A DNA stretch of 64,000 bases. Source: Mycobacterium sp. Lineage in GTDB: Bacteria; Actinomycetota; Actinomycetes; Mycobacteriales; Mycobacteriaceae. The notes beneath the pieces were generated by a model, which saw nothing but the letters and a program-made list of their open reading frames with translations, ran no database searches and had not been told where the DNA came from. Of this stretch, positions 1 through 64,000 are shown piece by piece (positions within the stretch are counted from its first letter, which is position 1; each line of letters starts with the position of its first letter). The DNA lies in NCBI GenBank assembly GCA_035996225.1, contig DASYJS010000370.1:3917-67916 (forward strand), given 5' to 3'. The translations under genes and the position numbers were made by a program.

Positions 1-543
1 CGGCGACGGGCTCTCGGCAGATTCGGGTCGGCGGATCCGCTTCGGCTTGGCCGGGCGTGATGCGGTCGGCACCTCGGCGGTCCGGTCGGGTTCGGGCTCG
101 TCGCCGTTCGGGTAGTTCGTGACCTTGAGGTCGGGAATCTCCGAGGCGACGTCGAGCGAGTAGGCCGGAATATCGATGACCTGGGTGTCCTGCTGGTCGA
201 CGAACACATCCGGATCGGGTTCGGGGGGTTCGTCGTCGAGGTTGACGCGGCGGTGACGGGTGCCGGTGGTGTCGGCGCCGACTTTGGCGATCAGGTCAGC
301 GACGCTGAGCGCTCCGGAGGCATGACTTCCGGCCTTTTCCGCACCGCGTGCCGGTAGCCCGACGGCCTCGACTGCGGCGTCCGCGTGATGGTCGGTGGGT
401 GGCTCAACCTGCCATCGGTGGATGCTGTCATCGGCGGGCGGTTCGGTGAACCGCTCCCACGGCGCGGCGCCGAACGAGGCTGGTTGGCGGTCGCGGTAGC
501 CGTGGCGATGGCCAGGAGTGGCGTCTACCTCGCCGTCACTCAT
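1..543 (-). CDS. Partial CDS (first 181 codons, continues past window start); acidic/Pro-rich N-terminus; possibly the LytR-CpsA-Psr family Rv0822c orthologue by synteny
   Basis: My own translation of the minus strand: ATG at 543 preceded by GGAGG (cggaggcgagtagagcATG), reads MSDGEVDATPGHRHGYRDRQPASFGAAPWERF... with no stop down to base 1. Not in the ORF track because it has no stop in the window. Family assignment comes only from its position next to dus/desA1. Confidence 0.55.
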   Translation of the reverse strand, partial: MSDGEVDATPGHRHGYRDRQPASFGAAPWERFTEPPADDSIHRWQVEPPTDHHADAAVEAVGLPARGAEKAGSHASGALSVADLIAKVGADTTGTRHRRVNLDDEPPEPDPDVFVDQQDTQVIDIPAYSLDVASEIPDLKVTNYPNGDEPEPDRTAEVPTASRPAKPKRIRRPESAESPSP

Positions 544-767
544 GCTCTACTCGCCTCCGAAGGTCTGATGCCGCCGTCAGTGATGTCCGTGCGCCAAATC
601 ACCGCAGCGCCGCGCTATCAGCGCTGCAACCTCGCTACCCGTCAGGTCGCGCCGTATTCAGTAGCCCCTGCGCAGCGGGATAACCAAACCGCCGCCCAAA
701 CGCAATCCAGCAAGGTCCACATCGTACTGACTTATCGCCCCAGACGCGATTTCGAGCGGCGTTCGGT

Positions 768-1901
768 TCAACCGCCGGAATGCATGACGTCGGCTCCCGC
801 CGGGACCGTGCAGTCGTCGGGGTCGTTCAGCCAACCTTCGGGCAGGGCGACGCGGGCAGGGGAACCTTGCCGGCCTCGCGGCCCGGTCGCCGCCTCCGGG
901 AAGGGGACGCTTCCATCCAGCCGGTCCAGCAGCGTGTCGAGTTCGTCGAGCGTGTTGACCAGGGCGAGTGCTCGCCGCAATTCGGAGCCCGCCGGGAAGC
1001 CATGCAGATACCAGGCGACGTGCTTGCGGATGTCACGCATGCCCTTGTCCTCACCGAAATGCGCGGTGAGCAACTCGCCGTGCCGACGCACGATGTCGGC
1101 GACTTCGCCGAGCGTCGGCGGGGTGGGAGCCGGACTACCGGTGAACGCGGCCGATAGTTCGGCGAACAGCCAGGGCCGGCCCAGACATCCGCGGCCGATC
1201 ACGACGCCGTCGCAGCCGGTGCTGGCCATCATCGTCAACGCATCACTGGCATCGTAGATGTCGCCATTGCCGAGCACCGGAATCGTTTGCACCTGCTGTT
1301 TGAGTAGGGCGATCTGCTCCCAATCGGCGGTGCCGGAGTAGCGCTGAGCCGCCGTCCGGGCATGCAGCGCGACCGCTGCCGCGCCTTCGGCTTCGGCGAT
1401 GCGCCCGGCATCCAGGTGTGTGTGGTGCCCGTCGTCGATGCCGATGCGGAACTTGACCGTCACCGGGATGTCGGTGCCTTCGGTGGCGCGCACCGCCGCG
1501 GCCACGATCTGGCCGAACAGCCTGCGCTTGAACGGCAGCGCCGCACCGCCACCGCGCTTGGTGACCTTGGGTACCGGGCAGCCGAAATTCATGTCGATGT
1601 GATCTGCCAGATCGTCGTCCGCGATCATCTTGGCCGCCGCGTACGTCGTTGCCGGGTCGACGGTGTACAGCTGCAGCGAGCGTGGCGACTCATCCGGCGA
1701 GAACGTCGTCATGTGCAGGGTGACCGGATGCCGCTCGACGAGGGCACGCGCGGTCACCATCTCGCACACGTACAGGCCGCTGACCGTGCCGACCTTCGAC
1801 TGCTCTAGTTCACGGCACAGCGTCCGGAATGCGACGTTCGTCACACCGGCCATCGGGGCCAGCACCACCGGGCTGGCGAGAGTGATCGGACCGATGCGCA
1901 A
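768..1901 (-). CDS. dus: tRNA-dihydrouridine synthase (Rv0823c-like)
   Basis: 377 aa; LAPMAGVTNVAFR N-terminus, NFGCPVPKV catalytic Cys motif, TIM-barrel Dus pattern (VTVKFRIG, GNGDI, VVIGRGCLGRPW). Synteny with desA1. Confidence 0.9.
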   Translation of the reverse strand: MRIGPITLASPVVLAPMAGVTNVAFRTLCRELEQSKVGTVSGLYVCEMVTARALVERHPVTLHMTTFSPDESPRSLQLYTVDPATTYAAAKMIADDDLADHIDMNFGCPVPKVTKRGGGAALPFKRRLFGQIVAAAVRATEGTDIPVTVKFRIGIDDGHHTHLDAGRIAEAEGAAAVALHARTAAQRYSGTADWEQIALLKQQVQTIPVLGNGDIYDASDALTMMASTGCDGVVIGRGCLGRPWLFAELSAAFTGSPAPTPPTLGEVADIVRRHGELLTAHFGEDKGMRDIRKHVAWYLHGFPAGSELRRALALVNTLDELDTLLDRLDGSVPFPEAATGPRGRQGSPARVALPEGWLNDPDDCTVPAGADVMHSGG

Positions 1902-1908
1902 CGACGGG

Positions 1909-2931
1909 CTACCGACGGCTCATTACGAGTTTGCCGGCGGTTTTGTGCAGCTCGATTGCGGTGACCTTCTTGCCCGTACGGACTTCGCGGTCGAGTTGGC
2001 GCTGCTTGGACACCTCGAACTTGTCGCAGGCCATCTCGAGTTCCTGGATCAGCACGGCGAGGTCATCGCGCAACGCGGCTGCTTCACCGGTGAAGTCCTC
2101 GCGCTCGAAGATGCGCCATTTCTTCAGCACCGGCATGACGACCTCGTCGAGGTGGATGCGCGGATCGTAGACGCCCCCGACGGCGATGAACACGGCCTTG
2201 CGGCGGAACTCGGGCACCTGGAAGCCGGGCATCTGGAAGTTGCGCAGGATCTTGTGCAGCGACTGCATCGCCTGATTGGGCGAGATTGCGAACCCGGCGT
2301 CGCTGACATCACGGTAGAAGATCATGTGCAGGTTCTCGTCGGCCGAGATCTTGCCCAGCAACTGGTCGGCGATCGTTTCGTTGCAGGCTTTACCCGTATT
2401 GCGGTGCGAAATTCGGGTCGCCAGCTCCTGGAACGTGACGTAGATGACCGAATCGAACAGGCTCGTGGCGAATATGTCGTCTCGAATCTGGTGGTTCTGG
2501 CCCGGGCTGAAGCCCCGGTTGACCACCTCGAGGCGCAGCTTCTCCAATTCCACCGGGTCGACCGCGCGGGTCACCACCAGGTAGTCGCGCAGCGCGATCC
2601 CGTGCCGGTTCTCTTCGGCGGTCCACCGGTTGACCCACTGGCCCCAGGGGCCGTCCAGGCCGAAGTTCATCGCGATCTCGCGGTGATACGACGGCAGATT
2701 GTCTTCCGTCATCAGGTTCTGCACCATCGCCACCTGGGCGAGGTCAGAAAGCTTGCTTTCCTCCGGGTGCCACTCCTGGCCGCCGAGCGCGTAGAAGTTC
2801 TTCCCATCTGACCACGGTATGTAGTCGTGCGGGTTCCAGGACTTATGCATGCTCAGGTGACGGTTCAGGTTCTTCTCGACGACGGGCTCAAGTTCGTGTA
2901 GTAGCTGCAGCTCGGTCAGCTTGCCGGACAT
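1909..2931 (-). CDS. desA1: Acyl-ACP desaturase DesA1 (di-iron stearoyl-ACP desaturase family)
   Basis: 340 aa; MSGKLTELQLLHELEPVVEKNLNRHL..., EENRHG and DENLH di-iron motifs; matches remembered Rv0824c; GGGGG Shine-Dalgarno before the ATG. Confidence 0.92.
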   Translation of the reverse strand: MSGKLTELQLLHELEPVVEKNLNRHLSMHKSWNPHDYIPWSDGKNFYALGGQEWHPEESKLSDLAQVAMVQNLMTEDNLPSYHREIAMNFGLDGPWGQWVNRWTAEENRHGIALRDYLVVTRAVDPVELEKLRLEVVNRGFSPGQNHQIRDDIFATSLFDSVIYVTFQELATRISHRNTGKACNETIADQLLGKISADENLHMIFYRDVSDAGFAISPNQAMQSLHKILRNFQMPGFQVPEFRRKAVFIAVGGVYDPRIHLDEVVMPVLKKWRIFEREDFTGEAAALRDDLAVLIQELEMACDKFEVSKQRQLDREVRTGKKVTAIELHKTAGKLVMSRR

Positions 2932-2941
2932 GACACCCCCA

Positions 2942-2995
2942 GTTATCTGTGTCCATTGGTTGCATCAATATATCTGTGTCGGTCAGTAGCATCAA
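2942..2995. repeat. Two tandem 27-bp direct repeats in the desA1 5' region
   Basis: On the desA1 sense strand: TTGATGCtactgaccGACACAGATAta / TTGATGCaaccaatgGACACAGATAac. 20/27 identical, with both 7-mer and 10-mer cores perfect. Ends 10 nt before the desA1 ATG. Confidence 0.6.
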
Positions 2996-3066
2996 GTTCT
3001 CGCCCGTCCGTGGCGGGTCACAACTCTGCGTCGGAATGCGGGCGCTGCCCGCCGGACGCAAAGCCG

Positions 3067-3678
3067 CTACTCCGATACCCCTTCGGGGGGCGGTACATAC
3101 GGGGCCGCCGTGTTGAAAAGCATGTTGACGCAGTAATCGATGAACTGCTTGCGGCTGGCCCCCAGCTGTCTGTTCAGGTACGCGGTGAACAGACTTGTCA
3201 GACCGCCGACCAGGCTGGTCGCGATCATTTTCTGCAGTACAGGATCGCCGATGCCCGACAGCTTGCGCTGCAGGAGATCGATGAAGTTGGGCATCCACTC
3301 CGCGCCCGACTGGGTCAGGATCGGCTCGACGGCCGGGGCCAAGAGCAGCACGCGCCCGCGCACCGGGTCGTCGACCATCAGCTCGACGAATTGTTCGACC
3401 GCTTCTCGAGGGGTGTCCGCCGACGTGAGGGTCGTCATGGCCCGCGCGCAGACATCGTCGTACACCGCGCGCACGAATTCGTCCCGGTCGGTGAAGCTCT
3501 CGTAGAAATATCGTTCGGTCAGCGCGGCCTTGCGGCAGACGGCACGGACCGTCAGGGCAGGCCCGCGCTCGCTGCCCAATAACTGCACGCCAGCGGCGAT
3601 GAGGTTGTCGCGACGAAGGGCGTGGCGACTTTCCAGGGGGACGCCTGACCAACGGCCCCGTCGTTGACCAGACTGCAC
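3067..3678 (-). CDS. TetR family transcriptional regulator (Rv0825c-like)
   Basis: HTH region LTVRAVCRKAALTERYFYESF. I prefer the GTG at 3678 (AGGAG 4 nt upstream) over the ORF-track start at 3717. Confidence 0.85.
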   Translation of the reverse strand: MQSGQRRGRWSGVPLESRHALRRDNLIAAGVQLLGSERGPALTVRAVCRKAALTERYFYESFTDRDEFVRAVYDDVCARAMTTLTSADTPREAVEQFVELMVDDPVRGRVLLLAPAVEPILTQSGAEWMPNFIDLLQRKLSGIGDPVLQKMIATSLVGGLTSLFTAYLNRQLGASRKQFIDYCVNMLFNTAAPYVPPPEGVSE

Positions 3679-3697
3679 ATCGCTCCTAAGCTTCAAA

Positions 3698-3717
3698 GTG
3701 ACAACGCACGTAGTCAC
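3698..3717. promoter_or_regulatory. Candidate TetR operator in the divergent intergenic region
   Basis: GTGACaACGcaCGTaGTCAC: 20 bp with 16 symmetric positions, between TetR (start 3678) and the Rv0826-like gene. Confidence 0.35.
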
Positions 3718-3745
3718 AATTTCGGCTAGCTACAGGAAACCCACA

Positions 3746-4810
3746 GTGAACCAACATACGTCCGCAGCGTGTCCACTGACCAGCGGCGAAGCTGGTCGCG
3801 GCGCGCCCACCGTCGGCCAGGTGGCAATTTCTCCTGATGGGCCCAATGGTGTCGCCGGTGGCTGTCCGGTGTCGCCGTCGGGATATCAGGCGCCGCCGAT
3901 CCCGCTCGGCCCGGATTCTTTGACATGGCGCTACTTCGGGGATTGGCGCGGCATGTTGCAGGGCCCGTGGGCAGGCTCCATGCAGAACATGCACCCCCAG
4001 CTGGGTGCGGCGGTCATCGACCACTCGACTTTCTTCCGGGAACGCTGGCCCCGCCTACTGCGGTCGCTGTACCCGATCGGCGGAGTTGTCTTCGACCAAG
4101 ACCGCGCCCCGGTCACCGGCGCCGAGGTGCGCGACTACCACGTCGACATCAAAGGTGTTGACGAACAGGGTCGCCGCTACCACGCGCTGAACCCCGACGT
4201 CTTCTACTGGGCGCATGCCACCTTCTTCGTCGGGACTATCCATGTGGCCGAACGGTTTTGCGGCGGCCTGACCGAGGCGCAGAAACGCCAATTGTTCGAC
4301 GAACATGTCGACTGGTACCGGATGTACGGCATGAGCATGCGGCCGGTACCGGCGTGCTGGGAGGAATTTCAGGTTTACTGGGACCACATGTGCCGCAACG
4401 TGTTAGAGAACAACGAGGCCGCACGTGCCGTGCTGGATCTGACTGAGCTGCCCAAACCTCCATACGCGCGGGGGGTTCCGGACTGGTTGTGGGCGGCGCA
4501 ACGCAAACTGCTGGCGCCGTTCTTCGTCTGGTTCACCGTCGGTCTTTACGAGCCGCCGGTTCGCCAACTGATGGGCTACCGGTGGTCACGCCGCGACGAA
4601 TGGCTGCACCGGCGGCTCGGTAACCTGGTTCGTCTCGTTTTCTCCTGTGTGCCAACACGATTCCGCAAACACCCTCGGGCCAGGGCCGGTTTGGATCGTG
4701 CCTCTGGACGGATCCCGACCGGCACGCCGCTGGTGCACACACCGGCGCGCAACCTGCCGCCGCTCGATGAGCGCGACAACCCGATGCACTACTGCCCCAA
4801 GGTTTCCTAG
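3746..4810 (+). CDS. MpaB/DUF2236-family oxygenase-like protein (Rv0826-like)
   Basis: LTWRYFGDWRGMLQGPWAGSMQNMHPQLG... is typical of DUF2236 as I remember it. Start uncertain: GTG at 3746 with a weak AGGAAA, or GTG at 3698. Confidence 0.75.
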   Translation: MNQHTSAACPLTSGEAGRGAPTVGQVAISPDGPNGVAGGCPVSPSGYQAPPIPLGPDSLTWRYFGDWRGMLQGPWAGSMQNMHPQLGAAVIDHSTFFRERWPRLLRSLYPIGGVVFDQDRAPVTGAEVRDYHVDIKGVDEQGRRYHALNPDVFYWAHATFFVGTIHVAERFCGGLTEAQKRQLFDEHVDWYRMYGMSMRPVPACWEEFQVYWDHMCRNVLENNEAARAVLDLTELPKPPYARGVPDWLWAAQRKLLAPFFVWFTVGLYEPPVRQLMGYRWSRRDEWLHRRLGNLVRLVFSCVPTRFRKHPRARAGLDRASGRIPTGTPLVHTPARNLPPLDERDNPMHYCPKVS

Positions 4811-4842
4811 CGATCCTTGTTTTTTGGGTAGTGTCCTGCGTG

Positions 4843-5046
4843 TTATGCGTGGGCGTGACTGTGCACGTCTTCCAGACCGGACTGATGCACGTGCTGATGG
4901 CTGTGCTCGGTCCCGTCCTGGTGGGCGTGGGAGTGCTCGTGCGTGACGTGCTCGTGCTCATGCGTGGTGTGCGCGTGCGTGTGAGCCACATCGGCGTGCT
5001 GGTGTTCGTGCGCGTGCGCGGTGTCATGGGTGTGCGGCTCGGTCAT
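4843..5046 (-). CDS. Small histidine-rich protein (67 aa, 23 His, HxH repeats), putative metal-binding peptide co-transcribed with kmtR
   Basis: MTEPHTHDTAHAHEHQHADVAHTHAHTTHEHEHVTHEHSHAHQDGTEHSHQHVHQSGLEDVHSHAHA. GAGGAG lies 7 nt upstream of the ATG. The ORF sits 41 nt downstream of the kmtR stop on the same strand. Confidence 0.6.
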   Translation of the reverse strand: MTEPHTHDTAHAHEHQHADVAHTHAHTTHEHEHVTHEHSHAHQDGTEHSHQHVHQSGLEDVHSHAHA

Positions 5047-5087
5047 GGTCAGCTCCTCGTCCGAAATATGTGGTGGTTAGCCGTTGT

Positions 5088-5477
5088 TCACGGTTTTGGC
5101 GATGCCGATGATTCGGCCACCGCCTTCAGTCCAGTACCGTCGCGGTGATGCCGGGGAACCCCGGGTCCGGCGTGCTCGGCGTTGAAGACAGCGTCGATGA
5201 CGAGCTGGCGGACGTGGTCGTTCTCTAGGCTGTAGAAGATCGTGGTGCCGTCTCGGCGGGTGCGTACCAGGCGTGCCATCCGCAGTTTCGCAAGGTGCTG
5301 GGACACCGATGGCGCCGGCTTGCCGACGTGCTCGGCAAGCTCGTTGACCGACATCTCGCGGTGCGTCAACGACCACAGCACCTGCACCCGGGTGGCGTCG
5401 GCCAGCATGCGGAAGGCTTCGACCATCAAACTGGTTTGGTCGTCCGGCAACCGGGCTTCACTATTACCTGCATGCAT
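5088..5477 (-). CDS. kmtR: ArsR/SmtB-family Ni(II)/Co(II)-sensing repressor KmtR
   Basis: 129 aa; near-identical stretches to remembered Rv0827c (FRMLADATRVQVLWSL..REMSVNELAE.VGKPAPSVSQHLAKLRMARLVRTRRDGTTIFY). C-terminal ligand region DHVRQL...NAEHAGPG.PRHH is conserved. Confidence 0.9.
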   Translation of the reverse strand: MHAGNSEARLPDDQTSLMVEAFRMLADATRVQVLWSLTHREMSVNELAEHVGKPAPSVSQHLAKLRMARLVRTRRDGTTIFYSLENDHVRQLVIDAVFNAEHAGPGVPRHHRDGTGLKAVAESSASPKP

Positions 5478-5488
5478 ACGCAGATAAT
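5463..5488. promoter_or_regulatory. Candidate KmtR auto-operator: hyphenated inverted repeat overlapping the kmtR start codon
   Basis: ATTACCTGC-atgcatac-GCAGATAAT; arms 8/9 complementary. The kmtR start codon (5475-5477) lies in the spacer. Confidence 0.35.
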
Positions 5489-5516
5489 AGCTCGAACATC
5501 GCTTTGGGCGGCGGGT

Positions 5517-6017
5517 TCAGCCGGGCGGGACCACCGTCGATTTGCGTTGGCCGCCGTTGCGTTCATGCCACAGTCGGTAGACGTCCACCGCGGCATCGTG
5601 GGGCTGGTATCGCATGGGCAGGCGCCGCTGGTCCCAGCTCTTCGCGAATTCGTCGTAAAACGTTGAGACCTCGAAGTATTTACGGTCGTCGAGGTAGTAC
5701 TGCTCGTAGGACTCGCGCGTGATCAAGAAGACGACTTCCTTGGGGGAGCAGTAGTACAGCGAGCCCAGGCACATCGGGCACGGTTGGGCCATCACGTAGA
5801 TGGTGGCGTCGACCAGGTGCTCGGTGCCCAGCTTCATGCACGCCTCCCGTATCGCGAGGATCTCGGCGTGGGCGGTTGGGTCGTTGGTCTGGGCGACCTT
5901 GTTGGCGCTCTCGGCGAGGACTTCGCCGTCTTTGACGATCACCGTCGCGAACGGACGGCCGCCCTCGGCGACGTTTTGGCGGGCCAGGTCGATCGTCCGT
6001 TGGGCAAAGTCAGTCAC
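5517..6017 (-). CDS. CMP/dCMP-type zinc deaminase (guanine/cytidine deaminase family, Rv0828c-like)
   Basis: HAE...PCPMC zinc-binding signature ([20 protein letters not shown]). Confidence 0.88.
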
Positions 6018-6145
6018 GGGGTCCTCCGGCGCGCAAAGACGGGGATCAGATAACTCGGAGCGTAGTCCCGGCAGGTCCCGGCGCCGCCGCTGTGGTAATA
6101 ACTAGCCTATCTATATTTGTTTCGGTTTACGGAGTAGGGAGCACC

Positions 6146-7045
6146 ATGGCGCGCACCGATAGCGATCGCTGGGATCTCGCGACGAGTGTCGGGGCCACGG
6201 CAACGATGGTCGCCGCCCAGCGGGCGCTGTCCAGCGACGAGAAGTTGATTGACGATCCCTATGCCGCGCCGTTGGTGCGTGCAGTCGGGATAGATGTGTA
6301 CGTCCGGTTGGTCAACGGGGAGATTCCGGTTGGCGAGGATTCCGAATTCGATCCACAGCGGATGGCCGAAGGGATGGCCTGTCGCACCAGGTTCTACGAC
6401 CAGTTCTTTCTCGGAGCGGCACAGAGCGGCGTTGCCCAGGCGGTGATTCTCGCCTCGGGTCTCGATGCACGTGCTTACCGCTTGCCGTGGCCGGCGGGCA
6501 CCGTCGTCTACGAGGTCGACATGCCCGAGGTGATCGAGTTCAAGACCCTCACGCTGAGCGACCTCGGTGCCGAGCCGACCGCCGAGCGGCGCACCGTCGC
6601 TGTCGATCTGCGCGACGATTGGGCCACCGCACTGCAGGCGGCGGGATTCGACCCGAAGGCTCCCTCGGTGTGGAGCGCCGAGGGCCTGCTGGTGTACCTA
6701 CCGGACGACGCTCAGGACGCGCTGTTCGACAACATCACCGCGCTGAGCGCCCCGGGCAGCCGGCTGGCGTTCGAATTCGTGCCCGACACAGCGATTTTCG
6801 CGGATCCGCGATGGCGCGCACACCACGACCGGATGAGCGAATTCGGGTTCGAAGTCGATTTCAACGATCTCGTCTATCACGGTCAGCGCAGCCACATCGT
6901 CGACTACCTCAAGCAGCGCGGCTGGGCAGTGTCCTCCCACTCGGTCAAGGAACTGCACGCGGCCAACGGGTTTCACTATCCCGACGACGAGGTCGCGGAA
7001 GCCTTCGCCGATGTGACCTACAGCAGCGCGGTGCTGACGCGATAA
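6146..7045 (+). CDS. SAM-dependent O-methyltransferase, mycobacterial Rv0830/ML2640 family
   Basis: [27 protein letters not shown]..., [21 protein letters not shown] family signatures. ATG at 6146 with GGAGTAGGGAG upstream is preferred to the track start at 6092. Confidence 0.88.
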
Positions 7046-7070
7046 CACCGAAAGATGTGGCGGGTGGGCC

Positions 7071-7883
7071 TCAGCGAAGCAGGTCATCCCGCAGGCGGCT
7101 GGTGAGCAGTTCCGAAAACACCGCACGAGCCGGTTCATAAAGGTTGTGAAAAGTCCCACGAACCGCATCCCGGTTGTATTCGGGAATTGACGCGACCGGG
7201 GTCCAGAAGCTGTCGATGTCCAACTGGAAGAACGGTCCGGGCTCTCCCGGCATCCTCCGGCGAAGGTAGTAGTTGGGATCGAGCACCTGGCCCATGCCTG
7301 GCCCGTAGCGCACGATCATCGATTTGCCTGGCTTCTGCTCGCGGTAAACCGCAGCGCCCTGCCATTCGGTCAGGGCCAGCCCGCCGGGAGCGATGCGTTG
7401 CGGCCCGAGCAGCGGCTCGGCGATCCATTCGGCCCAGTCGATGCGACCATCAGGGCCCGCCGGGACTCGGATCTCCAGGAGATAGCGCAGACCGATGCGC
7501 TCCACCCCGACGATCGACGACACCTGCGAGCGGGCGTCGAGGACCCGCATCGCGACGTCGGACAACGCCTCGAAGGTGGAGTAGGCGGTCGTTTCGATGA
7601 CGACTGCCTGATTTTTTATCGAGGCGGCTTGCGTGCTGTCCCGGTTGACGTAACGGACGAAGTGCTCGGCCGTTGGTGCCGGACTTCCCCCGGGACCCAC
7701 GCCCCACGCCATGTCCTGAGCTTGGCGTTCGATCGGCAGGTCGTCGGCGAGAAGGCGTTTGAGCTCTCGGCTCGACGATTCGGTGAGGGAATCCGTTGCG
7801 GGGTGACGGATTTCCATCGTTACCAGGGCAACGGGCGCATTTTGCCAGGCCGGATCGACACTCACCTCGCGAAGCATAGCCAA
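7071..7883 (-). CDS. Conserved hypothetical protein (TIGR04255-like, Rv0831c-like)
   Basis: 270-aa ORF with coding-like composition; position matches Rv0831c. Family name is from memory only. Confidence 0.7.
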   Translation of the reverse strand: MAMLREVSVDPAWQNAPVALVTMEIRHPATDSLTESSSRELKRLLADDLPIERQAQDMAWGVGPGGSPAPTAEHFVRYVNRDSTQAASIKNQAVVIETTAYSTFEALSDVAMRVLDARSQVSSIVGVERIGLRYLLEIRVPAGPDGRIDWAEWIAEPLLGPQRIAPGGLALTEWQGAAVYREQKPGKSMIVRYGPGMGQVLDPNYYLRRRMPGEPGPFFQLDIDSFWTPVASIPEYNRDAVRGTFHNLYEPARAVFSELLTSRLRDDLLR

Positions 7884-8441
7884 GTCGTGGGGCGATCACA
7901 CGAGGGCCGAGCCGCACGGCTGAGGGGCCAACAAGCCGACGAAACGCGCGCCGGCCGCTCCCTAGCGGCGCAGCACGACGCGGCGACCGGGCTGCGCCGA
8001 GGTCCAGTCATTGCCCGACGTAGCGCGCCATTTTGGGCGGATCGGGATCCTGCAGCGCCGGTCAAGCTGGCGTTTCCAACGCCGTGAACCCGGGTAGCTG
8101 ACACCCATAAACGCCACGGGAACGGGAGAACTAGCGTGACCACCGCCGAACAGCCAGAGCCAGAAGGCGACGAGCAGCCCCCTCAAGCGGACGATAAGCA
8201 AGAAAATGACGTGTCCGCCGACCATAGCCCCACCTCGGCACCGCCCGGCGAGACCACAACTGCAGGCGAGTGAGGCACACCTACCGGGCGGAATGGTCAC
8301 CAGGGCTGGCACCCACCGAGCCGTCAAGCGATCGCGGCATCGAGCGAGTGCTCGGCGAGGTCGCTGTAGATATGGAGGCCGCAGGTTGAACGCAACGGAA
8401 GACCCCTCGGCGAATAGACGTCGGCTGGGCTGCCATTTTGG

Positions 8442-8514
8442 TGCCCCCACTAGGACTCGAACCTAGGACCTGCGGATTAAAAGTCCGTAGCTCTACCAAC
8501 TGAGCTATAGGGGC
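8442..8514 (-). tRNA. lysT: tRNA-Lys (anticodon UUU)
   Basis: Reverse complement GCCCCTATAGCTCAGTTGGTAGAGCTACGGACTTTTAATCCGCAGGTCCTAGGTTCGAGTCCTAGTGGGGGCA folds as a cloverleaf; anticodon loop CTTTTAA. CCA is encoded at 8439-8441. Confidence 0.93.
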
Positions 8515-8652
8515 AGTGACGATTCAGGATACTTGGGCCAGAATCGCGACTCGAACGCCGCTCGTTTGAGGATTGGGCCTGCGGTGACCTAAGCTGGCGT
8601 GGCTCCCAACGGTAGTTGCGTTGCGAGTGCCCCCGGAGTGATTCGGACTTTG

Positions 8653-8725
8653 GCCCCCATCGTCTAGTGGCCTAGGACGCCGCCCTTTCACGGCGGTAGC
8701 ACGGGTTCGAATCCCGTTGGGGGTA
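8653..8725 (+). tRNA. gluT: tRNA-Glu (anticodon UUC)
   Basis: GCCCCCATCGTCTAGTGGCCTAGGACGCCGCCCTTTCACGGCGGTAGCACGGGTTCGAATCCCGTTGGGGGTA; anticodon loop CTTTCAC; no encoded CCA. Confidence 0.93.
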
Positions 8726-8772
8726 CGCGCACGGCGGCAACGTCGGAGCGAGCAGTATTCGCAGGAAAGCAA

Positions 8773-8846
8773 GGCCCTGTGGCGCAGTTGGTTAGCGCGC
8801 CGCCCTGTCACGGCGGAGGTCGCGGGTTCGAGTCCCGTCAGGGTCG
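8773..8846 (+). tRNA. aspT: tRNA-Asp (anticodon GUC)
   Basis: GGCCCTGTGGCGCAGTTGGTTAGCGCGCCGCCCTGTCACGGCGGAGGTCGCGGGTTCGAGTCCCGTCAGGGTCG; CCA encoded at 8847-8849. Confidence 0.93.
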
Positions 8847-8881
8847 CCAGCACGGCGAGGCACACGCTGCCTTCCGGTCAC

Positions 8882-8955
8882 GGCCAGGTAGCTCAGTCGG
8901 TATGAGCGTCCGCCTGAAAAGCGGAAGGTCGCCGGTTCGATCCCGGCCCTGGCCA
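8882..8955 (+). tRNA. pheU: tRNA-Phe (anticodon GAA)
   Basis: GGCCAGGTAGCTCAGTCGGTATGAGCGTCCGCCTGAAAAGCGGAAGGTCGCCGGTTCGATCCCGGCCCTGGCCA; CCA encoded at 8956-8958. Confidence 0.93.
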
Positions 8956-8971
8956 CCACGTTGGACGAGTT

Positions 8972-9436
8972 CTACTGCGGCGGGAAACCGCCGGTGGCCA
9001 CCGGCCCCCAGCGGCCGGGCGTGACGCGAATCAGGCACTTGCCTTGATCCACCATGGCGCGGCGGTAGTCCGCCCAGTCCGGGTGCTCTCCGGCGATCAC
9101 CCGGAAGTAGTCGACGAGCGGTTCCACCGCTTCGGGCAAGTCGATCACCTCGGCCTCCCCATCGACTTGCACGTAGGCCCCATTGAAATCATCGGAAAGA
9201 ATGACCACGCTCGCCGACGGGTTGCGGCGGATATTCACACATTTCGCGCGTTGGGGATAGGTCGCGATCACGATGCGGCCCTGCTCGTCCACACCACCGG
9301 TCACCGGCGAACTGTGCAACGACCCGTCGGAACGGAACGTGCTCAGCAGCATCTTGTGTCTGGGCCGGATGAACTCGAGAAGTTCGGGAAGACCGACCAC
9401 GTCCGCGGTCGCCACTTTGGGAGCCATGGAAACCAT
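8972..9436 (-). CDS. PPOX-class (pyridoxamine 5'-phosphate oxidase fold) probable F420-dependent enzyme
   Basis: LLEFIRPRHKMLLSTFRSDGSLHSSPV...NIRRNPSASVVI is a typical split-barrel PPOX pattern. Start uncertain (M at 9436, 9427 or 9493). Confidence 0.78.
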   Translation of the reverse strand: MVSMAPKVATADVVGLPELLEFIRPRHKMLLSTFRSDGSLHSSPVTGGVDEQGRIVIATYPQRAKCVNIRRNPSASVVILSDDFNGAYVQVDGEAEVIDLPEAVEPLVDYFRVIAGEHPDWADYRRAMVDQGKCLIRVTPGRWGPVATGGFPPQ

Positions 9437-9523
9437 GGTAGCGACCCCGCGCACCGGCGCGTCTCGGCCGAATATCTGAACACGTTGCAGCACAACGCAT
9501 CGTGCTCTTTGGCGCGATGTCGG

Positions 9524-10021
9524 CTAGATCGGCGCGATCATGTCCGATGTTAGGAACTCAATGGGTGTCTGTGAGTGCGGCGATGGGCGGTCAATGAATA
9601 CCCAGGCGCCCGTCGTATTCGCAGAAATCGTGTCTCGCAGCGTCAGCGTTCCGGTCCCGGCTCCGTCGGTGTCGATACCACCGGCAGTAACCCCGGAATC
9701 TCCGACCACGCAGCCTGCCGAAGGCCTGGGCGACTGGATCAGTCTGACGTTGTAGTGGGTTTGCGGCTCGGCGGCAACCAATTGCACCTGCGCGACGACC
9801 TTATTGGGTGCCGCCTTGCTAATGACAGCCTGGCCGCTGCCCTTGCCATTTGTCGGCACATTTATCGCCCAGGTGAAGTCGCAGGCTCGAAATTTTGGAG
9901 TCAACGGCACCAGGGTGCCCGCGGAACTGGCATCCGCTGCGGCAACACCGATCATGCCCCAGAATGCCGCCGGCCCAAGGATATTGGCGCCAACGAACAA
10001 CAGCGCGATGGTTCTTCGCAT
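9524..10021 (-). CDS. Secreted hypothetical protein (Sec signal peptide, two Cys)
   Basis: N-terminus MRRTIALLFVGANILGPAAFWGMIGVAAADA looks like a signal peptide. The mature part is Thr/Gly/Val-rich. No family recognised. An AT-rich promoter region lies upstream. Confidence 0.7.
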   Translation of the reverse strand: MRRTIALLFVGANILGPAAFWGMIGVAAADASSAGTLVPLTPKFRACDFTWAINVPTNGKGSGQAVISKAAPNKVVAQVQLVAAEPQTHYNVRLIQSPRPSAGCVVGDSGVTAGGIDTDGAGTGTLTLRDTISANTTGAWVFIDRPSPHSQTPIEFLTSDMIAPI

Positions 10022-10406
10022 TCATTTCCTGACGCATCATTTCTGCTACAGATATTTTCTGCACAGATATTGTTGAGAACGTACCAAGGTAGTGAACGAA
10101 CTCGACTACAAATGAGCTGACAGTTACGCAAATCACATACCGGATATTGTGAAGTCCAGCTCACACATCGTCGTTTCAGGCCAGCCGGTTGTCGGGCATA
10201 TCTTCGGCCACAAGACCTTTCACCTGCTGTAGTAGATGACCTTGCCGCCGCCGGCCCAATTGCCTTCGGGAATCTCGTGGATCAGCGTCCAGACATGAAA
10301 CGCCCTTCGATAGGTGATCGGCCGCGGTTCATCAATGGCCCCCGACGGCGTATTTTCCGGCGTTGGCTTACCGGGCTAATCGACCAACAGCCGCGACAAT
10401 GACTGG

Positions 10407-11108
10407 ATGCGTCGTGTGCGCCCGTTCCTTTGGCTAGCGGTAGCCGTCGGCCTGGTCGCGGTGTCCGAACCCGCGGCCATGCAGGCAAGTCCTGACGTGC
10501 CGCCCGTCAGCGATGCGGCGCGCGCGGCCGGATTCGTCGACGTTCGTAGCGTCGTGCCCGATGCCATCATCGACCTGCGCTACGCGACGACGAACAACTT
10601 CACCGGCACCCAGTTGTATCCCTCCGACGCTCGATGCCTTGTACACCAATCCATGTCTCAAGGCCTCGCGACTGCCGCGTCAGCGTTGCGTCCGCAGGGG
10701 CACCTCTTGGTCTTCTGGGATTGCTACCGGCCGCACGACGTTCAGGTCAGGATGTTCAACGTGGTCCCCGACCCGGCGTGGGTGGCACGCCCGGGGCCCT
10801 ATGCGCACAGCCACGAGTCGGGGCGGTCGGTCGACGTCACATTCACCAGCGTCCAACCGCAGTGCCCACCCGAACGTCACGCAGACGGGATTTGCCTGGC
10901 CGACATGGGCACCGACTTCGACGATTTTTCCCCACGCGCAACGGCATTCGCAACTCAAGGGGTCAGTGCCGATGCTCAGGCGAATCGGGCCCGGTTGCGG
11001 GACGCGATGAAGTACGGCGGACTGACCGCGTACTCCGGTGAATGGTGGCACTTCGACGGTCCAGGAGCCGGCGTCGACCGCCCGATTCTCAACGTCCCCG
11101 TCGACTAG
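10407..11108 (+). CDS. lpqR: Exported VanX-type D-alanyl-D-alanine dipeptidase (M15 family), LpqR-like
   Basis: Signal peptide; IDLRYATTNNF, SHESGRSVD (SxHxxGxAxD-like Zn motif) and GEWWHF motifs. Position matches Rv0838. Confidence 0.85.
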   Translation: MRRVRPFLWLAVAVGLVAVSEPAAMQASPDVPPVSDAARAAGFVDVRSVVPDAIIDLRYATTNNFTGTQLYPSDARCLVHQSMSQGLATAASALRPQGHLLVFWDCYRPHDVQVRMFNVVPDPAWVARPGPYAHSHESGRSVDVTFTSVQPQCPPERHADGICLADMGTDFDDFSPRATAFATQGVSADAQANRARLRDAMKYGGLTAYSGEWWHFDGPGAGVDRPILNVPVD

Positions 11109-11111
11109 TCA

Positions 11112-11126
11112 TCTCATATAATGAGA
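11112..11126. promoter_or_regulatory. AT-rich palindrome between lpqR and the methyltransferase gene
   Basis: TCTCAT-ata-ATGAGA, followed by the related CATAATATGAG 12 nt later; 3 nt after the lpqR stop and about 45 nt before the next ATG. Function unknown. Confidence 0.25.
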
Positions 11127-11169
11127 CATAAGTTTCATAATATGAGCGGCTCTCGGTAGGCTATGCCCC

Positions 11170-11982
11170 ATGAACGACGAATGCCGGGCCAGCTACACGC
11201 ACGGACATCACGAGTCGGTGCTGCGCAGTCATCAGCGGCGCACCGCGGAGGACTCCGCGGGCTACCTGCTGCCGTACCTGAAGCCGGGGCTGTCGCTGCT
11301 TGACGTGGGTTGTGGTCCCGGGACGATCACCGCGGACCTTGCAATCAGGGTCGCGCCCGGATCGGTAACGGCCATCGATCAATTCGCCGATGTCCTCGAC
11401 GCGGCCCGCGCGGAGGCTCAGCAGCGCAATCTGTCCAATGTCTCGTTCGCGACCGCCGATGTGGATCGGCTCGACCTTCCCGACGACACATTCGATGTCG
11501 TGCACGCACACCAGGTACTGCAGCATGTCACCGATCCGGTGCAGGCACTGCGTGAGATGCGCAGAGTGTGTGTGCCCGGCGGAATCGTGGCGGCTCGCGA
11601 CGCCGACTACGCGGGGTTCGTCTGGTTCCCCCGGCCTGCGGCACTGGAGTTTTGGCGCGACATCTACCGGCAGGCGGCCCGTGCCAATGGCGGTGAACCC
11701 CATGCCGGGCGGCAACTGCTGTCGTGGGCGCTCGAGGCGGGATTTGACGACGTCACACCCACGGGAAGCCTCTGGTGTTATGCGACGCCCGAGACCCGCG
11801 ACTGGTGGGGCGGAATGTGGGCCGACCGAATCCTGTATTCCGGCATAGCCCGCGACATTTTGCGGTTGGGCCTGGCCACTACCGCACAGCTCGAGGAGAT
11901 CTCCGCGGCATGGCGGACCTGGGCCGCGGCCCAGGATGGCTGGCTGGCAATTCCGCACGGCGAAATCATCTGCCGCGCGTAG
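11170..11982 (+). CDS. Class I SAM-dependent methyltransferase (Rv0839-like)
   Basis: LLDVGCGPGTIT (motif I), DVVHAHQVLQHV, PGGIVAARD. Confidence 0.88.
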   Translation: MNDECRASYTHGHHESVLRSHQRRTAEDSAGYLLPYLKPGLSLLDVGCGPGTITADLAIRVAPGSVTAIDQFADVLDAARAEAQQRNLSNVSFATADVDRLDLPDDTFDVVHAHQVLQHVTDPVQALREMRRVCVPGGIVAARDADYAGFVWFPRPAALEFWRDIYRQAARANGGEPHAGRQLLSWALEAGFDDVTPTGSLWCYATPETRDWWGGMWADRILYSGIARDILRLGLATTAQLEEISAAWRTWAAAQDGWLAIPHGEIICRA

Positions 11983-12149
11983 AAGTTCACGCGGCCGGAT
12001 TCGGCGTCGGTCTCCGTCATCGATCCCGGCGCTGGCGCCAGCAGCACTAATCGCGGCGACGAGCGGTACACGACAGCGGATGGCCTCCGTTTGACCAGGT
12101 CAGCGCGTGGTATTGGCATTCTCTTTTTTTGCAAGTACGTTATTCATCG

Positions 12150-13727
<1,578 letters not shown>

Positions 13728-14162
13728 ATGGCGGTAAGAGTTCTGGTGGCCAAACCCGGCCTCGACGGACACGACCGCGGCGCCAAGATCGTCGCGCGCA
13801 CGCTGCGCGACGCGGGCTTCGAGGTCATCTACACCGGCATCCGGCAACGTATCGAAGACATCGCCTCGATCGCGGTCCAGGAAGACGTCGCCGTTGTGGG
13901 CCTGAGCATCCTGTCCGGTGCGCACCTGGCGCTCACCGCGCGCACCGTCGAAGCGTTGCGCGCCGCCGACGCCGCGGACATCGCCGTCGTCGTCGGTGGA
14001 ACCATCCCGCACGCCGACGTCCCCAAACTTCTTTCTGCCGGTGCCGCCGCGGTCTTTCCCACCGGAACACCGCTCGACACACTGGTGCGCGAAATCCGCA
14101 CCCTGACCGGCACCCCGCAACCCGCCCTAGAGGAAGCAGAGGAATCGTGCGCATCGGAGTGA
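13728..14162 (+). CDS. Acyl-CoA mutase small cobalamin-binding subunit
   Basis: DxHxxG (GLDGHDRGAKIV), SxL (GLSILSGAH) and GG (VVVGGTIP) B12-binding motifs. The ATG directly abuts the large-subunit TAG. Confidence 0.92.
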   Translation: MAVRVLVAKPGLDGHDRGAKIVARTLRDAGFEVIYTGIRQRIEDIASIAVQEDVAVVGLSILSGAHLALTARTVEALRAADAADIAVVVGGTIPHADVPKLLSAGAAAVFPTGTPLDTLVREIRTLTGTPQPALEEAEESCASE

Positions 14163-15103
14163 TGATCGGGCCGGAGCGCGGGGATTCCGCGCGCAAGGTC
14201 ACCAAGATGCTGGCCGACATCGACTGGGCCGAAACCGCAGGCCTGGACAGCGCCTGGATTCCGCAGATCCCCAACGATTTCGACGCACTGGTGGCGATCG
14301 CCCTGATGGGGACGCGCAGTACCCGTATCGAACTGGGCACCGCGGTCGTCCCGTTGCAGGCGCAGCACCCAATTGCGCTGGCCCGTCAAGCTCTATCAGT
14401 GCACGCCGCCACCGGTGGCCGGCTGGCGCTCGGCGTTGGACCATCGCACCACTGGATCATCGACGACATGCTCGGGCTGCCCTACCAACGCCCGGCCGGA
14501 TACACCCGCGACTACCTCGAGGTGCTGCACGCGGCATTCACCAACCCCGGCCCGGTCGACGTGGAGAACGACACCTTCCGGGTGCACAACCCGCTCGACC
14601 TGGCTCCGGTGGCACCGGTGCCGGTGCTGGTAGCGGCGCTCGGGCCGGTGATGCTGACGATCGCCGGCGAGCGCGCCGACGGCACCGTGTTGTGGATGGC
14701 CGACGAACGCGCCGTGGCCGAGCATGTCGTGCCGCGGATCACCAAGGCCGCCGACAACGCCGGCCGCCCGGCCCCGCGCATCGTCGCGGGCATCCCGGTA
14801 TGCCTTTGCGCGCCAAGCGAAGTCGACGCCGCGCGCGAACGGGCCAACCGGATTCTGGGCGAGGCCGAGGTGTCGCCCAACTACCAGCGGCTGCTTGGCT
14901 ACGGCGATGCCCAAGACGTCGGCGACATTTGCGCGGCCGGCGACGAGAAAGAAATCCTGGCCCGGATGCGCCGATTCGCGGACGCCGGCGTGACCGACCT
15001 ATCGGTGCGCCTGCTGCCGATCGGCGACAACCGGGACGAGCTGATCGCCTCCAAACGCCGGACCCGCGAGATGATTGCCGCGCTCGCAGCGGAGTTGCGG
15101 TGA
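14147..15103 (+). CDS. LLM-class (luciferase-like) probable F420-dependent oxidoreductase
   Basis: VRIGVMIGPERGD..., LDSAWIPQIPNDFDAL, GRLALGVGPSH. GTG at 14147 with GGAAGCAGAGGAA upstream (alternative ATG at 14162). The Arg-rich 150-aa extension in the ORF track is out-of-frame readthrough of the mutase small-subunit gene region. Confidence 0.85.
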   Translation: MRIGVMIGPERGDSARKVTKMLADIDWAETAGLDSAWIPQIPNDFDALVAIALMGTRSTRIELGTAVVPLQAQHPIALARQALSVHAATGGRLALGVGPSHHWIIDDMLGLPYQRPAGYTRDYLEVLHAAFTNPGPVDVENDTFRVHNPLDLAPVAPVPVLVAALGPVMLTIAGERADGTVLWMADERAVAEHVVPRITKAADNAGRPAPRIVAGIPVCLCAPSEVDAARERANRILGEAEVSPNYQRLLGYGDAQDVGDICAAGDEKEILARMRRFADAGVTDLSVRLLPIGDNRDELIASKRRTREMIAALAAELR

Positions 15104-16140
15104 CACCGGGAAACCCCGGACCTCTGGCGGGAACACGCATCCTCGAAGTCGGCACCATGCTGGCCGGCCCGTATGCCACCATGCTGCTCGCCGACCTTGG
15201 CGCCGAGGTCACCAAGATCGAGCCCCGCGGCGGTGAAATCTCGCGCGGTGTCGGCCCTGCCTATTTCGCCAGCCTCAACCGAAACAAGTCCAGCATCTGC
15301 CTGGACCTGAATTCCGATGCGGGACAGCAACGGTTGGGCGAACTGGTGGGCGACTCCCACGCACTTCTGGTGAACCTGAAACCGTCCGCGATCCGCCGGC
15401 TGGGGCTCACCTATGACGAGTTGGGACGGCACAACAAGCGGATCGTCTGCGTGGCTATCACCGGCTTCGGCCTGCACGGCGGCGACGATCCGGCCTTCGA
15501 CTATGTGGTCCAGGCGGGTTTCGGTATCGCCGCACTGACCGGAGATCCGGACGGCCCGCCGACGCTGCCCGGTTACTCGTCAGCCGATAATTCCACCGGA
15601 ATGTGTGCGGCACTGGGTCTTTTAGCTAAGATCATCTCCGGCACCGGCGGGCAAGTCGATGTGTCGCTACGCGACGTCATGCTGTCACAGCTGAACTATC
15701 ATGCGTCGGCTTATCTCAACAACGGCGTGGAGCCGCAGCGGCGGCCGAACGGTGCGCACTCGTATTACGTTCCTGCTCAGCTCTTTCCGACTGCCGACGG
15801 CTATTTGGCGCTGTTCATCACCCATGACGGGTTCTGGAATTCCTTTGCCACCGAGGCGGGTATCGGCGGTTTCGACACCATGGCCGAGCGGGTGGCCCGC
15901 CGGGACGAGGTGCTTGCCGTCGTCACCGCGATGCTGGCGACCGACACCGCCGCGGGTTGGGAACGGCGACTGCGTCCACTGGGAGTGCCTGCCGCGGCAG
16001 TGCGGTCGCTGCCCGAGGCCCTCAAAGCGACTCCGGAAGTGGTTGTCACGGCAGGTGATTTCCGCCTCGTCGGTAGTCCGATCCACGTTTCCGGCTATCA
16101 GCCCGACTACCGGCCGCCGCCGGAGCTGCCCGAGGAATAG
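15100..16140 (+). CDS. Family III CoA-transferase (CaiB/BaiF family)
   Basis: LAGTRILEVGTMLAGPYATMLLADLGAEVTKIE, NRNKSSICLDL, and the active-site Asp context YSSADNSTGM. GTGA start/stop overlap with the upstream gene. Confidence 0.88.
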   Translation: MTPGNPGPLAGTRILEVGTMLAGPYATMLLADLGAEVTKIEPRGGEISRGVGPAYFASLNRNKSSICLDLNSDAGQQRLGELVGDSHALLVNLKPSAIRRLGLTYDELGRHNKRIVCVAITGFGLHGGDDPAFDYVVQAGFGIAALTGDPDGPPTLPGYSSADNSTGMCAALGLLAKIISGTGGQVDVSLRDVMLSQLNYHASAYLNNGVEPQRRPNGAHSYYVPAQLFPTADGYLALFITHDGFWNSFATEAGIGGFDTMAERVARRDEVLAVVTAMLATDTAAGWERRLRPLGVPAAAVRSLPEALKATPEVVVTAGDFRLVGSPIHVSGYQPDYRPPPELPEE

Positions 16141-16147
16141 TGACCGG

Positions 16148-16202
16148 CCGAGCGTGACGCTGCAGTCACATTCGGCCTCCAACGTGACTGCACCGTCACG
16201 TT
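16148..16202. repeat. Twin-hairpin REP-like / terminator-like element, copy 1
   Basis: CCGAGCGTGAC-gctgca-GTCACATTCGG followed by AACGTGAC-tgcacc-GTCACGTT, 8 nt after the CoA-transferase stop and between convergent genes. The first hairpin is 25/27 identical to the one at 45810. Confidence 0.6.
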
Positions 16203-16217
16203 CGCCGCTGGCCTGAC

Positions 16218-17483
16218 CTAACGCGCTACGGCAGCTTGTTTCTCCTCATAGATCCGCGCCCACTCGGCACGTGGCCGGATGGACACGTCCACGTCAACCG
16301 CTTTGGCGCGCAAGGTTTTAACGGTCGCCCGGTCACGGGGTGTGTGGGCGAACGGATCCCAGCTGAAAAACCGGCAGGCGTTGGCCCAGGTGATCTTGTT
16401 GATGTCGGAGTCGTCGGCGCCGGCGGCGTCCAGCTCGGCCAGCACCTGCTCGGGTGCATCCGGCCAGAAGCAGTCCGAGTGCGGGTAGTCGCACTCCCAG
16501 GCGATGATGTCGATGCCGATCTCGTGGCGCAGCTTCAATGACGTCTTGTCGGTGACGTAGCAGGCCAGCGAGTGTTCGCGAAAGACGTCGCTGGGCAGCT
16601 TGTCGCCGAAGTCGCGGCGCAGCCACTTCTGGTTGGTGTAGTGGCGGTCGCTGCGGTCCAGGTAGAACGGAATCCAGCCGATACCACCTTCGGAGAATGC
16701 GAACTTCAGGTCGGGATAGTTGCGCATAGCGGGGCCCCACAACAGGTCTTGCGCGCACATCGCCGAGACCTGAGTGGCCAGAATGATCATGTTGTCGATC
16801 GGCGCGTTGGGGGCCATGCTGATCGCCCCGAATCCGGTGCCGATGTGCAGACACATCACCACGTTCAGTTCGGACAGCGTGCGAAACACCGGGGCCCAGT
16901 AGTCGCCGTCGTGGTAGCTCGGAAGCCCTTCCAGGTGCGGCAGTTCCGGCATGGTCACCGCCCGGCAGCCCTTCGCCGCCACTCGGCGGATCTCGACGCA
17001 CATGGCCTCCGGATTCCACGTCGGCAGAATGGCGATGGGGATGAACCGGTCCGGGTAGGAGCCGGCCCACTCGTCGATGTGCCAGTCGTTGTAGGCCGAC
17101 ACCATCACCAGAGTCGCCTCCTCGCGGTGCATGTTGAGGTGACGCGCGGAGAAGCCGGTGAATGTCGGGAAGCACATCGACGCGAGAATGCCGTTGCGGT
17201 TCATGTCCCGGACGCGTTCGTGGACGTCGTAGACGCCGGGGCGCATTTCGGCGAAACCGGCTGGATCGCGGCCCCATTCCTCGGCCGGCCACGACACCAC
17301 GGCGTTCAGTCCGCTCACACCCTGCGGCCTGCCCTGATACATCCACTGGTCGACGCCGTTGTCGTCAACCACGACGATCGGGGCCTCGGCCTTGTACTTG
17401 GCGGGGACGTGGCGCAGGAACATGTCCGGCGGCTCGACCACGTGGTCGTCAATGCTCACCAGGATCAGGTCATCGACATCCAT
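16218..17483 (-). CDS. Amidohydrolase_2 (ACMSD/LigW-like metal-dependent hydrolase/decarboxylase) family protein
   Basis: LILVSIDDHVVEPP (HxxEP N-terminal motif), MCFPTF, WECDYPHSD C-terminal motif. ATG at 17483 with GGAGAGGAA upstream. Confidence 0.85.
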   Translation of the reverse strand: MDVDDLILVSIDDHVVEPPDMFLRHVPAKYKAEAPIVVVDDNGVDQWMYQGRPQGVSGLNAVVSWPAEEWGRDPAGFAEMRPGVYDVHERVRDMNRNGILASMCFPTFTGFSARHLNMHREEATLVMVSAYNDWHIDEWAGSYPDRFIPIAILPTWNPEAMCVEIRRVAAKGCRAVTMPELPHLEGLPSYHDGDYWAPVFRTLSELNVVMCLHIGTGFGAISMAPNAPIDNMIILATQVSAMCAQDLLWGPAMRNYPDLKFAFSEGGIGWIPFYLDRSDRHYTNQKWLRRDFGDKLPSDVFREHSLACYVTDKTSLKLRHEIGIDIIAWECDYPHSDCFWPDAPEQVLAELDAAGADDSDINKITWANACRFFSWDPFAHTPRDRATVKTLRAKAVDVDVSIRPRAEWARIYEEKQAAVAR

Positions 17484-17519
17484 GACTTTCCTCTCCACAC
17501 AGTGGCGCAGCCGAATCGG

Positions 17520-17843
17520 CTAGCCGACACACTCGGTTGTCGTCGCCAGCAGCCGCGGAATCGGCGCGGGATCCAGCAACAGTGCGTCGGACATCGTCAG
17601 CTGGCCGGCGTTGGAAATCATGTTGTCCAAGACGGCCTGCAGGTCATCGCCCTCGATCTCGTAGATCGCGACATAGGGGCCGTCGCCGTTGACCGGACGC
17701 AGCCGCCGCGCCGAGACGAATCCGTCGAGAGCCACGAGTTCACCCAGATGGACTTCGTCGTACCAGGTGTTGTACTCCTGCTCACGGTCGGGCGAACTGG
17801 GTCGACTCTCAACGAGGATGATGCCCTTGGCCATCGTCGTCAC
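17520..17843 (-). CDS. Small ferredoxin-fold protein (EthD/Dabb-like), hypothetical
   Basis: 107 aa; ILVESRPSSPDREQEYNTWYDEVHLGEL resembles EthD/DUF4286-type proteins. Assignment is tentative. Confidence 0.6.
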   Translation of the reverse strand: MTTMAKGIILVESRPSSPDREQEYNTWYDEVHLGELVALDGFVSARRLRPVNGDGPYVAIYEIEGDDLQAVLDNMISNAGQLTMSDALLLDPAPIPRLLATTTECVG

Positions 17844-17855
17844 CTCTCTTGTGAC

Positions 17856-18158
17856 TTACTCGTAGCGCACCGTGACCGAATCCGTATCGGGTACGCCCTG
17901 GCACGTCAGAATGTAGCCGTCGGCGACCTCGTCGTCGTCGAGAGCGTCGTTAATCCGCATGGTCGCGTGGCCGCTCTCGAGGCGGGCCATGCAGGTGCCA
18001 CAGTTGCCGGCCTCGCAATTGAACGGGGGATCCAGGCCGGCTCGCCGTGCGCTTTCCAGGAGCGTTTCGCCAGGAACCAGGGCCACCGCCGCCTTCTTGC
18101 GTTCCAGGTAGATCGTCACCTGGCCGGGCTCGGCACCGTTTGGTGTGGGATCTGTCAC
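17856..18158 (-). CDS. Plant-type [2Fe-2S] ferredoxin
   Basis: CEAGNCGTCMARL...YILTCQG is the C-x4-C-x2-C...C motif. GTG at 18158 with GAGGAG 9 nt upstream; in-frame GTGs up to 18221 are possible. The rest of the 264-aa track ORF is antisense to the acyl-CoA synthetase gene. Confidence 0.8.
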   Translation of the reverse strand: MTDPTPNGAEPGQVTIYLERKKAAVALVPGETLLESARRAGLDPPFNCEAGNCGTCMARLESGHATMRINDALDDDEVADGYILTCQGVPDTDSVTVRYE

Positions 18159-18255
18159 CCTCGGGGTCTCCTCGATGATCGCGGTGACCGCCGCGCGCTG
18201 GAACGCTTCGGGTTCCACCACGGCCGCCCCGCCCGTACTTGCGTTCTTCAGTATA

Positions 18256-18270
18256 GAGAATACTATTCTC
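18256..18270. promoter_or_regulatory. Palindromic operator candidate GAGAATAcTATTCTC (site 1 of 4)
   Basis: Perfect 7-1-7 palindrome in the divergent intergenic region between the ferredoxin gene (-) and the acyl-CoA synthetase gene (+). Identical to the site at 57883. Confidence 0.5.
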
Positions 18271-18338
18271 ACTAAGCGATAGCATCTTCTCAGCTGTGCC
18301 GATGTCGGGTCAGCCCGGCCTGAAGGGAAGGACGGGAC

Positions 18339-19754
18339 GTGACCGAGCCGGCCGCGCTCGTGTTCGAGGAACGGCAATTTAGCCTGCCTCAGCTCGACAC
18401 GCTGGCCAACAGTCTGGCCGCGGCCCTGGGCAAACACGGCGTCGCTGCGGGACAGCGGGTTGCCCTCATGTCCTCCAACCGGCCGGAGTTCGTGGCCGTC
18501 CTGCTGGGAATCTGGCGGCTGGGCGCGACGGCGGTGCTCATCAGCCCCGCGTGGAAGCACGACGAGGTCGACCACGCGCTGGCGCTGACCAACCCCAGCC
18601 ACGCGGTCGGGGACCACCCGGTGCTGGCCGGCCTCATGCCGATGCTGCACCTGGACGAACCGGTCACCCCCGCGGAGCCGATATCGATGTCCGCGCTACC
18701 GCGTGCCGACGCGGTGCTGGTGTTCAGTTCGGGCACGACTGGTTTACCCAAGGCCGTCCGGCACACCCACGCAGCGTTGGTCGAGGCCGTGCGGCACTGG
18801 CGCGACGCGTTGCAGCTGACGCGGCGCGACCGAATTCAGGTCGCCACACCGCCGTCGCACATCCTGGGTCTGCTTAATATCGTTACGGCGTTGCGCACCG
18901 GCGCCCGGCTGCGACTGCACCCTCGCTTCGACATCGAGCAGATGTTGCATCACATCGAAAAGGACCGCATCACAGTCGAAATGGCGGTCGCGCCGATCGC
19001 CCTGGCCATCGCCTCACACCCGACGCTGGAGTCATACGACTTGTCGTCACTGCGCTTCATCATGTGGGGCGCAACGCCGGTCAGCGCCAGCGTCGCCGAG
19101 ACCGTGACCCGGCGCACCGGCGTCGGGTGGGTTCCGGCCTACGGCACCACGGAACTGCCTGTGATTGCGTGCAATCCGCTTGATGGGGCCCGGCTCGACA
19201 CGGTCGGGCGTTCGGTGCCAGGGGTAGACCTGCGGGTGGCCTCGCTGACGACCGGTCAGCCGGTCGGCCCGGGAGAGGTCGGTGAGATCCAGGCGCGGTC
19301 GACATCGCTGATGGCCGGTTACCTGCCGGCCGAGGCGAGCGGCGAGGCGATGTGCGACGGCTGGTATCGCACCGGGGACGTGGGCTGGCTCGACACCGAT
19401 GGTTGGCTGCGGATCACCGACCGCCTCAAAGAGATGATCAAGGTACGCGGGTTTCAAGTCGCACCAGCCGAAATCGAGACGGTGTTACACGGTCATCCCG
19501 CCGTCAAAGACTGTGCGGTGTTCGGAGTTCCGGACGGGATCAACGGTGAAGCCGTCGTTGCCGCGGTCGCCACGCGCGCCCCTTTTGACGCGGAGGCGGT
19601 CGCCGCCGACCTTACCGCCCGGGTGGACGAGAAGCTGGCGTCCTACAAACACCTGAGCCGCATCGTGTTCGTGCCGGAGATTCCTCGCCTGCCGTCGGGC
19701 AAGGTGCTGCGCCGAGTGCTGAAGGAGCGCTATGGATGTACGTCTCACAGCTGA
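18339..19754 (+). CDS. AMP-dependent acyl-CoA synthetase/ligase (FadD-like)
   Basis: FSSGTTGLPKAV (AMP-binding motif I), YGTTE, YRTGDVG, PSGKVLRR. Confidence 0.88.
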   Translation: MTEPAALVFEERQFSLPQLDTLANSLAAALGKHGVAAGQRVALMSSNRPEFVAVLLGIWRLGATAVLISPAWKHDEVDHALALTNPSHAVGDHPVLAGLMPMLHLDEPVTPAEPISMSALPRADAVLVFSSGTTGLPKAVRHTHAALVEAVRHWRDALQLTRRDRIQVATPPSHILGLLNIVTALRTGARLRLHPRFDIEQMLHHIEKDRITVEMAVAPIALAIASHPTLESYDLSSLRFIMWGATPVSASVAETVTRRTGVGWVPAYGTTELPVIACNPLDGARLDTVGRSVPGVDLRVASLTTGQPVGPGEVGEIQARSTSLMAGYLPAEASGEAMCDGWYRTGDVGWLDTDGWLRITDRLKEMIKVRGFQVAPAEIETVLHGHPAVKDCAVFGVPDGINGEAVVAAVATRAPFDAEAVAADLTARVDEKLASYKHLSRIVFVPEIPRLPSGKVLRRVLKERYGCTSHS

Positions 19755-20640
19755 ACAGCAACAGTTACGGGACGCCGCCGCGAAGCTGGCCGATGATCTT
19801 GGGCCGGCTGCGGTTCAGGACCTTGACGACGACCGCCGAATCGCGCGTCTGGACAGGCAGATTGAGGCGACGGGCTGGAGATCACTGCGCTCCGACGGAG
19901 CCTCCGGTGTCGAAGTCGCAATCGTCGCTGAGGAATTCGGACGGCGATTGGTCGACACACCGTTCCTCGGTCCCGTGCTGGCCGACGACCTGGCACATCG
20001 CATCGGTGCCGATCCCGGCGCTGCGGCGACCGTAGCGGTCGATGATCGCGCGATCGACGCGCGAGGCGCCCGGCGCGCGTTGTTGCTGTCCGGCAACACG
20101 GTGCTGGGCGCGGACTTGGGCGCCGTGCGCGACGGTGCCGATTTGACGAGAGCCGAAGTCGAATTGGTGGGGTCGCCCGAGACACTCGGTGAGCTGCCGG
20201 ACGAAGCGGCGGCACGATGGCAGGCGCTCGCGCTGGTCGCCACATCGGCGGATCTTGTCGGAATTGCCCGGGGTGCGCAGGCCGTCGCCTGCGACTACGC
20301 GAAAATTCGCGAGCAGTACGGCAAGCAGATCGGCTCGTATCAAGCCATCGCTCACCTGCTGGCCGAAAGCCTTGCCCTAATTGAAGGTTCGGTCAGCGTG
20401 CTGCGGCATGCCGCGTGGGGTGTGGACGAACTTGATCCGGCGCAAGCCATCCGGGCCGCCCAGATCGCGAAGGTCTACTGCGCGCGTGCCACCAGAACGG
20501 TCTGTGAGACCGCGGTTCAGGTACACGGCGGCATCGGTAATACCTGGGAGTGCATTGTCCATGTCTATCTGCGCCGCGCCCTGACGTCGACAGAGCTGTG
20601 GCCCGTCACGCTGAAGGAGATCGATCTTGGACTTTCGTGA
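19732..20640 (+). CDS. Acyl-CoA dehydrogenase-like protein, short 'beta'-type subunit of a heteromeric ACAD
   Basis: 302 aa; lacks the QGFSEPxxGSD region but keeps C-terminal ACAD helices (FGKQIGSYQAIAHLLAE, VQVHGGIG). Overlaps neighbours on both sides. Confidence 0.78.
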   Translation: MDVRLTAEQQQLRDAAAKLADDLGPAAVQDLDDDRRIARLDRQIEATGWRSLRSDGASGVEVAIVAEEFGRRLVDTPFLGPVLADDLAHRIGADPGAAATVAVDDRAIDARGARRALLLSGNTVLGADLGAVRDGADLTRAEVELVGSPETLGELPDEAAARWQALALVATSADLVGIARGAQAVACDYAKIREQYGKQIGSYQAIAHLLAESLALIEGSVSVLRHAAWGVDELDPAQAIRAAQIAKVYCARATRTVCETAVQVHGGIGNTWECIVHVYLRRALTSTELWPVTLKEIDLGLS

Positions 20641-21724
20641 CTCGCCTGAAGAGGCGGCCTTCCGGGAGAGGCTGCGAAATTGGCTTTCGGCCCACGCCAA
20701 GGAATTTTCCGGCTCAGGCGACGAGTATTGGGCGCGCATGGCCGACTGGCATCGCGCCCTGTACGAGAACGGCTTTTTCGGCCTGTCCTGGCCACGCGAT
20801 TGGGGCGGACAGGACCTGGCGCCGGTGTACGACGTCATCGTTGACGAGGAGTTGGTGCGTGCCGGCGCCCCGCCGCGCCCCAGCGTCGGCTATCTGGTGT
20901 ACGGCATCGGCGCGCACGGCGGCGACGAGCTCCGGAAACGCTTCCTGCCCGGCATCATCAACGGCACCGAGCGCTGGTGCCAGGGCTTCAGCGAACCCGG
21001 CGCGGGCTCGGATCTGGCGTCGCTGACCACGACCGCCACCCGGGACGGCGACAACTACGTCGTGCACGGGCACAAGATCTGGACCAGCTACTCCGATGTG
21101 GCCGACTGGTGTCTAGTGCTCGCCCGCACCGATCCCGACGCCAAGCGGCACCGGGGTCTGTCGGCGTTCGTGATCGCGATGAAACAGCCTGGCGTGCAAC
21201 AGCGTCCGCTGCGCATGATGAACGGGGTCACCAACGAGTTCGGACAGGTGTCCTTCGACGGCGCCACGGTGCCGGCGGACCGGATGGTCGGTGCCCCCGG
21301 TGACGGCTGGGCTGTGGCGATGACCGTCGTCGGACACGAGCGCGAGCCCTCAACGCTCGGCTATGCCGCGCGCTACGGCAAGCTTGTCCGAGAGCTGTTG
21401 GCGCACTGGGTTGATCGCGAAGGTCCGGTTCCTGAAGAGCTGGCGTGGGCGGCGGTTCAGTCAGATATGCTGACCCATCACGTGCGGCGTCGGCTGTCCG
21501 AACAGCTGGACGGGGTGTCGCACGGGTCGGAAGGCTCGCTGGACAAGTTGCTGATGACCTGGGTCGAACAATCCGTGGGGCACGCCGCATTGGCAGTCAC
21601 CGGGACCCGCGACCCAGATCTGCTGGGCGCCTACCTATACAGCCGCGCGCAAAGCGTCATGGGCGGGACATCACAGATACAGAAAAACATCATCGCTTCG
21701 CGCATCTTGGGATTGGGAGTTTGA
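20627..21724 (+). CDS. Acyl-CoA dehydrogenase, 'alpha'-type subunit
   Basis: WCQGFSEPGAGSDLASL, HGHKIWTSY, GGTSQIQKNIIA. TTG start with GAAGGAGA 6 nt upstream. Confidence 0.88.
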   Translation: MDFRDSPEEAAFRERLRNWLSAHAKEFSGSGDEYWARMADWHRALYENGFFGLSWPRDWGGQDLAPVYDVIVDEELVRAGAPPRPSVGYLVYGIGAHGGDELRKRFLPGIINGTERWCQGFSEPGAGSDLASLTTTATRDGDNYVVHGHKIWTSYSDVADWCLVLARTDPDAKRHRGLSAFVIAMKQPGVQQRPLRMMNGVTNEFGQVSFDGATVPADRMVGAPGDGWAVAMTVVGHEREPSTLGYAARYGKLVRELLAHWVDREGPVPEELAWAAVQSDMLTHHVRRRLSEQLDGVSHGSEGSLDKLLMTWVEQSVGHAALAVTGTRDPDLLGAYLYSRAQSVMGGTSQIQKNIIASRILGLGV

Positions 21725-21725
21725 C

Positions 21726-22493
21726 GTGTACGACATGCCTGCTGAAATCGATGTCCGTGCCGACGGCGCGTTACGGATCATCACGCTGAACCGGCCGGAT
21801 TCGCTGAACTCGGTCAACGACGACCTACACTCCGGGCTTGCCCGGATATGGCAGCGATTGACCGATGACCCCACAGCCCGCGCGGCGGTGATCACCGGTG
21901 CCGGCAGGGCGTTTTCGGCGGGCGGTGATTTCGGGTATCTCAAGGAATTGTCCGGCGATGCCGACCTGCGGGCCAAGACCATCCGAGACGGACGCGAGAT
22001 CGTTCTGGGCATGGCCCGGTGCCGAATTCCCGTGATAGCGGCCGTCAATGGGCCCGCCGTCGGCCTGGGCTGCAGCCTCGTCGCGCTGAGCGACATCGTC
22101 TACATCGCCGAAGACGCCTACCTCGCCGACCCGCATGTGCAGGTGGGGCTGGTAGCCGCCGATGGCGGGCCGTTGACCTGGCCGCTGCATATCAGCCTGC
22201 TGCTGGCAAAGGAATACGCGCTGACCGGCACCCGAATCAAAGCGCCACGAGCCGTCGAACTTGGCCTGGCCAACCACGTCGCAGCCGATCCCGTCGCGGA
22301 GGCAATCGCTTGTGCCAAAAAGATTTTGGAGCTGCCCCAGCAGGCCGTGGAGAGCACCAAGCGGGTGCTCAACATTCATCTGGAGCGTGCAGTGCTCGCC
22401 ACCCTGGACTATGCCCTCTCGGCCGAAAGCCAGTCATTCGTGACCGAGGACTTCCGGGCGATCGTCGAGAAGCTGACCGCCGGTAAGGACTGA
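21726..22493 (+). CDS. Enoyl-CoA hydratase/isomerase (crotonase) family
   Basis: ITLNRPDSLNSV, ITGAGRAFSAGGDF, AAVNGPAVGLGC. Confidence 0.88.
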   Translation: MYDMPAEIDVRADGALRIITLNRPDSLNSVNDDLHSGLARIWQRLTDDPTARAAVITGAGRAFSAGGDFGYLKELSGDADLRAKTIRDGREIVLGMARCRIPVIAAVNGPAVGLGCSLVALSDIVYIAEDAYLADPHVQVGLVAADGGPLTWPLHISLLLAKEYALTGTRIKAPRAVELGLANHVAADPVAEAIACAKKILELPQQAVESTKRVLNIHLERAVLATLDYALSAESQSFVTEDFRAIVEKLTAGKD

Positions 22494-22519
22494 GCCGCAA
22501 TCGCGGCTCAGTCCTTTTC
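22490..22519. terminator. Intrinsic-terminator-like hairpin between convergent genes
   Basis: CTGAGCCGC-aatc-GCGGCTCAG (9-bp stem) followed by tccTTTTcc. Overlaps the crotonase stop codon and lies 10 nt from the csbD stop. Confidence 0.55.
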
Positions 22520-22528
22520 CGGGCCTGA

Positions 22529-22771
22529 TTAGCTCTTAGCGGCGGCCTTTTCGCGGGCCTCAGCCGTTTTCCCAGCCCCACGGGCCGTCTCGGCTTCTGC
22601 CTCTTTCTTGGCCACGTCCCGCTGTGCCTGCGCCTTGTCCTGCTGGGCGCGGCCTTCCTTGCGAAGGCTCTCGCGGTTGATCAGGATGCCGACGATCTCC
22701 TTGGTCTTCCCGATCGCGTCCTCGACGACGCCCTTGATGCCTTCCACGAGACCACTGTCGCGGTCACTCAT
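22529..22771 (-). CDS. CsbD-family general-stress protein
   Basis: MSDRDSGLVEGIKGVVEDAIGKTKEIVG...LRKEGRAQQDKAQA is typical CsbD. ATG at 22771 with AAGGGGG upstream. The track ORF's 39-aa extension is rejected. Confidence 0.8.
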   Translation of the reverse strand: MSDRDSGLVEGIKGVVEDAIGKTKEIVGILINRESLRKEGRAQQDKAQAQRDVAKKEAEAETARGAGKTAEAREKAAAKS

Positions 22772-22808
22772 ATTGAGCCCCCTTCGTAGTTTGCCGGTCC
22801 AGTGACCC

Positions 22809-22834
22809 GTACCCGAAGAGGACGGCGCAGCAAC
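22809..22834 (-). promoter_or_regulatory. Possible SigF-type promoter for csbD
   Basis: On the minus strand GTTG-16 nt-GGGTAC, about 38 nt upstream of the csbD ATG. Remembered SigF consensus is GTTT-N15-17-GGGTA. Weak. Confidence 0.25.
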
Positions 22835-23031
22835 GTCTAAACAGGTGCCACTGGTGTGGCATAGGTCACGCCGCCCGCCTGCCAGCACCGCAGCGACGCC
22901 GCGGCTGGTCGTGACGACAAGCGTTCGGCGTGTCGGGTAAGCGTGTCGCGGCTGACCGCGTCGACGATCGCCGAGTTGGTGCGCCCGGGCGGCAGGGGTT
23001 AGGCCGGCTTTCTCGGTGAAATTCGAGTGGT

Positions 23032-23904
23032 TCAGCCCTCGTCGTGATGCCGCAGGAAGTCACGCATCACGTCGTCGAACCGGTGCGGCTCCTCGATGAA
23101 AGGCATGTGAGAACTCGACTCGAACAACTCGAACCGCGAGTCCTTAATACGCTGGTGCATCTCCCACATGTGCTCGGGGGCGCATTCGTCGTACCTGCCG
23201 GCGACGACGAGGGTCGGCAACGCGATCTCGTTTAGCCGGTCGAACACGTCCCAGCTGCGAATGGTCCCGACGATGTGAAAGTCGCTGGGGCCGAACATCG
23301 TTTCGAAGACCTCGGCTCCCATACGCAGGAACGCGTCTTGGAGATCGCGCGGCCAGGGACGAACACGGCAGAGATATGTCTCGTTCCAGGTACGGATGGC
23401 GTCCTGGTATTCGGGCGAGTGCGTCGTACCGGCTGCTTCATGACGGTCGATGGCGGATTGAGCGGCCGGGTCCAAGTCGCGCTTCAGCCGAGCCACCATG
23501 TCCGAAAACAAGGGTATGGACGCGATGCTGTTCGAGATGGTCAGGCTGACCGCGGTCGACGGGACGTCGAGCACGTACTGCTGCGCCAACATTCCGCCCC
23601 ACGAATTGCCGAACAGATGGAAGCGTTGCAGGCCGAGCGCTTGGACGACGGCATCCATTTCGGCGACCGAGCGTTCCACCGTCCACAGTTGCGTGTTCGC
23701 CGGGCGTTCGGAGTTTCCGCAACCGAGCTGGTCCCAGAAAATGACCTCGCGCTCGTCGGCCAGGCGTTCCAGCGAAAGCAGGTAGTTGTGCGGTAGGCCG
23801 GGCCCGCCGTGAATGGCAAGGAGCGGAAGACCCGTACCACCGCCGACGCGCTTGAACCAAACGTTTCCGCCCGGGACCGCGATCGTCCCCTGCGACTGAG
23901 TCAT
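23032..23904 (-). CDS. pip: Proline iminopeptidase-family alpha/beta hydrolase (Rv0840c-like)
   Basis: LLAIHGGPG, nucleophile elbow GNSWGG, 290 aa. Confidence 0.86.
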   Translation of the reverse strand: MTQSQGTIAVPGGNVWFKRVGGGTGLPLLAIHGGPGLPHNYLLSLERLADEREVIFWDQLGCGNSERPANTQLWTVERSVAEMDAVVQALGLQRFHLFGNSWGGMLAQQYVLDVPSTAVSLTISNSIASIPLFSDMVARLKRDLDPAAQSAIDRHEAAGTTHSPEYQDAIRTWNETYLCRVRPWPRDLQDAFLRMGAEVFETMFGPSDFHIVGTIRSWDVFDRLNEIALPTLVVAGRYDECAPEHMWEMHQRIKDSRFELFESSSHMPFIEEPHRFDDVMRDFLRHHDEG

Positions 23905-24027
23905 TGCTGGGCGTCGCCTCCTACCTGTCGTGAACAGTGTCCGCGGATGGCACGAAATGGTAGTCCGCGTGCCTTTCGACGAGCTGGCGCCTCAGCCAGC
24001 TTCTTGCAACTGAGACTCTCGAACTGA

Positions 24028-24042
24028 GAGAATATTGTTCTC
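24028..24042. promoter_or_regulatory. Palindromic operator candidate GAGAATAtTGTTCTC (site 2 of 4)
   Basis: One mismatch to the perfect palindrome. In the divergent pip/meaB intergenic region, 105 nt before the meaB start. Confidence 0.45.
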
Positions 24043-24146
24043 ATGAATGTGCTGGCGGCTCTCGATTCCCGCATTGTGCTGGCTGAACTGGAGAAGACCT
24101 GTGCCCGAAGCTGTCATCGTGTCCATCGAGGTCCCGGCGCCATAAT

Positions 24147-25040
24147 GTGTCCATGACGATCGCCGACCTAATTGCCGGTGCGCGCAACGGATCTCCGCGT
24201 GCGGCGGGTCGGCTGCTCAGCCTCGTCGAGGGGGAACGGCGCGACGAGGTGCTGGCCAGCATCGGTCCGGCCACTGCCCTCGAGGTGGGTGTCGTCGGTA
24301 TCACCGGGCCGCCCGGCGCGGGTAAGTCGACGACGGTCGCCGCCCTCGTCGGCGCCTACCGCGAGCGTGGCCGCCGGGTAGCCGTGCTGGCCGTGGACCC
24401 GTCGTCGCCATTCAGCGGCGGCGCGCTGCTGGGCGACCGAATCCGAATGGCCGCACATATCAACGACTCTGAGGTGCTGATCCGCTCGGTGGCAAGCCGC
24501 GGTCATCTCGGAGGCCTGGCCGCCGCGGTTCCGGCCGCCATCCGACTGCTGGGTGCAATCGGGTACGACATGGTTCTGCTGGAAACCGTGGGAGTGGGGC
24601 AGTCGGAGATCGAGATCGCCGCCGTCGCCGACCCCACCATCGTCATCCTCAACCCCGGGGCGGGCGATGCGGTCCAGGCCGCCAAGGCGGGGGTGCTGGA
24701 AGTCGCCGACATCGTGGCGGTCAACAAGGCCGATCGGGATGGTGCCGAACAGACCGTCCGGGATCTGCGGGCCGAGACCAAGGCTCCCATCGTGAGCCTC
24801 ATCGCCGCTCGGGGCGTGGGTATCGCCGACCTCGTTGCCGCCATCGACGACCATCGCCGCACCGACAGCCGTGAGCGTCGGCTGGCTCGTGCCCGAGCCC
24901 AGATTCTTTCGCTGGCACAAACCCAGCTGCGGACCCAGCCCGATCTCGACGGGCTGGCGGAGGCAGTGGTCGACGGCCAGGACGACCCATATTCGGCCGC
25001 CGAGCGGCTACTGTCGCGCGCAGGTCAGCGCCAGGATTGA
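24147..25040 (+). CDS. meaB: MeaB/ArgK-type G-protein metallochaperone for B12-dependent acyl-CoA mutases
   Basis: P-loop GPPGAGKST, DPSSPFSGGALLGDRIRM, NKAD (VNKADRDG). GTG at 24147 or ATG at 24153. Confidence 0.9.
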   Translation: MSMTIADLIAGARNGSPRAAGRLLSLVEGERRDEVLASIGPATALEVGVVGITGPPGAGKSTTVAALVGAYRERGRRVAVLAVDPSSPFSGGALLGDRIRMAAHINDSEVLIRSVASRGHLGGLAAAVPAAIRLLGAIGYDMVLLETVGVGQSEIEIAAVADPTIVILNPGAGDAVQAAKAGVLEVADIVAVNKADRDGAEQTVRDLRAETKAPIVSLIAARGVGIADLVAAIDDHRRTDSRERRLARARAQILSLAQTQLRTQPDLDGLAEAVVDGQDDPYSAAERLLSRAGQRQD

Positions 25041-25166
25041 CGGTCGCCTGTCCCCCAATCGGGGGAACGCGAGTTCATCCCTATTGCGGTCCGATCGGCG
25101 GAGGTTTGCCCAGGTAAATCCGCCTAACTTGTCTTCTGTATCCACAACGAGTTAGGAGACCGGAGT

Positions 25167-26063
25167 ATGACTCGCACACCTGAAATGTCAGCGGCGCGGT
25201 TGAGTGAGCAGCTGGAGCTGTACCGCCAAATGTGGGTCTTGCGCCTACTCGACATGGCAGTGGAGGAGTTGCGGATCGACGGTCTGCTCAACCAACAGGT
25301 CCAGGCCGCGTTCGGCCAAGAGGCGGTGGCCATCGGCACCGCCGCGGCACTTCGTCCGGGCGACACTATGACCACCGGCATAATCCATCTGCAGCACGCC
25401 CAGCAGATCGGTTGCGCGATGCCACTGGGCCCGGCCATCGCTGCGTTGATCGGCCCCAGCTTCGGCTCGGACAGCGACGAGGAAGTTCCGTTCGTGGCTT
25501 CCGTTCGTGGCTTGTCTTCTCTCTCTGGCGATTTGCAGCAGTCACCCTTGCTGGCTGTGGGACACGCCTACGGCAAGCAACTGATCAATGATGGCGAGGT
25601 CACGGTCTGCGTCATGGACGATCGTCATGCGAACTCCGCAGATTTCGCCGAGGCCGCGAACATCGCCCTGTCCTGGCAACTTCCGGTGGTGTTCGTCGTC
25701 GAGAATGTCCGTGAGACCGAGGCGAGCCAGTGCCACGGGATGCCGGTGCTACCCGTCGACGGCAACGACGTTGAGGCGGTTCGTGACTCGGTCGCCGAAG
25801 CCGTGCGACGAGCCGGCGCCGGCGGAGGTCCCGTTCTCGTTCGGGCGGTCACCCAACACGCGAACGGTGTCTCCTCGGTGGACCCGCTGGTCCTGGCGAG
25901 GCAAAAGTTGATCGGCGCCGGCATCAGCGCCAGCCACCTCTACGAGGTAGAGCGCCGAGCTCGCCGCCTGGTTGCCGAGGCCGAGGCCCACGCAAAGGCC
26001 ATGTTCCGGGCAGAGGAGCCGGCACCGATACGAGAGCCGGAAGCGTGGCCGGCAGCTAGTTGA
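25167..26063 (+). CDS. 2-oxoacid dehydrogenase E1 alpha-subunit homologue with degenerate ThDP motif (Rv0843-like)
   Basis: E1-alpha-like blocks (YRQMWVLRLLD, AFGQEAVAIG, WQLPVVFVVEN). The GDG...NN ThDP motif reads MDD...ENV. No E1-beta gene is adjacent. AGGAG lies 8 nt before the ATG. Confidence 0.78.
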   Translation: MTRTPEMSAARLSEQLELYRQMWVLRLLDMAVEELRIDGLLNQQVQAAFGQEAVAIGTAAALRPGDTMTTGIIHLQHAQQIGCAMPLGPAIAALIGPSFGSDSDEEVPFVASVRGLSSLSGDLQQSPLLAVGHAYGKQLINDGEVTVCVMDDRHANSADFAEAANIALSWQLPVVFVVENVRETEASQCHGMPVLPVDGNDVEAVRDSVAEAVRRAGAGGGPVLVRAVTQHANGVSSVDPLVLARQKLIGAGISASHLYEVERRARRLVAEAEAHAKAMFRAEEPAPIREPEAWPAAS

Positions 26064-26709
26064 GCACACCTTGCCGCATTGCCTCGGCGACAGCGGCCGC
26101 GCGATCGCTGACGCCGAGCTTCTCGTATAGCCGCTGCACATGCGTTTTGACTGTGGACGGCGCCACGAACAGCTCAGCCGCGATCGTGGGGATGCTCTGA
26201 CCGCGAGCAATCCCATTGAGCACCTCGCGCTCTCGAGCGCTGAGGACAGGAGCCGTCGGCTCTGCCCGCTGGCGAATCTGTGCGGCAAGACCTCCGGCAA
26301 GCGAGGGTGCCACCACGTCGCGTCCGCTCGCGCAATCGAGCACGGCTTTGACGATCTCGCTACGCGTCGAGTCCTTGAGGAGAAAGCCGGCGGCGCCCTG
26401 CTGCAACGCTTGATAGACGATCGCCGACTCGTCGTGAGCCGACAGCAGCAGCACGCGTGTGGGCAATTCGTTACTTCGCACCGCCGCCGCTACTTGCGCG
26501 CCATCCATGCCGGGCATCCGGAAGTCGAGCAACGCAACGTCGGGACGGTGCTTCTTGATCAGTTCCAGTGCCTGCGTCCCGTCGTCCGCCTCGCCGACGA
26601 CGTTCACCAAGCCGCTCAACGCAAGCGCGCGCACGACTCCTTCACGGAAGAGCGGGTGGTCATCGCCGACGACGACACGGACTTTCTCGGGCGTTGCTGC
26701 GCCGGCCAT
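26056..26709 (-). CDS. narL: NarL/FixJ-family response regulator NarL
   Basis: PEKVRVVVGDDHPLFREGVVRAL...LSAREREVL...TVKTHVQRLYEKLGV is nearly identical to remembered Rv0844c. ATG at 26709 preferred. Confidence 0.92.
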   Translation of the reverse strand: MAGAATPEKVRVVVGDDHPLFREGVVRALALSGLVNVVGEADDGTQALELIKKHRPDVALLDFRMPGMDGAQVAAAVRSNELPTRVLLLSAHDESAIVYQALQQGAAGFLLKDSTRSEIVKAVLDCASGRDVVAPSLAGGLAAQIRQRAEPTAPVLSAREREVLNGIARGQSIPTIAAELFVAPSTVKTHVQRLYEKLGVSDRAAAVAEAMRQGVLN

Positions 26710-26765
26710 GGCGGACAGTGTAACGGTTTGCCGTACCAGCGCCGTTCGCCACCGCGGACGACCTG

Positions 26766-28025
26766 ATGCGGGTTTTGCCACGTAGCTTCGAGGGAGCGGG
26801 CACAGATGAGTACTGTGTTCGCGTGGCGGATACCAGCGACACAGAGTTGCAACGGGTGCGCAGGGTTCACCAACTTCGCTCGTATCGCATTGCGTCGGTG
26901 GTTCGGATCGGTGTGGTGGGACTGATGGTCGCCGCGATGATCATCGGCACGCGCCGATCCGAATGGCCGCATCAGAGTCTATTGATCATCATGTACGCGT
27001 TCGTTGCACTTTGCGCCGTAGCTCTGGCGTTTTCCCCGGTCCATCGATGGGTTGCGCGGGGCCGGCTCGAGCCGCTTGCTTTCACGGTCATTGACGTCGT
27101 CGCGTTGACGGTCTTTCAGTTGCTGTCCACCGGCGCGATCTATCCGCTGCTGATCATGACGATGCTGCCCATCCTGCTGGGCCTTGACGTCTCTTCGCGG
27201 CGCGCCGCGGTGGTGCTGACCTTTTCCATGGTGGGGTTCGCGATCGCGGTATTCCAAGACCCGGACATGCTGCGCTCGGTCGGACTGTTTGAGGCCACCT
27301 TTCGCTTTGTGCTGTACGGGTTCTTGTGCGCCACGGCGTATGTGGCCGTGCGTATCGCGGACCGGCACACCCGCTCGGTGGCGGGCCTGAGCGTGCTGCG
27401 GGAGGAACTGCTTGCTCAGACGATGACCGCGTCGGATGTGCTGCAGCGCCGGATTTCGGAATCCATTCACGACGGACCGCTTCAAGATATCCTGGCGGTG
27501 CGCCAGGAACTCGTCGAGCTGGAGACGGCCCTCCCCGGCGACGAACGCGTCGAGCGCGCGCTAGCCGGTCTTCAAGTTGCCTCACAAAGCCTGCGGCAGG
27601 CGACTTTCGAGCTGCACCCGGCCGTGCTCGAGCAGGTCGGTCTGGGTGCCGCGGTGCATCAGTTGGCCTCCGATACGGCGCAGCGTTCGGGCATCGAGAT
27701 CTCCACCGACATCGATTACCCGATCCGCAACGAGGTCGATCCGATCGTATTCGGCGTGGTGCGCGAACTGGTGTCCAATGTGGTGCAGCACTCGCAAGCC
27801 CGCCACGCATCGCTCACGCTCGGGATCTCCGACGACAGATGTGTTTTGCATGTGGTCGACGACGGTGTGGGATTCAGCAGCGAGACGATGGAACGCCGAC
27901 TGGGGGAGGGCCACATCGGGCTCGCGTCACACCGGGCCCGGGTCGACGCCGCACGCGGAGTATTCGTCTTCCTCGATGCTGCCGTAGGCACCCACATCTG
28001 CGTGGAAGTACCGCTGAGGTTGTGA
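26766..28025 (+). CDS. narS: Sensor histidine kinase NarS (HisKA_3 type)
   Basis: Four or more N-terminal TM segments, H-box ISESIHDGPLQDI, HATPase region VVDDGVGF. Divergent from narL. Confidence 0.88.
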   Translation: MRVLPRSFEGAGTDEYCVRVADTSDTELQRVRRVHQLRSYRIASVVRIGVVGLMVAAMIIGTRRSEWPHQSLLIIMYAFVALCAVALAFSPVHRWVARGRLEPLAFTVIDVVALTVFQLLSTGAIYPLLIMTMLPILLGLDVSSRRAAVVLTFSMVGFAIAVFQDPDMLRSVGLFEATFRFVLYGFLCATAYVAVRIADRHTRSVAGLSVLREELLAQTMTASDVLQRRISESIHDGPLQDILAVRQELVELETALPGDERVERALAGLQVASQSLRQATFELHPAVLEQVGLGAAVHQLASDTAQRSGIEISTDIDYPIRNEVDPIVFGVVRELVSNVVQHSQARHASLTLGISDDRCVLHVVDDGVGFSSETMERRLGEGHIGLASHRARVDAARGVFVFLDAAVGTHICVEVPLRL

Positions 28026-28041
28026 ACCGGCCGAGCTCCGG

Positions 28042-29655
28042 CTACTGCAGATCGACGGACTTCCCGGTGGCGGCGGCGTAACCCGCGCGGTAACCGAAAA
28101 CCATTGCCGGACCAATGGTTCCGCCAGCGCCGCCGTAGGCCCGGCCGGTCGCACCGGCCATCGTATTGCCCGCGGCGAACAGGCCCGGGATGGGTTCGCC
28201 ACTGACGTGGAGCACGCGGCCGTCGTAGTCGGTGCGCGGTCCACCCTTGGTGCCCATCGCGCCGATGCACACCGGGACCGCGTAATAGGGCGCGGTGTCG
28301 ATCGGGCCGAGGGTCTTTCCGGCAGCCGTGGTGGCACTATCGTCGCCCCAATAGCCGTCGTACGCACTGGAACCGCGCCCGAAGTCGGGATCGGCGTCCT
28401 GCGCGACATGACGGTTCCACTCGTCGATCGTGCGGATCAGACCGGCGGCATCGATACCGGCCTTGGCGCCCAGCTCGTTCAGGTCGGCGGATTCGCAGAA
28501 CCAGTCGGGCACCGGCTCACCGGGCGCGATACCCAGAAATCCGTAGCGCTGCAGATGAACTGAATCGAAGACCATCCATCCGCGATCGTTGACGTACCCG
28601 CCTCGCGGATCCAGGTAGTGGAACGCGCCGGCCATCGAGTTGTAATCACAAGCCTCATTGACGAATCGGTGCCCTGCCTCGTTGACGATGATGCTCCTCG
28701 GCCGAGTGCGCTCCAGCCGCACGCTGCGGCTGCGCTGCTTGCCTTCGATCGTGTCGCCGGGGATTTGCACGATCGGGACCCACCATGCTTCGCCCATGTT
28801 GGCCAGATCCGCGCCGTGTGCCATCGCCATGCGCAGCCCGTCGCCGGTGTTGTTCGGCGGGGAGACCGCACCGTGCATCGGGCCCCGCAGGAATGCCTGC
28901 ACCAAGCCCGGATCCCATTCGAAGCCGCCGACACCCAGGACGACGCCGCGGCGCGCACGCACGTTGATGCTTCGCCCGGGCAGCGCGATGCGGACCCCCG
29001 TGATCTCTGCGCCCTCGGCGATGAGTGCTTCGGCCCGGGCGTTGGTGTGCGGGGTCACGCCGGCGTCGAGCAATCCCTTGAGCAGCCCCGCTATCAGTGC
29101 GGTCCCGGCCACGCACAGATCGCTGCCTTCCTCTATCGCCGCGTGCAGGCGAGCGCGGGTCTCGGCATCGAAACCGACGTTGGACCAGTCGGCGGGAAAC
29201 GATGTGATCCGGCCGCCCCACTCGCCGATTTGGTTGAGGTCGAAGGGCCCGGCGCTCAGCGACCGGCCCCCAGTCGGCTGTCCTCCCGGCAGCTCCGGCC
29301 GGTAATCGGGGAAGCCGGTAGCGACCTCGAAGCGCAGCCCGCTGTGGGCCTCCACGAATTCCAGCATCGCCGGGCCGGTCCGCACGAACGTCTCGACCAG
29401 AGCGTCATCCATCGTGCCGAGGGACTGTGCGCGCAAATACTTCAACGCGTCGTCTTGAGTCAATTCCCCATCGGGAGAACGGTTATGGGCGGGAATCCAT
29501 ACGACGCCACCCGACACCGCGGTGGTCCCGCCGACGGTCGGGGCCTTCTCGAACACCTCGACAGAGGCACCGGCGGCCACCGCTGACAGTGCGGCGGTGA
29601 GCCCCGCCCCGCCGGTACCCAGCACGACGACATCGACTTCGGAGTCCCAAGACAT
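28042..29655 (-). CDS. FAD-dependent oxidoreductase, KstD/fumarate-reductase flavoprotein-like
   Basis: DVVVLGTGGAGLTAAL dinucleotide fold, GGTTAVSGG, C-terminal GLFAAGN. ATG at 29655 (MSWDSEVD). Confidence 0.85.
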   Translation of the reverse strand: MSWDSEVDVVVLGTGGAGLTAALSAVAAGASVEVFEKAPTVGGTTAVSGGVVWIPAHNRSPDGELTQDDALKYLRAQSLGTMDDALVETFVRTGPAMLEFVEAHSGLRFEVATGFPDYRPELPGGQPTGGRSLSAGPFDLNQIGEWGGRITSFPADWSNVGFDAETRARLHAAIEEGSDLCVAGTALIAGLLKGLLDAGVTPHTNARAEALIAEGAEITGVRIALPGRSINVRARRGVVLGVGGFEWDPGLVQAFLRGPMHGAVSPPNNTGDGLRMAMAHGADLANMGEAWWVPIVQIPGDTIEGKQRSRSVRLERTRPRSIIVNEAGHRFVNEACDYNSMAGAFHYLDPRGGYVNDRGWMVFDSVHLQRYGFLGIAPGEPVPDWFCESADLNELGAKAGIDAAGLIRTIDEWNRHVAQDADPDFGRGSSAYDGYWGDDSATTAAGKTLGPIDTAPYYAVPVCIGAMGTKGGPRTDYDGRVLHVSGEPIPGLFAAGNTMAGATGRAYGGAGGTIGPAMVFGYRAGYAAATGKSVDLQ

Positions 29656-29669
29656 CAACTGCCATCCCT

Positions 29670-30347
29670 TCAGCTCAGCAGCTCGGACAACTGCTTCGCG
29701 GCTTTGACGACCGCCTCCCTCCCGCGCATCACGACATCTTCCCGATGGGAGATGAGGTTGATGCAAGTTGGTGGGGACGGAGCTTGGCGGTGGACCGCCA
29801 CGGCCAGGCCGTACGTATTCGGTTCGATCTCTGCATAAGTCGTTACCCAGCCACGTTCGCGCGCCCGCGACACCAAGTCCCGCTCACCCGGGCGCGGGGG
29901 CAGGCTTGAGAGCAAGGCGATCCCGGCGGCGCCGCGGTCCAGTGGATACCGGCTGCCCTCGTGAAAGGACAGCTGGTAGGCGACGTGGCTCGGCACGATC
30001 ACCGCGACCGCCACTTGTTGGTCGCCCTCGGCGACGAGCAACGACACGGTCGTGCCCAGATCGTCGGCCAGGGCGCGCAGCGTCGGCAGACTCAGTTGGC
30101 GCACATTGCGGTCGAACGACGCGCCGAGCACTGCCAGGCCCGCGGCCGGCCGATAACGCCCGTCTTCTCCCTTGGCCACCAAGCGGAACTGGGTCAACGT
30201 CGACAGCAAGCGATAGGCGATGGTCCGGTGCACACCGACCTGGTCGGCGAGTTGCTGCACGGTCAGCCCGGTCGAGGAAGCCGCCACCATTTGCAGCGCG
30301 GTAATTCCCCTGGCCAGCGTCTGCGAGCCGGTACTCGAACCCGTCAC
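29670..30347 (-). CDS. IclR-family transcriptional regulator
   Basis: LARGITALQMVAASSTGLTVQQLADQVGVHRTIAYRLLSTL wHTH plus an IclR effector domain. GTG start. Confidence 0.88.
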   Translation of the reverse strand: MTGSSTGSQTLARGITALQMVAASSTGLTVQQLADQVGVHRTIAYRLLSTLTQFRLVAKGEDGRYRPAAGLAVLGASFDRNVRQLSLPTLRALADDLGTTVSLLVAEGDQQVAVAVIVPSHVAYQLSFHEGSRYPLDRGAAGIALLSSLPPRPGERDLVSRARERGWVTTYAEIEPNTYGLAVAVHRQAPSPPTCINLISHREDVVMRGREAVVKAAKQLSELLS

Positions 30348-30400
30348 AGCCTTGACAGACCTCCATGCGAGAGCGAAGCTCTAATATATAACGCACGTCA

Positions 30401-30419
30401 GTGTGCGATATTCGCACAC
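30401..30419. promoter_or_regulatory. Candidate IclR operator
   Basis: GTGTGCGA-tat-TCGCACAC, a perfect 8-bp inverted repeat in the 127-bp divergent IclR/mhpC intergenic region. Confidence 0.45.
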
Positions 30420-30474
30420 CAGATAAGTCTAAAACGAGAACCAGATTTCCACCAGTAGTGGGCAGAGAGGAACC

Positions 30475-31338
30475 GTGGCGGAGTTCGAAAGCATCTGGAG
30501 CGATCTCCAGGGTGTCGCGTTCGAGCAGGGCTATCTCGACGCGGGGGGAGTCAGGACCCGCTACCTGCGCGCCGGTGATCCCGGCAAGCCGGTGCTGGTG
30601 CTGCTGCACGGATCCGGCGGCCACGCCGAGGCTTATGTGCGCAATCTGGGCGCGCACGCCGAGCATTTCTGGACCTGGTCGATCGACATGCTGGGCCACG
30701 GTTACACCGACAAGCCGGGCCACCCGCTGGAAGTCAGCCACTATGTCGAGCATCTGATGGCGGTACTGCGCACCATCGGTGTGGATCGCGCCTACATCAG
30801 CGGTGAATCGCTAGGGGGCTGGGTGGCCGCCCGCACCGCGGTCGATCATCCGGATGTGGTTGAACGACTGGTCCTTAACACCGCCGGTGGCTCCCAGGCC
30901 GACCCCGTGGTGATGCAACGGATCATCACGCTGTCCATGGCCGCCGCCGAGGATCCGGCCTGGGAAACGGTGCAAGCGCGCATCAAATGGCTGATGGCCG
31001 ACAAGACCAAGGGTTACGACGACCTGGTCGCCAGCCGCCAACGGGTATATCGCCAACCGGGATTCGTCTCCGCCATGAGCGACATCATGGCGTTGCAGGA
31101 CCCCGAGATTCGCGCGCGCAACATCCTCGGCCCCAACGAATACGGGTCGATCATCGCGCCGACGCTGGTGCTGTGGACCAGTGACGACCCCACCGCCGAT
31201 GTGACCGAGGGACGCCGGATGGCGTCGATGATCCCCAACGCGCGGTTCGAGGTGATGCCGGGTTGTGGCCACTGGCCGCAGTACGAGGACGCCAAGACCT
31301 TCAACCGTCTGCATCTCGACTTCCTGCTCGGGCGCTGA
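30475..31338 (+). CDS. mhpC: Meta-cleavage product (C-C bond) hydrolase, MhpC/BphD-like
   Basis: LLHGSGG, nucleophile elbow [17 protein letters not shown] with AGAGAGGAA upstream. Confidence 0.8.
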
Positions 31339-33050
31339 TGGGAACCGCCGGGCGCGAAACGAAAGGACTAGATGTCGACGTTGTCATCGTCGGCGCGGGC
31401 CCGGTCGGTTTGACGCTGGCCAATATCCTTGGCCTGCAAGGAATTCGCACGCTGGTAGTCGATGAACGAGACACGCTCATCGACTACCCACGCGGGGTCG
31501 GCCTGGACGACGAGGCGCTGCGCACCTTCCAGTCGATTGGTTTGGTCGACCGAGTCCTGCCGCATACGGTCCCGAACCAGATCCTGCGTTTCGTCGACGC
31601 CAAGCGCCGGGTGCTTGCCGAAATGGCGCCGCCCGATGCGCGTTTCGGTTGGCCGAAGCGCAACGGGTTCGTGCAACCGCTCGTCGACGCGGAATTGCTT
31701 TCTGGTCTCGACAGATTCGACTGTGTCGAGGTGCGGTGGAGCCGGCCGATGACGGCCTGCGAGGAAGCCGCCGATGCGGTGACGGTTGAGCTTGGCGGCG
31801 ATCCGGACGGCTCCACGGTGCGGGCGGGTTACGTCGTGGGCTGCGACGGCGGCCGCAGCATGACCCGCCGGATGATGGGCGTGTCCTTCGACGGCACGAC
31901 GTCGTCGACGCGCTGGTTGGTGGTCGACATCGCCAACGATCCGCTGGGCCACCCCAACAGCGAGGTCGGTGCCGACCCTGAACGTCCGTATGCCTCGATT
32001 TCGATCGCGCACGGGATTCGCCGCTTCGAGTTCATGATTCACGCCGACGAATCCGATGAGGAGGCCGAGGATCCGGCCTTCCTGAACGCGATGCTGGCCC
32101 GCATGGTGCCGAACCCCGACCGGGTCGACGTGATCCGGCGCCGGATCTACACACACCACTCGCGAATTGCCGGCGCGTTCCGCAGCGGCCGGTTGCTGCT
32201 GGCCGGCGACGCCGCGCACCTGATGCCGGTGTGGCAGGGGCAGGGCTACAACAGCGGAATTCGGGATGCGGCCAACCTGGGCTGGAAGCTGGCGGCGGTG
32301 GTCAGCGGCCGGGCCGACGACGGACTGCTGAACACCTACGACATGGAGCGCCGCAAGCACGCGCGGGCCATGATCGACCTTTCCACCATGGTGGGGCGGG
32401 TCATCTCGCCGACCAACCGCCGTATCGCCACGGCACGCGACCTGGTGGTGCGGTCGGCGTCGATCGTGCCCACGCTCAAGCGATATGTGCTCGAGATGCG
32501 GTTCAAGCCGATGCCGCGGTACGAGCAAGGGGCCGTCGTGCACTCGGTACCGCGCAGGGCCGAATCGCCCGTCGGCACCCTATTCATTCAGCCTCGGGTT
32601 GATACCCGGACACAGCAAGATGTCCTGTTGGACGATGTGCTGGGCACTTGGTTCGCCGTGCTGTGCTGGAACAACAACCCGCGCAAGATTCTCGGCGATG
32701 AGGCCTTCGCGAAGTGGAAATCGCTGGGCGCCCGCTTTGTTGCACTGCGGCCGTTGACTCAGCTGCACTGGACCGGGCACGACGATCCGGATGTCGTCGT
32801 CGTGGGCGATCGCACCGGCGGCCTGAAGTCCTGGTTCGACGGGCACCAGGAATCGGTGGTGTTCCTGCGTCCCGATCGGTGCATCGCGGGTGCCTGTATC
32901 GCGCAGCTGACTCCCGAGCTGAGCGCGTCGCTGCTTGATGCTTTGACCCTCATCCCGGGAGGGGGTGACGTCGACAGTGGCAATGGCTCTGTGCTGTATG
33001 TCCCACAGCCCGCTCCTGAATCTTCCGGGGCCGTCGCGGGACCTGCTTGA
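31338..33050 (+). CDS. mhpA: 3-(3-hydroxyphenyl)propionate/3-hydroxycinnamate hydroxylase-type FAD monooxygenase (MhpA-like)
   Basis: [56 protein letters not shown] start/stop overlap with mhpC. Confidence 0.85.
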
Positions 33051-33915
33051 CGATATCGAAGGCGGCATCGCGCAGGCACGGGAATTCGTCCGCGATTACG
33101 ATCCCGAACTCGTCGTGATCATATCTCCGGATCACTACAACGGGTTCTTCTACAAGGCGATGCCGCCGTTCTGTATCGGTTTGAACGCCAACGGAGTTGG
33201 TGATTACGGCACGCATGCCGGTCCGCTCGACGTTCCGACGGACCTGGCCTCGCAGTGTGCCGAGGCCGTGCTCGACGCCGGTGTCGACGTCGCGGTATCG
33301 GCCAGCATGGACGTTGATCACGGCACCGTGCAGCCACTGGAGAAGCTCTTCGGGGACGCCACCTCGCGTCCGGTGATACCGCTTTTCATCAACGCGGTCG
33401 CGGTGCCGCTGGGGCCGTTGCATCGGTGCCGGGCCCTGGGCACCGCCGTGGGCACCTTTCTGGCCACCCTGGACAAGCGGGTCTTGGTCATTGGATCCGG
33501 TGGACTCTCGCACAGTCCGCCGGTGCCGACGCTGGCGACCGCACCTCCAGCGGTCTTGGAGCGGATCGTGCAGGGCCGGCCGATGACGTCCGAGCAGCGG
33601 CAAGCCCGTCAGGTGGCCGTCATCGAGGCGGCCAAGGCGTTCGCCGGTGGCGTGAGTGACCTGCAACCTCTCAACCCGGCGTGGGACCATCGTTTCCTGG
33701 AGATCATCGACGCCGGCCGGCTCGCCGAGTTCGATCACTGGTCGAACGCGTTCGTACTCTACGAGGGCGGTAGTTCCGCGCACGAAATCCGAACATGGGT
33801 AGCGGCTTTCGCCGCGCTGGAAACTACGGGGCCGTATCAGACTGCGCTGCGCTACTACAAGCCGGCCGAAGCACTGATCGCCGGGTTCGCCATCAGGACG
33901 GCGGTGCCGACATGA
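32983..33915 (+). CDS. mhpB: LigB-type extradiol dioxygenase, 2,3-dihydroxyphenylpropionate 1,2-dioxygenase (MhpB-like)
   Basis: [34 protein letters not shown]. Start at 32983 or 32998. Overlaps the mhpA 3' end by 53-68 nt. Confidence 0.85.
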
Positions 33916-35624
33916 CGGATGTGGATATGGACGGCTTGGATCACGTCGTCGACGTGTTGATCATCGGGTCTGGCGGTGGCGGCATGGCGGCTGCCCTGAC
34001 CGCGCACGCGTCCGGACTCGACGCGTTGGTGGTCGAAAAGTCCTCCCATTTCGGCGGTTCCACCGCTTTGTCGGGAGGCGGCATCTGGGTACCCGGAGCG
34101 CCCGCGCAACGCCGCGAGGGCTACTCCCCGGATCCCGAAAGCGTGGTCGAATACCTGGTCAAGATCACCGACGGCCTGGTCAGCGAGGCGCGCATCCGGC
34201 AGTACGTCGAGTCGGCACCGAAAATGCTCGAGTTCTTCGAACAACTGTCGGGCTGGTTTGAGTTCGTCTGGAAACCCGGCTACGCCGACTATTACCCGGA
34301 ATTGCCGGGGGGCTCCGAACTCGGCAGCACGATCAACGTGCCGCCCATCGATCTGCGCAAATTGGGCCCAGACGAACAGACGATGCTCAAGCCGCTCGCG
34401 CTCGCCCCCAGGGGAATCTGGCTGGGTCCCAAGGAACTTCGGACCTTCTACCGGATCAGGCAGTCCTGGGCTGGTAAGGGTGTGCTGCTCAAATTGATTT
34501 GGCGAATGGTCAAGGCGAGAGCGTTCAACGAGCGGATGGCCGCGATCGGGCAGTCGTTGGCCGCACGGCTTCGGCTCGCGATGCGTGAGAGTGGTATTCC
34601 GCTGTGGCTCGACGCACCGATGACCGAGTTGCTCACCGACGCAAACGGATCGGTGACCGGAGCGGTGCTCGAACGGGATGGCGCCAAGCAGCGGATCGGT
34701 GCGCGCCGAGGAGTCATCCTGGCTTCCGGCGGCTTCGATCACGACCTTGCCTGGCGCAAGCAGCAGCTACCCGTTGTGGACCAGGACTGGAGCTTCGGCA
34801 ATCCCGCCGCGATGGGCGATGGCATCCGTGCAGGCCAGAAGGTTGGCGCAGCAACCGACCTGCTCGACGAGGCCTGGTGGTTCCCGGCCATCCAATGGCC
34901 GGATGGCCGAATGCAATTCATGCTCAACGAGCGGATGATGCCGGCGCAATTCATCGTCAACGGCGAGGGTAGGCGCTTCGTCAACGAAGCGGCGCCGTAC
35001 ATGGACTTCGGCCACGCCATGATCGACGGGCAGAAGTCCGGAGTCACTCATATCCCGTGCTGGCTGATCACCGATCACCGGTCGTGGAATCGCTATGTCG
35101 TCGGCGGCCACCTCCCGATACCGAAAATCCCCGGCGCGCCGGTCCCCACGGGCCGTAAGGTGCCGTCGGCCTGGCTGGAATCCGGCGTGGTCAAAGCGGC
35201 AACCAGCTGGGACGACATGGCGACCAAAATCGGCGTCCCGGCAGCCGAACTCCGGGAAACTGCGGCTCGTTTCAACGAACTCGCGCGTAAGGGTCACGAC
35301 GACGATTTCGACCGAGGAGACAGCGTTTACGACAATTACTACGGCGATCCGACGCTGCCCAACCCCAATCTGCATCCGCTGGGTGACCCGCCCTACTACG
35401 CGTTCCGAATCGTCCTCGGCGATCTCGGGACCTCGGGTGGTCTACTGACGGACGAATACGCCCGAGTGCTGCGGTCCGACGGCACCATCGTGCCCGGGCT
35501 GTATGCGGTCGGTAATACCTCGGCGCCGGTGATGGGCCGCAGCTATGCGGGCGCCGGAGCGACCATCGGTCCCGCCATGACCTTCGGCTTTGTCGCCGCG
35601 AAACACCTTGCCAGCCAGGCTTAG
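33912..35624 (+). CDS. FAD-dependent oxidoreductase, KstD-like (second copy)
   Basis: [41 protein letters not shown] overlap with mhpB. Confidence 0.85.
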
Positions 35625-35642
35625 TCTCTTAAGGAGGTAACA

Positions 35643-36947
35643 ATGAAAATTTCACTGTTCTACGAGTTCGCTCTGCCGCGTCCTTGGGTACCGGATGACG
35701 AACATGTCATGTTGCAAGACTGCCTGAACGAGGTAGAGGCCGCCGATAAGGCGGGGTTTTCTACCGTCTGGCTGACCGAGCATCACTTCCTCGAGGAATA
35801 CTGTCATTCCACCGCGCCGGAGATATTCCTGGCCGCGGCCAGCCAGCGGACCAAGGACATCCGGCTCGGGTTCGGCATCATGCACCTACCGCCCGCGGTG
35901 AATCACCCCGCACGGGTGGCCGAACGCATTGCCACTCTTGACCTCCTGTCCAATGGGCGAGTCGAGTTCGGCACCGGCGAATCCTCCTCCGTCGGTGAGC
36001 TCGGCGGGTTCAATATTGATCCCGCCGACAAACGCGGGCAGTGGGAAGAGGCCCTCGAGGTCGCGATCCGATGCATGGTCGAGGAACCCTTCTCGGGGTT
36101 CAAAGGCCAGCACGTCGAGATGCCGGCCCGCAACGTGGTGCCCAAGCCGCTGCAGAAGCCGCATCCCCCCGTCTGGGTCGCCTGCACCCGGCCGGCGAGT
36201 GTGCAGATGGCTGCCCAAAAAGCCATCGGGGCTTTGAGTTTCGCCTATACCGGTCCCGGACCGCTGACCGAGCGGGTCAACGGTTACTACAAGGAGTTCG
36301 AGGAGAACGGCGTGCCGATCACGCCGCAGATCAACCCGAACATCCTGGCCATCGGTGGCGACCTGTCGATGATGGTCGCCAAGACCGACGAACAGGCCCT
36401 GCAACGGCTCGGGCAGGGCGGCGGATTCTTCTCGTTCGGCATCATGCACTACTACATGACCGGCGTGCACACTCCCGGGCGGACCGGAGTATGGAAGCGC
36501 TACCTCGAAGAGGTCGAAAAGGATCCGACGCTGGCCTACGGTCCGGGACGTGGCGCGATCGGATCTCCGGCCACCGTGCGCGAGTTCCTGCGTGGCTACG
36601 AGGATAGCGGCGTCGACGAGATCATCCTGCTGCTCAATCCACGCAGCCACGAGGGCACCATGGAATCCATCGAGCTGATGGGCAAAGAGGTGCTGCCCGA
36701 GTTCATCGAGCGCGACAAAAAGGCGGTGGCCGAGAAGGCTAAGCGGCTGGCGCCCGTCATCGAAAAGGTCGAGGCGCGGCGGAAGGAATCCACCGCACCG
36801 AAATTCGATGAAAACTACTCCTTCGGCGGCCTGCCCACCGGTCGTGGCGGTAAGTTCACTGCTAGCGAGATCCCCGAGGCCATGGCCGAGATCAACGAGG
36901 GCCGTGTCCAGGCGGCGCAGCGCGCCAAGGAGGAGCGCAGCAAGTGA
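35643..36947 (+). CDS. LLM-class flavin-dependent monooxygenase with a long C-terminal extension
   Basis: FSTVWLTEHHF, GRVEFGTGES, PHPPVW. AAGGAGG lies 5 nt before the ATG. About 80 aa of charged tail. Confidence 0.85.
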   Translation: MKISLFYEFALPRPWVPDDEHVMLQDCLNEVEAADKAGFSTVWLTEHHFLEEYCHSTAPEIFLAAASQRTKDIRLGFGIMHLPPAVNHPARVAERIATLDLLSNGRVEFGTGESSSVGELGGFNIDPADKRGQWEEALEVAIRCMVEEPFSGFKGQHVEMPARNVVPKPLQKPHPPVWVACTRPASVQMAAQKAIGALSFAYTGPGPLTERVNGYYKEFEENGVPITPQINPNILAIGGDLSMMVAKTDEQALQRLGQGGGFFSFGIMHYYMTGVHTPGRTGVWKRYLEEVEKDPTLAYGPGRGAIGSPATVREFLRGYEDSGVDEIILLLNPRSHEGTMESIELMGKEVLPEFIERDKKAVAEKAKRLAPVIEKVEARRKESTAPKFDENYSFGGLPTGRGGKFTASEIPEAMAEINEGRVQAAQRAKEERSK

Positions 36948-36967
36948 TTCCGGAAGCCGGTTGAGCC

Positions 36968-37807
36968 TTGGCAGCAATCGACGAACTGTGGCGGTACGAC
37001 GGCCGCCGAGCGGTGGTGACCGGATGTGCGTCGGGCATCGGCGAACATGTGGTGCGACAACTCGTCGAACTGGGGGCCGAGGTCGTCGGACTGGACAAGC
37101 GCCGACCGTCCTTCGACGTCAACGACTTCCATGAGGTCGACCTCGCCGACCCGGAGTCGATCGATGCAGCCGTAGCGTCCATCGGCGGGCGGGTCGACGC
37201 GCTTTTCAACGTCGCCGGTGTCTCGTCCGGGATCGGCAACCCGTCGCTGGTTGCCACGATCAACTTCCTGGGCCTGCGGCATGTCACCGAGGCACTGGTC
37301 GGCAAGATGGCCGCGGGGTCGTCCATCGTGAGCGTGTCCTCGCTCGCGGCGGCCGCCTATCGCGAGCATGCGGAGGCGGTGGCTCCACTGCTGAATACCG
37401 CGACGATGAAAGAGGGCATCGACTGGTGCCGCGACCATCCCGATGCGCTGGGCAACGGCTACCAACTGTCCAAAGAAGCCATCATCTTCTACACGATGCG
37501 AAGCGCAACGCCGTTGGGCGCCCGGGGCATCCGCATCAACTGCTCTGGCCCAGGGGTCACCGAGACCCCGATCCTTGATCAGTTACGGACGGCGTACGGG
37601 CAGGGTTTCCTCGACGACATACCCAAGCCCTTGGGTCGTGTCTCCGACCCCGCCGAGCAGGCTACGGTGTTGCTCTTCTTGAATGGTCGTGCAGCCAGCT
37701 ACGTCACGGGACAGGTCATCTGGGTCGACGGCGGAAACGTGGGTGCCGCGATCGCCCGTGAACTCGAGGAAGGAGCCCCTCCAGATGAGCCGAGCCGACT
37801 TGACTGA
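36968..37807 (+). CDS. Short-chain dehydrogenase/reductase
   Basis: VVTGCASGIG, NVAG, YQLSK. Only a TTG start is available at 36968, so the start is uncertain. Confidence 0.78.
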   Translation: MAAIDELWRYDGRRAVVTGCASGIGEHVVRQLVELGAEVVGLDKRRPSFDVNDFHEVDLADPESIDAAVASIGGRVDALFNVAGVSSGIGNPSLVATINFLGLRHVTEALVGKMAAGSSIVSVSSLAAAAYREHAEAVAPLLNTATMKEGIDWCRDHPDALGNGYQLSKEAIIFYTMRSATPLGARGIRINCSGPGVTETPILDQLRTAYGQGFLDDIPKPLGRVSDPAEQATVLLFLNGRAASYVTGQVIWVDGGNVGAAIARELEEGAPPDEPSRLD

Positions 37808-38783
37808 TTTTCGGCGGGCCGCGCGTGACGTCTCTAATTGGGGACGGTGGGGGGACGACGACGAGCTTGGCACATTGAACTTCATCACCACGGACAAGGT
37901 CGCACAGGCCGCGGGCCTGGTCAGGCATGGCAAGGTGTTTCCGCTCGGCGTCGACTTCGGCGCCTCGGGTCCGCAGGGCGCCTTCGAGTTTCGGCATAAC
38001 CCGGTACACATCATGACCGTCGACGGCGGCGATGTGAACACGCTGGCCAAGTACGGGCCGAGCTGGCCGCGTAACCGGTTGGCGCAGCAGCTGAGTAGCT
38101 ACATGACGGCCGACAATCCGTTCCGCTTCAACGACGACATCATCATCATGCCGTTGCAGGCAGCAAGCCAGTGGGATGCGCTGTCCCACGTCTACTACGA
38201 CGATTACCTCTACAACGGCTTCCCGGCGGATTCGGTGACCAGTATGGGCGCCTACCACTGCGGCATCGACAAGGTTGACGTCAAGGGCATCACGTCCCGC
38301 GGTGTGTTGCTGGACTTGGTTCGACATCGGGGGGCCGACGTCTTCCTCGAAGCCGGAAACCCTATCTCCCCTGAGGAACTCGACGACGTGGTCCGCGCGC
38401 AGGGCGTCACGATCGGGCGAGGCGACATTGTGCTGATCCGGACCGGCTGGTGGACAAGGTTTCTCATGACCGGAAACAAGACAGAAGGCTATTCCGGACT
38501 GGACTGGCGATGTGCCCAGTGGCTACATGACAACGAGATCGCCGCCGTGGCCGCAGACAACCTCCAGGTCGAAGACCTGGAATCCGGGATCGAGGGGGTG
38601 ACGTTTCCCCTGCATCTGCTCTGCCTGCGCGACATGGGGATGATCTTTGGCGAATACTGGGATCTCACCGCGCTGGCAGAGGACTGCGCCGCCGACGGCG
38701 TCTTCGAGTTTCAGCTCGTCGCCCCGCCCCTGAGGGTGGTCGGCGCAGTCGGCTCCCCGGTCAACCCGATCGCGATCAAGTGA
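37785..38783 (+). CDS. Cyclase-family protein (kynurenine formamidase-like fold)
   Basis: RWGDDDELGTLNF, QAASQWDALSHVYY. ATG at 37785 with GAGGAAGGAG upstream; overlaps the SDR by 23 nt. Confidence 0.8.
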   Translation: MSRADLTDFRRAARDVSNWGRWGDDDELGTLNFITTDKVAQAAGLVRHGKVFPLGVDFGASGPQGAFEFRHNPVHIMTVDGGDVNTLAKYGPSWPRNRLAQQLSSYMTADNPFRFNDDIIIMPLQAASQWDALSHVYYDDYLYNGFPADSVTSMGAYHCGIDKVDVKGITSRGVLLDLVRHRGADVFLEAGNPISPEELDDVVRAQGVTIGRGDIVLIRTGWWTRFLMTGNKTEGYSGLDWRCAQWLHDNEIAAVAADNLQVEDLESGIEGVTFPLHLLCLRDMGMIFGEYWDLTALAEDCAADGVFEFQLVAPPLRVVGAVGSPVNPIAIK

Positions 38784-39613
38784 CGGACTTTCACCGCAAG
38801 ACCATGCTGGTGGACGGCCTGACCACCGGCTACCTAGAGGCCGGCGAAGGCGATCCGGTGGTGCTGCTGCACGGCGGTGAGTTCGGCGCCAGCGCCGAAC
38901 TCGGTTGGGAACGCAACATTTCCGCGCTGGCCGCGCACTATCGGGTGCTGGCCCCGGACATGCTGGGGTATGGAAATTCGGCGAAGGTCGTCGACTTCAT
39001 CGACGGCCGGGGGATGCGGATACGGCATGTGGCCCGCTTCTGCGAGGTCCTCGGCGTCGACTCGGCGCATTTCGCCGGCAACTCCATGGGCGCCATCAAC
39101 CTACTCAACGACGCCACGTCGGAGGCGCCGCGGTTGCCGGTCCGTAGCTTGACGATCATCTGCGGGGGCGGAGAGATCCAGCAGAACAAACACTTTGAGG
39201 CGCTGCAGGAGTACGACGCATCGATGCCGGCGATGCGCTGCATTGTCGAGGCGTTGTTTTACGACGCCAGCTATCCTGCCGACGACGACTATGTGCGCCG
39301 CCGCTATGAGTCCAGCACCGCGCCCGGGGCATGGGAGGCGATAGCGGCGGCCCGTTTTCGGCGTCCTAACGCCCAACCCTCGTCGACGCCGTCGAGTACC
39401 CGACCCTACGAGCGCATCGGTGTGCCGACGCTCGTCGTCGAAGGCGGAGGGGACAAGTTGCTGCCGGCCGGGTGGGCCGCTGCGATCGCCAAGCAGATCG
39501 ACGGCGCGCGCTCGGCGGTGGTCGGCGACGCCGGGCACTGTCCGCAAATCGAGCAGTCGTCAACGGTTAACGACTTGTTGCTGGAATTTCTGTCCGACGC
39601 TCAGAAGACGTAG
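38780..39613 (+). CDS. Alpha/beta hydrolase (second C-C hydrolase-like)
   Basis: LLHGGEFG, GNSMGA elbow, AGHCPQIE. GTGA overlap with the cyclase gene. Confidence 0.82.
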   Translation: MTDFHRKTMLVDGLTTGYLEAGEGDPVVLLHGGEFGASAELGWERNISALAAHYRVLAPDMLGYGNSAKVVDFIDGRGMRIRHVARFCEVLGVDSAHFAGNSMGAINLLNDATSEAPRLPVRSLTIICGGGEIQQNKHFEALQEYDASMPAMRCIVEALFYDASYPADDDYVRRRYESSTAPGAWEAIAAARFRRPNAQPSSTPSSTRPYERIGVPTLVVEGGGDKLLPAGWAAAIAKQIDGARSAVVGDAGHCPQIEQSSTVNDLLLEFLSDAQKT

Positions 39614-41244
39614 TCCAACCGGGTCATCATTCCGGCGACTTGGTGGTAGGTGTTGTGGCAGTGCATCTGCCACACTCCGGGGTTGTCGGCCACCAGGACG
39701 GCGAGGACCTTCTGCTTGGGCAGCACGATCACGGTGTCCTTGCGGGCGCCGAGCGTTCCGTCCGTGTTGATCAGCTGGAATGTGTGCCCATGCAGGTGGA
39801 TTGGGTGATACATCATTGTCGTGTTGTCGAACGTGATGGTGGGTCGTTGCCCCTGTTCGACGTGTAGCGGATTGGTCCTGCTGTAGGGCTGGCCGTTGAT
39901 CGTCCAGTCGTATTGGACCATGTTGCCGCCCAGTACGACCGGAAGGTTGAGTCCCGGTTCGGGTCGGCCCAACATGACCGACGTTGTCGCGGTGAACATG
40001 TCGATGGTGCCCACGCGTTTGGTGAGCTCGCTCGGCTGAAATTGTGGATCGGGCGGGTTGCCTTTTCCGGTGGACAGTAGCGCGCGCGCCAGCGCACCTT
40101 TGCCCTCGGCGAGCGCGACCAGTGGGAAGACGCCGTCGGCGGCGGTCACGATGACGTCGTACCGTTCGGCCATCCCGATGAGCAGGGCGTCGACCTGCCG
40201 GGGCACGACGGGGAAACCATCGGTGTGGGTGACCGTCATGGTGTGGCCGGCCAGCGCGACGCGAAATGCGGTGTCGGAGCCGGTGTTGATGAAACGGATC
40301 CGGATCCGCTGGCCCGGTTTTGCGTTGAAGATGGTGGGAGCAGCGGGAATTCGGCCGTTGATCAGATAGTACGGATAGGGGATGTCTCCCGCGTCGCCGC
40401 CCAGAAGGTCGCTATTGCCGACGCGCCCTGCCGGTGCCGCGGGCGCAGAGGTGGTCGGGCTTGCCGACGTAGTCGAACTCGCCGAAGTGGTCTCGCTCGT
40501 CGAGGTTGTCGGGCTCGCCGAAGTGGTCGAGGTCGTCGGGGTCGTCGGGGTTGTCGAGGGCGCGGCGGGCATATTGGACATCCCGGCCTTGTTCGGGTTC
40601 GTGAGTTCCTCATAGAGCTGCTGCGGGCTCTTTCCCACGCCGTCGGTCCAATCATCAAGGACCACAATCCATTCGACGTCGTAATCACCCTCAGTGGGGT
40701 TATCGATGATAATCGGCAGGTATAGGCCGGTGTCTTCATCAAGCCCGGTGTGCGGATGGGCCCAGTAGGTACCCGAATTCGGCACCGAGAACCGGTAAGT
40801 GAACTCCTGGCCGGCATCGATGTTCGGGGTCGCGGGTTCCGCGCCATCCATGTTGTTGCGCAACGCGATGCCGTGCCAATGCACCGATGTCGGGTGGTCC
40901 AGTCGGTTCGAGACCTTGACCTCGAGCTCGTCGCCGACCCTGGCGCGGATCAGCGGTCCGGGGATCGTGTCACCGAAGGCCAGCGTCCGCACGACCGGTC
41001 CGCCCAGGTCGATCTGTGTCAGCTGCGGAGTCAAACTGGCGGTCACGGTGCGCCCGCTGTGTGGCCGCGCCGCTTCCGCGGCAGCGATCGCGTCCGCCAT
41101 CTTGGCGGCACTGCTCGGTACCTGGGAATTGGAGTGGCCACAGGCCGCCAGCGTCAATCCGCCTGCGATGCCGGCCGCCATGAAGCCTCGCCTGGTAAGC
41201 CGCGCCCCGTCGAACGGAACCCCACTGGTGGGTAGCACCGGCAT
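39601..41244 (-). CDS. mmcO: Tat-exported lipoprotein multicopper oxidase MmcO (Rv0846c-like) with a Thr/Ser/Pro-rich insert
   Basis: Twin-arginine LTRRGFMAAG plus lipobox LTLAAC. Cu motifs HWHG, HPHT, HPIHLHGH, HCHNTYH. Convergent 13-nt overlap with the hydrolase gene. Confidence 0.9.
   Translation of the reverse strand: MPVLPTSGVPFDGARLTRRGFMAAGIAGGLTLAACGHSNSQVPSSAAKMADAIAAAEAARPHSGRTVTASLTPQLTQIDLGGPVVRTLAFGDTIPGPLIRARVGDELEVKVSNRLDHPTSVHWHGIALRNNMDGAEPATPNIDAGQEFTYRFSVPNSGTYWAHPHTGLDEDTGLYLPIIIDNPTEGDYDVEWIVVLDDWTDGVGKSPQQLYEELTNPNKAGMSNMPAAPSTTPTTPTTSTTSASPTTSTSETTSASSTTSASPTTSAPAAPAGRVGNSDLLGGDAGDIPYPYYLINGRIPAAPTIFNAKPGQRIRIRFINTGSDTAFRVALAGHTMTVTHTDGFPVVPRQVDALLIGMAERYDVIVTAADGVFPLVALAEGKGALARALLSTGKGNPPDPQFQPSELTKRVGTIDMFTATTSVMLGRPEPGLNLPVVLGGNMVQYDWTINGQPYSRTNPLHVEQGQRPTITFDNTTMMYHPIHLHGHTFQLINTDGTLGARKDTVIVLPKQKVLAVLVADNPGVWQMHCHNTYHQVAGMMTRLDYVF
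40447..40557. repeat. Imperfect 18-bp (6-codon) tandem repeat inside mmcO, about 6 units
   Basis: Encodes TPTTPT TSTTSA SPTTST SETTSA SSTTSA SPTTSA. DNA units resemble gaagtggtcgaggtcgtc / gaggttgtcgggctcgcc. Confidence 0.7.
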
Positions 41245-41343
41245 TGGTCGCTCCTCGTCGTCGGTCGATTCCTCCTGGGCGAGTTATACCGTGCTCGGGA
41301 GTTAGCCGGAACGCAACCGTTGACAACGGATCATTGGCTGATC

Positions 41344-42105
41344 TCAGCTGGCGCTTGCCTGGGAAGCCATCCAGTCGCTGAAGCTGGTGGGGTAGACGGT
41401 CAATTCTTCGCCGTCGACGGGAACGATGCTGCGCTCGTCGAGCACCGCACCGTAATAGCGGGCGTCAGCGTCGGTCACCACCTGGCGCGCATCGCCGGTC
41501 GCGGCAAAACGTGCCCGGATGAAGTCGTCCATGCCCTGCTTGTCGGGACCGGCGATATTGATCACTCCGTTAATCGGATCGCCGGCGGCCGCGCGGGTGA
41601 CGGCCGTGGCGACGTCCGCGGCGGCAATGGGCTGAAACGCCCCGTGCGGCGCGCGAATCGTGTCGCCGTCGGCCAGCGAATCGGCAATGCCGTCAACGAA
41701 TTCGAAGAACTGGGTGGCACGCACGATCGAGTATGGAGATCCCGATTCCACGATGACTTTCTCCTGGGCGACCTTTGCCCGCATGTAGCCACTTTCGGCC
41801 GCCCGGTCGGCGCCCACGATCGACAGTGCGACGTGGTGGGCCACGCCGGCGGCCCGCTCTGCCTCGAGAAGGTTGCGAGTGGAAGTGGTGAAAAACTCCA
41901 GCACGTCGTCGTCGGCCCAGGACGGCGAGTTGGACACGTCCACCACCGTGTGGACACCGGCGACGGCCTCGGCGAGTCCTTCACCGGTGATGGCGTTGAC
42001 ACCTGAGCGGGGCGAGGCCGGGACGGCTTCGTGTCCCAACTCGGTGAGCTGGGCGACCACCTGCGATCCGATCAGCCCGCTGCCACCGACTACCAAAACC
42101 TTCAT
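41344..42105 (-). CDS. NAD(P)H-binding NmrA-like/atypical SDR protein
   Basis: MKVLVVGGSGLIGSQV Rossmann motif. ATG at 42105 with GAAAGG upstream. Confidence 0.85.
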   Translation of the reverse strand: MKVLVVGGSGLIGSQVVAQLTELGHEAVPASPRSGVNAITGEGLAEAVAGVHTVVDVSNSPSWADDDVLEFFTTSTRNLLEAERAAGVAHHVALSIVGADRAAESGYMRAKVAQEKVIVESGSPYSIVRATQFFEFVDGIADSLADGDTIRAPHGAFQPIAAADVATAVTRAAAGDPINGVINIAGPDKQGMDDFIRARFAATGDARQVVTDADARYYGAVLDERSIVPVDGEELTVYPTSFSDWMASQASAS

Positions 42106-42186
42106 GAATACGCCTTTCAAGTTTCCCGATGAACTGCCGTGTTTAGCATGGCGCGTGCGCTCGCTGGCCGGCACCCCTGCGGGCCG

Positions 42187-43104
42187 TTAGGCGAAGCGCC
42201 GGGCTAGACCCTCGTCGGTGCTGGCGACCGAGTAGCAGGCCGCGGTCGAGATGATCGTCGGCACGACAAGCGAGAGCACGAAGACGAACATGACGAACGC
42301 GCGGTTGGGCGTGGTCAGCCAGCCGAGGGGGAGGCGCGCCAGGCTGACGGCGAGCCATGACGCGGCGACCGCGAGGAACAGGGTTCCCACCGTGGCGACC
42401 TTGATCGAGCGCAACGCCAACTGCGTTGGCTCGGCGGCGTTGGCCAGCGAGCGGTTGAGGTTTCTGGTGCGGATGTAGACCACGGCGAAATCAAGCACGA
42501 TGACCAGCGCGCAGAACGTCACGATCGCCCCCGTCAGCCAGAGCGCGGGCCGGTGACCGAGCACGAAATGCAGGTAGTCGATGCTCGTTTCGCTCATGAT
42601 CAACGTCGTCGCCATCGCGGCGCCGAAGGTCAGCCACCCGCCGAGGTCGGCCAGGAAACAGAAGGCGCGGACGTCCGCGGGATCCTCCTTGGGGGCCTTG
42701 TTCACCGCGTGAGTTGCAAGCATCCAGCCCAGCCCGCCGAACAGTCCGGTGGTGCCTGCCGCGAGCATGCCGGTCGCCAGATTGCCCTGGGTCCAGGCGA
42801 TCGCGCAGATGGCCTGGCGGTCACCGTTTTCGGGAGGGTGCGTGCCGCTGATGAGGCTGAACAGAAAGCTGTCGAGCATCAGGATCAGCACCGCCGAGGA
42901 GAACAACGCCAGGGTGTGCACGCCTTCTCGACTGCTGCGGTCGAACAGCAAGGCGATTGCGGTGATCAGGAATCCGCCGAGCACACCGGCGAGCTGCGAC
43001 GTCGACGGCGCCGAGGCGATCATGCTCCATTGATCGGAGGTGCAGAAGGTATCGGGATTCATCGACGCCGCAACCCGATAATGATCCGCTCGCTCATGGG
43101 CCAA
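42187..43104 (-). CDS. Integral membrane protein, unknown function (about 8 TM segments)
   Basis: Repeated hydrophobic segments (LAGVLGGFLITAIALLF, LFSSAVLILMLDSFLFSLI, ...). No family recognised. Confidence 0.7.
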   Translation of the reverse strand: MAHERADHYRVAASMNPDTFCTSDQWSMIASAPSTSQLAGVLGGFLITAIALLFDRSSREGVHTLALFSSAVLILMLDSFLFSLISGTHPPENGDRQAICAIAWTQGNLATGMLAAGTTGLFGGLGWMLATHAVNKAPKEDPADVRAFCFLADLGGWLTFGAAMATTLIMSETSIDYLHFVLGHRPALWLTGAIVTFCALVIVLDFAVVYIRTRNLNRSLANAAEPTQLALRSIKVATVGTLFLAVAASWLAVSLARLPLGWLTTPNRAFVMFVFVLSLVVPTIISTAACYSVASTDEGLARRFA

Positions 43105-43181
43105 ACATTAGCCAGCGCCTTCCATGGCGAAGCCGCATTGGGCCATTGAGCCGGCGCAGACCGCGCCGCGCAGTGAGCGCT

Positions 43182-43205
43182 TCTAAATCAACTGCTTGAC
43201 TTAAA
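43182..43205. promoter_or_regulatory. KstR2-like palindromic operator candidate (site A)
   Basis: TCTAAaTCAACTGCTTGAcTTAAA, 26 nt upstream of the SDR GTG. Contains a TTGACT -35-like hexamer. Confidence 0.45.
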
Positions 43206-43231
43206 GAGGCCGGCGCCGATTAACTCGTCGG

Positions 43232-44062
43232 GTGGTTAACGAATTGGATGGCAAGGTCGCCATCGTCACCGGTGGGGCCTCGGGCATCGGACGCGGCATC
43301 GTGGAGCGGTTTCTGGCCGAGGGCGCGCGCGTCGTCATCGCCGATCTCGAGGCCGACAGGGGAGAGGAGCTGGCCGCCTCGCGCGGAGCCCGCGCTCTTT
43401 TTCGCCGGACGGACGTCTCCGATCCCGAACAGGTTGGGACACTGGTAGCCACTACCGTCGAGAAGTTCGGCGGTCTGCACGTCATGGTGAACAACGCCGG
43501 GATTTCCAGCCCCCTAGGCCGATTGCTGGACGACGACCTGGCCGATTTTCACCGCGTGATGGGCGTGAACGTGCTGGGTGTGATGGCGGGTACCCGAGAT
43601 GCCGCGCGGCACATGGCCGAAAGCGGCGGCGGCTCCATCATCAACATGACCTCGATCGGCGGGATCCAGGCCGGCGGCGGCGTGATGACCTATCGCGCGT
43701 CCAAGGCCGCGGTCATCCAGTTCACCAAGTGTGCGGCAATTGAGTTGGCCTACCACGAGATTCGGGTCAACGCGATCGCGCCGGGCAGCATACCCACCCC
43801 GATTTTGGGTAAGTCGGCCGCTGGGATGGATCCAGATGAGTTGGCGCAGTTCGAGGCGCGGATTCGCCAGGGGATGCGCGATGACCGACCGCTGAAGCGC
43901 GAGGGTACGACCGACGACGTTGCCCAGGCCGCGCTGTACTTTGCCACCGACCGGTCCCGCTATGTCACCGGCACCGTGCTGCCAGTCGACGGGGGAACCT
44001 CGGCCGGCAAGCCGCTCCGCTCGAAGAAGCGCGCTGAACCTGACCTCGGTGACGCCGGCTAG
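43232..44062 (+). CDS. Short-chain dehydrogenase/reductase
   Basis: TGGASGIG, NNAG, YRASKAA. Confidence 0.88.
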   Translation: MVNELDGKVAIVTGGASGIGRGIVERFLAEGARVVIADLEADRGEELAASRGARALFRRTDVSDPEQVGTLVATTVEKFGGLHVMVNNAGISSPLGRLLDDDLADFHRVMGVNVLGVMAGTRDAARHMAESGGGSIINMTSIGGIQAGGGVMTYRASKAAVIQFTKCAAIELAYHEIRVNAIAPGSIPTPILGKSAAGMDPDELAQFEARIRQGMRDDRPLKREGTTDDVAQAALYFATDRSRYVTGTVLPVDGGTSAGKPLRSKKRAEPDLGDAG

Positions 44063-45072
44063 AGGTTTGGGAGCGACCGCGGTAGCCCGAACGATGCGAG
44101 CACGCTGTTGTCGAACCGAGTCATGGCGCTGATCCGGTCGCCGGTGAGAGTGAGGACGTACAGGCCGGTTCCGCGGCGGATGCCGGTTGGAGTGCGTAGG
44201 TACGCTCCGAACGCCGGTTGACGATTGGCTCGTGTTGGGATGAGGTCGAACCTCCGGCCTGCACGGAAGATGCTGGCGCAGAAGCGCGCAACGACGTCCC
44301 GGCCCTGGTATTCGAAGGGCATTGGTGGCATCGACATGAAGACGTCGTCGGTTAGCAGGGTCACCAGCGCGTCGACATCGGCGGATTCCCACGCGCGGAC
44401 AAACTTCGCTACGATCGCTTCCTCTGAGGGTGAGTCGGCGGCGGGCAGCGGTTCGCCGTCGTCGGTGCTGGCTCGTCGGTGCTGCAGGCTGGCGCGCGCC
44501 CGTTTGAGAGCGCTTTTCACCGACTCGACGGTCGAATCCAGCATGTGGGCAACATCTTTGGCGTGGAATCCGAGGACGTCGCGCAGAATGAGCACGGCGA
44601 GCTGACGAGGTGGCAGTAGCTGAAGGGCGGTCACGAAGGCCAGGGAGATGGCTTCGCTTTGCTCGTAGCGCGCCTCCGGGCCGACAAGCCGCGCGTCGAT
44701 GGCACCCGCGAGTTGGGCGTCGGGAAATGGCTCGAGCCAGACGACTTCGCCTAGCCGAGTCGGCTCGGGTGGTTCAACATTGGGCACGTCCCACGCCTTG
44801 GCCGGGCGTCGGTTGGCCGACCGGCGAGCGTTGAGGCACCGGTTGGTCGCGATTCGGTAGAGCCAGCTGCGCAGCGAGGCGCGTCCCTCGAAACCGCCGA
44901 ACCCTTGCCAAGCGGCCAGCAGCGTGTCTTGTAGAGCGTCCTCGGCGTCTTGGAATGATCCCAGCATTCGGTAGCAATGCACTTTTAGTTCCTGGCAGTA
45001 CGGCTCGGTCAGTTCCCCGAACGCCTGGCCATCCCCGGCCTGCGCCCGTGACATCAGGTCGACAGCTACCAC
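44059..45072 (-). CDS. ECF-type sigma-70 factor with C-terminal SnoaL/NTF2-like domain (SigG/SigJ-like, TIGR02960-type)
   Basis: Region 2 (DAEDALQDTLLAAWQG, SLRSWLYRIATN), region 4 (LPPRQLAVLILRDVLGFHAKDVAHML), then about 120 aa NTF2-like (IVAKFVRAWESADVDALVTLL). Start uncertain: GTG at 45072 after GGGAGG, ATG at 45054 or ATG at 45108. Confidence 0.85.
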   Translation of the reverse strand: MVAVDLMSRAQAGDGQAFGELTEPYCQELKVHCYRMLGSFQDAEDALQDTLLAAWQGFGGFEGRASLRSWLYRIATNRCLNARRSANRRPAKAWDVPNVEPPEPTRLGEVVWLEPFPDAQLAGAIDARLVGPEARYEQSEAISLAFVTALQLLPPRQLAVLILRDVLGFHAKDVAHMLDSTVESVKSALKRARASLQHRRASTDDGEPLPAADSPSEEAIVAKFVRAWESADVDALVTLLTDDVFMSMPPMPFEYQGRDVVARFCASIFRAGRRFDLIPTRANRQPAFGAYLRTPTGIRRGTGLYVLTLTGDRISAMTRFDNSVLASFGLPRSLPNL

Positions 45073-45218
45073 CCTCGCGTCACCTCCCTTCCGCACATTG
45101 CACTTCATCCTGTACAGACACCGGCCGAACGGGCCCACGGGGCGGTAGGCGGGCGCCACCTTCTTTCACGCCGCGGTGTCTACATCAGTAGTAGCTGACA
45201 ATCTAACGAGGAGAATCA

Positions 45219-45797
45219 ATGGGAAAGATCGTCATCAGCGAGAACGTCTCGCTCGACGGAGTCGTTCAGGATCCGACTGGTGAGGAGGGCTTCGCGCGCG
45301 GCGGCTGGTTCCTCCAGGTGGCAGACCAGGACCGCGAAGCGTGGGCCAAGCTCGAGTTCGACGAGGCACGGGCGGCCGAGGCCCTACTGCTCGGCCGTCG
45401 AAGCGACGAGTTTTTCGCCGCGCGCTGGCTATCTCGGAGTGGCGAGTGGGCGGACAGATTGAACAGTATGCCCAAGTACGTCATGTCCTCGAGAATCAAA
45501 GAGCCAAAGTGGAGCAACTCGACGGTCCTCAAGGGCGACGTGGTGCACGAGGTCTCGAAGCTGAAGGAGCAACTCGACGGCGACATCGTCGTCTACGCCA
45601 GCGCACAGCTCGTACATACGGTGCTGGAGCACGATCTCGTCGACGAACTGCGGCTGACCGTGTTCCCGGTTGTGGTTGGCGCCGGCGTGCGCCTCTTCGG
45701 CGCGACCAGCGACAAGAAACCCATGCGCCTCATCGAGAGCCGAACCGTCGGCGACGGCCTCGCCTTCCTTGTCTACCAGCCCGTCCGAGACGCCTAG
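45219..45797 (+). CDS. Dihydrofolate reductase-family protein (RibD C-terminal domain)
   Basis: MGKIVISENVSLDGVV..., LLLGRR, ELRLTVFPVVVGAG. Confidence 0.85.
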   Translation: MGKIVISENVSLDGVVQDPTGEEGFARGGWFLQVADQDREAWAKLEFDEARAAEALLLGRRSDEFFAARWLSRSGEWADRLNSMPKYVMSSRIKEPKWSNSTVLKGDVVHEVSKLKEQLDGDIVVYASAQLVHTVLEHDLVDELRLTVFPVVVGAGVRLFGATSDKKPMRLIESRTVGDGLAFLVYQPVRDA

Positions 45798-45809
45798 GCT
45801 CGCCGGACT

Positions 45810-45865
45810 CGAGCGTGACGGTGCAGTCACGTTCGGGGCCGAGCGTGACCGCAGGGTCACGCTCG
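45810..45865. repeat. Twin-hairpin REP-like / terminator-like element, copy 2
   Basis: CGAGCGTGAC-ggtgca-GTCACGTTCG followed by CGAGCGTGACC-gcag-GGTCACGCTCG (perfect 11 bp), 13 nt after the DHFR-family stop. Confidence 0.6.
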
Positions 45866-45887
45866 AGATGGACGCGCGGCGGACCCG

Positions 45888-45911
45888 TTTAAATCAAGCG
45901 CTTGACTTAAA
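45888..45911. promoter_or_regulatory. KstR2-like palindromic operator candidate (site B)
   Basis: TTTAAaTCAAGCGCTTGAcTTAAA, 11/12 symmetric half-site positions, 25 nt upstream of the TetR ATG. Confidence 0.5.
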
Positions 45912-45936
45912 GTTCGGTGCGAGGTTGACTGATCCA

Positions 45937-46602
45937 ATGACCACGGCAGGCAGGGCCGTTCGCACCGAGCGGGCCAGCTCTACCCAGGAGGCGATCCTGG
46001 TGGCGGCCGAACGGCTGTATGCCGAGCACGGCATGTTCGCGGTGTCGAACCGGCAAGTCAGCGAGGCTGCGGGGCAGGGGAATAACGCCGCGGTGGGCTA
46101 TCACTTCGGTACCAAGGCCGACCTGGTGCGCGCCATCGAGGAGAAGCATCGCGGACCCGTCGAGGAGCTGCGCGAGCAGCTGGTGACCGAGCTACTGTCG
46201 TCGGGCGGCTCTGGCGAACTTCGGGACTGGGTGGCCTGCTTGGTACGCCCCCTGACCGACCACCTCGAGGACCTCGGCAACCCCACTTGGTACGCCCGCT
46301 TCGCGGCCCAAGCAATGACCGATCCGGCGTACTACAACATCATCGTCAGGGGCGCGCTCAGCTCACCATCGCTGGTGCAGGTCGTCGAGGGCATCAACCG
46401 CTGCCTGCCCAACCTGCCGACCGATGTCCACTTCGAGCGCAACATCATGGCACGAAACCTGTTGATGCACACCTGCGCCGATCGCGAACGTGCGCTCGTC
46501 GCGGGCGCTGCGATGGCCCAGCCCTCCTGGCGGGCAGCCGCATTCGGCCTCATCGATGCGATCGTGGGCCTGTGGCTGGCGCCGGTAACTCCGTACGAAT
46601 GA
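45937..46602 (+). CDS. TetR-family transcriptional regulator
   Basis: ILVAAERLYAEHGMFAVSNRQVSEAAGQGNNAAVGYHFGTKADL HTH region. ATG at 45937. Confidence 0.88.
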   Translation: MTTAGRAVRTERASSTQEAILVAAERLYAEHGMFAVSNRQVSEAAGQGNNAAVGYHFGTKADLVRAIEEKHRGPVEELREQLVTELLSSGGSGELRDWVACLVRPLTDHLEDLGNPTWYARFAAQAMTDPAYYNIIVRGALSSPSLVQVVEGINRCLPNLPTDVHFERNIMARNLLMHTCADRERALVAGAAMAQPSWRAAAFGLIDAIVGLWLAPVTPYE

Positions 46603-46808
46603 AGAGCATGCTGATGAAAGTGACTGTCGACCAGAACATTTGCGCATCCTCGGGTAATTGCGTGATGAATGCGCCCGAGGTGTTCGACCAGCGTGACGAA
46701 GACGGCGTCGTCGTCCTACTCGATGAGGAGCCGTCCGCCGAGCAGACCGAAGGTGTACGCCAAGCAGCCGCGGCGTGCCCTGCACAGGCCATCTACCTCG
46801 AGGAATGA
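46599..46808 (+). CDS. Small [3Fe-4S]/[4Fe-4S] ferredoxin (P450 redox partner type)
   Basis: KVTVDQNICASSGNCVMNAPEVF...AAAACPAQAI. ATGA overlap with TetR (alternative ATG at 46614). Confidence 0.85.
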   Translation: MKSMLMKVTVDQNICASSGNCVMNAPEVFDQRDEDGVVVLLDEEPSAEQTEGVRQAAAACPAQAIYLEE

Positions 46809-46809
46809 A

Positions 46810-48063
46810 ATGTCAGACGCACTGACGAGCACCGGGATTTCTGGGACTGAGTCGAACTCCGAGATTCCGGATTATCCGATGGCCCGCAACGAGGGCTGCC
46901 CGTTCGCCCCACCCCCGGACGTCATGGCCCTGGCCGAAGAGCGGCCGCTGTCCCGGGTTCGGATCTGGGACGGCAGCACACCGTGGCTCATCACGGGTTA
47001 CGAGCAGGTGCGCGAGCTGTTCTCCGATTCCCGGGTCAGCGTCGATGACCGGGTGCCCGGCTTTCCGCACTGGAACGAAGGCATGTTGTCGACCGTGCAC
47101 AAGCGGCCCCGGTCGGTGTTCACCGCCGACGGCGAAGAGCACACCCGGTTCCGGCGGATGCTGTCCAAGCCGTTCACCTTTCGGCGCGTAGAAGGCCTAC
47201 GGCCGACGATCCAGCAGCTCACCGATGAGCACATCGACACGATGCTGGCCGGGCCGCAACCGGCGGACGTCGTCTCCGCGATCGCACTGCCGGTCCCGTC
47301 CTTGGTGATCAGCCAGATGCTGGGCGTGCCATACGAGGACGCCGAGATGTTCCAGCACCACGCCAATGTCGGCCTCGCGCGGTACGCCGCCGCCGAGGAC
47401 ACCATGAAAGGTGCGATGAGCCTGCACAAGTACCTGGCTCAGCTCGTCGAAGCAAAGATGGAAAACCCGGCCGAGGATGCTGTTTCCGACCTCGCCGAAC
47501 GGGTCAAGGCCGGTGAGCTCAGCGTCAAAGAAGCCGCGCAACTGGGCACCGGATTGCTGATCGCCGGGCACGAAACCACTGCGAACATGATCGGGCTCGG
47601 CGTCCTTGCGCTGCTGCTGAACCCCTCCCAGGCGGCCATCGTCCGCAATGCCGACGATCCCAAAGTTCTCGCCAACGCGGTCGAGGAGTTGCTGCGCTAC
47701 CTCAGCATCATCCAGAACGGCCAGCGCCGCGTCGCTCTGGAAGACATCCACATCGCCGGAGAGACCATCCGCGCGAACGACGGCATCATCATCGACCTGG
47801 CCCCGGCGAACTGGGATGCGGACGCCTTTACCGAGCCCGACCGGCTCTACTTGCACCGCTCGGGGGCCGACCGCAATGTCGCATTCGGCTACGGTCGCCA
47901 CCAGTGCGTGGGACAGCAGCTTGCCCGTGCGGAGTTGCAGATCGTGTACCAAAACTTGTTCCGTCGCATCCCGACCATGGCACTGGCCGTGCCGATCGAA
48001 AAGATCCCGTTCAAACACGACCGGCTCGCCTTTGGCGTCTACGAACTACCGGTTACCTGGTAA
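46810..48063 (+). CDS. Cytochrome P450
   Basis: I-helix AGHETT, EELLRY (ExxR), heme loop FGYGRHQCVGQQLA. The ATG is 1 nt after the ferredoxin stop. Confidence 0.92.
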   Translation: MSDALTSTGISGTESNSEIPDYPMARNEGCPFAPPPDVMALAEERPLSRVRIWDGSTPWLITGYEQVRELFSDSRVSVDDRVPGFPHWNEGMLSTVHKRPRSVFTADGEEHTRFRRMLSKPFTFRRVEGLRPTIQQLTDEHIDTMLAGPQPADVVSAIALPVPSLVISQMLGVPYEDAEMFQHHANVGLARYAAAEDTMKGAMSLHKYLAQLVEAKMENPAEDAVSDLAERVKAGELSVKEAAQLGTGLLIAGHETTANMIGLGVLALLLNPSQAAIVRNADDPKVLANAVEELLRYLSIIQNGQRRVALEDIHIAGETIRANDGIIIDLAPANWDADAFTEPDRLYLHRSGADRNVAFGYGRHQCVGQQLARAELQIVYQNLFRRIPTMALAVPIEKIPFKHDRLAFGVYELPVTW

Positions 48064-48125
48064 GCGAAATCGATTGAGCAGCCCGCGATTACTCCTCAAA
48101 TCCCGATCCGACTGGAGGGTCAATA

Positions 48126-49298
48126 ATGTCAACGCCGACAAGCACCGCTTCGCTCTACCCACCCGGGGGCTACGGCGCTCCGAAGGATCGCCGCGGGCAC
48201 GCGGCAGACAGCGATGTGGGTCTGCCGGAAGGGACAGTGGTCTTTTCGGCTGACAACCACATCTCCCTGGCCGACGACATCTTCTACGACCGTTTCCCCG
48301 ACGACCTCAAGGACAAGGCACCGCGGATCTGGTACGAGGACGGCGCCTACCAAGTTGGGCGCAAAGGGCAGTCGTTTTTGCCGGGCGACTTCAGCGCCGT
48401 GCTGATGCAGTACGACGATCTGCCCGGAGCAGCGAGCACCAACATCGAGGCCCGGATCCAGGAGTTGCATGACGACGGCGTCGAGAAGGAGCTGGCCTTC
48501 CCCAATGCCGTGCTGGCGCTGTTCCACTACCCGGACAAGAAACTTCGTGAGCTGACGTTCCGCATCTATAACGAATACATGGCCGAACTCCAGGAACGCT
48601 CGAACGGCCACTTCTATGGTGCCGGACTGATCAACTGGTGGGACCCGCAAGGCGCCAGGAAGACGCTGGAAGAGCTGAAATCGTTAGGGCTCAAGACGTT
48701 CCTGATGCCACTGAACCCCGGCAAGGACGACGAGGGCAACCCGATCGATTACTCGAGCACGTCGATGAGCGCCGTCTGGGACGAGATCGAGGCCGCCGGC
48801 CTCCCGATCACGCACCACATCGGCGAAACCCCGCCGAAAAGCCCGACCGAGTTCAACAGCGTCGTGGTCGGCATGATGATCAACATCGACGGGTTCCGGG
48901 AAACGTTCGCCAAGTACATCTTTGGCGGCATCCTCGACCGGCACCCGTCGCTGCGTCTCGGCTGGTTCGAGGGCGGCATCGCTTGGGTGCCGTGGGCGCT
49001 GCAGGACGCCGAGCACCTGGTGGCGTCCTATCAGCACATGTTCAATCGGCCGCTGGAACATGATGTGCGCTACTACTGGGACAACCACATGAGCGCATCG
49101 TTCATGGTCGACCCACTGGGCTTGCAATTGATCGACCAGATCGGCGTGGACAAGGTCATGTGGTCCAGCGACTACCCGCACAACGAAAGCACCTACGGCT
49201 ATTCCGAAAAATCATTGAAAGCCGTTGTCGACGCCGTCGGGCCGGCGAACGCGGCGAAGATCGTCAGCGACAACATCACGAAGTTCTTGGGTCTGTAG
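48126..49298 (+). CDS. Amidohydrolase_2 family protein (paralogue of 16218-17483)
   Basis: FSADNHISLADD, HHIGE, WSSDYPHNES. Confidence 0.85.
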   Translation: MSTPTSTASLYPPGGYGAPKDRRGHAADSDVGLPEGTVVFSADNHISLADDIFYDRFPDDLKDKAPRIWYEDGAYQVGRKGQSFLPGDFSAVLMQYDDLPGAASTNIEARIQELHDDGVEKELAFPNAVLALFHYPDKKLRELTFRIYNEYMAELQERSNGHFYGAGLINWWDPQGARKTLEELKSLGLKTFLMPLNPGKDDEGNPIDYSSTSMSAVWDEIEAAGLPITHHIGETPPKSPTEFNSVVVGMMINIDGFRETFAKYIFGGILDRHPSLRLGWFEGGIAWVPWALQDAEHLVASYQHMFNRPLEHDVRYYWDNHMSASFMVDPLGLQLIDQIGVDKVMWSSDYPHNESTYGYSEKSLKAVVDAVGPANAAKIVSDNITKFLGL

Positions 49299-50542
49299 TG
49301 ACGACGTTCGCCCAACTGGATACCAGCACCGGTAACGGACTGGTGATTCCCGAAACACCCGACTTGGCGCGCCTGCGCCGCGAGACGGGGGCCCGGCTGC
49401 GAACGGCCATGGCCGACCGCAGCATCGACGCGATGATCCTGCTCGGCAACAACGCCGTGGTCTACGCCACCGGTGCCAGTTGGCCGCTCGGCGACGCCGG
49501 CCTGTCCTACGTCGAGCGACCGGTGGCCGTGGTGGTCGCCGGCGACGAGTGGCCGCACCTGTTCCTGCCGTTCCGTGAGGGGGCCTCGCACGAGGCGGAC
49601 CTGCCCGCCGATCATTTGCACGGGCCGGTCTATCTCGAATTCGAGGAAGGCGTGGCCAATTTCGCGCGGACGGTTGCCGGCCTGATTCCGCCCGGAGCGG
49701 TAATCGCGGTCGACGAGTGTACGGGTGCGATGTCTCGTGCCGCGAATCTGTTGTTCCCCAACGGTGCTCCCGTCGATGCCGCGGCCATCGTCAGTGCGGC
49801 GAAGTTGGTCAAAACCCCGGACGAGTTGTCGTGCATGCGCACCGCCATTCGGATCACCGACGAAGCCATGGTCGAAGTCCACAAGCAACTGGCACCCGGG
49901 ATTCGTCAGATCGACTTGTCGGCAAGCTTTTTGCGCCGCGCCTTCGAGTTGGGGGCTACGGCCAGCATGCTCGAACCGATCTGGCAGGTGATGCCGCCGA
50001 GCAAGGCCGAGGGCGTGTGGACCACGCACGGTGACCTGGCGCTGCCACTGTTGAGCACCGAGCGCGAGCTGGTCGAAGGTGATGTGCTGTGGACCGACGT
50101 CAGCATCACGTACCAGGGCTACTGCTCTGACTTCGGGCGCACCTGGATCGTCGGCCATGATCCGTCGCCGCGTCAGCAGGCGCAGTTCGACAAATGGTTC
50201 GAGATCATCAGCGCGGTTCTGGGTGTCGCCAAGGCCGGCGCCACCGCGGCAGACCTGGGGCGGGCCGCGATCAAGGCCAATGGCGGCACTAAGCCGTGGC
50301 TGCCGCACTTCTACCTGGGCCATGGTATCGGCGTCAATGCCGCCGAAATGCCGATGATTGGAACAGATCTCGGCCAAGACTTCGATGAGAGCTTCGTCCT
50401 TCAATCCGGAATGGTGCTGGTTCTGGAGCCCGTGGTGTGGGAAGACGGCACCGGCGGCTATCGCAGCGAAGAGGTCCTGGTGATTACCGAGGAAGGCTGG
50501 ATCCGCTTGACCAACTACCCCTATGACCCCTATGGCAACTGA
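49298..50542 (+). CDS. M24-family metallopeptidase/creatinase-like hydrolase with a complete metal site
   Basis: All five pita-bread ligand positions are present: WTDVS, CSDFGRT, GHGIG, LVLEPV, SEEVLVIT. The GTG shares one base with the upstream TAG. Confidence 0.85.
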   Translation: MTTFAQLDTSTGNGLVIPETPDLARLRRETGARLRTAMADRSIDAMILLGNNAVVYATGASWPLGDAGLSYVERPVAVVVAGDEWPHLFLPFREGASHEADLPADHLHGPVYLEFEEGVANFARTVAGLIPPGAVIAVDECTGAMSRAANLLFPNGAPVDAAAIVSAAKLVKTPDELSCMRTAIRITDEAMVEVHKQLAPGIRQIDLSASFLRRAFELGATASMLEPIWQVMPPSKAEGVWTTHGDLALPLLSTERELVEGDVLWTDVSITYQGYCSDFGRTWIVGHDPSPRQQAQFDKWFEIISAVLGVAKAGATAADLGRAAIKANGGTKPWLPHFYLGHGIGVNAAEMPMIGTDLGQDFDESFVLQSGMVLVLEPVVWEDGTGGYRSEEVLVITEEGWIRLTNYPYDPYGN

Positions 50543-51659
50543 AGTCCTGCCCGACGAGCGCACGCTGCGCTCGGGGCGTCGCCAGCGGGCGCTAGACCAG
50601 ATGGCGGCACACGATCTCGATGTCCTGGTCCTCGGCCGGCAAGCCAACGTCCGTTACGTAACCGGGGCGCCGCAACTGTGGGTAGCCGGGACCCGGCCGT
50701 TCGGCCCGACCTGCGTGCTCGTGCGTCAGACGGGTGCCGTGCACCTACTGAGCACCTGGGATGAGGGCGTCCCCGACGACATCCCCCACGAAAACCTCTA
50801 TGGCATTTCGTGGAATCCGATGAACACCATGTCGGCGCTGCGGCGCATCGACGGTGCGGCAACCGCCCTGCGCGTCGGAACCGATGCGCTCTCACCGGTT
50901 TTCGCCAAGCTCCTGCCGACGGCGTTCCCCAACGCACAGCTGGTCGACGGAGAGTTGGCCATGCGGGCTGCCCGCCGGATCAAGACGGCTGAGGAGATCG
51001 CCGCGCTGCGGGAATCCGTCGCGGTGGTCGAATCGGCTCTGGCGGCCGCGGTACCGGAGTTGCGACCAGGGGTAAGCGAACAGGCGCTGGCCGGCGTCTT
51101 GCTGGAAGCCTCGGCGGCCGGCGGGGTGAGTACGCCGGCGAATCAAGATGTCGCATGGGTGACTTCGCGCGAGCATCCGTGGCGACGGGCCAACGGTGAC
51201 GGTCGTATCCAGGACGGTGATCTGGTGGCGTTTTCCGCCGGAGTCCTGGCGGGTGGCTATGTCGGCGAGGTAGGCCGTACCTGGCCGGCAGACAAGAGGC
51301 ATGCGCCCAACGGCGCCGCGGCGCTGTACGTGCGCTGGGAGAGTCTGTGGGGCAAGTTGATCGCTGCCTGCCGGCCTGGCGCGGGAGCGGACGAACTGCT
51401 TGCCGCCTACCACGCCGCCGGGGAAGCGGAGCCGCCGATGCCGGTGGCCCGCGGCCTGGGCATGGGATTCGACCCGCCCGTCGTCTCCAAGCACCTGCCC
51501 GCGACCGCGGCCGACGAACGTTTGGAGCCGGGGATGGTGCTCGCCGTCACGGGGTACGTGTGGGAAGAAGGACTCGGCGCGGTATTCGGGCGGGAAGCGG
51601 TCCTGATTACCGCCGACGGCTCCGAAGTGCTTACCGTGAGCCCGTTCTGGCAGCAGTGA
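50523..51659 (+). CDS. M24-family homologue with a degenerate metal site
   Basis: Equivalent positions read AFSAG (D to S), VGEVGRT (D to E), GLGMG (H to L), LAVTGY (E to T), REAVLIT (E kept). Overlaps the upstream M24 gene by 20 nt. Confidence 0.8.
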   Translation: MTPMATEVLPDERTLRSGRRQRALDQMAAHDLDVLVLGRQANVRYVTGAPQLWVAGTRPFGPTCVLVRQTGAVHLLSTWDEGVPDDIPHENLYGISWNPMNTMSALRRIDGAATALRVGTDALSPVFAKLLPTAFPNAQLVDGELAMRAARRIKTAEEIAALRESVAVVESALAAAVPELRPGVSEQALAGVLLEASAAGGVSTPANQDVAWVTSREHPWRRANGDGRIQDGDLVAFSAGVLAGGYVGEVGRTWPADKRHAPNGAAALYVRWESLWGKLIAACRPGAGADELLAAYHAAGEAEPPMPVARGLGMGFDPPVVSKHLPATAADERLEPGMVLAVTGYVWEEGLGAVFGREAVLITADGSEVLTVSPFWQQ

Positions 51660-54070
51660 CGCAACGCCGTATCGAACCGCCGCTGGCCGGCTATGCGGTG
51701 ATCGATCTGTCCACCGGTATAGCGGGTGCCTACTGCACCAAGTTGCTCGCCGATGGCGGCGCCGATGTCGTCAAAATCGAATCGCCCCAGGGCGATCCGC
51801 TGCGGGCGTGGTCGGCCTCGGGCGCCGCCATCCCGACCGACGGCGACGGCGCATTGTTCAGCTTCTTAGCCGGTGGGAAACATAGTGTCGTCGCCGATCC
51901 CAGCAAGGACGACGACACCGAACTGGTGAACCTGCTACTCGCATCGGCGGATGCGGTGGTCTGGTCTGCCGGTTCGAAAGTCGCTGAGCACCCGGACTTT
52001 ACGCCGCACGCCATCCATGGCCGCCACCCGCATCTCACCCTTACCTCGATTACCCCGTTCGGGCTGGAAGGTCCCTGGCGCGACCGCGCCGCGACCGAGT
52101 TCACGCTGCAGGCATGGTCGGGAGGAATAGTCGGGCTCGGACGTGGCGAGCAGGAACGGGCGCCCGTCTTCGTCGGCGGTCAAGTCGGTGAGTACCTGGC
52201 CGGAGCCTACGCAAGCGCGGCCACCTTGGCATCGCGATACCGCCGAATCGACGGCGGGGCGGGAGAACTGCTTGACCTTTCGATGCTCGAAACACAGATC
52301 TTGTGCCTCACGTATTACCCGGTGACCTACTTCGAAGTGCTCGGGCGGCCCTGGCGAGACACCCGCCGGCCGACGGTGCCCGGCGTGGCTCAAGCCAAAG
52401 ACGGCCTGGTGGATCTCGGCTGTGGGACGGCCCAGCAGTGGTTCGACTTGTGCGCGATGGTGGGCCACCCGGAGTGGATCGACGAGGAGTCACCACTGTC
52501 GATCACCGAGCTGGCCAACGTCTACGCCGACGAGATCTTTGACTGGATGGCCAGCACCCCGGTCGACGAAATCCGGGAACTGGCCACGGCATTCCGCATC
52601 CCCAACGCGCCTGTCGCCAACGGTGCGAATGTCACGGCACTTGATCAGTTTGCGGAGCGTGCTTCGTTCGTACGCAATCCCCGCGACGGCTTCCAACAGC
52701 CGGGTCACCCGTATCGGATGCGGCCCGCGCAGTTGCGCCAGCCGCATCCGGCCCCGCGGCTGGGGGAGCACACCGAGCATTACCGCGCCGCGAACCTGTC
52801 GCCACGGCCCGAAACGACCGGGGTCGCGAAATCTCTGCCGTTCAAGGGCCTTCGGGTAGTGGACATGACGACGTTCTGGGCGGGGCCCTGCTGCACCCAC
52901 TTTCTGGCCATGCTCGGTGCCGAGGTCATCCACGTCGAATCCACCCGTCGCCCGGATGGCACTCGGCTGATCGCCGGCGTACCGATCACCGAGGACCAGT
53001 GGTGGGAAAAGTCGCCGATCTTCGAGGCCCTGAACACCAACAAGAAGGGCCTCACACTGGACCTGCAGAGCCCGCGCGGACGGGAGTTACTGCGTCGGCT
53101 CATCGCAACATGCGACGTCGTCGTGGAAAACTTCACGCCGCGGGTGCTCGATCAGATCGGCCTGGACTTCGCCGCGATTCAATCGATTCGGCCGGATGCG
53201 GTGATGATGCGGATGCCCGGCTTCGGCCTCGACGGGCCGTGGCGCGACAACCCGGCATTCGCCTACGTCATCGAATCCGCGTCCGGCGTGAGTTGGCTCA
53301 CCGGTTATCCGGACCGCACGCCGTATGACCCGTATTCGATCGGTGACCCGAATGCGGGCGTGCATGCGCTCAATGCGCTGCTGCTGGCGCTGGAGCACCG
53401 CCGCCGCACCGGCGAGGGGGTGTTCGTCGAAGCGGCGATGGTCGATGCGGCGCTCAGCATATCCGCCGAGCAGATCGTCGAGTACTCGGCGTACGGCGCA
53501 CTGCTGGAGCGTGCCGGCAACCGGGGCCCAACTGCCGCGCCCCAGAACCTTTACCGCAGCGCCGATATCGACGAATTCGGCCGGCTCGATAGCTGGGTCG
53601 CCATCGCCGTGGCAACCGATGATCACTGGGGAAGGCTCTGCCGGGCACTCGGATCACCCTCGTGGGCAATCGATCCCACGCTATCGACCCAGGCCGGCCG
53701 GCGGATGCACGAGGATTCCATCGATGAGCACCTCGCTGCCTGGTGCGAGAACCGCAGCCGCGGCGAGATCGTCGCAACCCTGTGGGGTGCCGGCGTGCCG
53801 GTGGCCAAGGTCCTGCAACCGCATCGGCAAACCGAGTTGGAGCAGTTGGCTTTTCGCGGCTTCTTCGAAGAAGTCGAGCATCCGGTGAACGGGCGGGCCA
53901 GGCTCAGCACCGTGCCGATGAGGTTGTCCGGCGGTCCCGAGCTTTTTCACGCGAATCCCGCACCCACACTGGGACAGCACAACCACGAGTTGCTGGCCGA
54001 GTTGGGCTTGACCCCGGCAGAGATCGCGGACCTGGAAGCCGACGGAGTCATCGGCCAGGTGCCGACCTGA
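51656..54070 (+). CDS. Tandem-fused double family III CoA-transferase (about 804 aa)
   Basis: Two complete CaiB/BaiF-like halves: LAGYAVIDLSTGIAGAYCTKLLADGGADVVKIE... and FKGLRVVDMTTFWAGPCCTHFLAMLGAEVIHVE... GTGA overlap at 51656. The first 103 aa of the track ORF are rejected. Confidence 0.85.
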   Translation: MTQRRIEPPLAGYAVIDLSTGIAGAYCTKLLADGGADVVKIESPQGDPLRAWSASGAAIPTDGDGALFSFLAGGKHSVVADPSKDDDTELVNLLLASADAVVWSAGSKVAEHPDFTPHAIHGRHPHLTLTSITPFGLEGPWRDRAATEFTLQAWSGGIVGLGRGEQERAPVFVGGQVGEYLAGAYASAATLASRYRRIDGGAGELLDLSMLETQILCLTYYPVTYFEVLGRPWRDTRRPTVPGVAQAKDGLVDLGCGTAQQWFDLCAMVGHPEWIDEESPLSITELANVYADEIFDWMASTPVDEIRELATAFRIPNAPVANGANVTALDQFAERASFVRNPRDGFQQPGHPYRMRPAQLRQPHPAPRLGEHTEHYRAANLSPRPETTGVAKSLPFKGLRVVDMTTFWAGPCCTHFLAMLGAEVIHVESTRRPDGTRLIAGVPITEDQWWEKSPIFEALNTNKKGLTLDLQSPRGRELLRRLIATCDVVVENFTPRVLDQIGLDFAAIQSIRPDAVMMRMPGFGLDGPWRDNPAFAYVIESASGVSWLTGYPDRTPYDPYSIGDPNAGVHALNALLLALEHRRRTGEGVFVEAAMVDAALSISAEQIVEYSAYGALLERAGNRGPTAAPQNLYRSADIDEFGRLDSWVAIAVATDDHWGRLCRALGSPSWAIDPTLSTQAGRRMHEDSIDEHLAAWCENRSRGEIVATLWGAGVPVAKVLQPHRQTELEQLAFRGFFEEVEHPVNGRARLSTVPMRLSGGPELFHANPAPTLGQHNHELLAELGLTPAEIADLEADGVIGQVPT

Positions 54071-54085
54071 TCACCTGCTGGGCGG

Positions 54086-54937
54086 TTAGTGGCTCCACCC
54101 CTCGGCGGCCTGGTCGTCGAAGGCGCGGTCGATGCGTTCGAACCGGCGCTTGACCGAATTCCGGGCCGCCTGGTGCGGCAGGATGTACAACCGGTTGGCC
54201 AGAATCGCGTCGGCTGTCAGCCGCGCCACGTCGTCCACCGACACTTTTTCATCCTGAGTCGGCGGAAGCGGTCCGAACGCACTCGTCACGTCGGGCGCTG
54301 ACGCGAGTCCGTAATCCGCGCCGCGGATGCGTTCGGAGTTGGAGACCAGCTTCGTTTCGACGACCATCGGACACAGCACCGAGACGCCGATGCCGTTGTC
54401 CTTGACCTCGCGGGCCAGCGTCTCGGCCAGGCCGACAACGCCATATTTGGCAACGCCGTATGCCCCCAGGCCGGCGTTGGGTACCAGTCCGGCAAAGGAC
54501 GCGGTAAAGGCGATGTGGCCGCCGGTGCCCTGCGCGATCAACTTCGGCACGAACGCCTCCACGGCGTGGATCGAACCCCACAAATCGATATCGATCACCC
54601 ACCGCCAGTCCTCGTGCGTCATATCCACGAGCGGACCCGCGACAACGATGCCGGCGTTGCTGAAAACGACGTCGACCTGGCCGAGCAGGCGGAACGCCTC
54701 ATCCGCGAGATGAACCATCTCCTCGAGATGCCGCACGTCACACGTCACGCCGTGGGCGTCGACCCCCTCGGCCTTCAGGTGCGCCACGGCCCGTTCCAAC
54801 GTGGGCTTGTCGACGTCGGCCAGTACCACCCGGGCTCCGCGGCGGGCGAGTTCGGTGGCGGTGGCCAACCCGATGCCGCCTGCACCGCCGGTAATCACGG
54901 CACCGCGCCCCGCGAAATCAGATAGGAATCCGTCCAT
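54086..54937 (-). CDS. Short-chain dehydrogenase/reductase
   Basis: ITGGAGGIG, SNAG, YGVAKYG. ATG at 54937. Confidence 0.88.
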   Translation of the reverse strand: MDGFLSDFAGRGAVITGGAGGIGLATATELARRGARVVLADVDKPTLERAVAHLKAEGVDAHGVTCDVRHLEEMVHLADEAFRLLGQVDVVFSNAGIVVAGPLVDMTHEDWRWVIDIDLWGSIHAVEAFVPKLIAQGTGGHIAFTASFAGLVPNAGLGAYGVAKYGVVGLAETLAREVKDNGIGVSVLCPMVVETKLVSNSERIRGADYGLASAPDVTSAFGPLPPTQDEKVSVDDVARLTADAILANRLYILPHQAARNSVKRRFERIDRAFDDQAAEGWSH

Positions 54938-55054
54938 AGATTCCGAGCGTATTACCCGTTGCCCCGACGATTTGATCCCGGTACAACCGAGCATCCAACC
55001 AAGTATGAGCGCCTCATATAGATAGGGCACTAACTATTAGGGTACTATATAAAT

Positions 55055-55546
55055 GTGGCCACCCTGACTGCACGTGAGATTGATCCGCTTGCCCTGGAAC
55101 ACCAGGTGTGCTTCGCGCTGGCGACCACCAACCGGGCGGTCTTGGCGGTGTACCGCCCTCTGCTGGAGCCGCTCGGCCTGACCCATCCGCAATACCTGGT
55201 GATGCTGGCACTGTGGGACCACCGCAAGAACCCCGCGGCGGAGCAGTCGCCGCTGTCGGTCAAGCAGATTGCCGCCGCATTGCAGATGGATTCGGCCACG
55301 CTCTCGCCGATGCTCAAGCGCTTGGAGGGGCTGGGCCTGATCACTCGTGCCAAGAAGGCCACCGACGAGCGCACGACCGATGTGACGCTCACCGAGCGCG
55401 GAATCTCCTTGCGCAAGCGGGCACTTGAGATTCCGCCCGCCGTCGTGGCACGTCTGGGTGTCGAGCTGGCCGAACTGGAGAACCTGCATCGGGTCCTCAC
55501 CCGCATCAACGCGGCCGCTTTGGCGGCCGGCGCCTTGCAATCCTGA
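55055..55546 (+). CDS. MarR-family regulator, OhrR-like (redox-sensing Cys)
   Basis: LEHQVCFALATTNRAVLAVYRPLLEPLGLTHPQYLVMLALW matches the OhrR N-terminal Cys motif. GTG start immediately after TATATAAAT, so possibly leaderless. Confidence 0.82.
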   Translation: MATLTAREIDPLALEHQVCFALATTNRAVLAVYRPLLEPLGLTHPQYLVMLALWDHRKNPAAEQSPLSVKQIAAALQMDSATLSPMLKRLEGLGLITRAKKATDERTTDVTLTERGISLRKRALEIPPAVVARLGVELAELENLHRVLTRINAAALAAGALQS

Positions 55547-55564
55547 CAACCCTGAGGAGCTACC

Positions 55565-55981
55565 ATGACCGCCGCGAAACCCAATCTCTGGCAGTACATC
55601 GGCTATTCCTACGGCCGGCGCCTGCCTAACTCGATGCGCAGCTGGGTCGCGCGCGATCTCGCCGGCGACGGAGCCATCCGCCGGCACATGCTCCGGTGGG
55701 CGATACCGCCCTTGCTCGTCCTCGCTCCGCTGTGGCTGCTGCCCGCCTCGATCTACGTGCACACCGAGATGACAGCGCCGCTCTACTTCTGGGCGCTGCT
55801 GATATCCCTTGCCCTGAACAAGGTCTGGCGTCGGCACCGACTGGCAGACCATGGATTAGACCCGAACCTGGTCGACGTGATCAACCGCCGGAAACAGGCA
55901 CGGATGCACGAGGACTACATCCGTCGTTACGGGCCGCGACCCGAATCGGCGGAATGGCAGTCCAACAGCAGCCCGTTCTAG
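55565..55981 (+). CDS. Small membrane protein (DUF5313-like)
   Basis: 138 aa, two TM segments (PPLLVLAPLWLLPASIYV, LYFWALLISLAL). Family name from memory. Confidence 0.62.
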   Translation: MTAAKPNLWQYIGYSYGRRLPNSMRSWVARDLAGDGAIRRHMLRWAIPPLLVLAPLWLLPASIYVHTEMTAPLYFWALLISLALNKVWRRHRLADHGLDPNLVDVINRRKQARMHEDYIRRYGPRPESAEWQSNSSPF

Positions 55982-55984
55982 GGG

Positions 55985-56824
55985 CTACTTCAGACAGCTG
56001 CCCGCATCGATGGGCAGTGTCACGCCGGTGATGTAGCGCGCCTCGTCGGAGACGAAGAACAGCACCGCATTGCTGATGTCGATGGGGTCGACCCACGGAA
56101 TCGGCAGCGTGTGGAACATCTGACAGATCGGCGCCATGTCGTCGGGCCCGGGATTTTCCAGGTCTGGACGGAACATCTTCCACGTGCCCTCATTCATGAT
56201 CATCCCGGTGCTCACATGGGTGGGATGCACGGAGTTGACCCGAATCATGTGCTGTCCCAGTTCGACGGCGAAGGAGCGCATAATGCCCACCACGCCGTGC
56301 TTAGCGGCGACGTAGTTGCCGCAGTGAGGGTAGGCCTTGAGGCCGCCGACCGAGCTGGTCAATACAATCGAACCGCCGTTGCCACCCGCAATCAAATGCG
56401 GCACACCGGCTTTCACTGACTTCCACACACCCGACAGGTTGATATCAATCATTTCCTGCCAGTCGTGTTCACTGCATTGGTCCAGAGTGTCGCCACCGTT
56501 GCCGATGCCGGCGTTGGCCACGATGATGTCCAGCCGGCCCAACTGCTCCACACCGGTATCCACCGCGGCCTTCATCGCGTCGTAATCGCGCACGTCGACC
56601 TCGGCCGTGAAGATTCTGCGGTTGTGACTCTTGACGAGATCGGCGGTCTCCGCCAGATCCTCGGGCGTTGCCGCCGGGATGGTGGTGTTCTCCACAATGG
56701 GCTTGCAGACGTCAATCGCGATGATGTCGGCGCCCTCTTGCGCCAACCGCACCGCGTGGCTGCGGCCCTGACCAAGCGCCGCTCCGGTGACGAAAGCAAC
56801 TTTGCCTTCAACACGTCCCGTCAT
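55985..56824 (-). CDS. Mycofactocin-coupled SDR-family oxidoreductase (carveol dehydrogenase-like)
   Basis: MTGRVEGKVAFVTGAALGQGRSHAVRLAQEGADIIAIDVC, YVAAKHG, and the characteristic long insert. ATG at 56824 with GAGG upstream. Confidence 0.83.
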   Translation of the reverse strand: MTGRVEGKVAFVTGAALGQGRSHAVRLAQEGADIIAIDVCKPIVENTTIPAATPEDLAETADLVKSHNRRIFTAEVDVRDYDAMKAAVDTGVEQLGRLDIIVANAGIGNGGDTLDQCSEHDWQEMIDINLSGVWKSVKAGVPHLIAGGNGGSIVLTSSVGGLKAYPHCGNYVAAKHGVVGIMRSFAVELGQHMIRVNSVHPTHVSTGMIMNEGTWKMFRPDLENPGPDDMAPICQMFHTLPIPWVDPIDISNAVLFFVSDEARYITGVTLPIDAGSCLK

Positions 56825-57016
56825 CACTACCTCAATTCCCGATCTGATCCAACCGGCATGTCTCAGCGGAGAACGGCCGGCATCGTGTCTCTCGCAGGAA
56901 CCGCGTGCGCCCCGTTCCCGGGGGAGCGGGGAGGGTGCCGCCACTGAACTCTGTCATCACCCGCCAACGAGTGTCAACGACGAATCCGTTTCGGCTATTT
57001 GCAATTCTATATATTA

Positions 57017-57031
57017 GAGAATCTGATTCTC
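57017..57031. promoter_or_regulatory. Palindromic operator candidate GAGAATCtGATTCTC (site 3 of 4)
   Basis: Perfect 7-1-7 palindrome between the TetR stop (57110) and the SDR start (56824). Confidence 0.45.
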
Positions 57032-57109
57032 AACAGGCAAATCACGTGCGCTATTTGCTCACGTTGGGGGCGAAGCGAAAGGACCGCTCGGGCTTGCCGC
57101 TGATGCGTG

Positions 57110-57847
57110 CTAGCCGACGAATCCGGATGAGCAGAAGTCCCACACCTCGTCGGCGCTGATCGGGTGGATCGTCGCGTCGTCGTTGCCGCCGCTGGACTGC
57201 GCAATGAACATGACCGTCTGCATCGTCATGGCGGCTATCCGGCGTGGATTGAGTCCGGCGCGCAACTTGCCTGCGTCGCAGGCAGCTTCCATGAGCTCGG
57301 TCAGCAACGCCACCAGCGGCGCGTGTGCGATCTTGACCTCGACCGGATGCGTCACCAGCAACCGTGGCGCAAAATCGGTGAACAGCGGGCGCTTGGCCTC
57401 GGGATCCGGACGCGACGCCTCATACAGCAGCTCGACGGCGACCTTCAGCCGCTCGAGCGGATCAGATTGGTTTTCGGTGGCGGCACGGATCTGCTCGGCC
57501 GACCGGCTCAGCGCGTCTTCGAACAACGCAAGCAGCAGCTCGTGCTTACCGTCAAACTGCAGGTAGAAGCTCCGCAGCGACTGACGGGACCGGTCCACGA
57601 CCTCCTGGACGGTAAAGTCCGTGGTGCCTTTTTCGATGATGATGGCCTGCGCCGCGTCAAGGAAGCGCTGAACGCGCTGCGCCGCACGCAGTTTCGCGGT
57701 CTTGATGGATCGCTCGACGGCGCGCTGCTTCCAAGCCGGCTCTTCGATTGGACTGGTCACATACGGCTCGGACGATTGTCGCGAGGGGAGAACATGATTG
57801 GACTCTACCGGAGAACGCCGTGACATCGCTGCGCTCGACCCCCTCAC
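57110..57847 (-). CDS. TetR-family transcriptional regulator (candidate regulator of the GAGAAT palindrome)
   Basis: FLDAAQAIIIEKGTTDFTVQEVVDRSRQSLRSFYLQFDGKHELL HTH. Start uncertain (57847 GTG or 57826 ATG). Confidence 0.85.
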   Translation of the reverse strand: MRGSSAAMSRRSPVESNHVLPSRQSSEPYVTSPIEEPAWKQRAVERSIKTAKLRAAQRVQRFLDAAQAIIIEKGTTDFTVQEVVDRSRQSLRSFYLQFDGKHELLLALFEDALSRSAEQIRAATENQSDPLERLKVAVELLYEASRPDPEAKRPLFTDFAPRLLVTHPVEVKIAHAPLVALLTELMEAACDAGKLRAGLNPRRIAAMTMQTVMFIAQSSGGNDDATIHPISADEVWDFCSSGFVG

Positions 57848-57882
57848 GGACCATGTGTCGGAGATTGTAACTTGCTCGCTAC

Positions 57883-57897
57883 GAGAATACTATTCTC
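57883..57897. promoter_or_regulatory. Palindromic operator candidate GAGAATAcTATTCTC (site 4 of 4)
   Basis: Perfect palindrome, identical to site 1. Lies 36 nt upstream of the TetR ORF start and 106 nt upstream of the divergent ACAD gene. Confidence 0.5.
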
Positions 57898-58002
57898 CTA
57901 CACGTGTGTATAGAAGCAGAATTGCAAGAGTGAACCGCGCGGTCGGCGGAAACCCGCATCTACTGAAGGTCCACGAGCGCTAGCGAATTGCAGGGGAGTG
58001 CT

Positions 58003-59190
58003 GTGCAGCTGACCTTTGACGCCGACGTCGAGGAGTTCCGCGCGGAATTCGCGGCTTTCCTCGATGCGAATCTTCCCGACGCGGCGGTGACGGGTGAGCG
58101 GCCGCGGTCGAGTTCGGACATTCCGGAGTGGGCCCGCAGCTGGCAACGGCTCCTGTTCGACAGCGGGTGGCTGCTGCCCGGAAATCCGCCGGAGTTCGGT
58201 GGACGTAACGCCACGCTGTTGCAGCAATACGTGTACCTCGAAGAGTTATCGCGGCACCGGATCTATCAAAGTTTCAATCCGCAGGGCGTGGGCATCATCG
58301 CCGCGTCGCTGCTGTCGTTCGGCACGCCGGAGCAGAAGCGGCGATGGGCGGTGCCGATTCTGCGCGCGGAGATGACTGCGTCGCTGGGTATGAGCGAACC
58401 CGGTGCGGGCTCGGATCTCGCCTCACTGAAGACACGCGCGGTACTCTCGTCTGATTCAGAAGGCGATCACTTCGTCGTCAACGGGCAGAAGGTGTGGACA
58501 TCGGGTGCTCATCACGCCGATGTGTTGTTGACGTTCGTGCGTACCGATCCCGAAGCACCAAAACACAAGGGCATCAGCGCCTTACTGATTCCGACAGACA
58601 CGCCCGGTGTGGTCCGACGTCCGTTCGCGTCGGTGTCCGACATCGAAGACGTCGACTTCAATGAGGTCTTTTTCACCGACGCGCGGGTGCCGGCCGAGAA
58701 CTTGGTGGGGGAGCTCAACGCGGGATGGCGAGTCGCGACCGGTTCGCTCGGCCACGAACGCGCCATGCTGTGGCTTGATTACGCCGACATGCTGCACGCG
58801 CTGAGCGCCGAGTCCAGCCCATCGGGACCCGTGCAACGCGATCGCTACGCCACGCTGGTGATGGATTGTCACGCGTTGCGGCTAATGGGGTCGGCGACTT
58901 TGGCCAAAGCCGCGCGCGGTGAAGAGGACGTCCCCGCCCAGTCAGTGCTCAAGCTGCTCGGTTCGGAGGCAATGCAACGCGCCTGTGAGGACGCGCTCAA
59001 TGCCAAGGGCGGCGACGGACTCGTGTTGCGCGGGGTCACCGCGCCGTTCGCCCCGCTCAATCTGGACAGCCACTACGGCAGCTGGTTTGACCGGTACACG
59101 CGCACCTTCGCGGCGACCATCGCCGGCGGGACTTCCGAAATTCAGCGCAACATCATTGCCGAACGAGTCCTTGGACTGCCCCGCGGTTAG
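58003..59190 (+). CDS. Acyl-CoA dehydrogenase
   Basis: LGMSEPGAGSDLASL, NGQKVWTSG, GGTSEIQRNIIA. GTG at 58003 after GGGGAG. Confidence 0.88.
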   Translation: MQLTFDADVEEFRAEFAAFLDANLPDAAVTGERPRSSSDIPEWARSWQRLLFDSGWLLPGNPPEFGGRNATLLQQYVYLEELSRHRIYQSFNPQGVGIIAASLLSFGTPEQKRRWAVPILRAEMTASLGMSEPGAGSDLASLKTRAVLSSDSEGDHFVVNGQKVWTSGAHHADVLLTFVRTDPEAPKHKGISALLIPTDTPGVVRRPFASVSDIEDVDFNEVFFTDARVPAENLVGELNAGWRVATGSLGHERAMLWLDYADMLHALSAESSPSGPVQRDRYATLVMDCHALRLMGSATLAKAARGEEDVPAQSVLKLLGSEAMQRACEDALNAKGGDGLVLRGVTAPFAPLNLDSHYGSWFDRYTRTFAATIAGGTSEIQRNIIAERVLGLPRG

Positions 59191-59197
59191 CGGACAG

Positions 59198-59512
59198 TCA
59201 GCAGTTGTTGGTGGCGGGATTGTCCAAGCACCGCTGCAAACGGCCCGGATCCTGGGAGTCCAGCCGGGCGTAGTAGCTGATGGCGACGAGCCCTGCCACA
59301 ATCGCCACTGCCCCTAACACCATGCCGGCTATAGCGGCCCGGGGGTTTGTCGCTTCACCGCGACTGGCTCGCCGCCGCGCGATATCACCGGCCAACAGCG
59401 CCGCGATACCGAGAGGCACTCCGATCAACAGCCAGCAGGTGGCCAGTGCCAACCCGCCCAGGATCACTGAGATGACGCCGGCCTGATTTCGAGGTTCGCC
59501 GGGGGAGTACAT
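59198..59512 (-). CDS. Small membrane protein (DUF4190-like)
   Basis: 104 aa, two TM segments (VISVILGGLALATCWLLIGVPLGIAALLAG; IAGMVLGAVAIVAGLVAI). Confidence 0.68.
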   Translation of the reverse strand: MYSPGEPRNQAGVISVILGGLALATCWLLIGVPLGIAALLAGDIARRRASRGEATNPRAAIAGMVLGAVAIVAGLVAISYYARLDSQDPGRLQRCLDNPATNNC

Positions 59513-59567
59513 GTGCCCCCATTCTAGGGACTGTGAGCCTGCGCACGACCCCCGGGCGCCCGATCCG

Positions 59568-60410
59568 TTACAGCTGCGCCAGCCGTGGCGCAGATCCCTT
59601 GGCCCGCAACACTGCTCCGGCCTCCCCGGTCAATTCCCGTGTGCTGCCGAGCAGGGTGTCCAGAATCAGCGACCGTTTGATGTGGCAATGCAGCGGGTGT
59701 TCGGCCGTGAAGCCGATGCCGCCCAGCACCTGCTGGCAGTGGCGTGCCGTGGTCAGCGCCGCCTGGCCGGCCGCCGCTTTGGCCAGCAGGCTGGCCAGGT
59801 CATCCGGATCGTCGGATGCCGAGGCGGCGACCTGCAGGGTCGCCTCGGCGCCCTCGATCGCGACCAGTGCCTCGGCCAGTCGGTGCCGGATCGCCTGAAA
59901 CGAACTGATGTGGCGGCCGAACTGGACACGATCCAGGGCATGCTGGCGCGCCAGTGCAAGCATTGCGCGGCTGGCGCCGACCAGCCACCAGCCCAGGGCC
60001 CGCCGCCCGGCAGCAAGCCCGGCTTGCGGAACTGGGTTTCCTTCTGCCACACGATGTATCGGCAGCTCACCGTCGAGCGCTGAACTGGAAGCGTCGTTGC
60101 GCTCCCACACCACCCAGGAGCCTCCCGCGAACGGCAGTGGGGTGGTACCGCCCGGTGCCGCTCCGGTCGCGTGCAGCACGACATCGTTGAGCACGGGGGC
60201 GTGCGTGCCGGTCTCGCCGAGCAGTCGAAACACCAAAGGAATTGCGAAATCAGGTATTTCGTCCAGCATGTCGAGCCAGCCGAGGTCCGTCAACGCCGCA
60301 TCGAGCTTAGGGCCCGAGGCCAGGGAAGGATCGGTCATTGCGGTGCGTACCGACTCGGTCAGCAGCTGCAGTTCCTCGGAGTCTGCGGCTGCGTTTGTTG
60401 AAAGATCCAC
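59568..60410 (-). CDS. Acyl-CoA dehydrogenase-like 'beta'-type subunit
   Basis: C-terminal ACAD helices (FGRHISSFQAIRHRLAE, QQVLGGIGFT) without the N-terminal FAD/acyl motif. GTG at 60410, 4 nt after the upstream TAA. Confidence 0.75.
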   Translation of the reverse strand: MDLSTNAAADSEELQLLTESVRTAMTDPSLASGPKLDAALTDLGWLDMLDEIPDFAIPLVFRLLGETGTHAPVLNDVVLHATGAAPGGTTPLPFAGGSWVVWERNDASSSALDGELPIHRVAEGNPVPQAGLAAGRRALGWWLVGASRAMLALARQHALDRVQFGRHISSFQAIRHRLAEALVAIEGAEATLQVAASASDDPDDLASLLAKAAAGQAALTTARHCQQVLGGIGFTAEHPLHCHIKRSLILDTLLGSTRELTGEAGAVLRAKGSAPRLAQL

Positions 60411-60414
60411 GGCT

Positions 60415-61518
60415 TTAGTCCTTCCCGAGGTCGAGTAGCCGGCGAGCGATGATGTTGCGCTGAATCTCGGCGGTGCCACCGTAAATGGTCGACGCGCGCG
60501 AGTACAGGTACTCCGAACGCCACGGTGTGTCGTCGAGCTCGAGGACGCCGGGCAGCAGATCGCGGACGGTGTCGTAAAGCCGCTGCTCGGCCGAGGCCAG
60601 CAGCACCTTGTCAACGGAGGTGTCAGGGCCGAGCCGTGCTCCGTCGCGCAGCCGGTATTGGGTGGCGCGGGACCGGCAGCGCAGCGTGTGCAGCGCGAGA
60701 TAGGCTGTGCCAAGCTCGAATTCGCTATGAACGTCGGTTTGGACACCGGATGCCTCTGCGATGAGCTCGTCGAATCGGGAGTAGAGGTAGGCGATCCGCT
60801 GCCAAAAGCAGGTGGACCGCTCGTAGGGGAGCAGGTCCATCGCCAGCCGCCAGCCGTCCCCCGGTTGGCCGAGCATCCGGCTGCTCGGGATCACCACATC
60901 GTCGAAGTACACCTCGCAGAACTCGTCGACCCCGTGCATGGTGCGAAGCGGCCGAACGGTGATTCCCGGGGTGTCGAGGTCGACAAAGAATGCGGTGATT
61001 CCGTCATGACCGGGCGCGGTGCGGGTGAGCAGGACGCAGCGGGTCGAGAACTGCGCGAAGCTGGTCCAGACCTTCTGCCCGTTGACGACCCAGTTGTCAC
61101 CTTGCTGCGCGGCGCGGGTGGCCAGCGATGCCAGGTCACTGCCGGAGCCCGGCTCGGAAAAGCCTTGGCACCATTGCTCTTGGCCGCTCAGCAGTCGCGG
61201 CACCATTTCGGCGGCCAGTTCTGCCGGGGCGTAATCGATCATCGTGGGTGCAAGCACCTCGAGCATCGAGTACGGGCCCGGCTCGGCGAGGCGGCGACCG
61301 ACGACCTCTTCGCCGACGATCGCGCGAAGCAGCGCGGGCCCACCCAATCCGCCGACTTCTTTCGCCCAGCCGTACCGCATCCAATCGGCGTCATACAGGG
61401 CCCGGCTGACGCGGGCGAATTGCTGCATATGACCCTGCAGCGAGTGGTCGGGTCCGGGCGTTAAGTCGTTCTCGTCGAGCCACTTACGCAGACCCGCCCG
61501 GAACTCCTCGACATTCAC
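60415..61518 (-). CDS. Acyl-CoA dehydrogenase 'alpha'-type subunit
   Basis: WCQGFSEPGSGSDLASL, NGQKVWTSF, GGTAEIQRNIIA. Confidence 0.88.
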   Translation of the reverse strand: MNVEEFRAGLRKWLDENDLTPGPDHSLQGHMQQFARVSRALYDADWMRYGWAKEVGGLGGPALLRAIVGEEVVGRRLAEPGPYSMLEVLAPTMIDYAPAELAAEMVPRLLSGQEQWCQGFSEPGSGSDLASLATRAAQQGDNWVVNGQKVWTSFAQFSTRCVLLTRTAPGHDGITAFFVDLDTPGITVRPLRTMHGVDEFCEVYFDDVVIPSSRMLGQPGDGWRLAMDLLPYERSTCFWQRIAYLYSRFDELIAEASGVQTDVHSEFELGTAYLALHTLRCRSRATQYRLRDGARLGPDTSVDKVLLASAEQRLYDTVRDLLPGVLELDDTPWRSEYLYSRASTIYGGTAEIQRNIIARRLLDLGKD

Positions 61519-61964
61519 GGGGTGGGACGGCCGATGGCGTGCGGGCGCCCCGAGTCGTGCACCCCGCTACGGCGAATGAACGTCATCGCACGGGTCTTCA
61601 GCCGCCATCCGTCGGCGGTCCGGGAGTAGGTGTCGCGGTAGTAGCCGATCCGCATGTCGTGAGTGGAGCCGTCGATAAAGCAGAGCGGTTGCGTACCGCT
61701 TGCCGAATCGCCGTCGATGTCTTCGACCAGGGCAGTTCCGGTGAGGAACAAGCCCTTTGGTGCGGCCGCGACCAGTTCCGGGAACCGGTCCAACTTGTAC
61801 GTGGAGCCAAATGCACTGTAGGTCCCGTCGGGTGTGAACACACCGATGAGACCGCCGATGTCTTCCTGGGTGATGGTGACGGCGTAGCGGGCGAGCAACT
61901 GCTGAATCTCGACCAGATCGTCAGTTCTGGTTGGGCCGCTCTTAGACTGATCGGGTGTCGACAT
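61515..61964 (-). CDS. SnoaL-like / NTF2-fold protein
   Basis: DLVEIQQLLARYAVTITQEDIGGLIGVFTPDGTY is typical SnoaL_4. 4-nt overlap with the ACAD gene. Confidence 0.8.
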   Translation of the reverse strand: MSTPDQSKSGPTRTDDLVEIQQLLARYAVTITQEDIGGLIGVFTPDGTYSAFGSTYKLDRFPELVAAAPKGLFLTGTALVEDIDGDSASGTQPLCFIDGSTHDMRIGYYRDTYSRTADGWRLKTRAMTFIRRSGVHDSGRPHAIGRPTP

Positions 61965-63168
61965 AGACCTTGCCGCCTTTCATGACAAAGCTCACGTGTT
62001 GGGTAACGGTGATGTCTTCCAACGGGTTTCCCGGTACCGCGATGATATCGGCGAGTTGTCCCTGTGCGAGCCGCCCCCGGTCGGTCGAGTTGATGAGCTC
62101 AGCCGCGGTCACCGTGGCCGCCCGCAGCACGGCCAACGGCGGCATGCCCCAGTCGACCAGGGTGACAAGCTCGTCGGCGTTGCGCCCGTGCGGTATTGCG
62201 GGTGCGTCGGTGCCGACCGCGATCTTCACGCCGGCTTTGTAAGCGGCCAGTATCGAGGTGCGTGACTTCGGGAACATCTCGGCGGCCTTGGCTTGGAGTT
62301 CGGGTGCAGCGTGCGAAACATCCATTGCCTCTGCAAGGCGTCGGGTGCTCACCAGGAAGGTGCCGTGCTCCACCATCATCGCGATCGCGTCGTCATCGAC
62401 CAGGAAACCGTGCTCGATGCAATCGATGCCGGCCTCGACGGCATGCTTGACCGCCTCGGCGCCGTGCGTGTGCGCGGCGACGCGCAGCCCGCGCCGGTGC
62501 GCCTCGTCGACGATCGCGCGTAGCTCTTCGTCCGAATAGTGTTGTGCACCAGGCGGACCGGTCAGTGACATCACTCCACCCGAGCAGCAGACCTTGATCA
62601 GCTCAGCGCCATGTTTGATCTGGTATCGCACCGCCTTGCGGATCTCGTCGACTCCGTTGGCGATGCCTTCCTCGACCGTCAGGTCCAGCGCATGCGGCGC
62701 GAACGCCGCGAACATTGTCGGGTCCAGGTGGCCGCCGGTGGGCGTGATGGCGTGGCCGGCCGGCACCACTCGCGGCCCGTCGATCCAGCCGGCGTCAATA
62801 GCCTTGCCCAGCGCGACGTCCAACAGGTAGCCGCCCGTCTTGACGAACAGGCCGAGATTGCGCACCGTGGTGAATCCAGCGCGCAGCGTGCGACGGGCAT
62901 TGCCGACCGCGCGCAGCACCCGGGTCGGCGGATCATCTTGAACCTGGGACAGCCCGGGCTTCTCCCCGCGCCCGCCCATCAGGAGGTTGACCTCCATGTC
63001 CATCAGCCCCGGCAGCAGGATCGCGTCGCCGAGATCGATCACGTCACTCTCGGAACCGTTACCGTCACCGACACCGACGATCCGGTCGTTCTCGATCCGC
63101 AGAATGCCGGGCCGAACGATCTCGCCGGCGTCGATGTCGAGCAGCCCGGCGGCCTTGAGCGTCAGCAC
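61942..63168 (-). CDS. Amidohydrolase-superfamily protein with a substituted HxH motif
   Basis: LLPGLMDMEVNL sits where LLPGLID.HVHL is expected. The other ligands are present (KVCCSGG, AAHTHG, CIEHG, VGTDA). Confidence 0.85.
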   Translation of the reverse strand: MLTLKAAGLLDIDAGEIVRPGILRIENDRIVGVGDGNGSESDVIDLGDAILLPGLMDMEVNLLMGGRGEKPGLSQVQDDPPTRVLRAVGNARRTLRAGFTTVRNLGLFVKTGGYLLDVALGKAIDAGWIDGPRVVPAGHAITPTGGHLDPTMFAAFAPHALDLTVEEGIANGVDEIRKAVRYQIKHGAELIKVCCSGGVMSLTGPPGAQHYSDEELRAIVDEAHRRGLRVAAHTHGAEAVKHAVEAGIDCIEHGFLVDDDAIAMMVEHGTFLVSTRRLAEAMDVSHAAPELQAKAAEMFPKSRTSILAAYKAGVKIAVGTDAPAIPHGRNADELVTLVDWGMPPLAVLRAATVTAAELINSTDRGRLAQGQLADIIAVPGNPLEDITVTQHVSFVMKGGKVYVDTRSV

Positions 63169-63205
63169 AGCGATGAGCCGGGCGGGCGAAGAGCCGAGAG
63201 CACCG

Positions 63206-63529
63206 TTAGATCACCGGCTCGCGGATCAGCTCCACCCAGGCCGCGCCGCTGTCGGGTACACGCGGCTGCTTCCAGGCCTCGATCGGAAACGACACCATGA
63301 CCAATGACTGCATGATGTGCATCAGGGTACGTGCGTCCTCGGGCAGATCGTCCAGCGGGAACTTGTCGCAGTACTCGATCGCATCGTTCAGTCGGGGAAA
63401 AGCGACGTCGTAGAACTCCTGCATCTCGCGCATCGTCGAGGCCAGCCGCTTGGCGTAGCGTTCGGGTTCGGTGGCCAGGTCCCAAGCCGAATAGGGCTCC
63501 AGGTCGGCGAATTCAGTGGGAAGCGCCAT
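63206..63529 (-). CDS. Hypothetical protein (107 aa) translationally coupled to the Rieske oxygenase gene
   Basis: 17-nt overlap with the upstream gene's 3' end. Acidic, no motif recognised. Confidence 0.6.
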   Translation of the reverse strand: MALPTEFADLEPYSAWDLATEPERYAKRLASTMREMQEFYDVAFPRLNDAIEYCDKFPLDDLPEDARTLMHIMQSLVMVSFPIEAWKQPRVPDSGAAWVELIREPVI

Positions 63530-64000
63530 TGTTGGCGTACTCCTTCACGTAATCGTTGGTCACCTTGTGCAGATGACGCAGCATGATCTCCTGATCGCAG
63601 AGCGGGAAGTCGTTGACCACCCGGGTGCCGATCATGGTCTGCGTCGCCTCGAGGGTGTTGGCGTCCTGCAGCGCGTACTCCTTAAACGTCACCGCCGCCA
63701 ACTCCTGGGCCAACCGTTCCCGCGCGTTTTTCGGCGGCACGAAGTACAGCGTGCATTCGAAGATGTGCTTGTCGACGGCGGTCGGCCAGTAGTGATAGGT
63801 CAGGTACCAGCCGGGCTCCCAAATCAGCAGCATGAAGTTCGGGTAGAAGTGCCACTCGTCGATGCCCCACTGCGGCACCTTCTTCGGGTTGATGCCCGGA
63901 GGAAGTTCAGCGAGCTTCTCCATGATCTCCGGCTTGTCCCAGGGGCCGAACAGCCCGCTGCGCAGCACCTGGTCCATGGGCTTGACCATGCTCATGTCCA
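63513..64000 (-). CDS. Partial CDS: C-terminal catalytic domain of an aromatic ring-hydroxylating (Rieske) oxygenase alpha subunit; 5' part lies outside the window
   Basis: WHFYPNFMLLIW, YHYWPTAVDKHIFECTLYF, YALQDANTLEATQ are typical of the RHO alpha C-terminal domain. The reading frame stays open to the window edge. Confidence 0.75.
   Translation of the reverse strand, partial: DMSMVKPMDQVLRSGLFGPWDKPEIMEKLAELPPGINPKKVPQWGIDEWHFYPNFMLLIWEPGWYLTYHYWPTAVDKHIFECTLYFVPPKNARERLAQELAAVTFKEYALQDANTLEATQTMIGTRVVNDFPLCDQEIMLRHLHKVTNDYVKEYANNGASH

What the first reader, a model, noticed from the sequence alone, without database searches (positions are those of the whole stretch)
4843..5046. Poly-histidine mini-protein encoded directly downstream of the Ni/Co sensor kmtR
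A 67-codon ORF with 23 His arranged as HxH/HxHxH repeats sits 41 nt after the kmtR stop on the same strand, with a GAGGAG Shine-Dalgarno 7 nt before its ATG. Asp and Glu are interspersed among the His residues and there is no Cys. The composition resembles Hpn-type Ni storage/buffering peptides, and the position implies co-transcription with, and control by, a Ni(II)/Co(II)-responsive ArsR/SmtB repressor. I do not recall an annotated equivalent next to Rv0827c in M. tuberculosis. This could be an unannotated metal-buffering or chaperone component of the KmtR circuit.
Basis: partly seen in the sequence, partly recalled or inferred. Interest (0 to 1): 0.72.

Follow-up and report, generated by a model that had tools for sequence, protein, structure and literature searches.

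The report
Histidine-rich small protein in kmtR operon
A real, strongly conserved 67-residue protein, one third histidine, is encoded just after the nickel/cobalt sensor gene kmtR in most non-tuberculous mycobacteria; it is probably a metal-binding buffer switched on by that sensor, and no study of it was found.

Summary
Window 4843-5046 (-) encodes 67 aa with 23 His, all spaced HxH, no Cys, Lys or Arg. It lies 41 nt after a KmtR-type ArsR/SmtB gene and has a GAGGAG ribosome-binding site.

It is a real gene. 74 of 80 related mycobacterial genomes carry it in the same place. All 23 His columns are at least 97% His, and each uses both CAC and CAT. pN/pS is 0.30 in this frame and 1.31 in the antisense Val-rich frame, which has stops in 30 of 74 orthologues.

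The gap to kmtR runs from -4 to 132 nt, and 70 of 73 orthologues have an SD-like motif. A conserved 11-8-11 palindrome covers the kmtR -10 box and its leaderless start. The same sensor and operator drive a CDF exporter in four genomes. In other Actinobacteria, homologues follow an alpha5-type ArsR, a Fur-family gene or a CDF gene, sometimes beside NicO or HypF.

The best reading is a cytosolic Ni/Co (possibly Zn) buffer derepressed by KmtR. Metal binding is inferred, not shown.

The protein matches no Pfam, NCBIfam, PDB or Foldseek entry, and no paper was found. It is not an Hpn homologue. It is called in some M. avium genomes, so it is uncharacterised rather than strictly unannotated.

The parts
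4843..5046 (-). Coding sequence of the 67-aa histidine-rich protein, TAA stop included: MTEPHTHDTAHAHEHQHADVAHTHAHTTHEHEHVTHEHSHAHQDGTEHSHQHVHQSGLEDVHSHAHA
   Evidence: ORF listed; composition. Orthologues in 74 of 80 genomes. pN/pS 0.30. 23 conserved His columns, each with both His codons.
5053..5058 (-). Shine-Dalgarno GAGGAG, 6-nt spacer before the ATG
   Evidence: Read from the sequence. An SD-like motif sits at the same place in 70 of 73 orthologues.
5047..5087 (-). 41-nt kmtR to His-rich-gene intergenic spacer, with no promoter or terminator match
   Evidence: In orthologues the spacer runs from -4 nt (ATGA overlap) to 132 nt, median 33.
5088..5477 (-). KmtR-type ArsR/SmtB metal-sensing repressor, 129 aa, with H88, E101, H102, H110 and H111 present
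   Evidence: Pfam HTH_5 1.2e-12 and NCBIfam HTH_metalloreg 2e-27. Residues read from the translation. Synteny: MPAB gene, deaminase and ASdes sRNA.
5461..5490 (-). Conserved 11-8-11 inverted repeat CTATTATCTGC-GTATGCAT-GCAGGTAATAG, the putative KmtR operator. It covers the -10 box TATTAT (5484-5489) and the kmtR ATG (5475-5477), which implies a leaderless transcript.
   Evidence: Near-invariant in 81 loci. Only one good copy in the window.
4926..4978 (.). 21-bp tandem repeat (2.5 copies, 78% match) inside the ORF, giving the heptad unit HxHxxHE (residues ~24-40)
   Evidence: Tandem Repeats Finder.
4831..5148 (+). Antisense Val/Gly-rich ORF, in codon register with the His frame. Rejected as a gene.
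   Evidence: pN/pS 1.31, and internal stops in 30 of 74 orthologues. No family hit.
3698..4810 (+). Convergent neighbour, an MPAB_Lcp_cat-domain protein (Rv0826-like). It ends 32 nt from the His-rich gene stop and marks the 3' limit of the operon.
   Evidence: Pfam PF09995, 1e-73. The same neighbour occurs in M. avium and in the metagenome loci.

Best explanation
The ORF is the second, terminal gene of a two-gene kmtR operon. It encodes a small, acidic, cytosolic protein that binds several divalent metal ions, most likely Ni(II) and Co(II) and possibly Zn(II). Binding would be through its 23 invariant histidines, assisted by Asp and Glu.

Proposed mechanism:
1. Apo-KmtR binds the 11-8-11 palindrome that overlaps the -10 box and the leaderless start of kmtR, and represses the operon.
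2. When buffered Ni/Co rises, KmtR loads metal at H88/E101/H102/H110/H111 and leaves the DNA.
3. kmtR and the His-rich gene are then transcribed together, and the second gene is translated from its own SD.
4. The His-rich protein soaks up the excess metal. As available metal falls, newly made apo-KmtR shuts the operon off again, giving a sensor-plus-buffer negative-feedback module.

Shown here: the ORF is protein-coding and under purifying selection; it is tightly and persistently linked to metal-sensor genes; the operator-like element is conserved.

Inferred: co-transcription, induction by metal, metal binding, stoichiometry, and which metal.
For: Coding:
- 74 of 80 species genomes keep the ORF just downstream of kmtR on the same strand.
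- pN/pS is 0.30 in this frame and 0.56-2.0 in the other five. Nucleotide diversity by codon position is 12.1, 10.2 and 25.5.
- All 23 His columns are at least 97% His across 74 distinct sequences, and every column uses both CAC and CAT.
- All length variants are in frame.

Operon:
- The gap is a median 33 nt, ranging from -4 to 132, and 70 of 73 orthologues have an SD-like motif.
- No promoter or terminator match lies between the genes.
- A 30-nt palindrome over the -10 box and start codon is conserved in all 81 loci.

Metal role:
- The upstream gene is an ArsR/SmtB metalloregulator with the five KmtR ligand positions.
- KmtR is a Ni/Co-responsive derepressor that out-competes NmtR for both metals (PMC7689651; PMC7055735).
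- In four genomes the same sensor and operator are followed instead by a CDF exporter whose N-terminal tail is HxH-rich.
- In 80 metagenome loci, the gene directly upstream on the same strand is KmtR in 62 and an alpha5-type ArsR in 10.
- One contig has ArsR fused in frame to the His-rich domain.
- Other contexts are a Fur-family gene, a CDF gene, NicO with HypF, and nicO<>arsR-hrp-fur.

Protein properties:
- No Cys and no hydrophobic stretch longer than 4 residues; median 13 Asp+Glu and 0 Lys+Arg.
- AlphaFold2 gives four beta-strands built from the HxHxH blocks, at moderate confidence (pLDDT 69).
Against: - There are no expression, translation or metal-binding data.
- The AlphaFold2 model is only moderately confident (pTM 0.32) and has no structural neighbour.
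- The identity of the palindrome with the published KmtR footprint was not verified, because the Campbell 2007 paper is not held.
- The metal is uncertain. A review lists KmtR as responding to Zn/Co/Ni (PMC11672702), and the neighbouring Fur and CDF genes could be Zn-related.
- Some homologues have no metal gene next to them (Nocardia L087/L088 and L086).
- Three metagenome contigs keep the gene but have lost kmtR, so KmtR in cis is not obligatory.
Confidence: 0.7

Rival explanations
1. It is a metallochaperone or hand-off factor rather than a passive buffer. It would capture Ni/Co and pass it to an exporter such as the KmtR-regulated CDF, or to Ni/Co enzymes, in the way the His-rich tails of UreE, HypB and SlyD do.
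For: CDF genes that replace it downstream of kmtR carry an N-terminal tail with the same HxHxH pattern. One homologue lies directly after a CDF gene. Another lies near HypF and NicO.
Against: There is no conserved partner gene in the mycobacterial locus, where the neighbours are an MPAB-domain gene and a deaminase. There is no docking domain beyond the His blocks. The four CDF loci have no separate small gene, which suggests alternative solutions rather than cooperating ones.
Confidence: 0.15
2. It is a co-regulator that tunes KmtR, comparable to SrnQ working with the ArsR-family SrnR in Streptomyces griseus. It would bind KmtR, or compete with it for metal, to set the response threshold.
For: It is persistently placed right after ArsR-type sensors of two different classes. 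In-frame ArsR-His-rich fusions exist. The SrnR/SrnQ precedent is described in PMC7055735.
Against: The gene also follows Fur-family and CDF genes, or stands alone. It survives where kmtR is deleted. Twenty-three invariant His residues are far more than a regulatory contact would need.
Confidence: 0.08
3. The gene is real but its metal is zinc, or copper(II), rather than nickel or cobalt. It would then be a His-based zinc buffer.
For: KmtR is listed as responding to Zn/Co/Ni (PMC11672702). (HX)n motifs are classic Zn-binding loops of ZIP and CDF transporters (general knowledge). NCBI named one copy after ZIP7. The neighbouring Fur-family genes could be Zur.
Against: KmtR derepression in mycobacterial cells is reported for Ni and Co (PMC7689651). 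NicO/NicT-type Ni/Co transporters and HypF lie in homologue loci.
Confidence: 0.12
4. The conserved feature is not this protein. The product would be the antisense Val/Gly-rich ORF, or the region would be a non-coding 3' element.
For: An in-register antisense ORF of 105 aa exists in the window.
Against: The antisense frame has pN/pS 1.31 and stops in 30 of 74 orthologues. The His frame has 0.30 and is open in all 74. Start codon and SD are conserved. There is no Rfam hit and no significant RNA fold at the 3' end.
Confidence: 0.01

Closest known systems
Hpn and Hpn-like (Hpn-2) of Helicobacter pylori, small cytosolic His-rich Ni storage and detoxification proteins
   Same: About 60-70 aa, cytosolic, at least one third histidine, expressed under a Ni-responsive regulator, and thought to sequester several Ni ions per chain.
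   Different: No detectable sequence or fold relationship. This family has 0 HH, 0 Cys and strict HxH alternation. The regulator class also differs (NikR against ArsR/KmtR), as does the phylum.
SmtB-SmtA of Synechococcus: an ArsR/SmtB repressor controlling a metallothionein
   Same: The circuit logic is the same. An ArsR-family sensor that releases DNA on binding metal switches on a small metal-sequestering protein encoded next to it.
   Different: SmtA is a Cys-rich Zn/Cd cluster protein transcribed divergently. Here the ligands are His/Asp/Glu, the gene is co-directional and probably co-transcribed, and the expected metals are Ni/Co.
KmtR-cdf of M. tuberculosis (Rv0827c controlling the CDF exporter Rv2025c)
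   Same: Same sensor type. The five ligand positions and the HTH are present and the locus is syntenic. Four relatives have kmtR-cdf as one operon behind the same operator.
   Different: The cargo here is a 67-aa soluble protein rather than a membrane exporter. As far as I recall (not tested), it is missing from M. tuberculosis, where KmtR was studied.
His-rich tails of the Ni metallochaperones UreE, HypB, SlyD and CooJ, and the His-rich cytosolic tails and loops of CDF and ZIP transporters ((HX)n motifs)
   Same: Short HxH-type motifs used to capture Ni, Co or Zn. The CDF proteins encoded after kmtR in L074, L075, L079 and L080 have such a tail.
   Different: Those are appendages of larger folded proteins. 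This is a free-standing protein made almost entirely of the motif, with fixed block spacing conserved across genera. The NCBI label 'zinc transporter Slc39a7' reflects composition and is not homology.
SrnR/SrnQ of Streptomyces griseus
   Same: An ArsR-family Ni-responsive regulator encoded with a small partner protein of no known family.
   Different: SrnQ is not His-rich as far as I know, and it acts as part of the repressor complex. No similarity was found here.

Membership tests
Hpn / Hpn-like Ni-storage proteins | Sequence homology to H. pylori Hpn or Hpn-2 | tested here: not met
   Exhaustive phmmer against 1.84 billion representatives returned 22 hits. All but one (P0009, an unrelated repeat protein) carry the same HxH-block region, and none is Hpn-like. 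There were no Pfam or NCBIfam hits.
Hpn / Hpn-like Ni-storage proteins | Poly-His runs plus Cys pairs (Hpn) or Gln-rich tail (Hpn-2) | tested here: not met
   0 HH dipeptides and 0 Cys in the window protein, and 0 Cys in all 74 orthologues.
Hpn / Hpn-like Ni-storage proteins | Binds several Ni(II) per monomer and protects against Ni excess | not testable with these tools
   Needs ITC or ICP-MS and a deletion mutant.
KmtR (Rv0827c) orthologue - upstream gene | ArsR/SmtB winged-helix DNA-binding domain | tested here: met
   PF01022 HTH_5 at 1.2e-12; NF033788 HTH_metalloreg at 2e-27, 94.8 bits against a cutoff of 55.
KmtR (Rv0827c) orthologue - upstream gene | Ni/Co-sensing ligands His88, Glu101, His102, His110 and His111 (Campbell et al. 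2007, recalled from memory; paper not held) | tested here: met
   Counting along the 129-aa translation places H, E, H, H and H at exactly positions 88, 101, 102, 110 and 111. The definition of the site itself rests on memory.
KmtR (Rv0827c) orthologue - upstream gene | Synteny with the Rv0824c-Rv0828c region | tested here: met
   The flanks are an MPAB-domain gene (Rv0826-like) and a CMP/dCMP deaminase (Rv0828c-like), and ASdes sRNA lies at 2546-2613. M. avium has the same order with a desaturase. The mapping to Rv numbers is from memory.
KmtR (Rv0827c) orthologue - upstream gene | Autoregulation through an operator in its own promoter | tested here: inconclusive
   A conserved 11-8-11 palindrome overlaps the -10 box and the start codon in 81 loci. 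It was not compared with the published footprint, and binding was not tested.
Metallothioneins (SmtA, MymT) | Cys-rich metal-thiolate clusters | tested here: not met
   No Cys in any of the 74 orthologues.
ZIP (Slc39a7) zinc transporters - the name NCBI gave one copy | Multi-pass membrane ZIP domain | tested here: not met
   The protein is 67 aa, has no hydrophobic stretch longer than 4 residues and no Pfam Zip hit.

The most novel reading that the evidence does not exclude
This is the founding member of an undescribed actinobacterial family of histidine-only 'metallothionein analogues'. It would be a 60-70-aa protein whose fixed HxHxHxH blocks fold, on metal loading, into a small beta-sheet holding a multinuclear Ni/Co cluster. 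It would act as a portable buffer module that evolution has repeatedly placed behind different metal sensors (KmtR-type ArsR, alpha5-type ArsR, Fur family) and exporters, interchangeably with CDF pumps.
Probability: 0.3. Interest if true: 0.78.

Novelty: new variant of a known kind. Interest (0 to 1): 0.6.

Why it matters
KmtR was defined in M. tuberculosis, where its known target is a CDF exporter. If I recall the H37Rv map correctly, that species lacks this gene. In most non-tuberculous mycobacteria examined here, including M. avium and other M. avium-complex species, M. scrofulaceum, M. asiaticum, kansasii-group species and Mycolicibacter, the immediate cargo of KmtR is this His-rich protein instead.

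If it is a Ni/Co buffer, it would be the first cytosolic Ni/Co-sequestering protein described in mycobacteria. It would also be a His-based counterpart of the SmtB-SmtA sensor-metallothionein pair. It could help explain how these bacteria set their buffered Ni/Co levels below the threshold of the second sensor, NmtR.

The protein has no Lys or Arg, so tryptic proteomics cannot detect it. Its composition also confuses gene callers and name-transfer rules. Both points help explain why it has gone unnoticed.

The conserved block spacing and the predicted all-beta arrangement would interest bioinorganic chemists. A natural, compact, Cys-free multi-His protein could also be useful as a metal-affinity or biosorption module.

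Tried and rejected
- Pfam and NCBIfam scans of the peptide, and Pfam scans of 29 family members: no family.
- PDB sequence profile search at E up to 10: nothing.
- Foldseek of the AF2 model against PDB: best E-value 2.3, so meaningless.
- Word-indexed protein search with the single peptide: one hit only. With a profile: 26 hits, mostly frameshifted or chimeric metagenome calls named 'hypothetical protein'.
- Exact-sequence look-up of 10 orthologues in the 15-billion-protein collection: none present, even for the M. avium gene that is called on CP040250. Absence from that collection therefore says nothing about annotation status, and I dropped the argument that gene callers systematically miss it.
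- Literature: 'KmtR' plus 'histidine-rich', mycobacterial His-rich small proteins, Streptomyces Nur, and six peptide motifs searched as text. No paper describing this protein was found. The Campbell 2007 KmtR paper is not held.
- Search for the KmtR ligand residues in held papers: not found.
- Terminator and promoter scans and an RNA fold of the 3' end: nothing significant.
- A second KmtR operator in the window, for example before a cdf gene: none.
- Antisense ORF as the real gene: rejected.
- His-operon-type leader or attenuator peptide: rejected. The ORF is at the 3' end of the operon, facing a convergent gene, and has no consecutive His codons.
- Checking M. tuberculosis directly: not possible.

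Full report
**1. The observation**

The ORF at 4843-5046 on the minus strand is exactly as described.
- It has 67 codons with an ATG start. It contains 23 His (19 CAC, 4 CAT), 7 Glu and 4 Asp, and no Cys, Lys or Arg.
- The histidines give 16 overlapping HxH pairs and never sit side by side.
- GAGGAG lies at 5053-5058, six bases before the ATG.
- The upstream ORF on the same strand (5088-5477) ends with TGA 41 nt before the ATG.
- GC3 in this frame is 0.84, compared with 0.78 for kmtR.
- No other stop-free stretch in any frame of the 64-kb window exceeds 11 His in 60 residues. This one has 22.

**2. Is it a gene?**

I used the upstream regulator as an anchor and fetched 80 loci, one per species, from the genome collection.
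- A His-rich ORF follows the regulator on the same strand in 74 of them: 73 complete and one cut by a contig end.
- All 74 coding sequences (73 complete orthologues plus the window copy) are distinct.
- In a codon alignment, nucleotide diversity by codon position is 12.1, 10.2 and 25.5. Pooled pN/pS is 0.30 in the His frame and 0.56-2.0 in the other five frames.
It has pN/pS 1.31 and internal stops in 30 of 74 orthologues.
- All 23 His columns are at least 97% His, and every one uses both CAC and CAT across species. That shows synonymous drift under strict amino-acid constraint.
- Length variants are all in frame: a 6-aa insertion in L004, a 21-aa deletion in L055, and insertions in L056 and L062.
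- The start codon aligns across species, and an SD-like motif precedes it in 70 of 73.

The His frame is therefore the real product.

**3. The family**

An alignment of 29 diverse members (A1) shows fixed block architecture, not loose low complexity. The blocks are HxHxHxH, 4 residues, HxHxH, 2, HxHxH, 2, HxHxHxH, 5 (usually DGTE), HxHxHxH, 7 (QxGLExx), HxHxH.
- Nineteen His residues (and the initiator Met) are invariant, and V34 and G45 are nearly so.
- The central part is a 21-bp (heptad HxHxxHE) tandem repeat at the DNA level.
- Across orthologues the median length is 67 aa, with 23 His, 13 Asp+Glu, 0 Lys+Arg and 0 Cys. No hydrophobic run exceeds four residues, so the protein should be soluble, very acidic and cytosolic.
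- AlphaFold2 on a shallow 18-sequence alignment gives four beta-strands (residues 11-17, 20-26, 33-41 and 47-55) made of the HxH blocks. Mean pLDDT is 69 and pTM 0.32. This is suggestive only.
- Foldseek finds nothing in the PDB (best E-value 2.3). A profile search of PDB sequences finds nothing at E up to 10.
- Neither Pfam nor NCBIfam has a model for it.
- An exhaustive phmmer search of 1.84 billion representatives found 22 hits. A profile search of the 5.8-billion-cluster set found 26. Many are frameshifted or fused calls. Names are 'hypothetical protein' or, once, 'zinc transporter Slc39a7, partial'.

**4. The upstream gene and the control region**

The 129-aa product is an ArsR/SmtB metalloregulator (HTH_5 1.2e-12; NF033788 2e-27).
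- It has His, Glu, His, His and His at positions 88, 101, 102, 110 and 111. As I recall them, these are the positions of the M. tuberculosis KmtR sensing site. The original paper is not held.
- The locus is syntenic with the Rv0824c-Rv0828c region. It has ASdes sRNA, a TetR-like gene, the MPAB-domain gene, the regulator and a CMP/dCMP deaminase. M. avium has the same order.
- Aligning the 5' ends of all 81 loci reveals a nearly invariant 30-nt element, CTAyTATCTGC-GTATGCAT-GCAGrTAAyAG. In the window it lies at 5461-5490.
- This element is an 11-8-11 inverted repeat. Its left arm contains a TAyTAT -10 box six bases before the kmtR ATG, which implies a leaderless mRNA. A TTGAC-type -35 box sits upstream in 50 of 81 loci.
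- It is the only good copy in the window.
- This arrangement is what an autoregulated ArsR-type repressor would need. I have not compared it with the published KmtR footprint.

Between kmtR and the His-rich gene there is no promoter or terminator match. The spacer is short everywhere: median 33 nt, with ATGA overlaps in five species. The gene is followed 32 nt later by the end of a convergent gene, so it is the last gene of the unit.

**5. Evidence for a metal role from other contexts**

- In four of the 80 genomes (L074, L075, L079, L080) the same sensor and operator are followed by a CDF exporter instead. Its N-terminal tail is itself HxH-rich. Two genomes (L022, L050) have nothing between kmtR and the convergent gene.
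- A metagenome scan with the family profile gave 80 more loci. I classified their neighbours by tblastn with reference proteins. The gene directly upstream on the same strand is KmtR in 62 and a different, alpha5-type ArsR (DxHx10Hx2H motif) in 10.
- Of the remaining eight, three have no upstream sequence on the contig and two are unknown. In the other three kmtR has been deleted, leaving its promoter fused to the His-rich gene.
- In the alpha5-ArsR lineage the layout is nicO (divergent), then arsR, the His-rich gene (ATGA overlap) and fur.
- Other homologues lie immediately after a Fur-family gene or after a CDF gene and beside a Fe-type SOD fragment. Another lies next to NicT/NicO and HypF.
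- One contig encodes an in-frame ArsR-His-rich fusion that still carries the internal SD and ATG.
- A few homologues have no obvious metal gene beside them: Nocardia, which is divergent from a membrane protein, and L086.

**6. Mechanism**

Reviews state that KmtR represses a CDF exporter and is released by Ni(II) and Co(II) in mycobacterial cells. They also state that it out-competes NmtR for both metals, making it the more sensitive of the two sensors (PMC7689651; PMC7055735). One review also lists Zn (PMC11672702).

Taken together, the most likely reading is as follows. Apo-KmtR sits on the palindrome. Ni/Co binding releases it. The leaderless kmtR message continues into the His-rich gene, which is translated from its own SD. 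The product chelates excess Ni/Co through His/Asp/Glu ligands. Falling metal availability then lets new apo-KmtR close the loop.

Coding status, linkage and operator conservation are shown here. Co-transcription, induction, metal binding and metal identity are inferred. I put 0.7 on the buffer/sequestration reading. Three alternatives remain open:
- a chaperone or hand-off role (0.15);
- a regulator-tuning role like SrnQ (0.08);
- zinc rather than Ni/Co as the metal (0.12, an orthogonal question about metal identity that overlaps the readings above).

**7. Comparison with known systems**

In function it resembles Hpn/Hpn-like of H. pylori and, in circuit logic, SmtB-SmtA. It is a member of neither. 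It has no homology to Hpn, no poly-His runs and no Cys.

It resembles the (HX)n tails of CDF and ZIP transporters and of the Ni chaperones UreE, HypB and SlyD. Unlike them it is free-standing, with conserved block spacing. The ZIP7 name given by NCBI is an artefact of composition.

**8. Annotation status and novelty**

The gene is called as a 68-aa product with no Pfam domain in two M. avium genomes (CP040250 and CP083996). It is not called in CP022105, where a 20-bp tandem duplication breaks the frame. A partial call exists on a JGI contig that carries the window's exact KmtR. So it is uncharacterised and inconsistently annotated, not strictly unannotated.

I found no paper that describes it, including by searching peptide motifs as text.

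I could not fetch M. tuberculosis. My recollection is that Rv0826 and Rv0827c are only about 50 bp apart, as in L022 and L050. That would explain why KmtR studies never met this gene.

I rate it a new variant of a known kind, namely a small His-rich metal-sequestering protein under a metalloregulator. Interest is 0.6.

Noticed in passing
L082:3083-3122 (M. avium-group genome CP022105.1, 4.83 Mb): A perfect 20-bp tandem duplication (cacaccgacggcaccgaaca x2) inside the His-rich gene shifts the frame, and no gene is called there. The tool reports 14 similar places not shown. Two other M. avium genomes (L083, L084) have the intact 68-aa gene. This may be a lineage-specific pseudogene; the genome size suggests subsp. 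paratuberculosis, which I did not verify.
   Followed up: partly
L131, L132 (2880-3002), L133 (metagenome contigs): kmtR is almost entirely deleted. Its -35 box, -10 box and the left operator half (TTGACA...TATTATCTGCGTAT) remain and are now fused about 80 nt upstream of an intact His-rich gene. This looks like a natural variant with the buffer gene freed from the sensor encoded in cis.
   Followed up: partly
L074, L075, L079, L080 (downstream of kmtR): In these four genomes kmtR is followed on the same strand by a CDF exporter gene instead of the small gene. The exporter has an HxH-rich N-terminal tail (for example GHHLHHDHSHEHDHNHDH). The same operator precedes kmtR.
   Followed up: partly
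L085:572-1153; also P0032: An alpha5-type ArsR is fused in frame to the His-rich domain (193 aa). The SD (AGAGGAG) and the ATG of the small gene are still present inside the fusion. This could be a real fusion, a lost stop codon or an assembly error.
   Followed up: partly
L169:1249-3667: In a non-mycobacterial lineage the layout is a NicO-type Ni/Co transporter (divergent), then an alpha5 ArsR, the His-rich gene (ATGA overlap with the ArsR stop), then a Fur-family regulator. This is a compact putative Ni/Co homeostasis cluster.
   Followed up: partly
window 5461-5490: kmtR appears to be leaderless. A TAyTAT -10 box sits exactly 6 nt before its ATG in all 81 loci, and the 11-8-11 palindrome spans the -10 box, the transcription start and the first codons.
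   Followed up: yes
window 2546-2613 (+): Rfam match to ASdes TB sRNA (RF01781, 90.2 bits, E 1.3e-20). This fits synteny with the desA1 (Rv0824c) region of M. tuberculosis.
   Followed up: no
window 8442-8955: A cluster of four tRNA genes, one on the minus strand and three on the plus strand (Rfam RF00005, 63-73 bits).
   Followed up: no
protein collection (tool behaviour): The exact 68-aa M. avium product is listed as a called gene on CP040250, yet it is 'not in the collection' of 15 billion proteins. The same is true of nine other orthologues. His-rich low-complexity proteins seem to be filtered out, so absence from that collection is not evidence that a gene is unannotated.
   Followed up: partly
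L088:2028-2846 (-) and 3001-3324 (+), Nocardia tengchongensis: The Nocardia homologue is divergent from a 272-aa multi-pass membrane protein of unknown family. It is called as 107 aa, with a non-His C-terminal extension. This could be a frameshift or a real extra domain.
   Followed up: no

What the first reader, a model, noticed from the sequence alone, without database searches (positions are those of the whole stretch)
45937..54070. Seven-gene translationally coupled operon: TetR, ferredoxin, P450, amidohydrolase, two M24 proteins and a double CoA-transferase
Most consecutive genes overlap or nearly abut: ATGA, a 1-nt gap, a shared base (TAGTG), a 20-nt overlap and GTGA. The exception is the 62-nt gap before the amidohydrolase. 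I do not recognise this combination as a described pathway. It contains a P450 with a dedicated 3Fe-4S-type ferredoxin, an ACMSD/LigW-type amidohydrolase, a creatinase/prolidase-fold pair and an 804-aa fused family-III CoA-transferase. It suggests hydroxylation followed by hydrolytic or decarboxylative processing of a CoA-activated substrate. Of everything in this window, it best fits the description of an uncharacterised multi-enzyme system.
Basis: inference. Interest (0 to 1): 0.65.

Follow-up and report, generated by a model that had tools for sequence, protein, structure and literature searches.

The report
Conserved mycobacterial oxygenase–hydrolase–CoA operon
This is a real, tightly packed and widely conserved operon of soil mycobacteria that probably breaks down an unidentified bulky organic acid. 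Its "amidohydrolase" carries the marks of a two-metal oxygenase, and its substrate and its paired M24 enzyme are still uncharacterised.

Summary
The same order and spacing recur in 74 of 80 Mycobacterium genomes, so the operon is real.

The interpretation needs three corrections.
- The "ACMSD/LigW amidohydrolase" carries both signature motifs of amidohydrolase-related dinuclear oxygenases (PtmU3/DitZ type). It is predicted to be a second oxygenase, not a hydrolase or decarboxylase.
- The M24 pair is one metal-competent subunit plus one subunit that has lost all five metal ligands. This pairing is conserved across several phyla.
- The fused CoA-transferase keeps the catalytic Asp only in its C-terminal half.

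The P450 and ferredoxin are orthologues of M. marinum CYP105Q4/Fdx9. These have been studied, but no substrate is known.

The unit is also larger than reported. A conserved 24-bp palindrome precedes both tetR and an upstream SDR gene (43232-44062). A crotonase gene present in about half of the relatives has been deleted here.

A cassette SDR–oxygenase–M24αβ–crotonase–CoA-transferase also occurs in Acidimicrobiia, Frankiales and Streptomyces.

Best reading: O2-dependent catabolism of a hindered, possibly alicyclic or terpenoid/steroid-like, CoA-activated acid. The substrate is unknown, and I found no published pathway that matches.

The parts
43182..43205 (+). Second copy of the operator-like palindrome (TCTAAATCAACTGCTTGACTTAAA). 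It lies 27 nt before the GTG start of the SDR0 gene.
   Evidence: The window has two sites and none is expected by chance. A second site is present in 63 related loci. It shares its promoter layout with the tetR site (alignment A2).
43232..44062 (+). SDR0: a classical short-chain dehydrogenase, 276 aa. It is probably a co-regulated member of the system and lies directly upstream of tetR in other species.
   Evidence: Pfam adh_short_C2. NCBIfam gives only generic SDR matches. Orthologues above 70% identity occur in 66 loci, next to tetR. It is also found with the cassette in M. branderi, Acidimicrobiaceae and Streptomyces.
45888..45911 (+). A 24-bp AT-rich palindrome, TTTAAATCAAGCGCTTGACTTAAA, 26 nt before the tetR ATG. 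It is the likely operator of the TetR repressor and overlaps a TTGACT -35-like hexamer.
   Evidence: Inverted repeat I5. Conserved with at most 3 changes in 74 loci at the same place. Invariant core in alignment A2.
45937..46602 (+). TetR-family regulator, 221 aa. It is the first gene of the operon and overlaps the ferredoxin start by ATGA.
   Evidence: PF00440 and PF17939. The ATGACCAC start is conserved while the upstream sequence varies.
46599..46808 (+). Fdx9-type single-cluster ferredoxin, 69 aa, with motif C15-x-x-S18-x-x-C21...C60-P. It is the predicted [3Fe-4S] electron carrier for the P450 and possibly also for the dinuclear oxygenase.
   Evidence: Fer4_13/15. The C-S-C-C pattern is invariant in 75 of 75 orthologues. 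M. marinum Fdx9 (CxxSxxC, partner of CYP105Q4) binds [3Fe-4S] with a potential near -360 mV (PMC6237146).
46810..48063 (+). Cytochrome P450 of subfamily CYP105Q, 417 aa. It is the orthologue of M. marinum CYP105Q4.
   Evidence: 801 bits and 84.6% identity to PDB 8SWL. The haem-Cys motif FGYGRHQCVG is present, and the Cys is conserved in 75 of 75 orthologues.
48126..49298 (+). Amidohydrolase-related dinuclear oxygenase (ARO) of PtmU3/DitZ type, 390 aa. It is annotated elsewhere as 'amidohydrolase'. It follows the only real intergenic gap (62 nt) and has a GGAGGG ribosome-binding site.
   Evidence: PF04909. Motifs D43-N-H45, H230/H231, E282 and D349-Y-P-H352-N-E354 align to the PtmU3 and DitZ ligands. 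They are invariant in 76 of 77 orthologues. Motif definitions come from PMC13154177.
49298..50542 (+). M24a: a creatinase/prolidase-fold protein, 414 aa, with a complete dimetal site. It is the presumed catalytic subunit.
   Evidence: PF01321 and PF00557. D267, D278, H342, E377 and E391 align to P. furiosus prolidase (1PV9) at the positions I recall as its metal ligands, D209/D220/H284/E313/E327. The DDHEE pattern is present in 96 of 96 homologues, including those in other phyla.
50523..51659 (+). M24b: a paralogous creatinase/prolidase-fold protein, 378 aa, 29% identical to M24a. It has lost all five metal ligands (S238, E249, R310, T343, R357). It is the presumed non-catalytic or structural partner.
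   Evidence: Pfam. Pairwise alignment with M24a. No homologue has DDHEE. Representatives down to about 35% identity are also degenerate.
51656..54070 (+). Fused double family III CoA-transferase, 804 aa. The C-terminal half has the catalytic Asp (D564). The N-terminal half has Glu179 at that position.
   Evidence: Two PF02515 domains. The halves match the two subunits of benzylsuccinate CoA-transferase 9FN0. D564 aligns to E. coli YfdW Asp169. The halves are 29% identical. The E/D pattern is present in 78 of 81 orthologues.
55985..56944 (-). SDR2: a mycofactocin-coupled SDR, 319 aa. It is a probable accessory dehydrogenase of the system.
   Evidence: TIGR03971 scores 382.6 bits against a cut-off of 300. 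A 74%-identical orthologue sits immediately after M24b in the rearranged M. branderi cluster.

Best explanation
This is a TetR-repressed operon, with a co-regulated upstream SDR gene. I think it encodes an O2-dependent route for degrading or transforming a bulky, sterically hindered carboxylic acid through its CoA thioester. The substrate could be alicyclic or terpenoid/steroid-like.

Shown by sequence:
- gene order, overlaps and their conservation
- the shared operator palindrome
- a CYP105Q4/Fdx9-type P450 and [3Fe-4S] ferredoxin pair
- a PtmU3/DitZ-type dinuclear oxygenase signature in the 'amidohydrolase'
- an M24 pair made of one metal-competent and one ligand-less subunit
- a fused CoA-transferase with one canonical active-site Asp

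Inferred steps:
1. An inducer releases TetR from the palindromes in front of tetR and SDR0.
2. The P450, fed by the ferredoxin, hydroxylates the hydrocarbon skeleton.
3. The CoA-transferase, through its C-terminal active site, moves CoA from a donor such as succinyl-CoA onto the acid.
4. The dinuclear oxygenase, possibly reduced by the same ferredoxin, hydroxylates an unactivated C-H. PtmU3 does this on a CoA-bound diterpenoid whose hindered carbon blocks ordinary beta-oxidation.
5. SDR0 and the mycofactocin-coupled SDR oxidise the new alcohols to ketones.
6. The M24a/M24b heterodimer carries out a metal-hydroxide-dependent hydrolytic or lyase step on the oxidised intermediate. This step is the least understood.
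7. The crotonase found in relatives handles a hydration or C-C cleavage step. In this lineage that step is dispensable or supplied from elsewhere in the genome.
For: Operon and conservation.

Operator shared by tetR and SDR0.

P450 and ferredoxin identity.

Oxygenase call:
- Both defining motifs are present, and PtmU3 and DitZ are by far the best solved relatives.
- The motif residues are invariant in 76 of 77 orthologues.
- The x of D-x-H is the hydrophilic Asn, as in the diiron 'high-potential' class.
- PtmU3 accepts CoA-ligated diterpenoid substrates (PMC7782822).

CoA chemistry:
- There is a fused CoA-transferase.
- A crotonase gene sits between M24b and the transferase in 42 of 80 mycobacterial loci and in nearly all non-mycobacterial versions.
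- An acyl-CoA ligase follows the cluster in Streptomyces.

Catabolic rather than biosynthetic setting:
- No PKS, NRPS or terpene synthase lies within 10 kb in the Streptomyces locus.
- In Acidimicrobiaceae the cassette sits beside a flavoprotein that passes the NCBIfam cut-off for 3-ketosteroid delta-1-dehydrogenase (804 against 789 bits). A second P450, a ferredoxin and a MarR regulator are also there.

M24 heteromer:
- The pair is adjacent and overlapping. One subunit always has DDHEE and the other never does, across Actinomycetota, Binatota, Acidobacteriota and Proteobacteria.

SDR linkage: SDR0 and SDR2 travel with the core even where the order is rearranged.
Against: No substrate is known.
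- M. marinum CYP105Q4 gave no spin shift with an extensive panel of compounds (PMC6237146).
- The steroid/terpenoid-like guess rests on family resemblance (PtmU3, DitZ, KstD-like neighbour) in relatives, not on anything in this window.

The order of steps is inferred from gene content only.

The CoA-transferase is not always linked to the core.
- M. branderi has fdx-P450-ARO-M24a-M24b without the orthologous transferase beside it. Only a distant fused paralogue and a crotonase lie 6 kb away.
- The oxygenase and M24 enzymes may therefore act on the free acid.

M24 enzymes of known function act on small polar carboxylates or peptides, not on CoA esters.

The crotonase has been lost repeatedly, which weakens any scheme that needs it.

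Co-transcription has not been demonstrated.
Confidence: 0.5

Rival explanations
1. This is catabolism of a small polar or zwitterionic carboxylate, such as a betaine-, sulfonium-, amidino- or unusual amino-acid-type compound. The M24 enzyme would be the key hydrolase or lyase, as in creatinase, ectoine hydrolase DoeA and the DMSP lyase DddP. The CoA-transferase, crotonase and nearby acyl-CoA dehydrogenase would work like CaiB, CaiD and CaiA of carnitine metabolism, or like the fused two-domain CoA-transferase/lyase DddD. The dinuclear oxygenase would hydroxylate a small acid, as AibH2 and SfbO do.
For: - The best NCBIfam hit of M24b, and a good hit of M24a, is DddP. DoeA and creatinase also match.
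- Characterised AROs include enzymes acting on 2-aminoisobutyrate and a sulfonate.
- An Opp-type ABC transporter lies near the Acidimicrobiaceae cassette, and an indoleamine dioxygenase lies next to the M24 pair in a Binataceae MAG.
- The DddD and CaiBDA analogies come from my own knowledge and were not tested here.
Against: - All these matches are far below the curated cut-offs.
- The oxygenase is much closer to the diterpenoid hydroxylases PtmU3 and DitZ (95 and 86 bits) than to the next-ranked Amidohydro_2 chains (35 bits or less).
- It has the PtmU3-like terminal Glu.
- CYP105 P450s typically take large hydrophobic substrates.
- A KstD-type dehydrogenase and several SDRs suit ring or alcohol oxidation better than betaine chemistry.
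Confidence: 0.15
2. This is a tailoring or remodelling module for an endogenous lipid or secondary metabolite, not a catabolic pathway. The P450 and dinuclear oxygenase would decorate a CoA-bound intermediate, as CYP105 enzymes and PtmU3 do in natural-product biosynthesis.
For: - The CYP105 family and PtmU3 are best known from biosynthesis.
- About 1,600 of roughly 17,000 AROs lie in predicted biosynthetic clusters (PMC13154177).
- The M. branderi version lies among MmpS/MmpL lipid exporters, further P450s and a TauD dioxygenase.
Against: - No scaffold-building gene (PKS, NRPS, terpene synthase) lies next to the cluster in the window, in Streptomyces or in Acidimicrobiaceae.
- A TetR repressor as first gene, a CoA-transferase, a crotonase and SDRs are typical of inducible catabolism.
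- The cassette is spread over many soil actinobacteria with very different secondary metabolism.
Confidence: 0.15
3. The P450 hydroxylates the substrate, and an ACMSD/LigW-type amidohydrolase then hydrolyses or decarboxylates it.
For: The protein belongs to PF04909, which contains ACMSD and LigW. Weak matches to them exist, at E 1e-5 to 5e-4.
Against: - The protein has the D-x-H and D-x-P-H-x-E oxygenase motifs instead of the motifs of the hydrolases and decarboxylases.
- These residues are invariant across orthologues.
- PtmU3 and DitZ score about 20 orders of magnitude better.
Confidence: 0.05
4. This is not one functional system. It would be a syntenic run of unrelated genes (a P450/ferredoxin pair, peptidases, a CoA-transferase) that stay together only through shared ancestry within one genus.
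For: - Most conservation evidence comes from one genus, where synteny is expected.
- The crotonase is dispensable.
- The transferase is unlinked in M. branderi.
Against: - Overlapping reading frames are kept across species.
- ARO-M24a-M24b-crotonase-CoA-transferase plus SDR0 is kept together at only 50-70% identity in Acidimicrobiia, Frankiales and Streptomyces, with changed surroundings.
- The core is kept in the rearranged M. branderi locus together with SDR0 and SDR2.
- A common operator precedes both transcription units.
Confidence: 0.05

Closest known systems
CYP105Q4 and ferredoxin Fdx9 (Mmar_4763) of Mycobacterium marinum
   Same: The P450 is 84.6% identical over its full length to the crystallised CYP105Q4 (8SWL). 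The ferredoxin has the same CxxSxxC(x)nCP motif and the same position directly upstream of the P450.
   Different: That work treated the pair as an orphan electron-transfer system. No substrate was found, and in the text I could read the downstream oxygenase, M24 and CoA-transferase genes were not discussed. The 2024 structure paper was not available to me.
PtmU3 (platensimycin/platencin biosynthesis) and DitZ (diterpenoid hydroxylase): amidohydrolase-related dinuclear oxygenases
   Same: They share the TIM-barrel PF04909 fold and all metal-ligand motifs. The terminal Glu is as in PtmU3, and the hydrophilic residue in D-x-H is as in the diiron class. As with PtmU3, the enzyme is associated with CoA-thioester chemistry.
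   Different: The similarity is remote: 95 and 86 bits, with many mismatches in the printed alignments (I did not compute identity). The genomic partners differ: an M24 heterodimer, a fused CoA-transferase and a 3Fe-4S ferredoxin. The substrate and metal content are unknown.
Benzylsuccinate CoA-transferase BbsEF (heteromeric family III CoA-transferase, PDB 9FN0)
   Same: The C-terminal half is most similar to chain B (175 bits) and the N-terminal half matches chain A (79 bits). The fusion therefore mimics a two-subunit family III enzyme.
   Different: It is one polypeptide rather than two. It is only distantly related, sits in an aerobic oxygenase-rich context, and its N-half carries Glu where the catalytic Asp would be.
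DddD (fused double class III CoA-transferase/lyase) and DddP (M24-fold DMSP lyase) of marine bacteria; CaiB/CaiD of carnitine metabolism
   Same: These show precedents for the architecture and folds: a tandem CoA-transferase fusion, a non-peptidase M24 enzyme, and a CoA-transferase paired with a crotonase. DddP is the best NCBIfam hit of M24b. The rest is from my own knowledge.
   Different: Scores are far below the family cut-offs (57 bits against 600). No DddD match was reported. The organisms are soil actinobacteria, and the cluster carries two oxygenases.
Prolidase / aminopeptidase P / creatinase (M24B pita-bread enzymes)
   Same: Both proteins have the two-domain creatinase-N plus pita-bread fold, and M24a has the full five-residue dimetal site.
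   Different: Those enzymes are homo-oligomers, as far as I know. Here a catalytic subunit is always encoded with a ligand-less paralogue. M24a also has Ala where prolidase has the His of its HE motif (alignment). The context is oxygenase and CoA genes rather than peptide metabolism.

Membership tests
Amidohydrolase-related dinuclear oxygenases (ARO; PtmU3, DitZ, AibH2, SfbO) | PF04909 (Amidohydro_2) TIM-barrel scaffold with at least about 200 residues before the C-terminal motif | tested here: met
   PF04909 at E 1.2e-21. The motif starts at residue 349 of 390.
Amidohydrolase-related dinuclear oxygenases (ARO; PtmU3, DitZ, AibH2, SfbO) | N-terminal D-x-H motif on the first beta strand (site 1 ligands) | tested here: met
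   D43-N44-H45 aligns with D-S-H of PtmU3 and D-D-H of DitZ. It is invariant in orthologues.
Amidohydrolase-related dinuclear oxygenases (ARO; PtmU3, DitZ, AibH2, SfbO) | C-terminal D-x-P-H-x-D/E motif (site 2 ligands), which is absent from characterised hydrolases and decarboxylases of the fold | tested here: met
   D349-Y-P-H352-N-E354 aligns with DYPHLE of PtmU3 and DYPHSD of DitZ.
Amidohydrolase-related dinuclear oxygenases (ARO; PtmU3, DitZ, AibH2, SfbO) | Two bound metal ions and O2- and reductant-dependent C-H hydroxylation | not testable with these tools
   This needs metal analysis, EPR or Mössbauer spectroscopy, and an activity assay.
   The protein has the oxygenase motifs instead. 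LigW and ACMSD match only at E 1e-5 to 5e-4, against 3e-26 for PtmU3.
Cytochrome P450 subfamily CYP105Q | More than 55% identity to a named subfamily member (the usual P450 nomenclature rule, from my own knowledge) and the haem-thiolate motif FxxGxHxCxG | tested here: met
   84.6% identity to CYP105Q4 (8SWL) over 416 aligned positions. FGYGRHQCVG is present.
Fdx9-type P450-associated [3Fe-4S] ferredoxins (CxxSxxC(x)nCP) | The cluster-binding motif with Ser at the variable position, small size, and a gene adjacent to a P450 gene | tested here: met
   C15-A-S-S18-G-N-C21 ... C60-P, 69 aa, 1 nt before the P450. The definition comes from PMC6237146. The cluster type itself cannot be tested here.
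M24 metallopeptidase-fold enzymes with an active dimetal centre | Five metal ligands Asp, Asp, His, Glu, Glu | tested here: met
   M24a has D267, D278, H342, E377 and E391. They align to D209, D220, H284, E313 and E327 of 1PV9 (the identity of these 1PV9 residues as ligands is from my own knowledge). Invariant in 96 of 96 homologues.
M24 metallopeptidase-fold enzymes with an active dimetal centre | Five metal ligands Asp, Asp, His, Glu, Glu (second protein, M24b) | tested here: not met
   M24b has S238, E249, R310, T343 and R357 at these positions. It has the fold but is not a metal-site member.
Family III (CaiB/BaiF/Frc) CoA-transferases | The PF02515 domain and the catalytic Asp that forms the acyl-aspartyl anhydride (Asp169 of Frc and YfdW) | tested here: met
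   In the C-terminal half, D564 in SIGDPNAG aligns to LGDSNTG of YfdW (chain residue 171 = native 169).
Family III (CaiB/BaiF/Frc) CoA-transferases | The same catalytic Asp in the N-terminal half | tested here: not met
   Glu179 occupies the aligned position, and this holds in 78 of 81 orthologues. Whether Glu can substitute for Asp is untested.
Mycofactocin-coupled SDR (TIGR03971), for the gene at 55985-56944 | A score above the curated cut-off of the subfamily model | tested here: met
   382.6 bits against a cut-off of 300. I did not check whether the organism has mycofactocin genes.
Operon (single transcription unit) | One transcript spanning all seven genes | tested here: inconclusive
   Overlapping frames and the lack of internal terminator-like sites favour it. 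No RNA run holds this sequence. Fragments about 88% identical in a peat metatranscriptome cover the P450, oxygenase and M24a genes. One contig, from a run whose RNA nature is only guessed, crosses the oxygenase/M24a junction.

The most novel reading that the evidence does not exclude
The ARO-M24a/M24b trio is the core of an undescribed way to get past a carbon that blocks beta-oxidation.
- A diiron TIM-barrel oxygenase installs the hydroxyl. It would be reduced by a low-potential [3Fe-4S] ferredoxin, which would identify a redox partner for the 'high-potential' AROs; their neighbourhoods largely lack the Rieske ferredoxin seen beside other AROs.
- A new class of heteromeric, non-peptidase pita-bread enzyme then performs a C-C or C-heteroatom cleavage on the oxidised, CoA-linked intermediate. 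It has one catalytic subunit and one ligand-less subunit.
- This cassette would be widespread in soil Actinomycetota and in non-tuberculous mycobacteria, and absent from M. tuberculosis.
Probability: 0.25. Interest if true: 0.75.

Novelty: new variant of a known kind. Interest (0 to 1): 0.55.

Why it matters
The finding gives the orphan CYP105Q4/Fdx9 pair of M. marinum a concrete genomic context and suggests why substrate screens failed. The real substrate may be a pathway intermediate, perhaps CoA-bound.

It adds a large, well-conserved actinobacterial group to the recently defined dinuclear oxygenase superfamily. It also offers a candidate physiological electron donor for the diiron class, whose neighbourhoods largely lack the Rieske ferredoxin seen beside other AROs.

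It points to an uncharacterised heteromeric M24 enzyme, one active subunit plus one degenerate one, found in at least four phyla.

The conserved TetR operator gives a practical handle. The repressor can serve as a biosensor to find the inducer and hence the substrate.

The cluster is common in environmental and opportunistic mycobacteria. The published table lists no M. tuberculosis counterpart for the ferredoxin.

Tried and rejected
- Direct RNA evidence. No RNA run holds the window sequence or the M. gastri orthologue. Laying four distant runs at 80% likeness gave only short fragments of relatives. I treat this as weak support at most.
- A word-indexed homologue search with M24a returned only near-identical mycobacterial proteins and no useful names. 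The representative search with M24b, followed by genome scans with distant representatives, was what reached other taxa.
- Literature searches found no description of the cluster. The terms covered the gene numbers around Mmar_4763, M24 heteromers and pita-bread non-peptidases, and further AROs. The search for 'DitZ' was swamped by a surname. The CYP105Q4 structure paper is not held.
- The consensus promoter scan found no sigma-70-like site. The conserved TTGACT-N17-TTGACT/TTAACT layout before both start codons may be a promoter giving a very short leader, or it may be extra repressor half-sites. I could not decide between these.
- I considered the 305-aa membrane protein gene divergent from SDR0 (42187-43104) as a member and rejected it. 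It is conserved in only 8 close relatives.
- I considered SDR1 (54086-55030), tetR2 and the acyl-CoA dehydrogenase (57110-59190). They are syntenic only within Mycobacterium and are absent from the M. branderi, Streptomyces and Acidimicrobiaceae versions, so I left them out.
- Structure prediction was not run. Only single sequences from the window could be submitted, and the sequence motifs already answered the questions asked.

Full report
**1. The observation**

The seven + strand reading frames translate without interruption at the coordinates given:
- tetR 45937-46602
- ferredoxin 46599-46808
- P450 46810-48063
- Amidohydro_2 protein 48126-49298
- M24a 49298-50542
- M24b 50523-51659
- a double CoA_transf_3 protein 51656-54070

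Pfam confirms every family. The window has about 65% G+C and comes from a soil-metagenome Mycobacterium. The best match is a MAG at 95% protein identity, and DNA runs from soil metagenomes hold up to 95% of the sampled 31-letter words.

**2. Conservation**

I used the CoA-transferase to fetch 80 loci from GTDB species representatives. All are Mycobacterium or unclassified Actinomycetota MAGs.
- In 74 of them the whole series tetR-fdx-P450-Amidohydro_2-M24a-M24b-CoA-transferase is present in the same order. The other six contigs are too short to tell.
- Junction spacing is conserved. tetR/fdx is mostly -4 nt and fdx/P450 is +1 to +5. P450/oxygenase always has a 40-67 nt gap, and oxygenase/M24a is -1 or -4. 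M24a/M24b is -20 in 73 of 76 loci (starts projected from the alignments).
- No + strand terminator-like site lies inside the unit.

The 'not conserved as a unit' refutation therefore fails.

Co-transcription itself could not be tested.
- No RNA run holds this sequence or the M. gastri orthologue.
- A peat metatranscriptome contains fragments about 88% identical over the P450, oxygenase and M24a genes.
- One contig, from a run whose RNA nature is only guessed, crosses the oxygenase/M24a junction.

**3. The P450 and ferredoxin are known orphans**

The P450 is 84.6% identical over its full length to crystallised CYP105Q4 of M. marinum (8SWL). The ferredoxin has the motif CxxSxxC...CP, invariant in 75 of 75 orthologues.

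Child et al. 2018 (PMC6237146) list Mmar_4763 = Fdx9 (CxxSxxC(x)nCP) as the partner of CYP105Q4.
- It is present in M. ulcerans, with no M. tuberculosis counterpart listed.
- Fdx9 binds a [3Fe-4S] cluster with a potential near -360 mV.
- None of an extensive range of compounds shifted the spin state of CYP105Q4.

The 2024 structure paper is cited by others as leaving the function open. I could not read it.

**4. The 'amidohydrolase' is predicted to be an oxygenase**

- Its best solved relatives are PtmU3 (E 3e-26) and DitZ (2e-23), both C-H hydroxylases. LigW and ACMSD appear only at 1e-5 to 5e-4.
- The 2026 survey of amidohydrolase-related dinuclear oxygenases (PMC13154177) defines the superfamily by two motifs: an N-terminal D-x-H and a C-terminal D-x-P-H-x-D/E. 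It states that the latter is not found in any characterised hydrolase or decarboxylase of PF04909.
- The window protein has D43-N-H45 and D349-Y-P-H352-N-E354. It also has the intervening His and Glu ligands. All align with PtmU3 and DitZ and are invariant in 76 of 77 orthologues.
- The terminal residue is Glu, as in PtmU3. The x of D-x-H is hydrophilic, as in the diiron 'high-potential' class.
- PtmU3 takes CoA-ligated diterpenoid substrates (PMC7782822).

The same survey notes that Rieske ferredoxins are largely missing from the neighbourhoods of this class. A 3Fe-4S ferredoxin in the same operon is therefore a candidate electron donor. This is inference.

**5. The M24 pair is asymmetric**

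- M24a aligns to P. furiosus prolidase with Asp, Asp, His, Glu and Glu at all five ligand positions: D267, D278, H342, E377 and E391.
- M24b is 29% identical to M24a and has S, E, R, T and R at those positions.
- Across 96 homologous pairs M24a always reads DDHEE and M24b never does.
- A search of 1.8 billion representatives found 222 M24b-like clusters at E below 1e-30. The full-length ones I aligned, down to about 35% identity, are almost all degenerate.

Genome scans with two distant representatives showed the adjacent M24a-M24b pair in Binataceae, Acidobacteriota, a proteobacterial MAG and many Acidimicrobiales. In Acidimicrobiales it usually sits beside an unrelated P450, SDRs, a thioesterase and a ChsH2-like thiolase fusion. 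A catalytic subunit plus a ligand-less paralogue is thus an old, conserved module. I found no paper describing it.

**6. The CoA-transferase is also asymmetric**

- The C-terminal half resembles chain B of benzylsuccinate CoA-transferase, and the N-terminal half resembles chain A.
- The catalytic Asp of family III enzymes (YfdW Asp169) aligns with D564. The equivalent position in the N-half is Glu179.
- This pattern is present in 78 of 81 orthologues.

**7. The system is larger than seven genes, and this lineage has edited it**

*Operator.* A 24-bp AT-rich palindrome (45888-45911) lies 26 nt before the tetR start and is conserved in 74 loci. A second copy (43182-43205) precedes the SDR gene at 43232-44062. 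The window has two sites where none is expected by chance, and 63 loci have a second site. The two upstream regions share the layout palindrome-N12-TTGACT/TTAACT-N7-start codon.

*SDR0.* In other species this SDR lies directly in front of tetR. The window has a private 1.85-kb insertion (44034-45887) carrying an ECF sigma/SnoaL gene and a RibD_C gene. Even the 95% relative lacks it.

*Crotonase.* In 42 of 80 mycobacterial loci a 331-aa crotonase gene sits between M24b and the CoA-transferase. The window has none anywhere. Different deletion scars in different species show repeated loss.

*M. branderi.* On an 864-kb replicon, M. branderi has MarR-fdx-P450-oxygenase-M24a-M24b, followed by the orthologue of the window's mycofactocin-coupled SDR (55985-56944). 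SDR0 lies a few kb away. A crotonase and a distant fused CoA-transferase lie 6 kb upstream.

**8. Outside Mycobacterium**

About 35 loci carry SDR0 ... oxygenase-M24a-M24b-crotonase-CoA-transferase at 50-70% identity. They come from Acidimicrobiaceae, Ilumatobacteraceae, Frankiales and Mycobacteriales MAGs.
- In the loci I inspected, a divergently transcribed flavoprotein, an unrelated P450 and often a small ferredoxin lie in between.
- The flavoprotein passes the NCBIfam cut-off for 3-ketosteroid delta-1-dehydrogenase (804 against 789 bits).

Streptomyces fulvoviolaceus has tetR-fdx-P450 (60%)-SDR0-oxygenase-M24a-M24b-crotonase-CoA-transferase followed by an acyl-CoA ligase. No scaffold-building gene lies within 10 kb. 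The crotonase is divergent and below every curated cut-off. It has weak resemblance to hydratase/lyase, BadI and MenB types.

**9. Interpretation**

The conserved core is two oxygenases with a ferredoxin, several alcohol dehydrogenases, a metal hydrolase or lyase heterodimer, a CoA-transferase, and sometimes a crotonase. All of it is under a ligand-responsive repressor.

The most economical reading is an inducible aerobic route for a hindered carboxylic acid handled as a CoA thioester. In that route the dinuclear oxygenase does what dehydrogenase plus hydratase cannot do at a blocked carbon, as PtmU3 does. Three things lean towards an alicyclic or terpenoid/steroid-like substrate: the PtmU3/DitZ affinity, the KstD-type neighbour in relatives, and the CYP105 family. 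That part is a guess, at roughly one in three.

The main rival is a small polar carboxylate, by analogy with creatinase, DoeA and DddP, with DddD, and with CaiB/CaiD. Those analogies rest on very weak scores or on my memory. A biosynthetic tailoring role is possible but lacks any scaffold gene.

**10. Novelty**

All the folds are known, and the P450/ferredoxin pair has been studied. What I did not find described:
- the combination of genes
- the oxygenase identity of the 'amidohydrolase' in this cluster
- the asymmetric M24 heteromer
- the half-degenerate fused transferase
- the shared operator

I rate it a new variant of a known kind (an inducible oxidative, CoA-dependent catabolic operon) and of moderate interest. 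The upside comes if the M24 heteromer or the ferredoxin-oxygenase coupling proves to be new enzymology.

Noticed in passing
window 44034-45887: A lineage-specific 1.85-kb insertion lies between the SDR0 gene and the tetR operator. It carries an ECF-type sigma factor with a SnoaL domain (44059-45159, - strand) and a RibD_C protein (45219-45797, +). None of the related loci has these genes here, not even the 95%-identical MAG. The insertion replaces the last ~10 codons of SDR0.
   Followed up: partly
window 45811-45864 and 16150-16203: A tandem pair of G+C-rich palindromes (GAGCGTGAC-N6-GTCACGYTC, twice) sits at the right edge of the insertion. A similar tandem pair occurs 30 kb away. This may be a small dispersed repeat or hairpin element of this genome.
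   Followed up: partly
L001 about 9960-10010; L003, L009, L012, L016 about 9950-10000; window 51656: The crotonase gene between M24b and the CoA-transferase has been lost by different deletions. The window and L024 have a clean removal with a GTGA overlap. In L001 the crotonase start codon and its first ~9 codons run straight into the CoA-transferase N-terminal sequence (I did not check the reading frame). Several species keep only the 3' end of the crotonase gene. This points to repeated, independent loss.
   Followed up: partly
L081 (M. branderi pJCM12687, 550071-575243): A rearranged version of the cluster lies on an 864-kb linear replicon. It has two MarR regulators instead of TetR. It sits among MmpS/MmpL transporters, three further P450 genes, several SDRs and a TauD dioxygenase. 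An unannotated fused CoA-transferase paralogue lies at locus positions 1945-4271.
   Followed up: partly
L088-L098 (Acidimicrobiales MAGs): A more distant M24a-M24b pair (about 45-50% identity) is followed by a different P450 and an SDR. A ferredoxin, a 4HBT thioesterase, GFO/IDH/MocA oxidoreductases and a ChsH2-like OB-fold/thiolase fusion lie nearby. The M24 heteromer seems to recur with P450s in several otherwise different clusters.
   Followed up: partly
L084 (Binataceae MAG) 4286-12513: Here the M24a-M24b pair lies between an Amidohydro_3 protein and an indoleamine 2,3-dioxygenase-family gene, with another Amidohydro_2 gene nearby. This context is quite different from the actinobacterial one.
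   Followed up: no
window 55037-55985: The coding assignment is ambiguous. A 271-aa - strand ORF has no family match and has homologues only in some relatives. Two shorter + strand ORFs (55055-55546 and 55565-55981) have the higher third-position G+C.
   Followed up: no
window 57110-59190 and 60415-63168: A divergent TetR and acyl-CoA dehydrogenase pair (pimeloyl-CoA dehydrogenase-like) lies here, with a second acyl-CoA dehydrogenase, a SnoaL_4 protein and an Amidohydro_1 protein downstream. They are syntenic with the operon within Mycobacterium but not elsewhere.
   Followed up: partly
L083 (Sphingomonas sp. JE1 plasmid pJE1) 7347-11083: A P450-EthD-SDR-'amidohydrolase' run, 39% identical to the window oxygenase, lies next to thiolase, acyl-CoA ligase and 3-hydroxyacyl-CoA dehydrogenase genes on a catabolic plasmid. 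This is another P450 plus dinuclear-oxygenase pairing, without M24 genes.
   Followed up: no

What the first reader, a model, noticed from the sequence alone, without database searches (positions are those of the whole stretch)
57017..57897. Two more copies of the GAGAAT palindrome bracket a TetR gene, the likely regulator of a dispersed regulon
GAGAATAcTATTCTC (57883-57897) is identical to the site at 18256. It lies 36 nt upstream of the TetR ORF and is divergent to an ACAD gene. GAGAATCtGATTCTC (57017-57031) lies between the TetR stop and a mycofactocin-type SDR. That makes four sites in 64 kb, all intergenic, one in autoregulatory position. The inferred regulon is: B12-mutase chaperone, acyl-CoA ligase, heteromeric ACAD, crotonase, ferredoxin, amidohydrolase, ACAD and mycofactocin-coupled SDR. 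It looks like an uncharacterised lipid or terpenoid-type catabolic pathway controlled by one TetR.
Basis: partly seen in the sequence, partly recalled or inferred. Interest (0 to 1): 0.62.

Follow-up and report, generated by a model that had tools for sequence, protein, structure and literature searches.

The report
Conserved TetR repressor and its operator
The 15-base palindrome GAGAAT-N3-ATTCTC is very likely the binding site of the TetR-family repressor whose gene it brackets, and this undescribed switch, kept in most mycobacteria and six related genera, controls scattered operons that probably break down bulky terpenoid- or steroid-like acids.

Summary
GAGAATNNNATTCTC occurs exactly at 18256, 57017 and 57883, and with one mismatch at 24028; 0.01 exact matches are expected by chance. 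All four sites are intergenic.

The whole genome has 7 exact sites against 0.05 expected. All 7 lie in 5' regions.

The link to the TetR gene (57110-57847, minus strand) is strongly supported in silico:
- Both flanking sites are kept in 20 of 20 orthologous loci of the genus.
- In 80 named species or MAGs, 79 keep the upstream site and 74 the downstream site.
- The sites are also kept in four loci from other genera.
- Among near-complete genomes, 36 of 37 with the TetR have exact sites, and 33 of 34 without it have none.

The operator overlaps promoter elements, which points to repression.

The paired acyl-CoA dehydrogenases (ACADs) are of the steroid type. So the regulon looks like catabolism of a polycyclic terpenoid or steroid-like acid through CoA esters.

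No paper in the searchable library contains the operator, and all databases call the protein a generic TetR/AcrR. It is a new member of a known kind, a KstR-like regulon. DNA binding, the ligand and the substrate are untested.

The parts
57883..57897 (.). Operator O1, GAGAATACTATTCTC, in the divergent TetR/ACAD promoter region (autoregulatory position)
   Evidence: Exact match. An exact site is kept at the same place in 78 of 80 named loci, 36-45 nt before the longest ORF. It is also kept in 20/20 loci of the genus and in loci of other genera.
57017..57031 (.). Operator O2, GAGAATCTGATTCTC, on the promoter of the mycofactocin-type SDR downstream of the TetR gene
   Evidence: Exact match. On the minus strand a promoter-like site has -35 TTGAGA (57033-57028, overlapping the operator arm), an 18-nt spacer and -10 TAGAAT (57009-57004), matching 10 of 12 positions. 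The site is kept in 74/80 loci while its distance to the TetR stop varies from 10 to 138 nt.
57110..57847 (-). TetR-family regulator gene. The longest ORF gives 245 aa; the likely start is the ATG at 57826 or the GTG at 57760.
   Evidence: PF00440 scores 33 bits against a cut-off of 24. No specific NCBIfam model is passed. Residues 35-115 (the DNA-binding domain) are almost all invariant in 17 orthologues of 76-89% identity.
57988..59190 (+). Acyl-CoA dehydrogenase divergent from the TetR gene
   Evidence: The best NCBIfam match is the pimC-like large subunit, below its cut-off. It is divergent from the TetR gene in 74 of 80 oriented loci.
55985..56826 (-). Mycofactocin-coupled SDR, the first gene after O2 (the longest ORF runs to 56944)
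   Evidence: TIGR03971 scores 382.6 bits against a cut-off of 300. It lies downstream of the TetR gene on the same strand in 72 of 80 oriented loci.
54086..55852 (-). Probable rest of the SDR operon: a 271-aa protein with no family match (55037-55852) and a second SDR (54086-55030)
   Evidence: Same strand with short gaps. PRK05876 matches at E = 6.6e-161, and the 271-aa protein has no Pfam or NCBIfam match. Co-transcription is inferred, not shown.
18256..18270 (.). Operator O3, between the ferredoxin / 107-aa / DitZ-like operon (minus strand) and the fadD-ACADbeta-ACADalpha-ECH operon (plus strand)
   Evidence: Exact match. The fadD orthologue sits next to a site in 5 of 5 genomes compared. 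TATACT follows the operator directly on the minus strand.
16218..18221 (-). Operon of a 2Fe-2S ferredoxin (about 17856-18221), a 107-aa protein (17520-17843) and a DitZ-like diiron hydroxylase (16218-17498)
   Evidence: Fer2 and Amidohydro_2 domains. The 426-aa protein matches PDB 8UYR (DitZ) at E = 2e-133 over its full length, with the DDH, SEGG and DYPHSD motifs identical.
18339..22493 (+). Operon of an acyl-CoA ligase, ACAD beta (C-terminal domain only), ACAD alpha and an enoyl-CoA hydratase
   Evidence: Pfam matches. The best solved relatives of ACAD alpha are Tcur3483 (6WY8/6WY9) and 4X28, which I recall as the M. tuberculosis ChsE4-ChsE5 pair; I recall both as steroid-type alpha2beta2 enzymes.
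24028..24042 (.). Operator O4 (one mismatch), between an alpha/beta hydrolase (23032-23904, minus strand) and MeaB (24147-25040, plus strand)
   Evidence: The MeaB orthologues of G024 and G022 have an exact site in the same position.
59568..63168 (-). Distal part of a minus-strand operon (ACAD beta, ACAD alpha, a 149-aa protein, a metallo-amidohydrolase). Its head (CMD protein, Rieske oxygenase, 107-aa protein) and its exact operator lie just beyond the window end, at C370:69295, which equals window coordinate 65379.
   Evidence: The operon continuity is inferred from strand and spacing.

Best explanation
GAGAAT-N3-ATTCTC is the operator of the TetR-family protein encoded at 57110-57847. A TetR dimer binds each 15-bp palindrome, which has the same length as the classical tet operator. 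The sites overlap or abut the -35 and -10 elements, so the bound protein blocks RNA polymerase.

The protein represses its own gene together with the divergent ACAD gene (O1). It also represses the downstream mycofactocin-type SDR operon (O2) and at least nine further transcription units elsewhere in the genome.

These units encode:
- four amidohydrolase-related dinuclear oxygenases, two of them DitZ-like;
- ferredoxins and a Rieske oxygenase;
- acyl-CoA ligases, steroid-type alpha2beta2 ACADs and enoyl-CoA hydratases;
- SDRs, CoA-transferases and MeaB;
- probably an Mce-type uptake system.

An inducer is inferred to release the repressor. The most likely inducer is the substrate or a CoA thioester made early in the pathway. 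The pathway is most likely catabolism of a bulky polycyclic terpenoid acid (resin-acid-like) or steroid-like acid through CoA esters.

What is shown: the motif, its enrichment, its promoter positions, its co-occurrence with the TetR, and the identities of the target families. What is inferred: binding, the repressive sign, the ligand and the substrate.
For: Enrichment:
- The window has 3 exact sites against 0.01 expected.
- The genome has 7 exact sites against 0.05 expected. All 7 are intergenic and face gene starts.
- Of 8 one-mismatch sites, 5 are intergenic.

Linkage to the TetR gene:
- Both flanks of the gene carry the motif in 20/20 loci of the genus.
- In 80 named species or MAGs, 79 keep the upstream site and 74 the downstream site.
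- Both flanks carry it in the loci from other genera, L127-L130.
- The downstream site is kept although its distance from the stop codon varies from 10 to 138 nt.

Co-occurrence:
- In the genus, genomes with the TetR have 3-10 exact sites. Complete genomes without it have 0, as do 16 genomes of other families. The reversed-pattern control gives 0 everywhere.
- In six other genera, 21 of 22 genomes with the TetR have 1-13 sites, and 15 of 16 without it have none.
- Combined table: 36/1 against 1/33.

DNA-binding domain: residues 35-115 are almost all invariant across orthologues of 76-89% identity, matching the invariant half-site.

Promoter overlap:
- At O2, the -35 TTGAGA lies inside the operator and the -10 TAGAAT lies 18 nt on.
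- TAATAT follows O2 directly in most species.
- TATACT follows O3 directly.

Targets:
- The same families recur next to sites in five genomes.
- DitZ matches have E = 2e-133 and 2e-108.
- DitZ is a diiron hydroxylase studied with dehydroabietic acid (PMC13154177).
- ACAD alpha is closest to the steroid-type pairs.
- DitZ-like genes are present in 18 of 19 related genomes with the TetR and absent from the complete genomes without it.
Against: No experiment supports it. There are no binding data, and no RNA runs exist for this soil-metagenome genome.

The whole gene supercluster is inherited together. Co-occurrence alone therefore cannot exclude another regulator encoded in that supercluster, and the Fisher test is not corrected for phylogeny.

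Most of the 80 named loci are close relatives (87-94% protein identity). Their whole intergenic regions are conserved, so O1 conservation there is weak evidence on its own.

The structure model is of moderate quality (pLDDT 70, with the HTH region poorly modelled). It gives only generic TetR-fold matches with TM about 0.5, so nothing can be said about the ligand.

At about 55% identity to DitZ the substrate need not be the same. The Rieske oxygenase has no close characterised relative.

Only the O2 promoter matched the sigma-70 consensus scan.
Confidence: 0.8

Rival explanations
1. The palindrome is a real operator, but it is bound by a different regulator encoded within the same co-inherited catabolic supercluster. 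Examples are the IclR-type protein found beside a site in G024 and G018, or a TetR paralogue. The TetR at 57110-57847 would then be only one of the target genes.
For: The targets co-occur with the motif as well as the TetR does; DitZ-like genes are an example. So presence and absence patterns do not single out the TetR. An IclR gene sits next to a site in two genomes. Several genomes carry two or three TetR paralogues.
Against: Only the TetR gene is flanked by sites in every genome examined, including other genera. No IclR gene lies beside a site in this genome. A 15-bp perfect palindrome with a 6-3-6 layout fits one TetR dimer. The TetR DNA-binding domain is as invariant as the half-site.
Confidence: 0.1
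2. The TetR binds the sites but acts as an activator or dual regulator, as FasR does among mycobacterial TetR-like proteins, rather than as a simple repressor.
For: Operator-to-start distances vary widely, from about 2 to 375 nt. Only one promoter could be placed by consensus. FasR is among the weak sequence matches.
Against: Where a promoter can be placed, the operator overlaps the -35 element or directly abuts a -10-like hexamer. That is the arrangement of repression. The FasR model scores 31 bits against a cut-off of 330. Most TetR-family proteins that control catabolic genes are repressors (general knowledge).
Confidence: 0.07
3. The palindromes are not protein-binding operators. They would instead be overlapping divergent -10-like promoter hexamers (GAGAAT on each strand), a small dispersed repeat, or an RNA hairpin.
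For: GAGAAT has the A2 and T6 of a -10 hexamer. Several sites lie in divergent promoter regions.
Against: Sites serving only one gene (57017, C169:12535) keep the perfect palindrome. The central three bases vary freely while the twelve arm bases are invariant. There is no Rfam match and no terminator-like hairpin. The motif is absent from all genomes that lack the TetR, although those genomes use the same promoter types.
Confidence: 0.03

Closest known systems
KstR (Rv3574) and KstR2 (Rv3557c) regulons of Mycobacterium and Rhodococcus
   Same: Each is a TetR-family repressor that regulates itself from a short palindrome. The same palindrome is scattered over many promoters of a large, clustered catabolic gene set: acyl-CoA ligases, alpha2beta2 ACADs, hydratases, oxygenases and Mce transport. 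Each is conserved across mycolic-acid actinobacteria.
   Different: This is a different protein: the KstR model scores 21 bits against a cut-off of 280. The operator differs too: GAGAAT-N3-ATTCTC against TnnAACnnGTTnnA for KstR and AnCAAGnnCTTGnT for KstR2 (both recalled from the literature). The targets are different, being DitZ-type diiron hydroxylases, MeaB and a mycofactocin SDR. No ligand is known.
Classical TetR / tetO
   Same: A dimeric HTH repressor, a 15-bp palindromic operator, divergent promoters including its own, and induction by a small ligand.
   Different: TetR/tetO controls a single efflux gene. This system controls a dispersed regulon of 11 or more sites for catabolic enzymes.
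Acyl-CoA-responsive TetR repressors: FadR of Thermus and Bacillus, AibR, and the activator FasR
   Same: They are the weak best matches by sequence and fold. They control acyl-CoA metabolism, and CoA thioesters are their ligands.
   Different: All scores are far below the family cut-offs: FadR 27 against 200, FasR 31 against 330. TM-scores are about 0.5 on a moderate-quality model. No ligand can be inferred.
The dit (abietane diterpenoid) catabolic clusters of Pseudomonas, Burkholderia and Rhodococcus, which contain DitZ
   Same: Two regulon members are about 50-55% identical to Rhodococcus DitZ (PDB 8UYR). They sit beside a ferredoxin, a CoA ligase and beta-oxidation-type genes.
   Different: I recall the regulator described for the Pseudomonas dit cluster as IclR-type (DitR), not TetR. 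Orthology of the other dit genes was not tested here, and the substrate is unknown.

Membership tests
TetR family of transcriptional regulators (TFTR) | N-terminal TetR-type helix-turn-helix domain (PF00440) | tested here: met
   PF00440 scores 33 bits against a gathering cut-off of 24, over residues 63-108.
TetR family of transcriptional regulators (TFTR) | All-alpha two-domain fold of about nine to ten helices | tested here: met
   The AlphaFold2 model has ten helices and no sheet, with mean pLDDT 70. The HTH region is poorly modelled. Foldseek matches are all TetR-family proteins, with TM about 0.5.
TetR family of transcriptional regulators (TFTR) | Palindromic operator near its own gene, bound by a dimer | tested here: inconclusive
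   The palindrome is present and conserved on both flanks. Binding itself cannot be tested with these tools.
KstR (cholesterol catabolism regulator) | Passes the equivalog model NF033703 | tested here: not met
   21 bits against a cut-off of 280.
FasR / Bacillus-type FadR (acyl-CoA-responsive TetR regulators) | Passes NF053731 or NF053878 | tested here: not met
   31 bits against 330 and 27.1 bits against 200.
DitZ-type amidohydrolase-related dinuclear oxygenase (target gene 16218-17498) | Full-length similarity to a characterised DitZ, with the conserved N- and C-terminal motifs | tested here: met
   E = 2e-133 to PDB 8UYR over residues 7-418. The DDH, SEGG and DYPHSD motifs are identical in the alignment. 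The family is described in PMC13154177.
DitZ-type amidohydrolase-related dinuclear oxygenase (target gene 16218-17498) | Hydroxylates dehydroabietic acid using a diiron cofactor | not testable with these tools
   This needs an enzyme assay. About 55% identity does not fix the substrate.
Mycofactocin-coupled SDR (target gene 55985-56826) | Passes the subfamily model TIGR03971 | tested here: met
   382.6 bits against a cut-off of 300. I did not check whether this genome has the mycofactocin synthesis genes.
Steroid-type alpha2beta2 acyl-CoA dehydrogenase (19732-21724) | Adjacent genes for a full-length alpha subunit and a beta subunit lacking the usual N-terminal and middle domain signatures; closest to the ChsE and IpdE pairs | tested here: met
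   Pfam finds only the C-terminal domain in the 302-aa protein and all three domains in the 365-aa protein, and the two genes overlap. The best PDB matches are 6WY8/6WY9 (Tcur3483) and 4X28. Heteromer formation was not tested.

The most novel reading that the evidence does not exclude
This TetR and its GAGAAT-N3-ATTCTC operator define a third large KstR-like regulon of the mycolic-acid actinobacteria. It is present in about 84% of sampled Mycobacterium species and in at least six further genera. It would be dedicated to the uptake (through an Mce system) and breakdown of plant resin-acid-type diterpenoids or related polycyclic terpenoid acids. The pathway is built around several DitZ-type diiron hydroxylases and steroid-type ACADs, and a pathway CoA thioester would be the inducer. 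That would make diterpenoid catabolism a near-universal trait of environmental mycobacteria.
Probability: 0.3. Interest if true: 0.7.

Novelty: new member of a known kind. Interest (0 to 1): 0.5.

Why it matters
Only a few of the many mycobacterial TetR regulators have a known operator and regulon. KstR and KstR2 showed how much pathway biology one such motif can unlock.

This repressor-operator pair is clean, highly conserved and easy to test. It ties together about a dozen operons of unknown role in most non-tuberculous and soil mycobacteria. These include several members of the newly recognised amidohydrolase-related dinuclear oxygenase superfamily.

It gives a direct route to the substrate: derepress the regulon, or screen for the inducer. 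It also gives a search key (the motif) for annotating the pathway in hundreds of genomes.

Tried and rejected
- **Literature, motif fragment.** A search for the motif fragment together with TetR and mycobacteria gave only primer hits. The one paper I opened, the AcrR structure paper, has an unrelated operator.
- **Literature, exact strings.** Searching exact operator strings found nothing relevant.
- **TetR survey.** The 2015 survey of mycobacterial TetR regulators lists only M. tuberculosis genes, and its motifs are images.
- **M. tuberculosis orthologue.** I tried to decide whether M. tuberculosis has one. No such protein is among the top 120 hits or the clusters I read. A marker search meant to spot tuberculosis-complex genomes among ten small sampled genomes found none. 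The question stays open.
- **RNA evidence.** All runs that hold this sequence are soil-metagenome DNA.
- **RNA elements.** Rfam found nothing in the SDR leader or the intergenic regions.
- **Structure.** The AlphaFold2 model and Foldseek search gave only generic TetR-fold matches and no ligand inference.
- **Two-mismatch sites.** These are at noise level (37 coding, 20 intergenic), so I did not use them to extend the regulon.
- **FdmR.** I considered the fatty-acid catabolism repressor of M. marinum as an identity, but no accessible text allowed a comparison.

Full report
**Observation.** The pattern GAGAATNNNATTCTC occurs exactly at 18256, 57017 and 57883. Shuffles that preserve dinucleotide content predict 0.01 matches. 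Allowing mismatches adds only 24028, which has one mismatch.

The 57883 site lies between the TetR ORF (57110-57847, minus strand) and a divergent ACAD gene (57988-59190). The 57017 site lies 79 nt past the TetR stop and about 190 nt before the ATG of an SDR. That SDR passes the mycofactocin-coupled SDR model, with 382.6 bits against a cut-off of 300.

Orthologues are usually annotated from the ATG at 57826 or the GTG at 57760, and the first 30 or so residues are not conserved.

**Whole genome.** The window is C370:3917-67916 of a 5.55-Mb soil-metagenome Mycobacterium assembly with 65.5% GC. Its closest named relatives are M. simiae and M. shigaense.

The genome holds 7 exact sites against 0.05 expected from base composition. 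All 7 are intergenic and face gene starts. Of 8 one-mismatch sites, 5 are also intergenic. Two-mismatch sites are at noise level.

One exact site lies 1.4 kb beyond the window end. It heads a minus-strand operon that runs back into the window to about 59568.

**Assignment to the TetR.** Four lines of evidence point the same way.

- *Position.* In 20 of 20 orthologous loci of the genus, at 76-94% protein identity, the motif sits on both sides of the gene. In 80 named species and MAGs, 79 keep the upstream site (78 exactly) and 74 keep the downstream site. These include M. triplex, M. gordonae, M. asiaticum, M. colombiense and M. scrofulaceum. The downstream site's distance from the stop codon ranges from 10 to 138 nt, so the palindrome itself is what is conserved. 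Four loci from other genera, at 74-75% identity, also have sites on both flanks.
- *Co-occurrence.* In the first sample, every genome with the TetR has 3-10 exact sites. The three complete genomes of the genus without it have none, as do 16 genomes of other families. The reversed-pattern control is zero everywhere. In six further genera of the family, 21 of 22 genomes with the TetR have 1-13 sites, and 15 of 16 without it have none. Among near-complete genomes the table is 36/1 against 1/33, with Fisher p = 6e-18. That p-value is not corrected for shared ancestry.
- *DNA-binding domain.* Residues 35-115 are almost all invariant in 17 orthologues, in step with the invariant half-site.
- *Geometry.* A perfect 6-3-6 palindrome of 15 bp is what one TetR dimer binds.

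The main caveat is that the targets are inherited together with the regulator. Co-occurrence therefore cannot by itself exclude another regulator in the same supercluster. The universal position of the sites around this gene is what favours the TetR.

**Mode of action.** At O2 the consensus scan finds a promoter on the SDR strand. Its -35 TTGAGA lies inside the operator arm and its -10 TAGAAT lies 18 nt further on, matching 10 of 12 positions. In most species the operator is directly followed by TAATAT. At O3 the operator is directly followed by TATACT toward the ferredoxin gene.

An operator over the -35 element and the spacer means promoter occlusion, that is, repression. No transcription data exist for this organism, so the sign of regulation is inferred.

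**What is regulated.** Next to sites in this genome are:
- a ferredoxin, a 107-aa protein and an Amidohydro_2 protein, divergent from fadD-ACADbeta-ACADalpha-ECH;
- an alpha/beta hydrolase, divergent from MeaB;
- the TetR gene, divergent from an ACAD;
- the mycofactocin SDR operon;
- a CMD protein, a Rieske oxygenase and following genes, divergent from Amidohydro_2-ACAD-ECH;
- an Amidohydro_2 protein followed by fadD;
- an ACADbeta-ACADalpha pair;
- a fourth Amidohydro_2 protein;
- an APH-like kinase, an SDR and an ACAD;
- through weaker sites, a CoA-transferase III gene followed by yrbEA, yrbEB and mce.

The same families recur beside sites in four other genomes. The fadD operon and the TetR gene recur in 5 of 5 genomes. 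MeaB, three Amidohydro_2 families, an ACAD pair and an SDR each recur in 3 of 5. In complete genomes the sites cluster within roughly 150-300 kb around the TetR gene. The ACAD / TetR / SDR gene order is kept in about three quarters of 99 loci.

**The "amidohydrolases".** The 426-aa protein at 16218-17498 matches PDB 8UYR, named DitZ, at E = 2e-133 over its full length. The alignment shows identical DDH, SEGG and DYPHSD motifs. A second regulon member matches at 2e-108. A third matches the unnamed TIM-barrel protein 4DZI and PtmU3.

A 2026 JACS paper (PMC13154177) describes DitZ as a diiron-dependent diterpenoid hydroxylase. It was studied with dehydroabietic acid and belongs to the amidohydrolase-related dinuclear oxygenase superfamily, together with PtmU3. 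The ACAD alpha subunit is closest to Tcur3483 and to the chain of PDB entry 4X28, which I recall as steroid-type alpha2beta2 enzymes that take bulky acyl-CoAs.

DitZ-like genes are present in 18 of the 19 related genomes that have the TetR, and absent from the complete genomes that lack it. Together this points to catabolism of a polycyclic terpenoid or steroid-like acid through CoA esters. The substrate is not established: 55% identity does not fix it, and the Rieske oxygenase has no close characterised relative.

**Comparison with known systems.** The protein passes only the generic TetR N-terminal model. It fails the KstR, FasR, FadR, BetI and other specific models by wide margins. Its nearest solved relatives are weak matches to FadR-type TetR proteins, at E about 1e-6.

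The AlphaFold2 model (pLDDT 70) gives only generic TetR-fold matches. Every database name for the protein is "TetR/AcrR family". No paper in the searchable library contains the operator string. The 2015 survey of mycobacterial TetR motifs covers only M. tuberculosis genes.

In architecture and logic this is a KstR-like system. By membership it is neither KstR nor KstR2.

An earlier agent in this scan found the same palindrome in another genome and proposed an unlinked TetR clade as its binder. The present window supplies that regulator with its flanking sites. My cross-genus searches agree with the spread that agent proposed.

**Distribution.** The TetR is present in 127 of 151 sampled genomes of the genus. 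Many of the genomes that lack it are small, at 3.3-4.6 Mb. It is also present in 6 of 31 other genera of the family. I could not determine whether M. tuberculosis has it.

**Verdict.** It is a new, well-defined member of a known kind of system. The immediate tests are binding assays and a deletion mutant in a harmless laboratory species.

Noticed in passing
L022-L025 (G017, G002, G011, G022), about 11-32 nt upstream of the TetR match: In the most divergent TetR clade of the genus, the GAGAAT-type site next to the gene is followed 6 nt later by a second perfect palindrome, GAGAGTAGTACTCTC. It may be a variant operator or a second dimer site.
   Followed up: no
G048, G116, G119, G157, G197, G297, G309: Some genomes carry two or three paralogues of this TetR at 59-77% identity. 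Several lie in open frames of 376-392 aa, which suggests long N-terminal extensions or fusions.
   Followed up: no
G000 contig C424:1548-1738, outside the window: Two degenerate copies of the palindrome lie between an SDR-ferredoxin pair and a CoA-transferase III / yrbEA / yrbEB / mce operon. An Mce-type lipid uptake system may therefore belong to the regulon.
   Followed up: partly
window 57009-56998 (minus strand) and 57912-57921 (plus strand): Both promoters flanking the TetR gene share the string AGAATTGCAA, 7 to 19 nt after the operator. It is probably a -10 element (T/CAGAAT) plus the transcription start region.
   Followed up: partly
window 56827-57016: The mycofactocin-type SDR has a leader of roughly 170 nt between its predicted promoter and its ATG. 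No Rfam family matches it.
   Followed up: partly
window 55037-55852 (minus strand): A 271-aa protein between the two SDR genes has no Pfam or NCBIfam match. It is found downstream of the TetR gene in only 16 of 99 related loci.
   Followed up: partly
window 17520-17843 (minus strand) and L004:1122-1445 (minus strand): Two 107-aa proteins with no Pfam match each sit inside an oxygenase operon of the regulon. One is next to the DitZ-like gene and the other next to the Rieske oxygenase.
   Followed up: no
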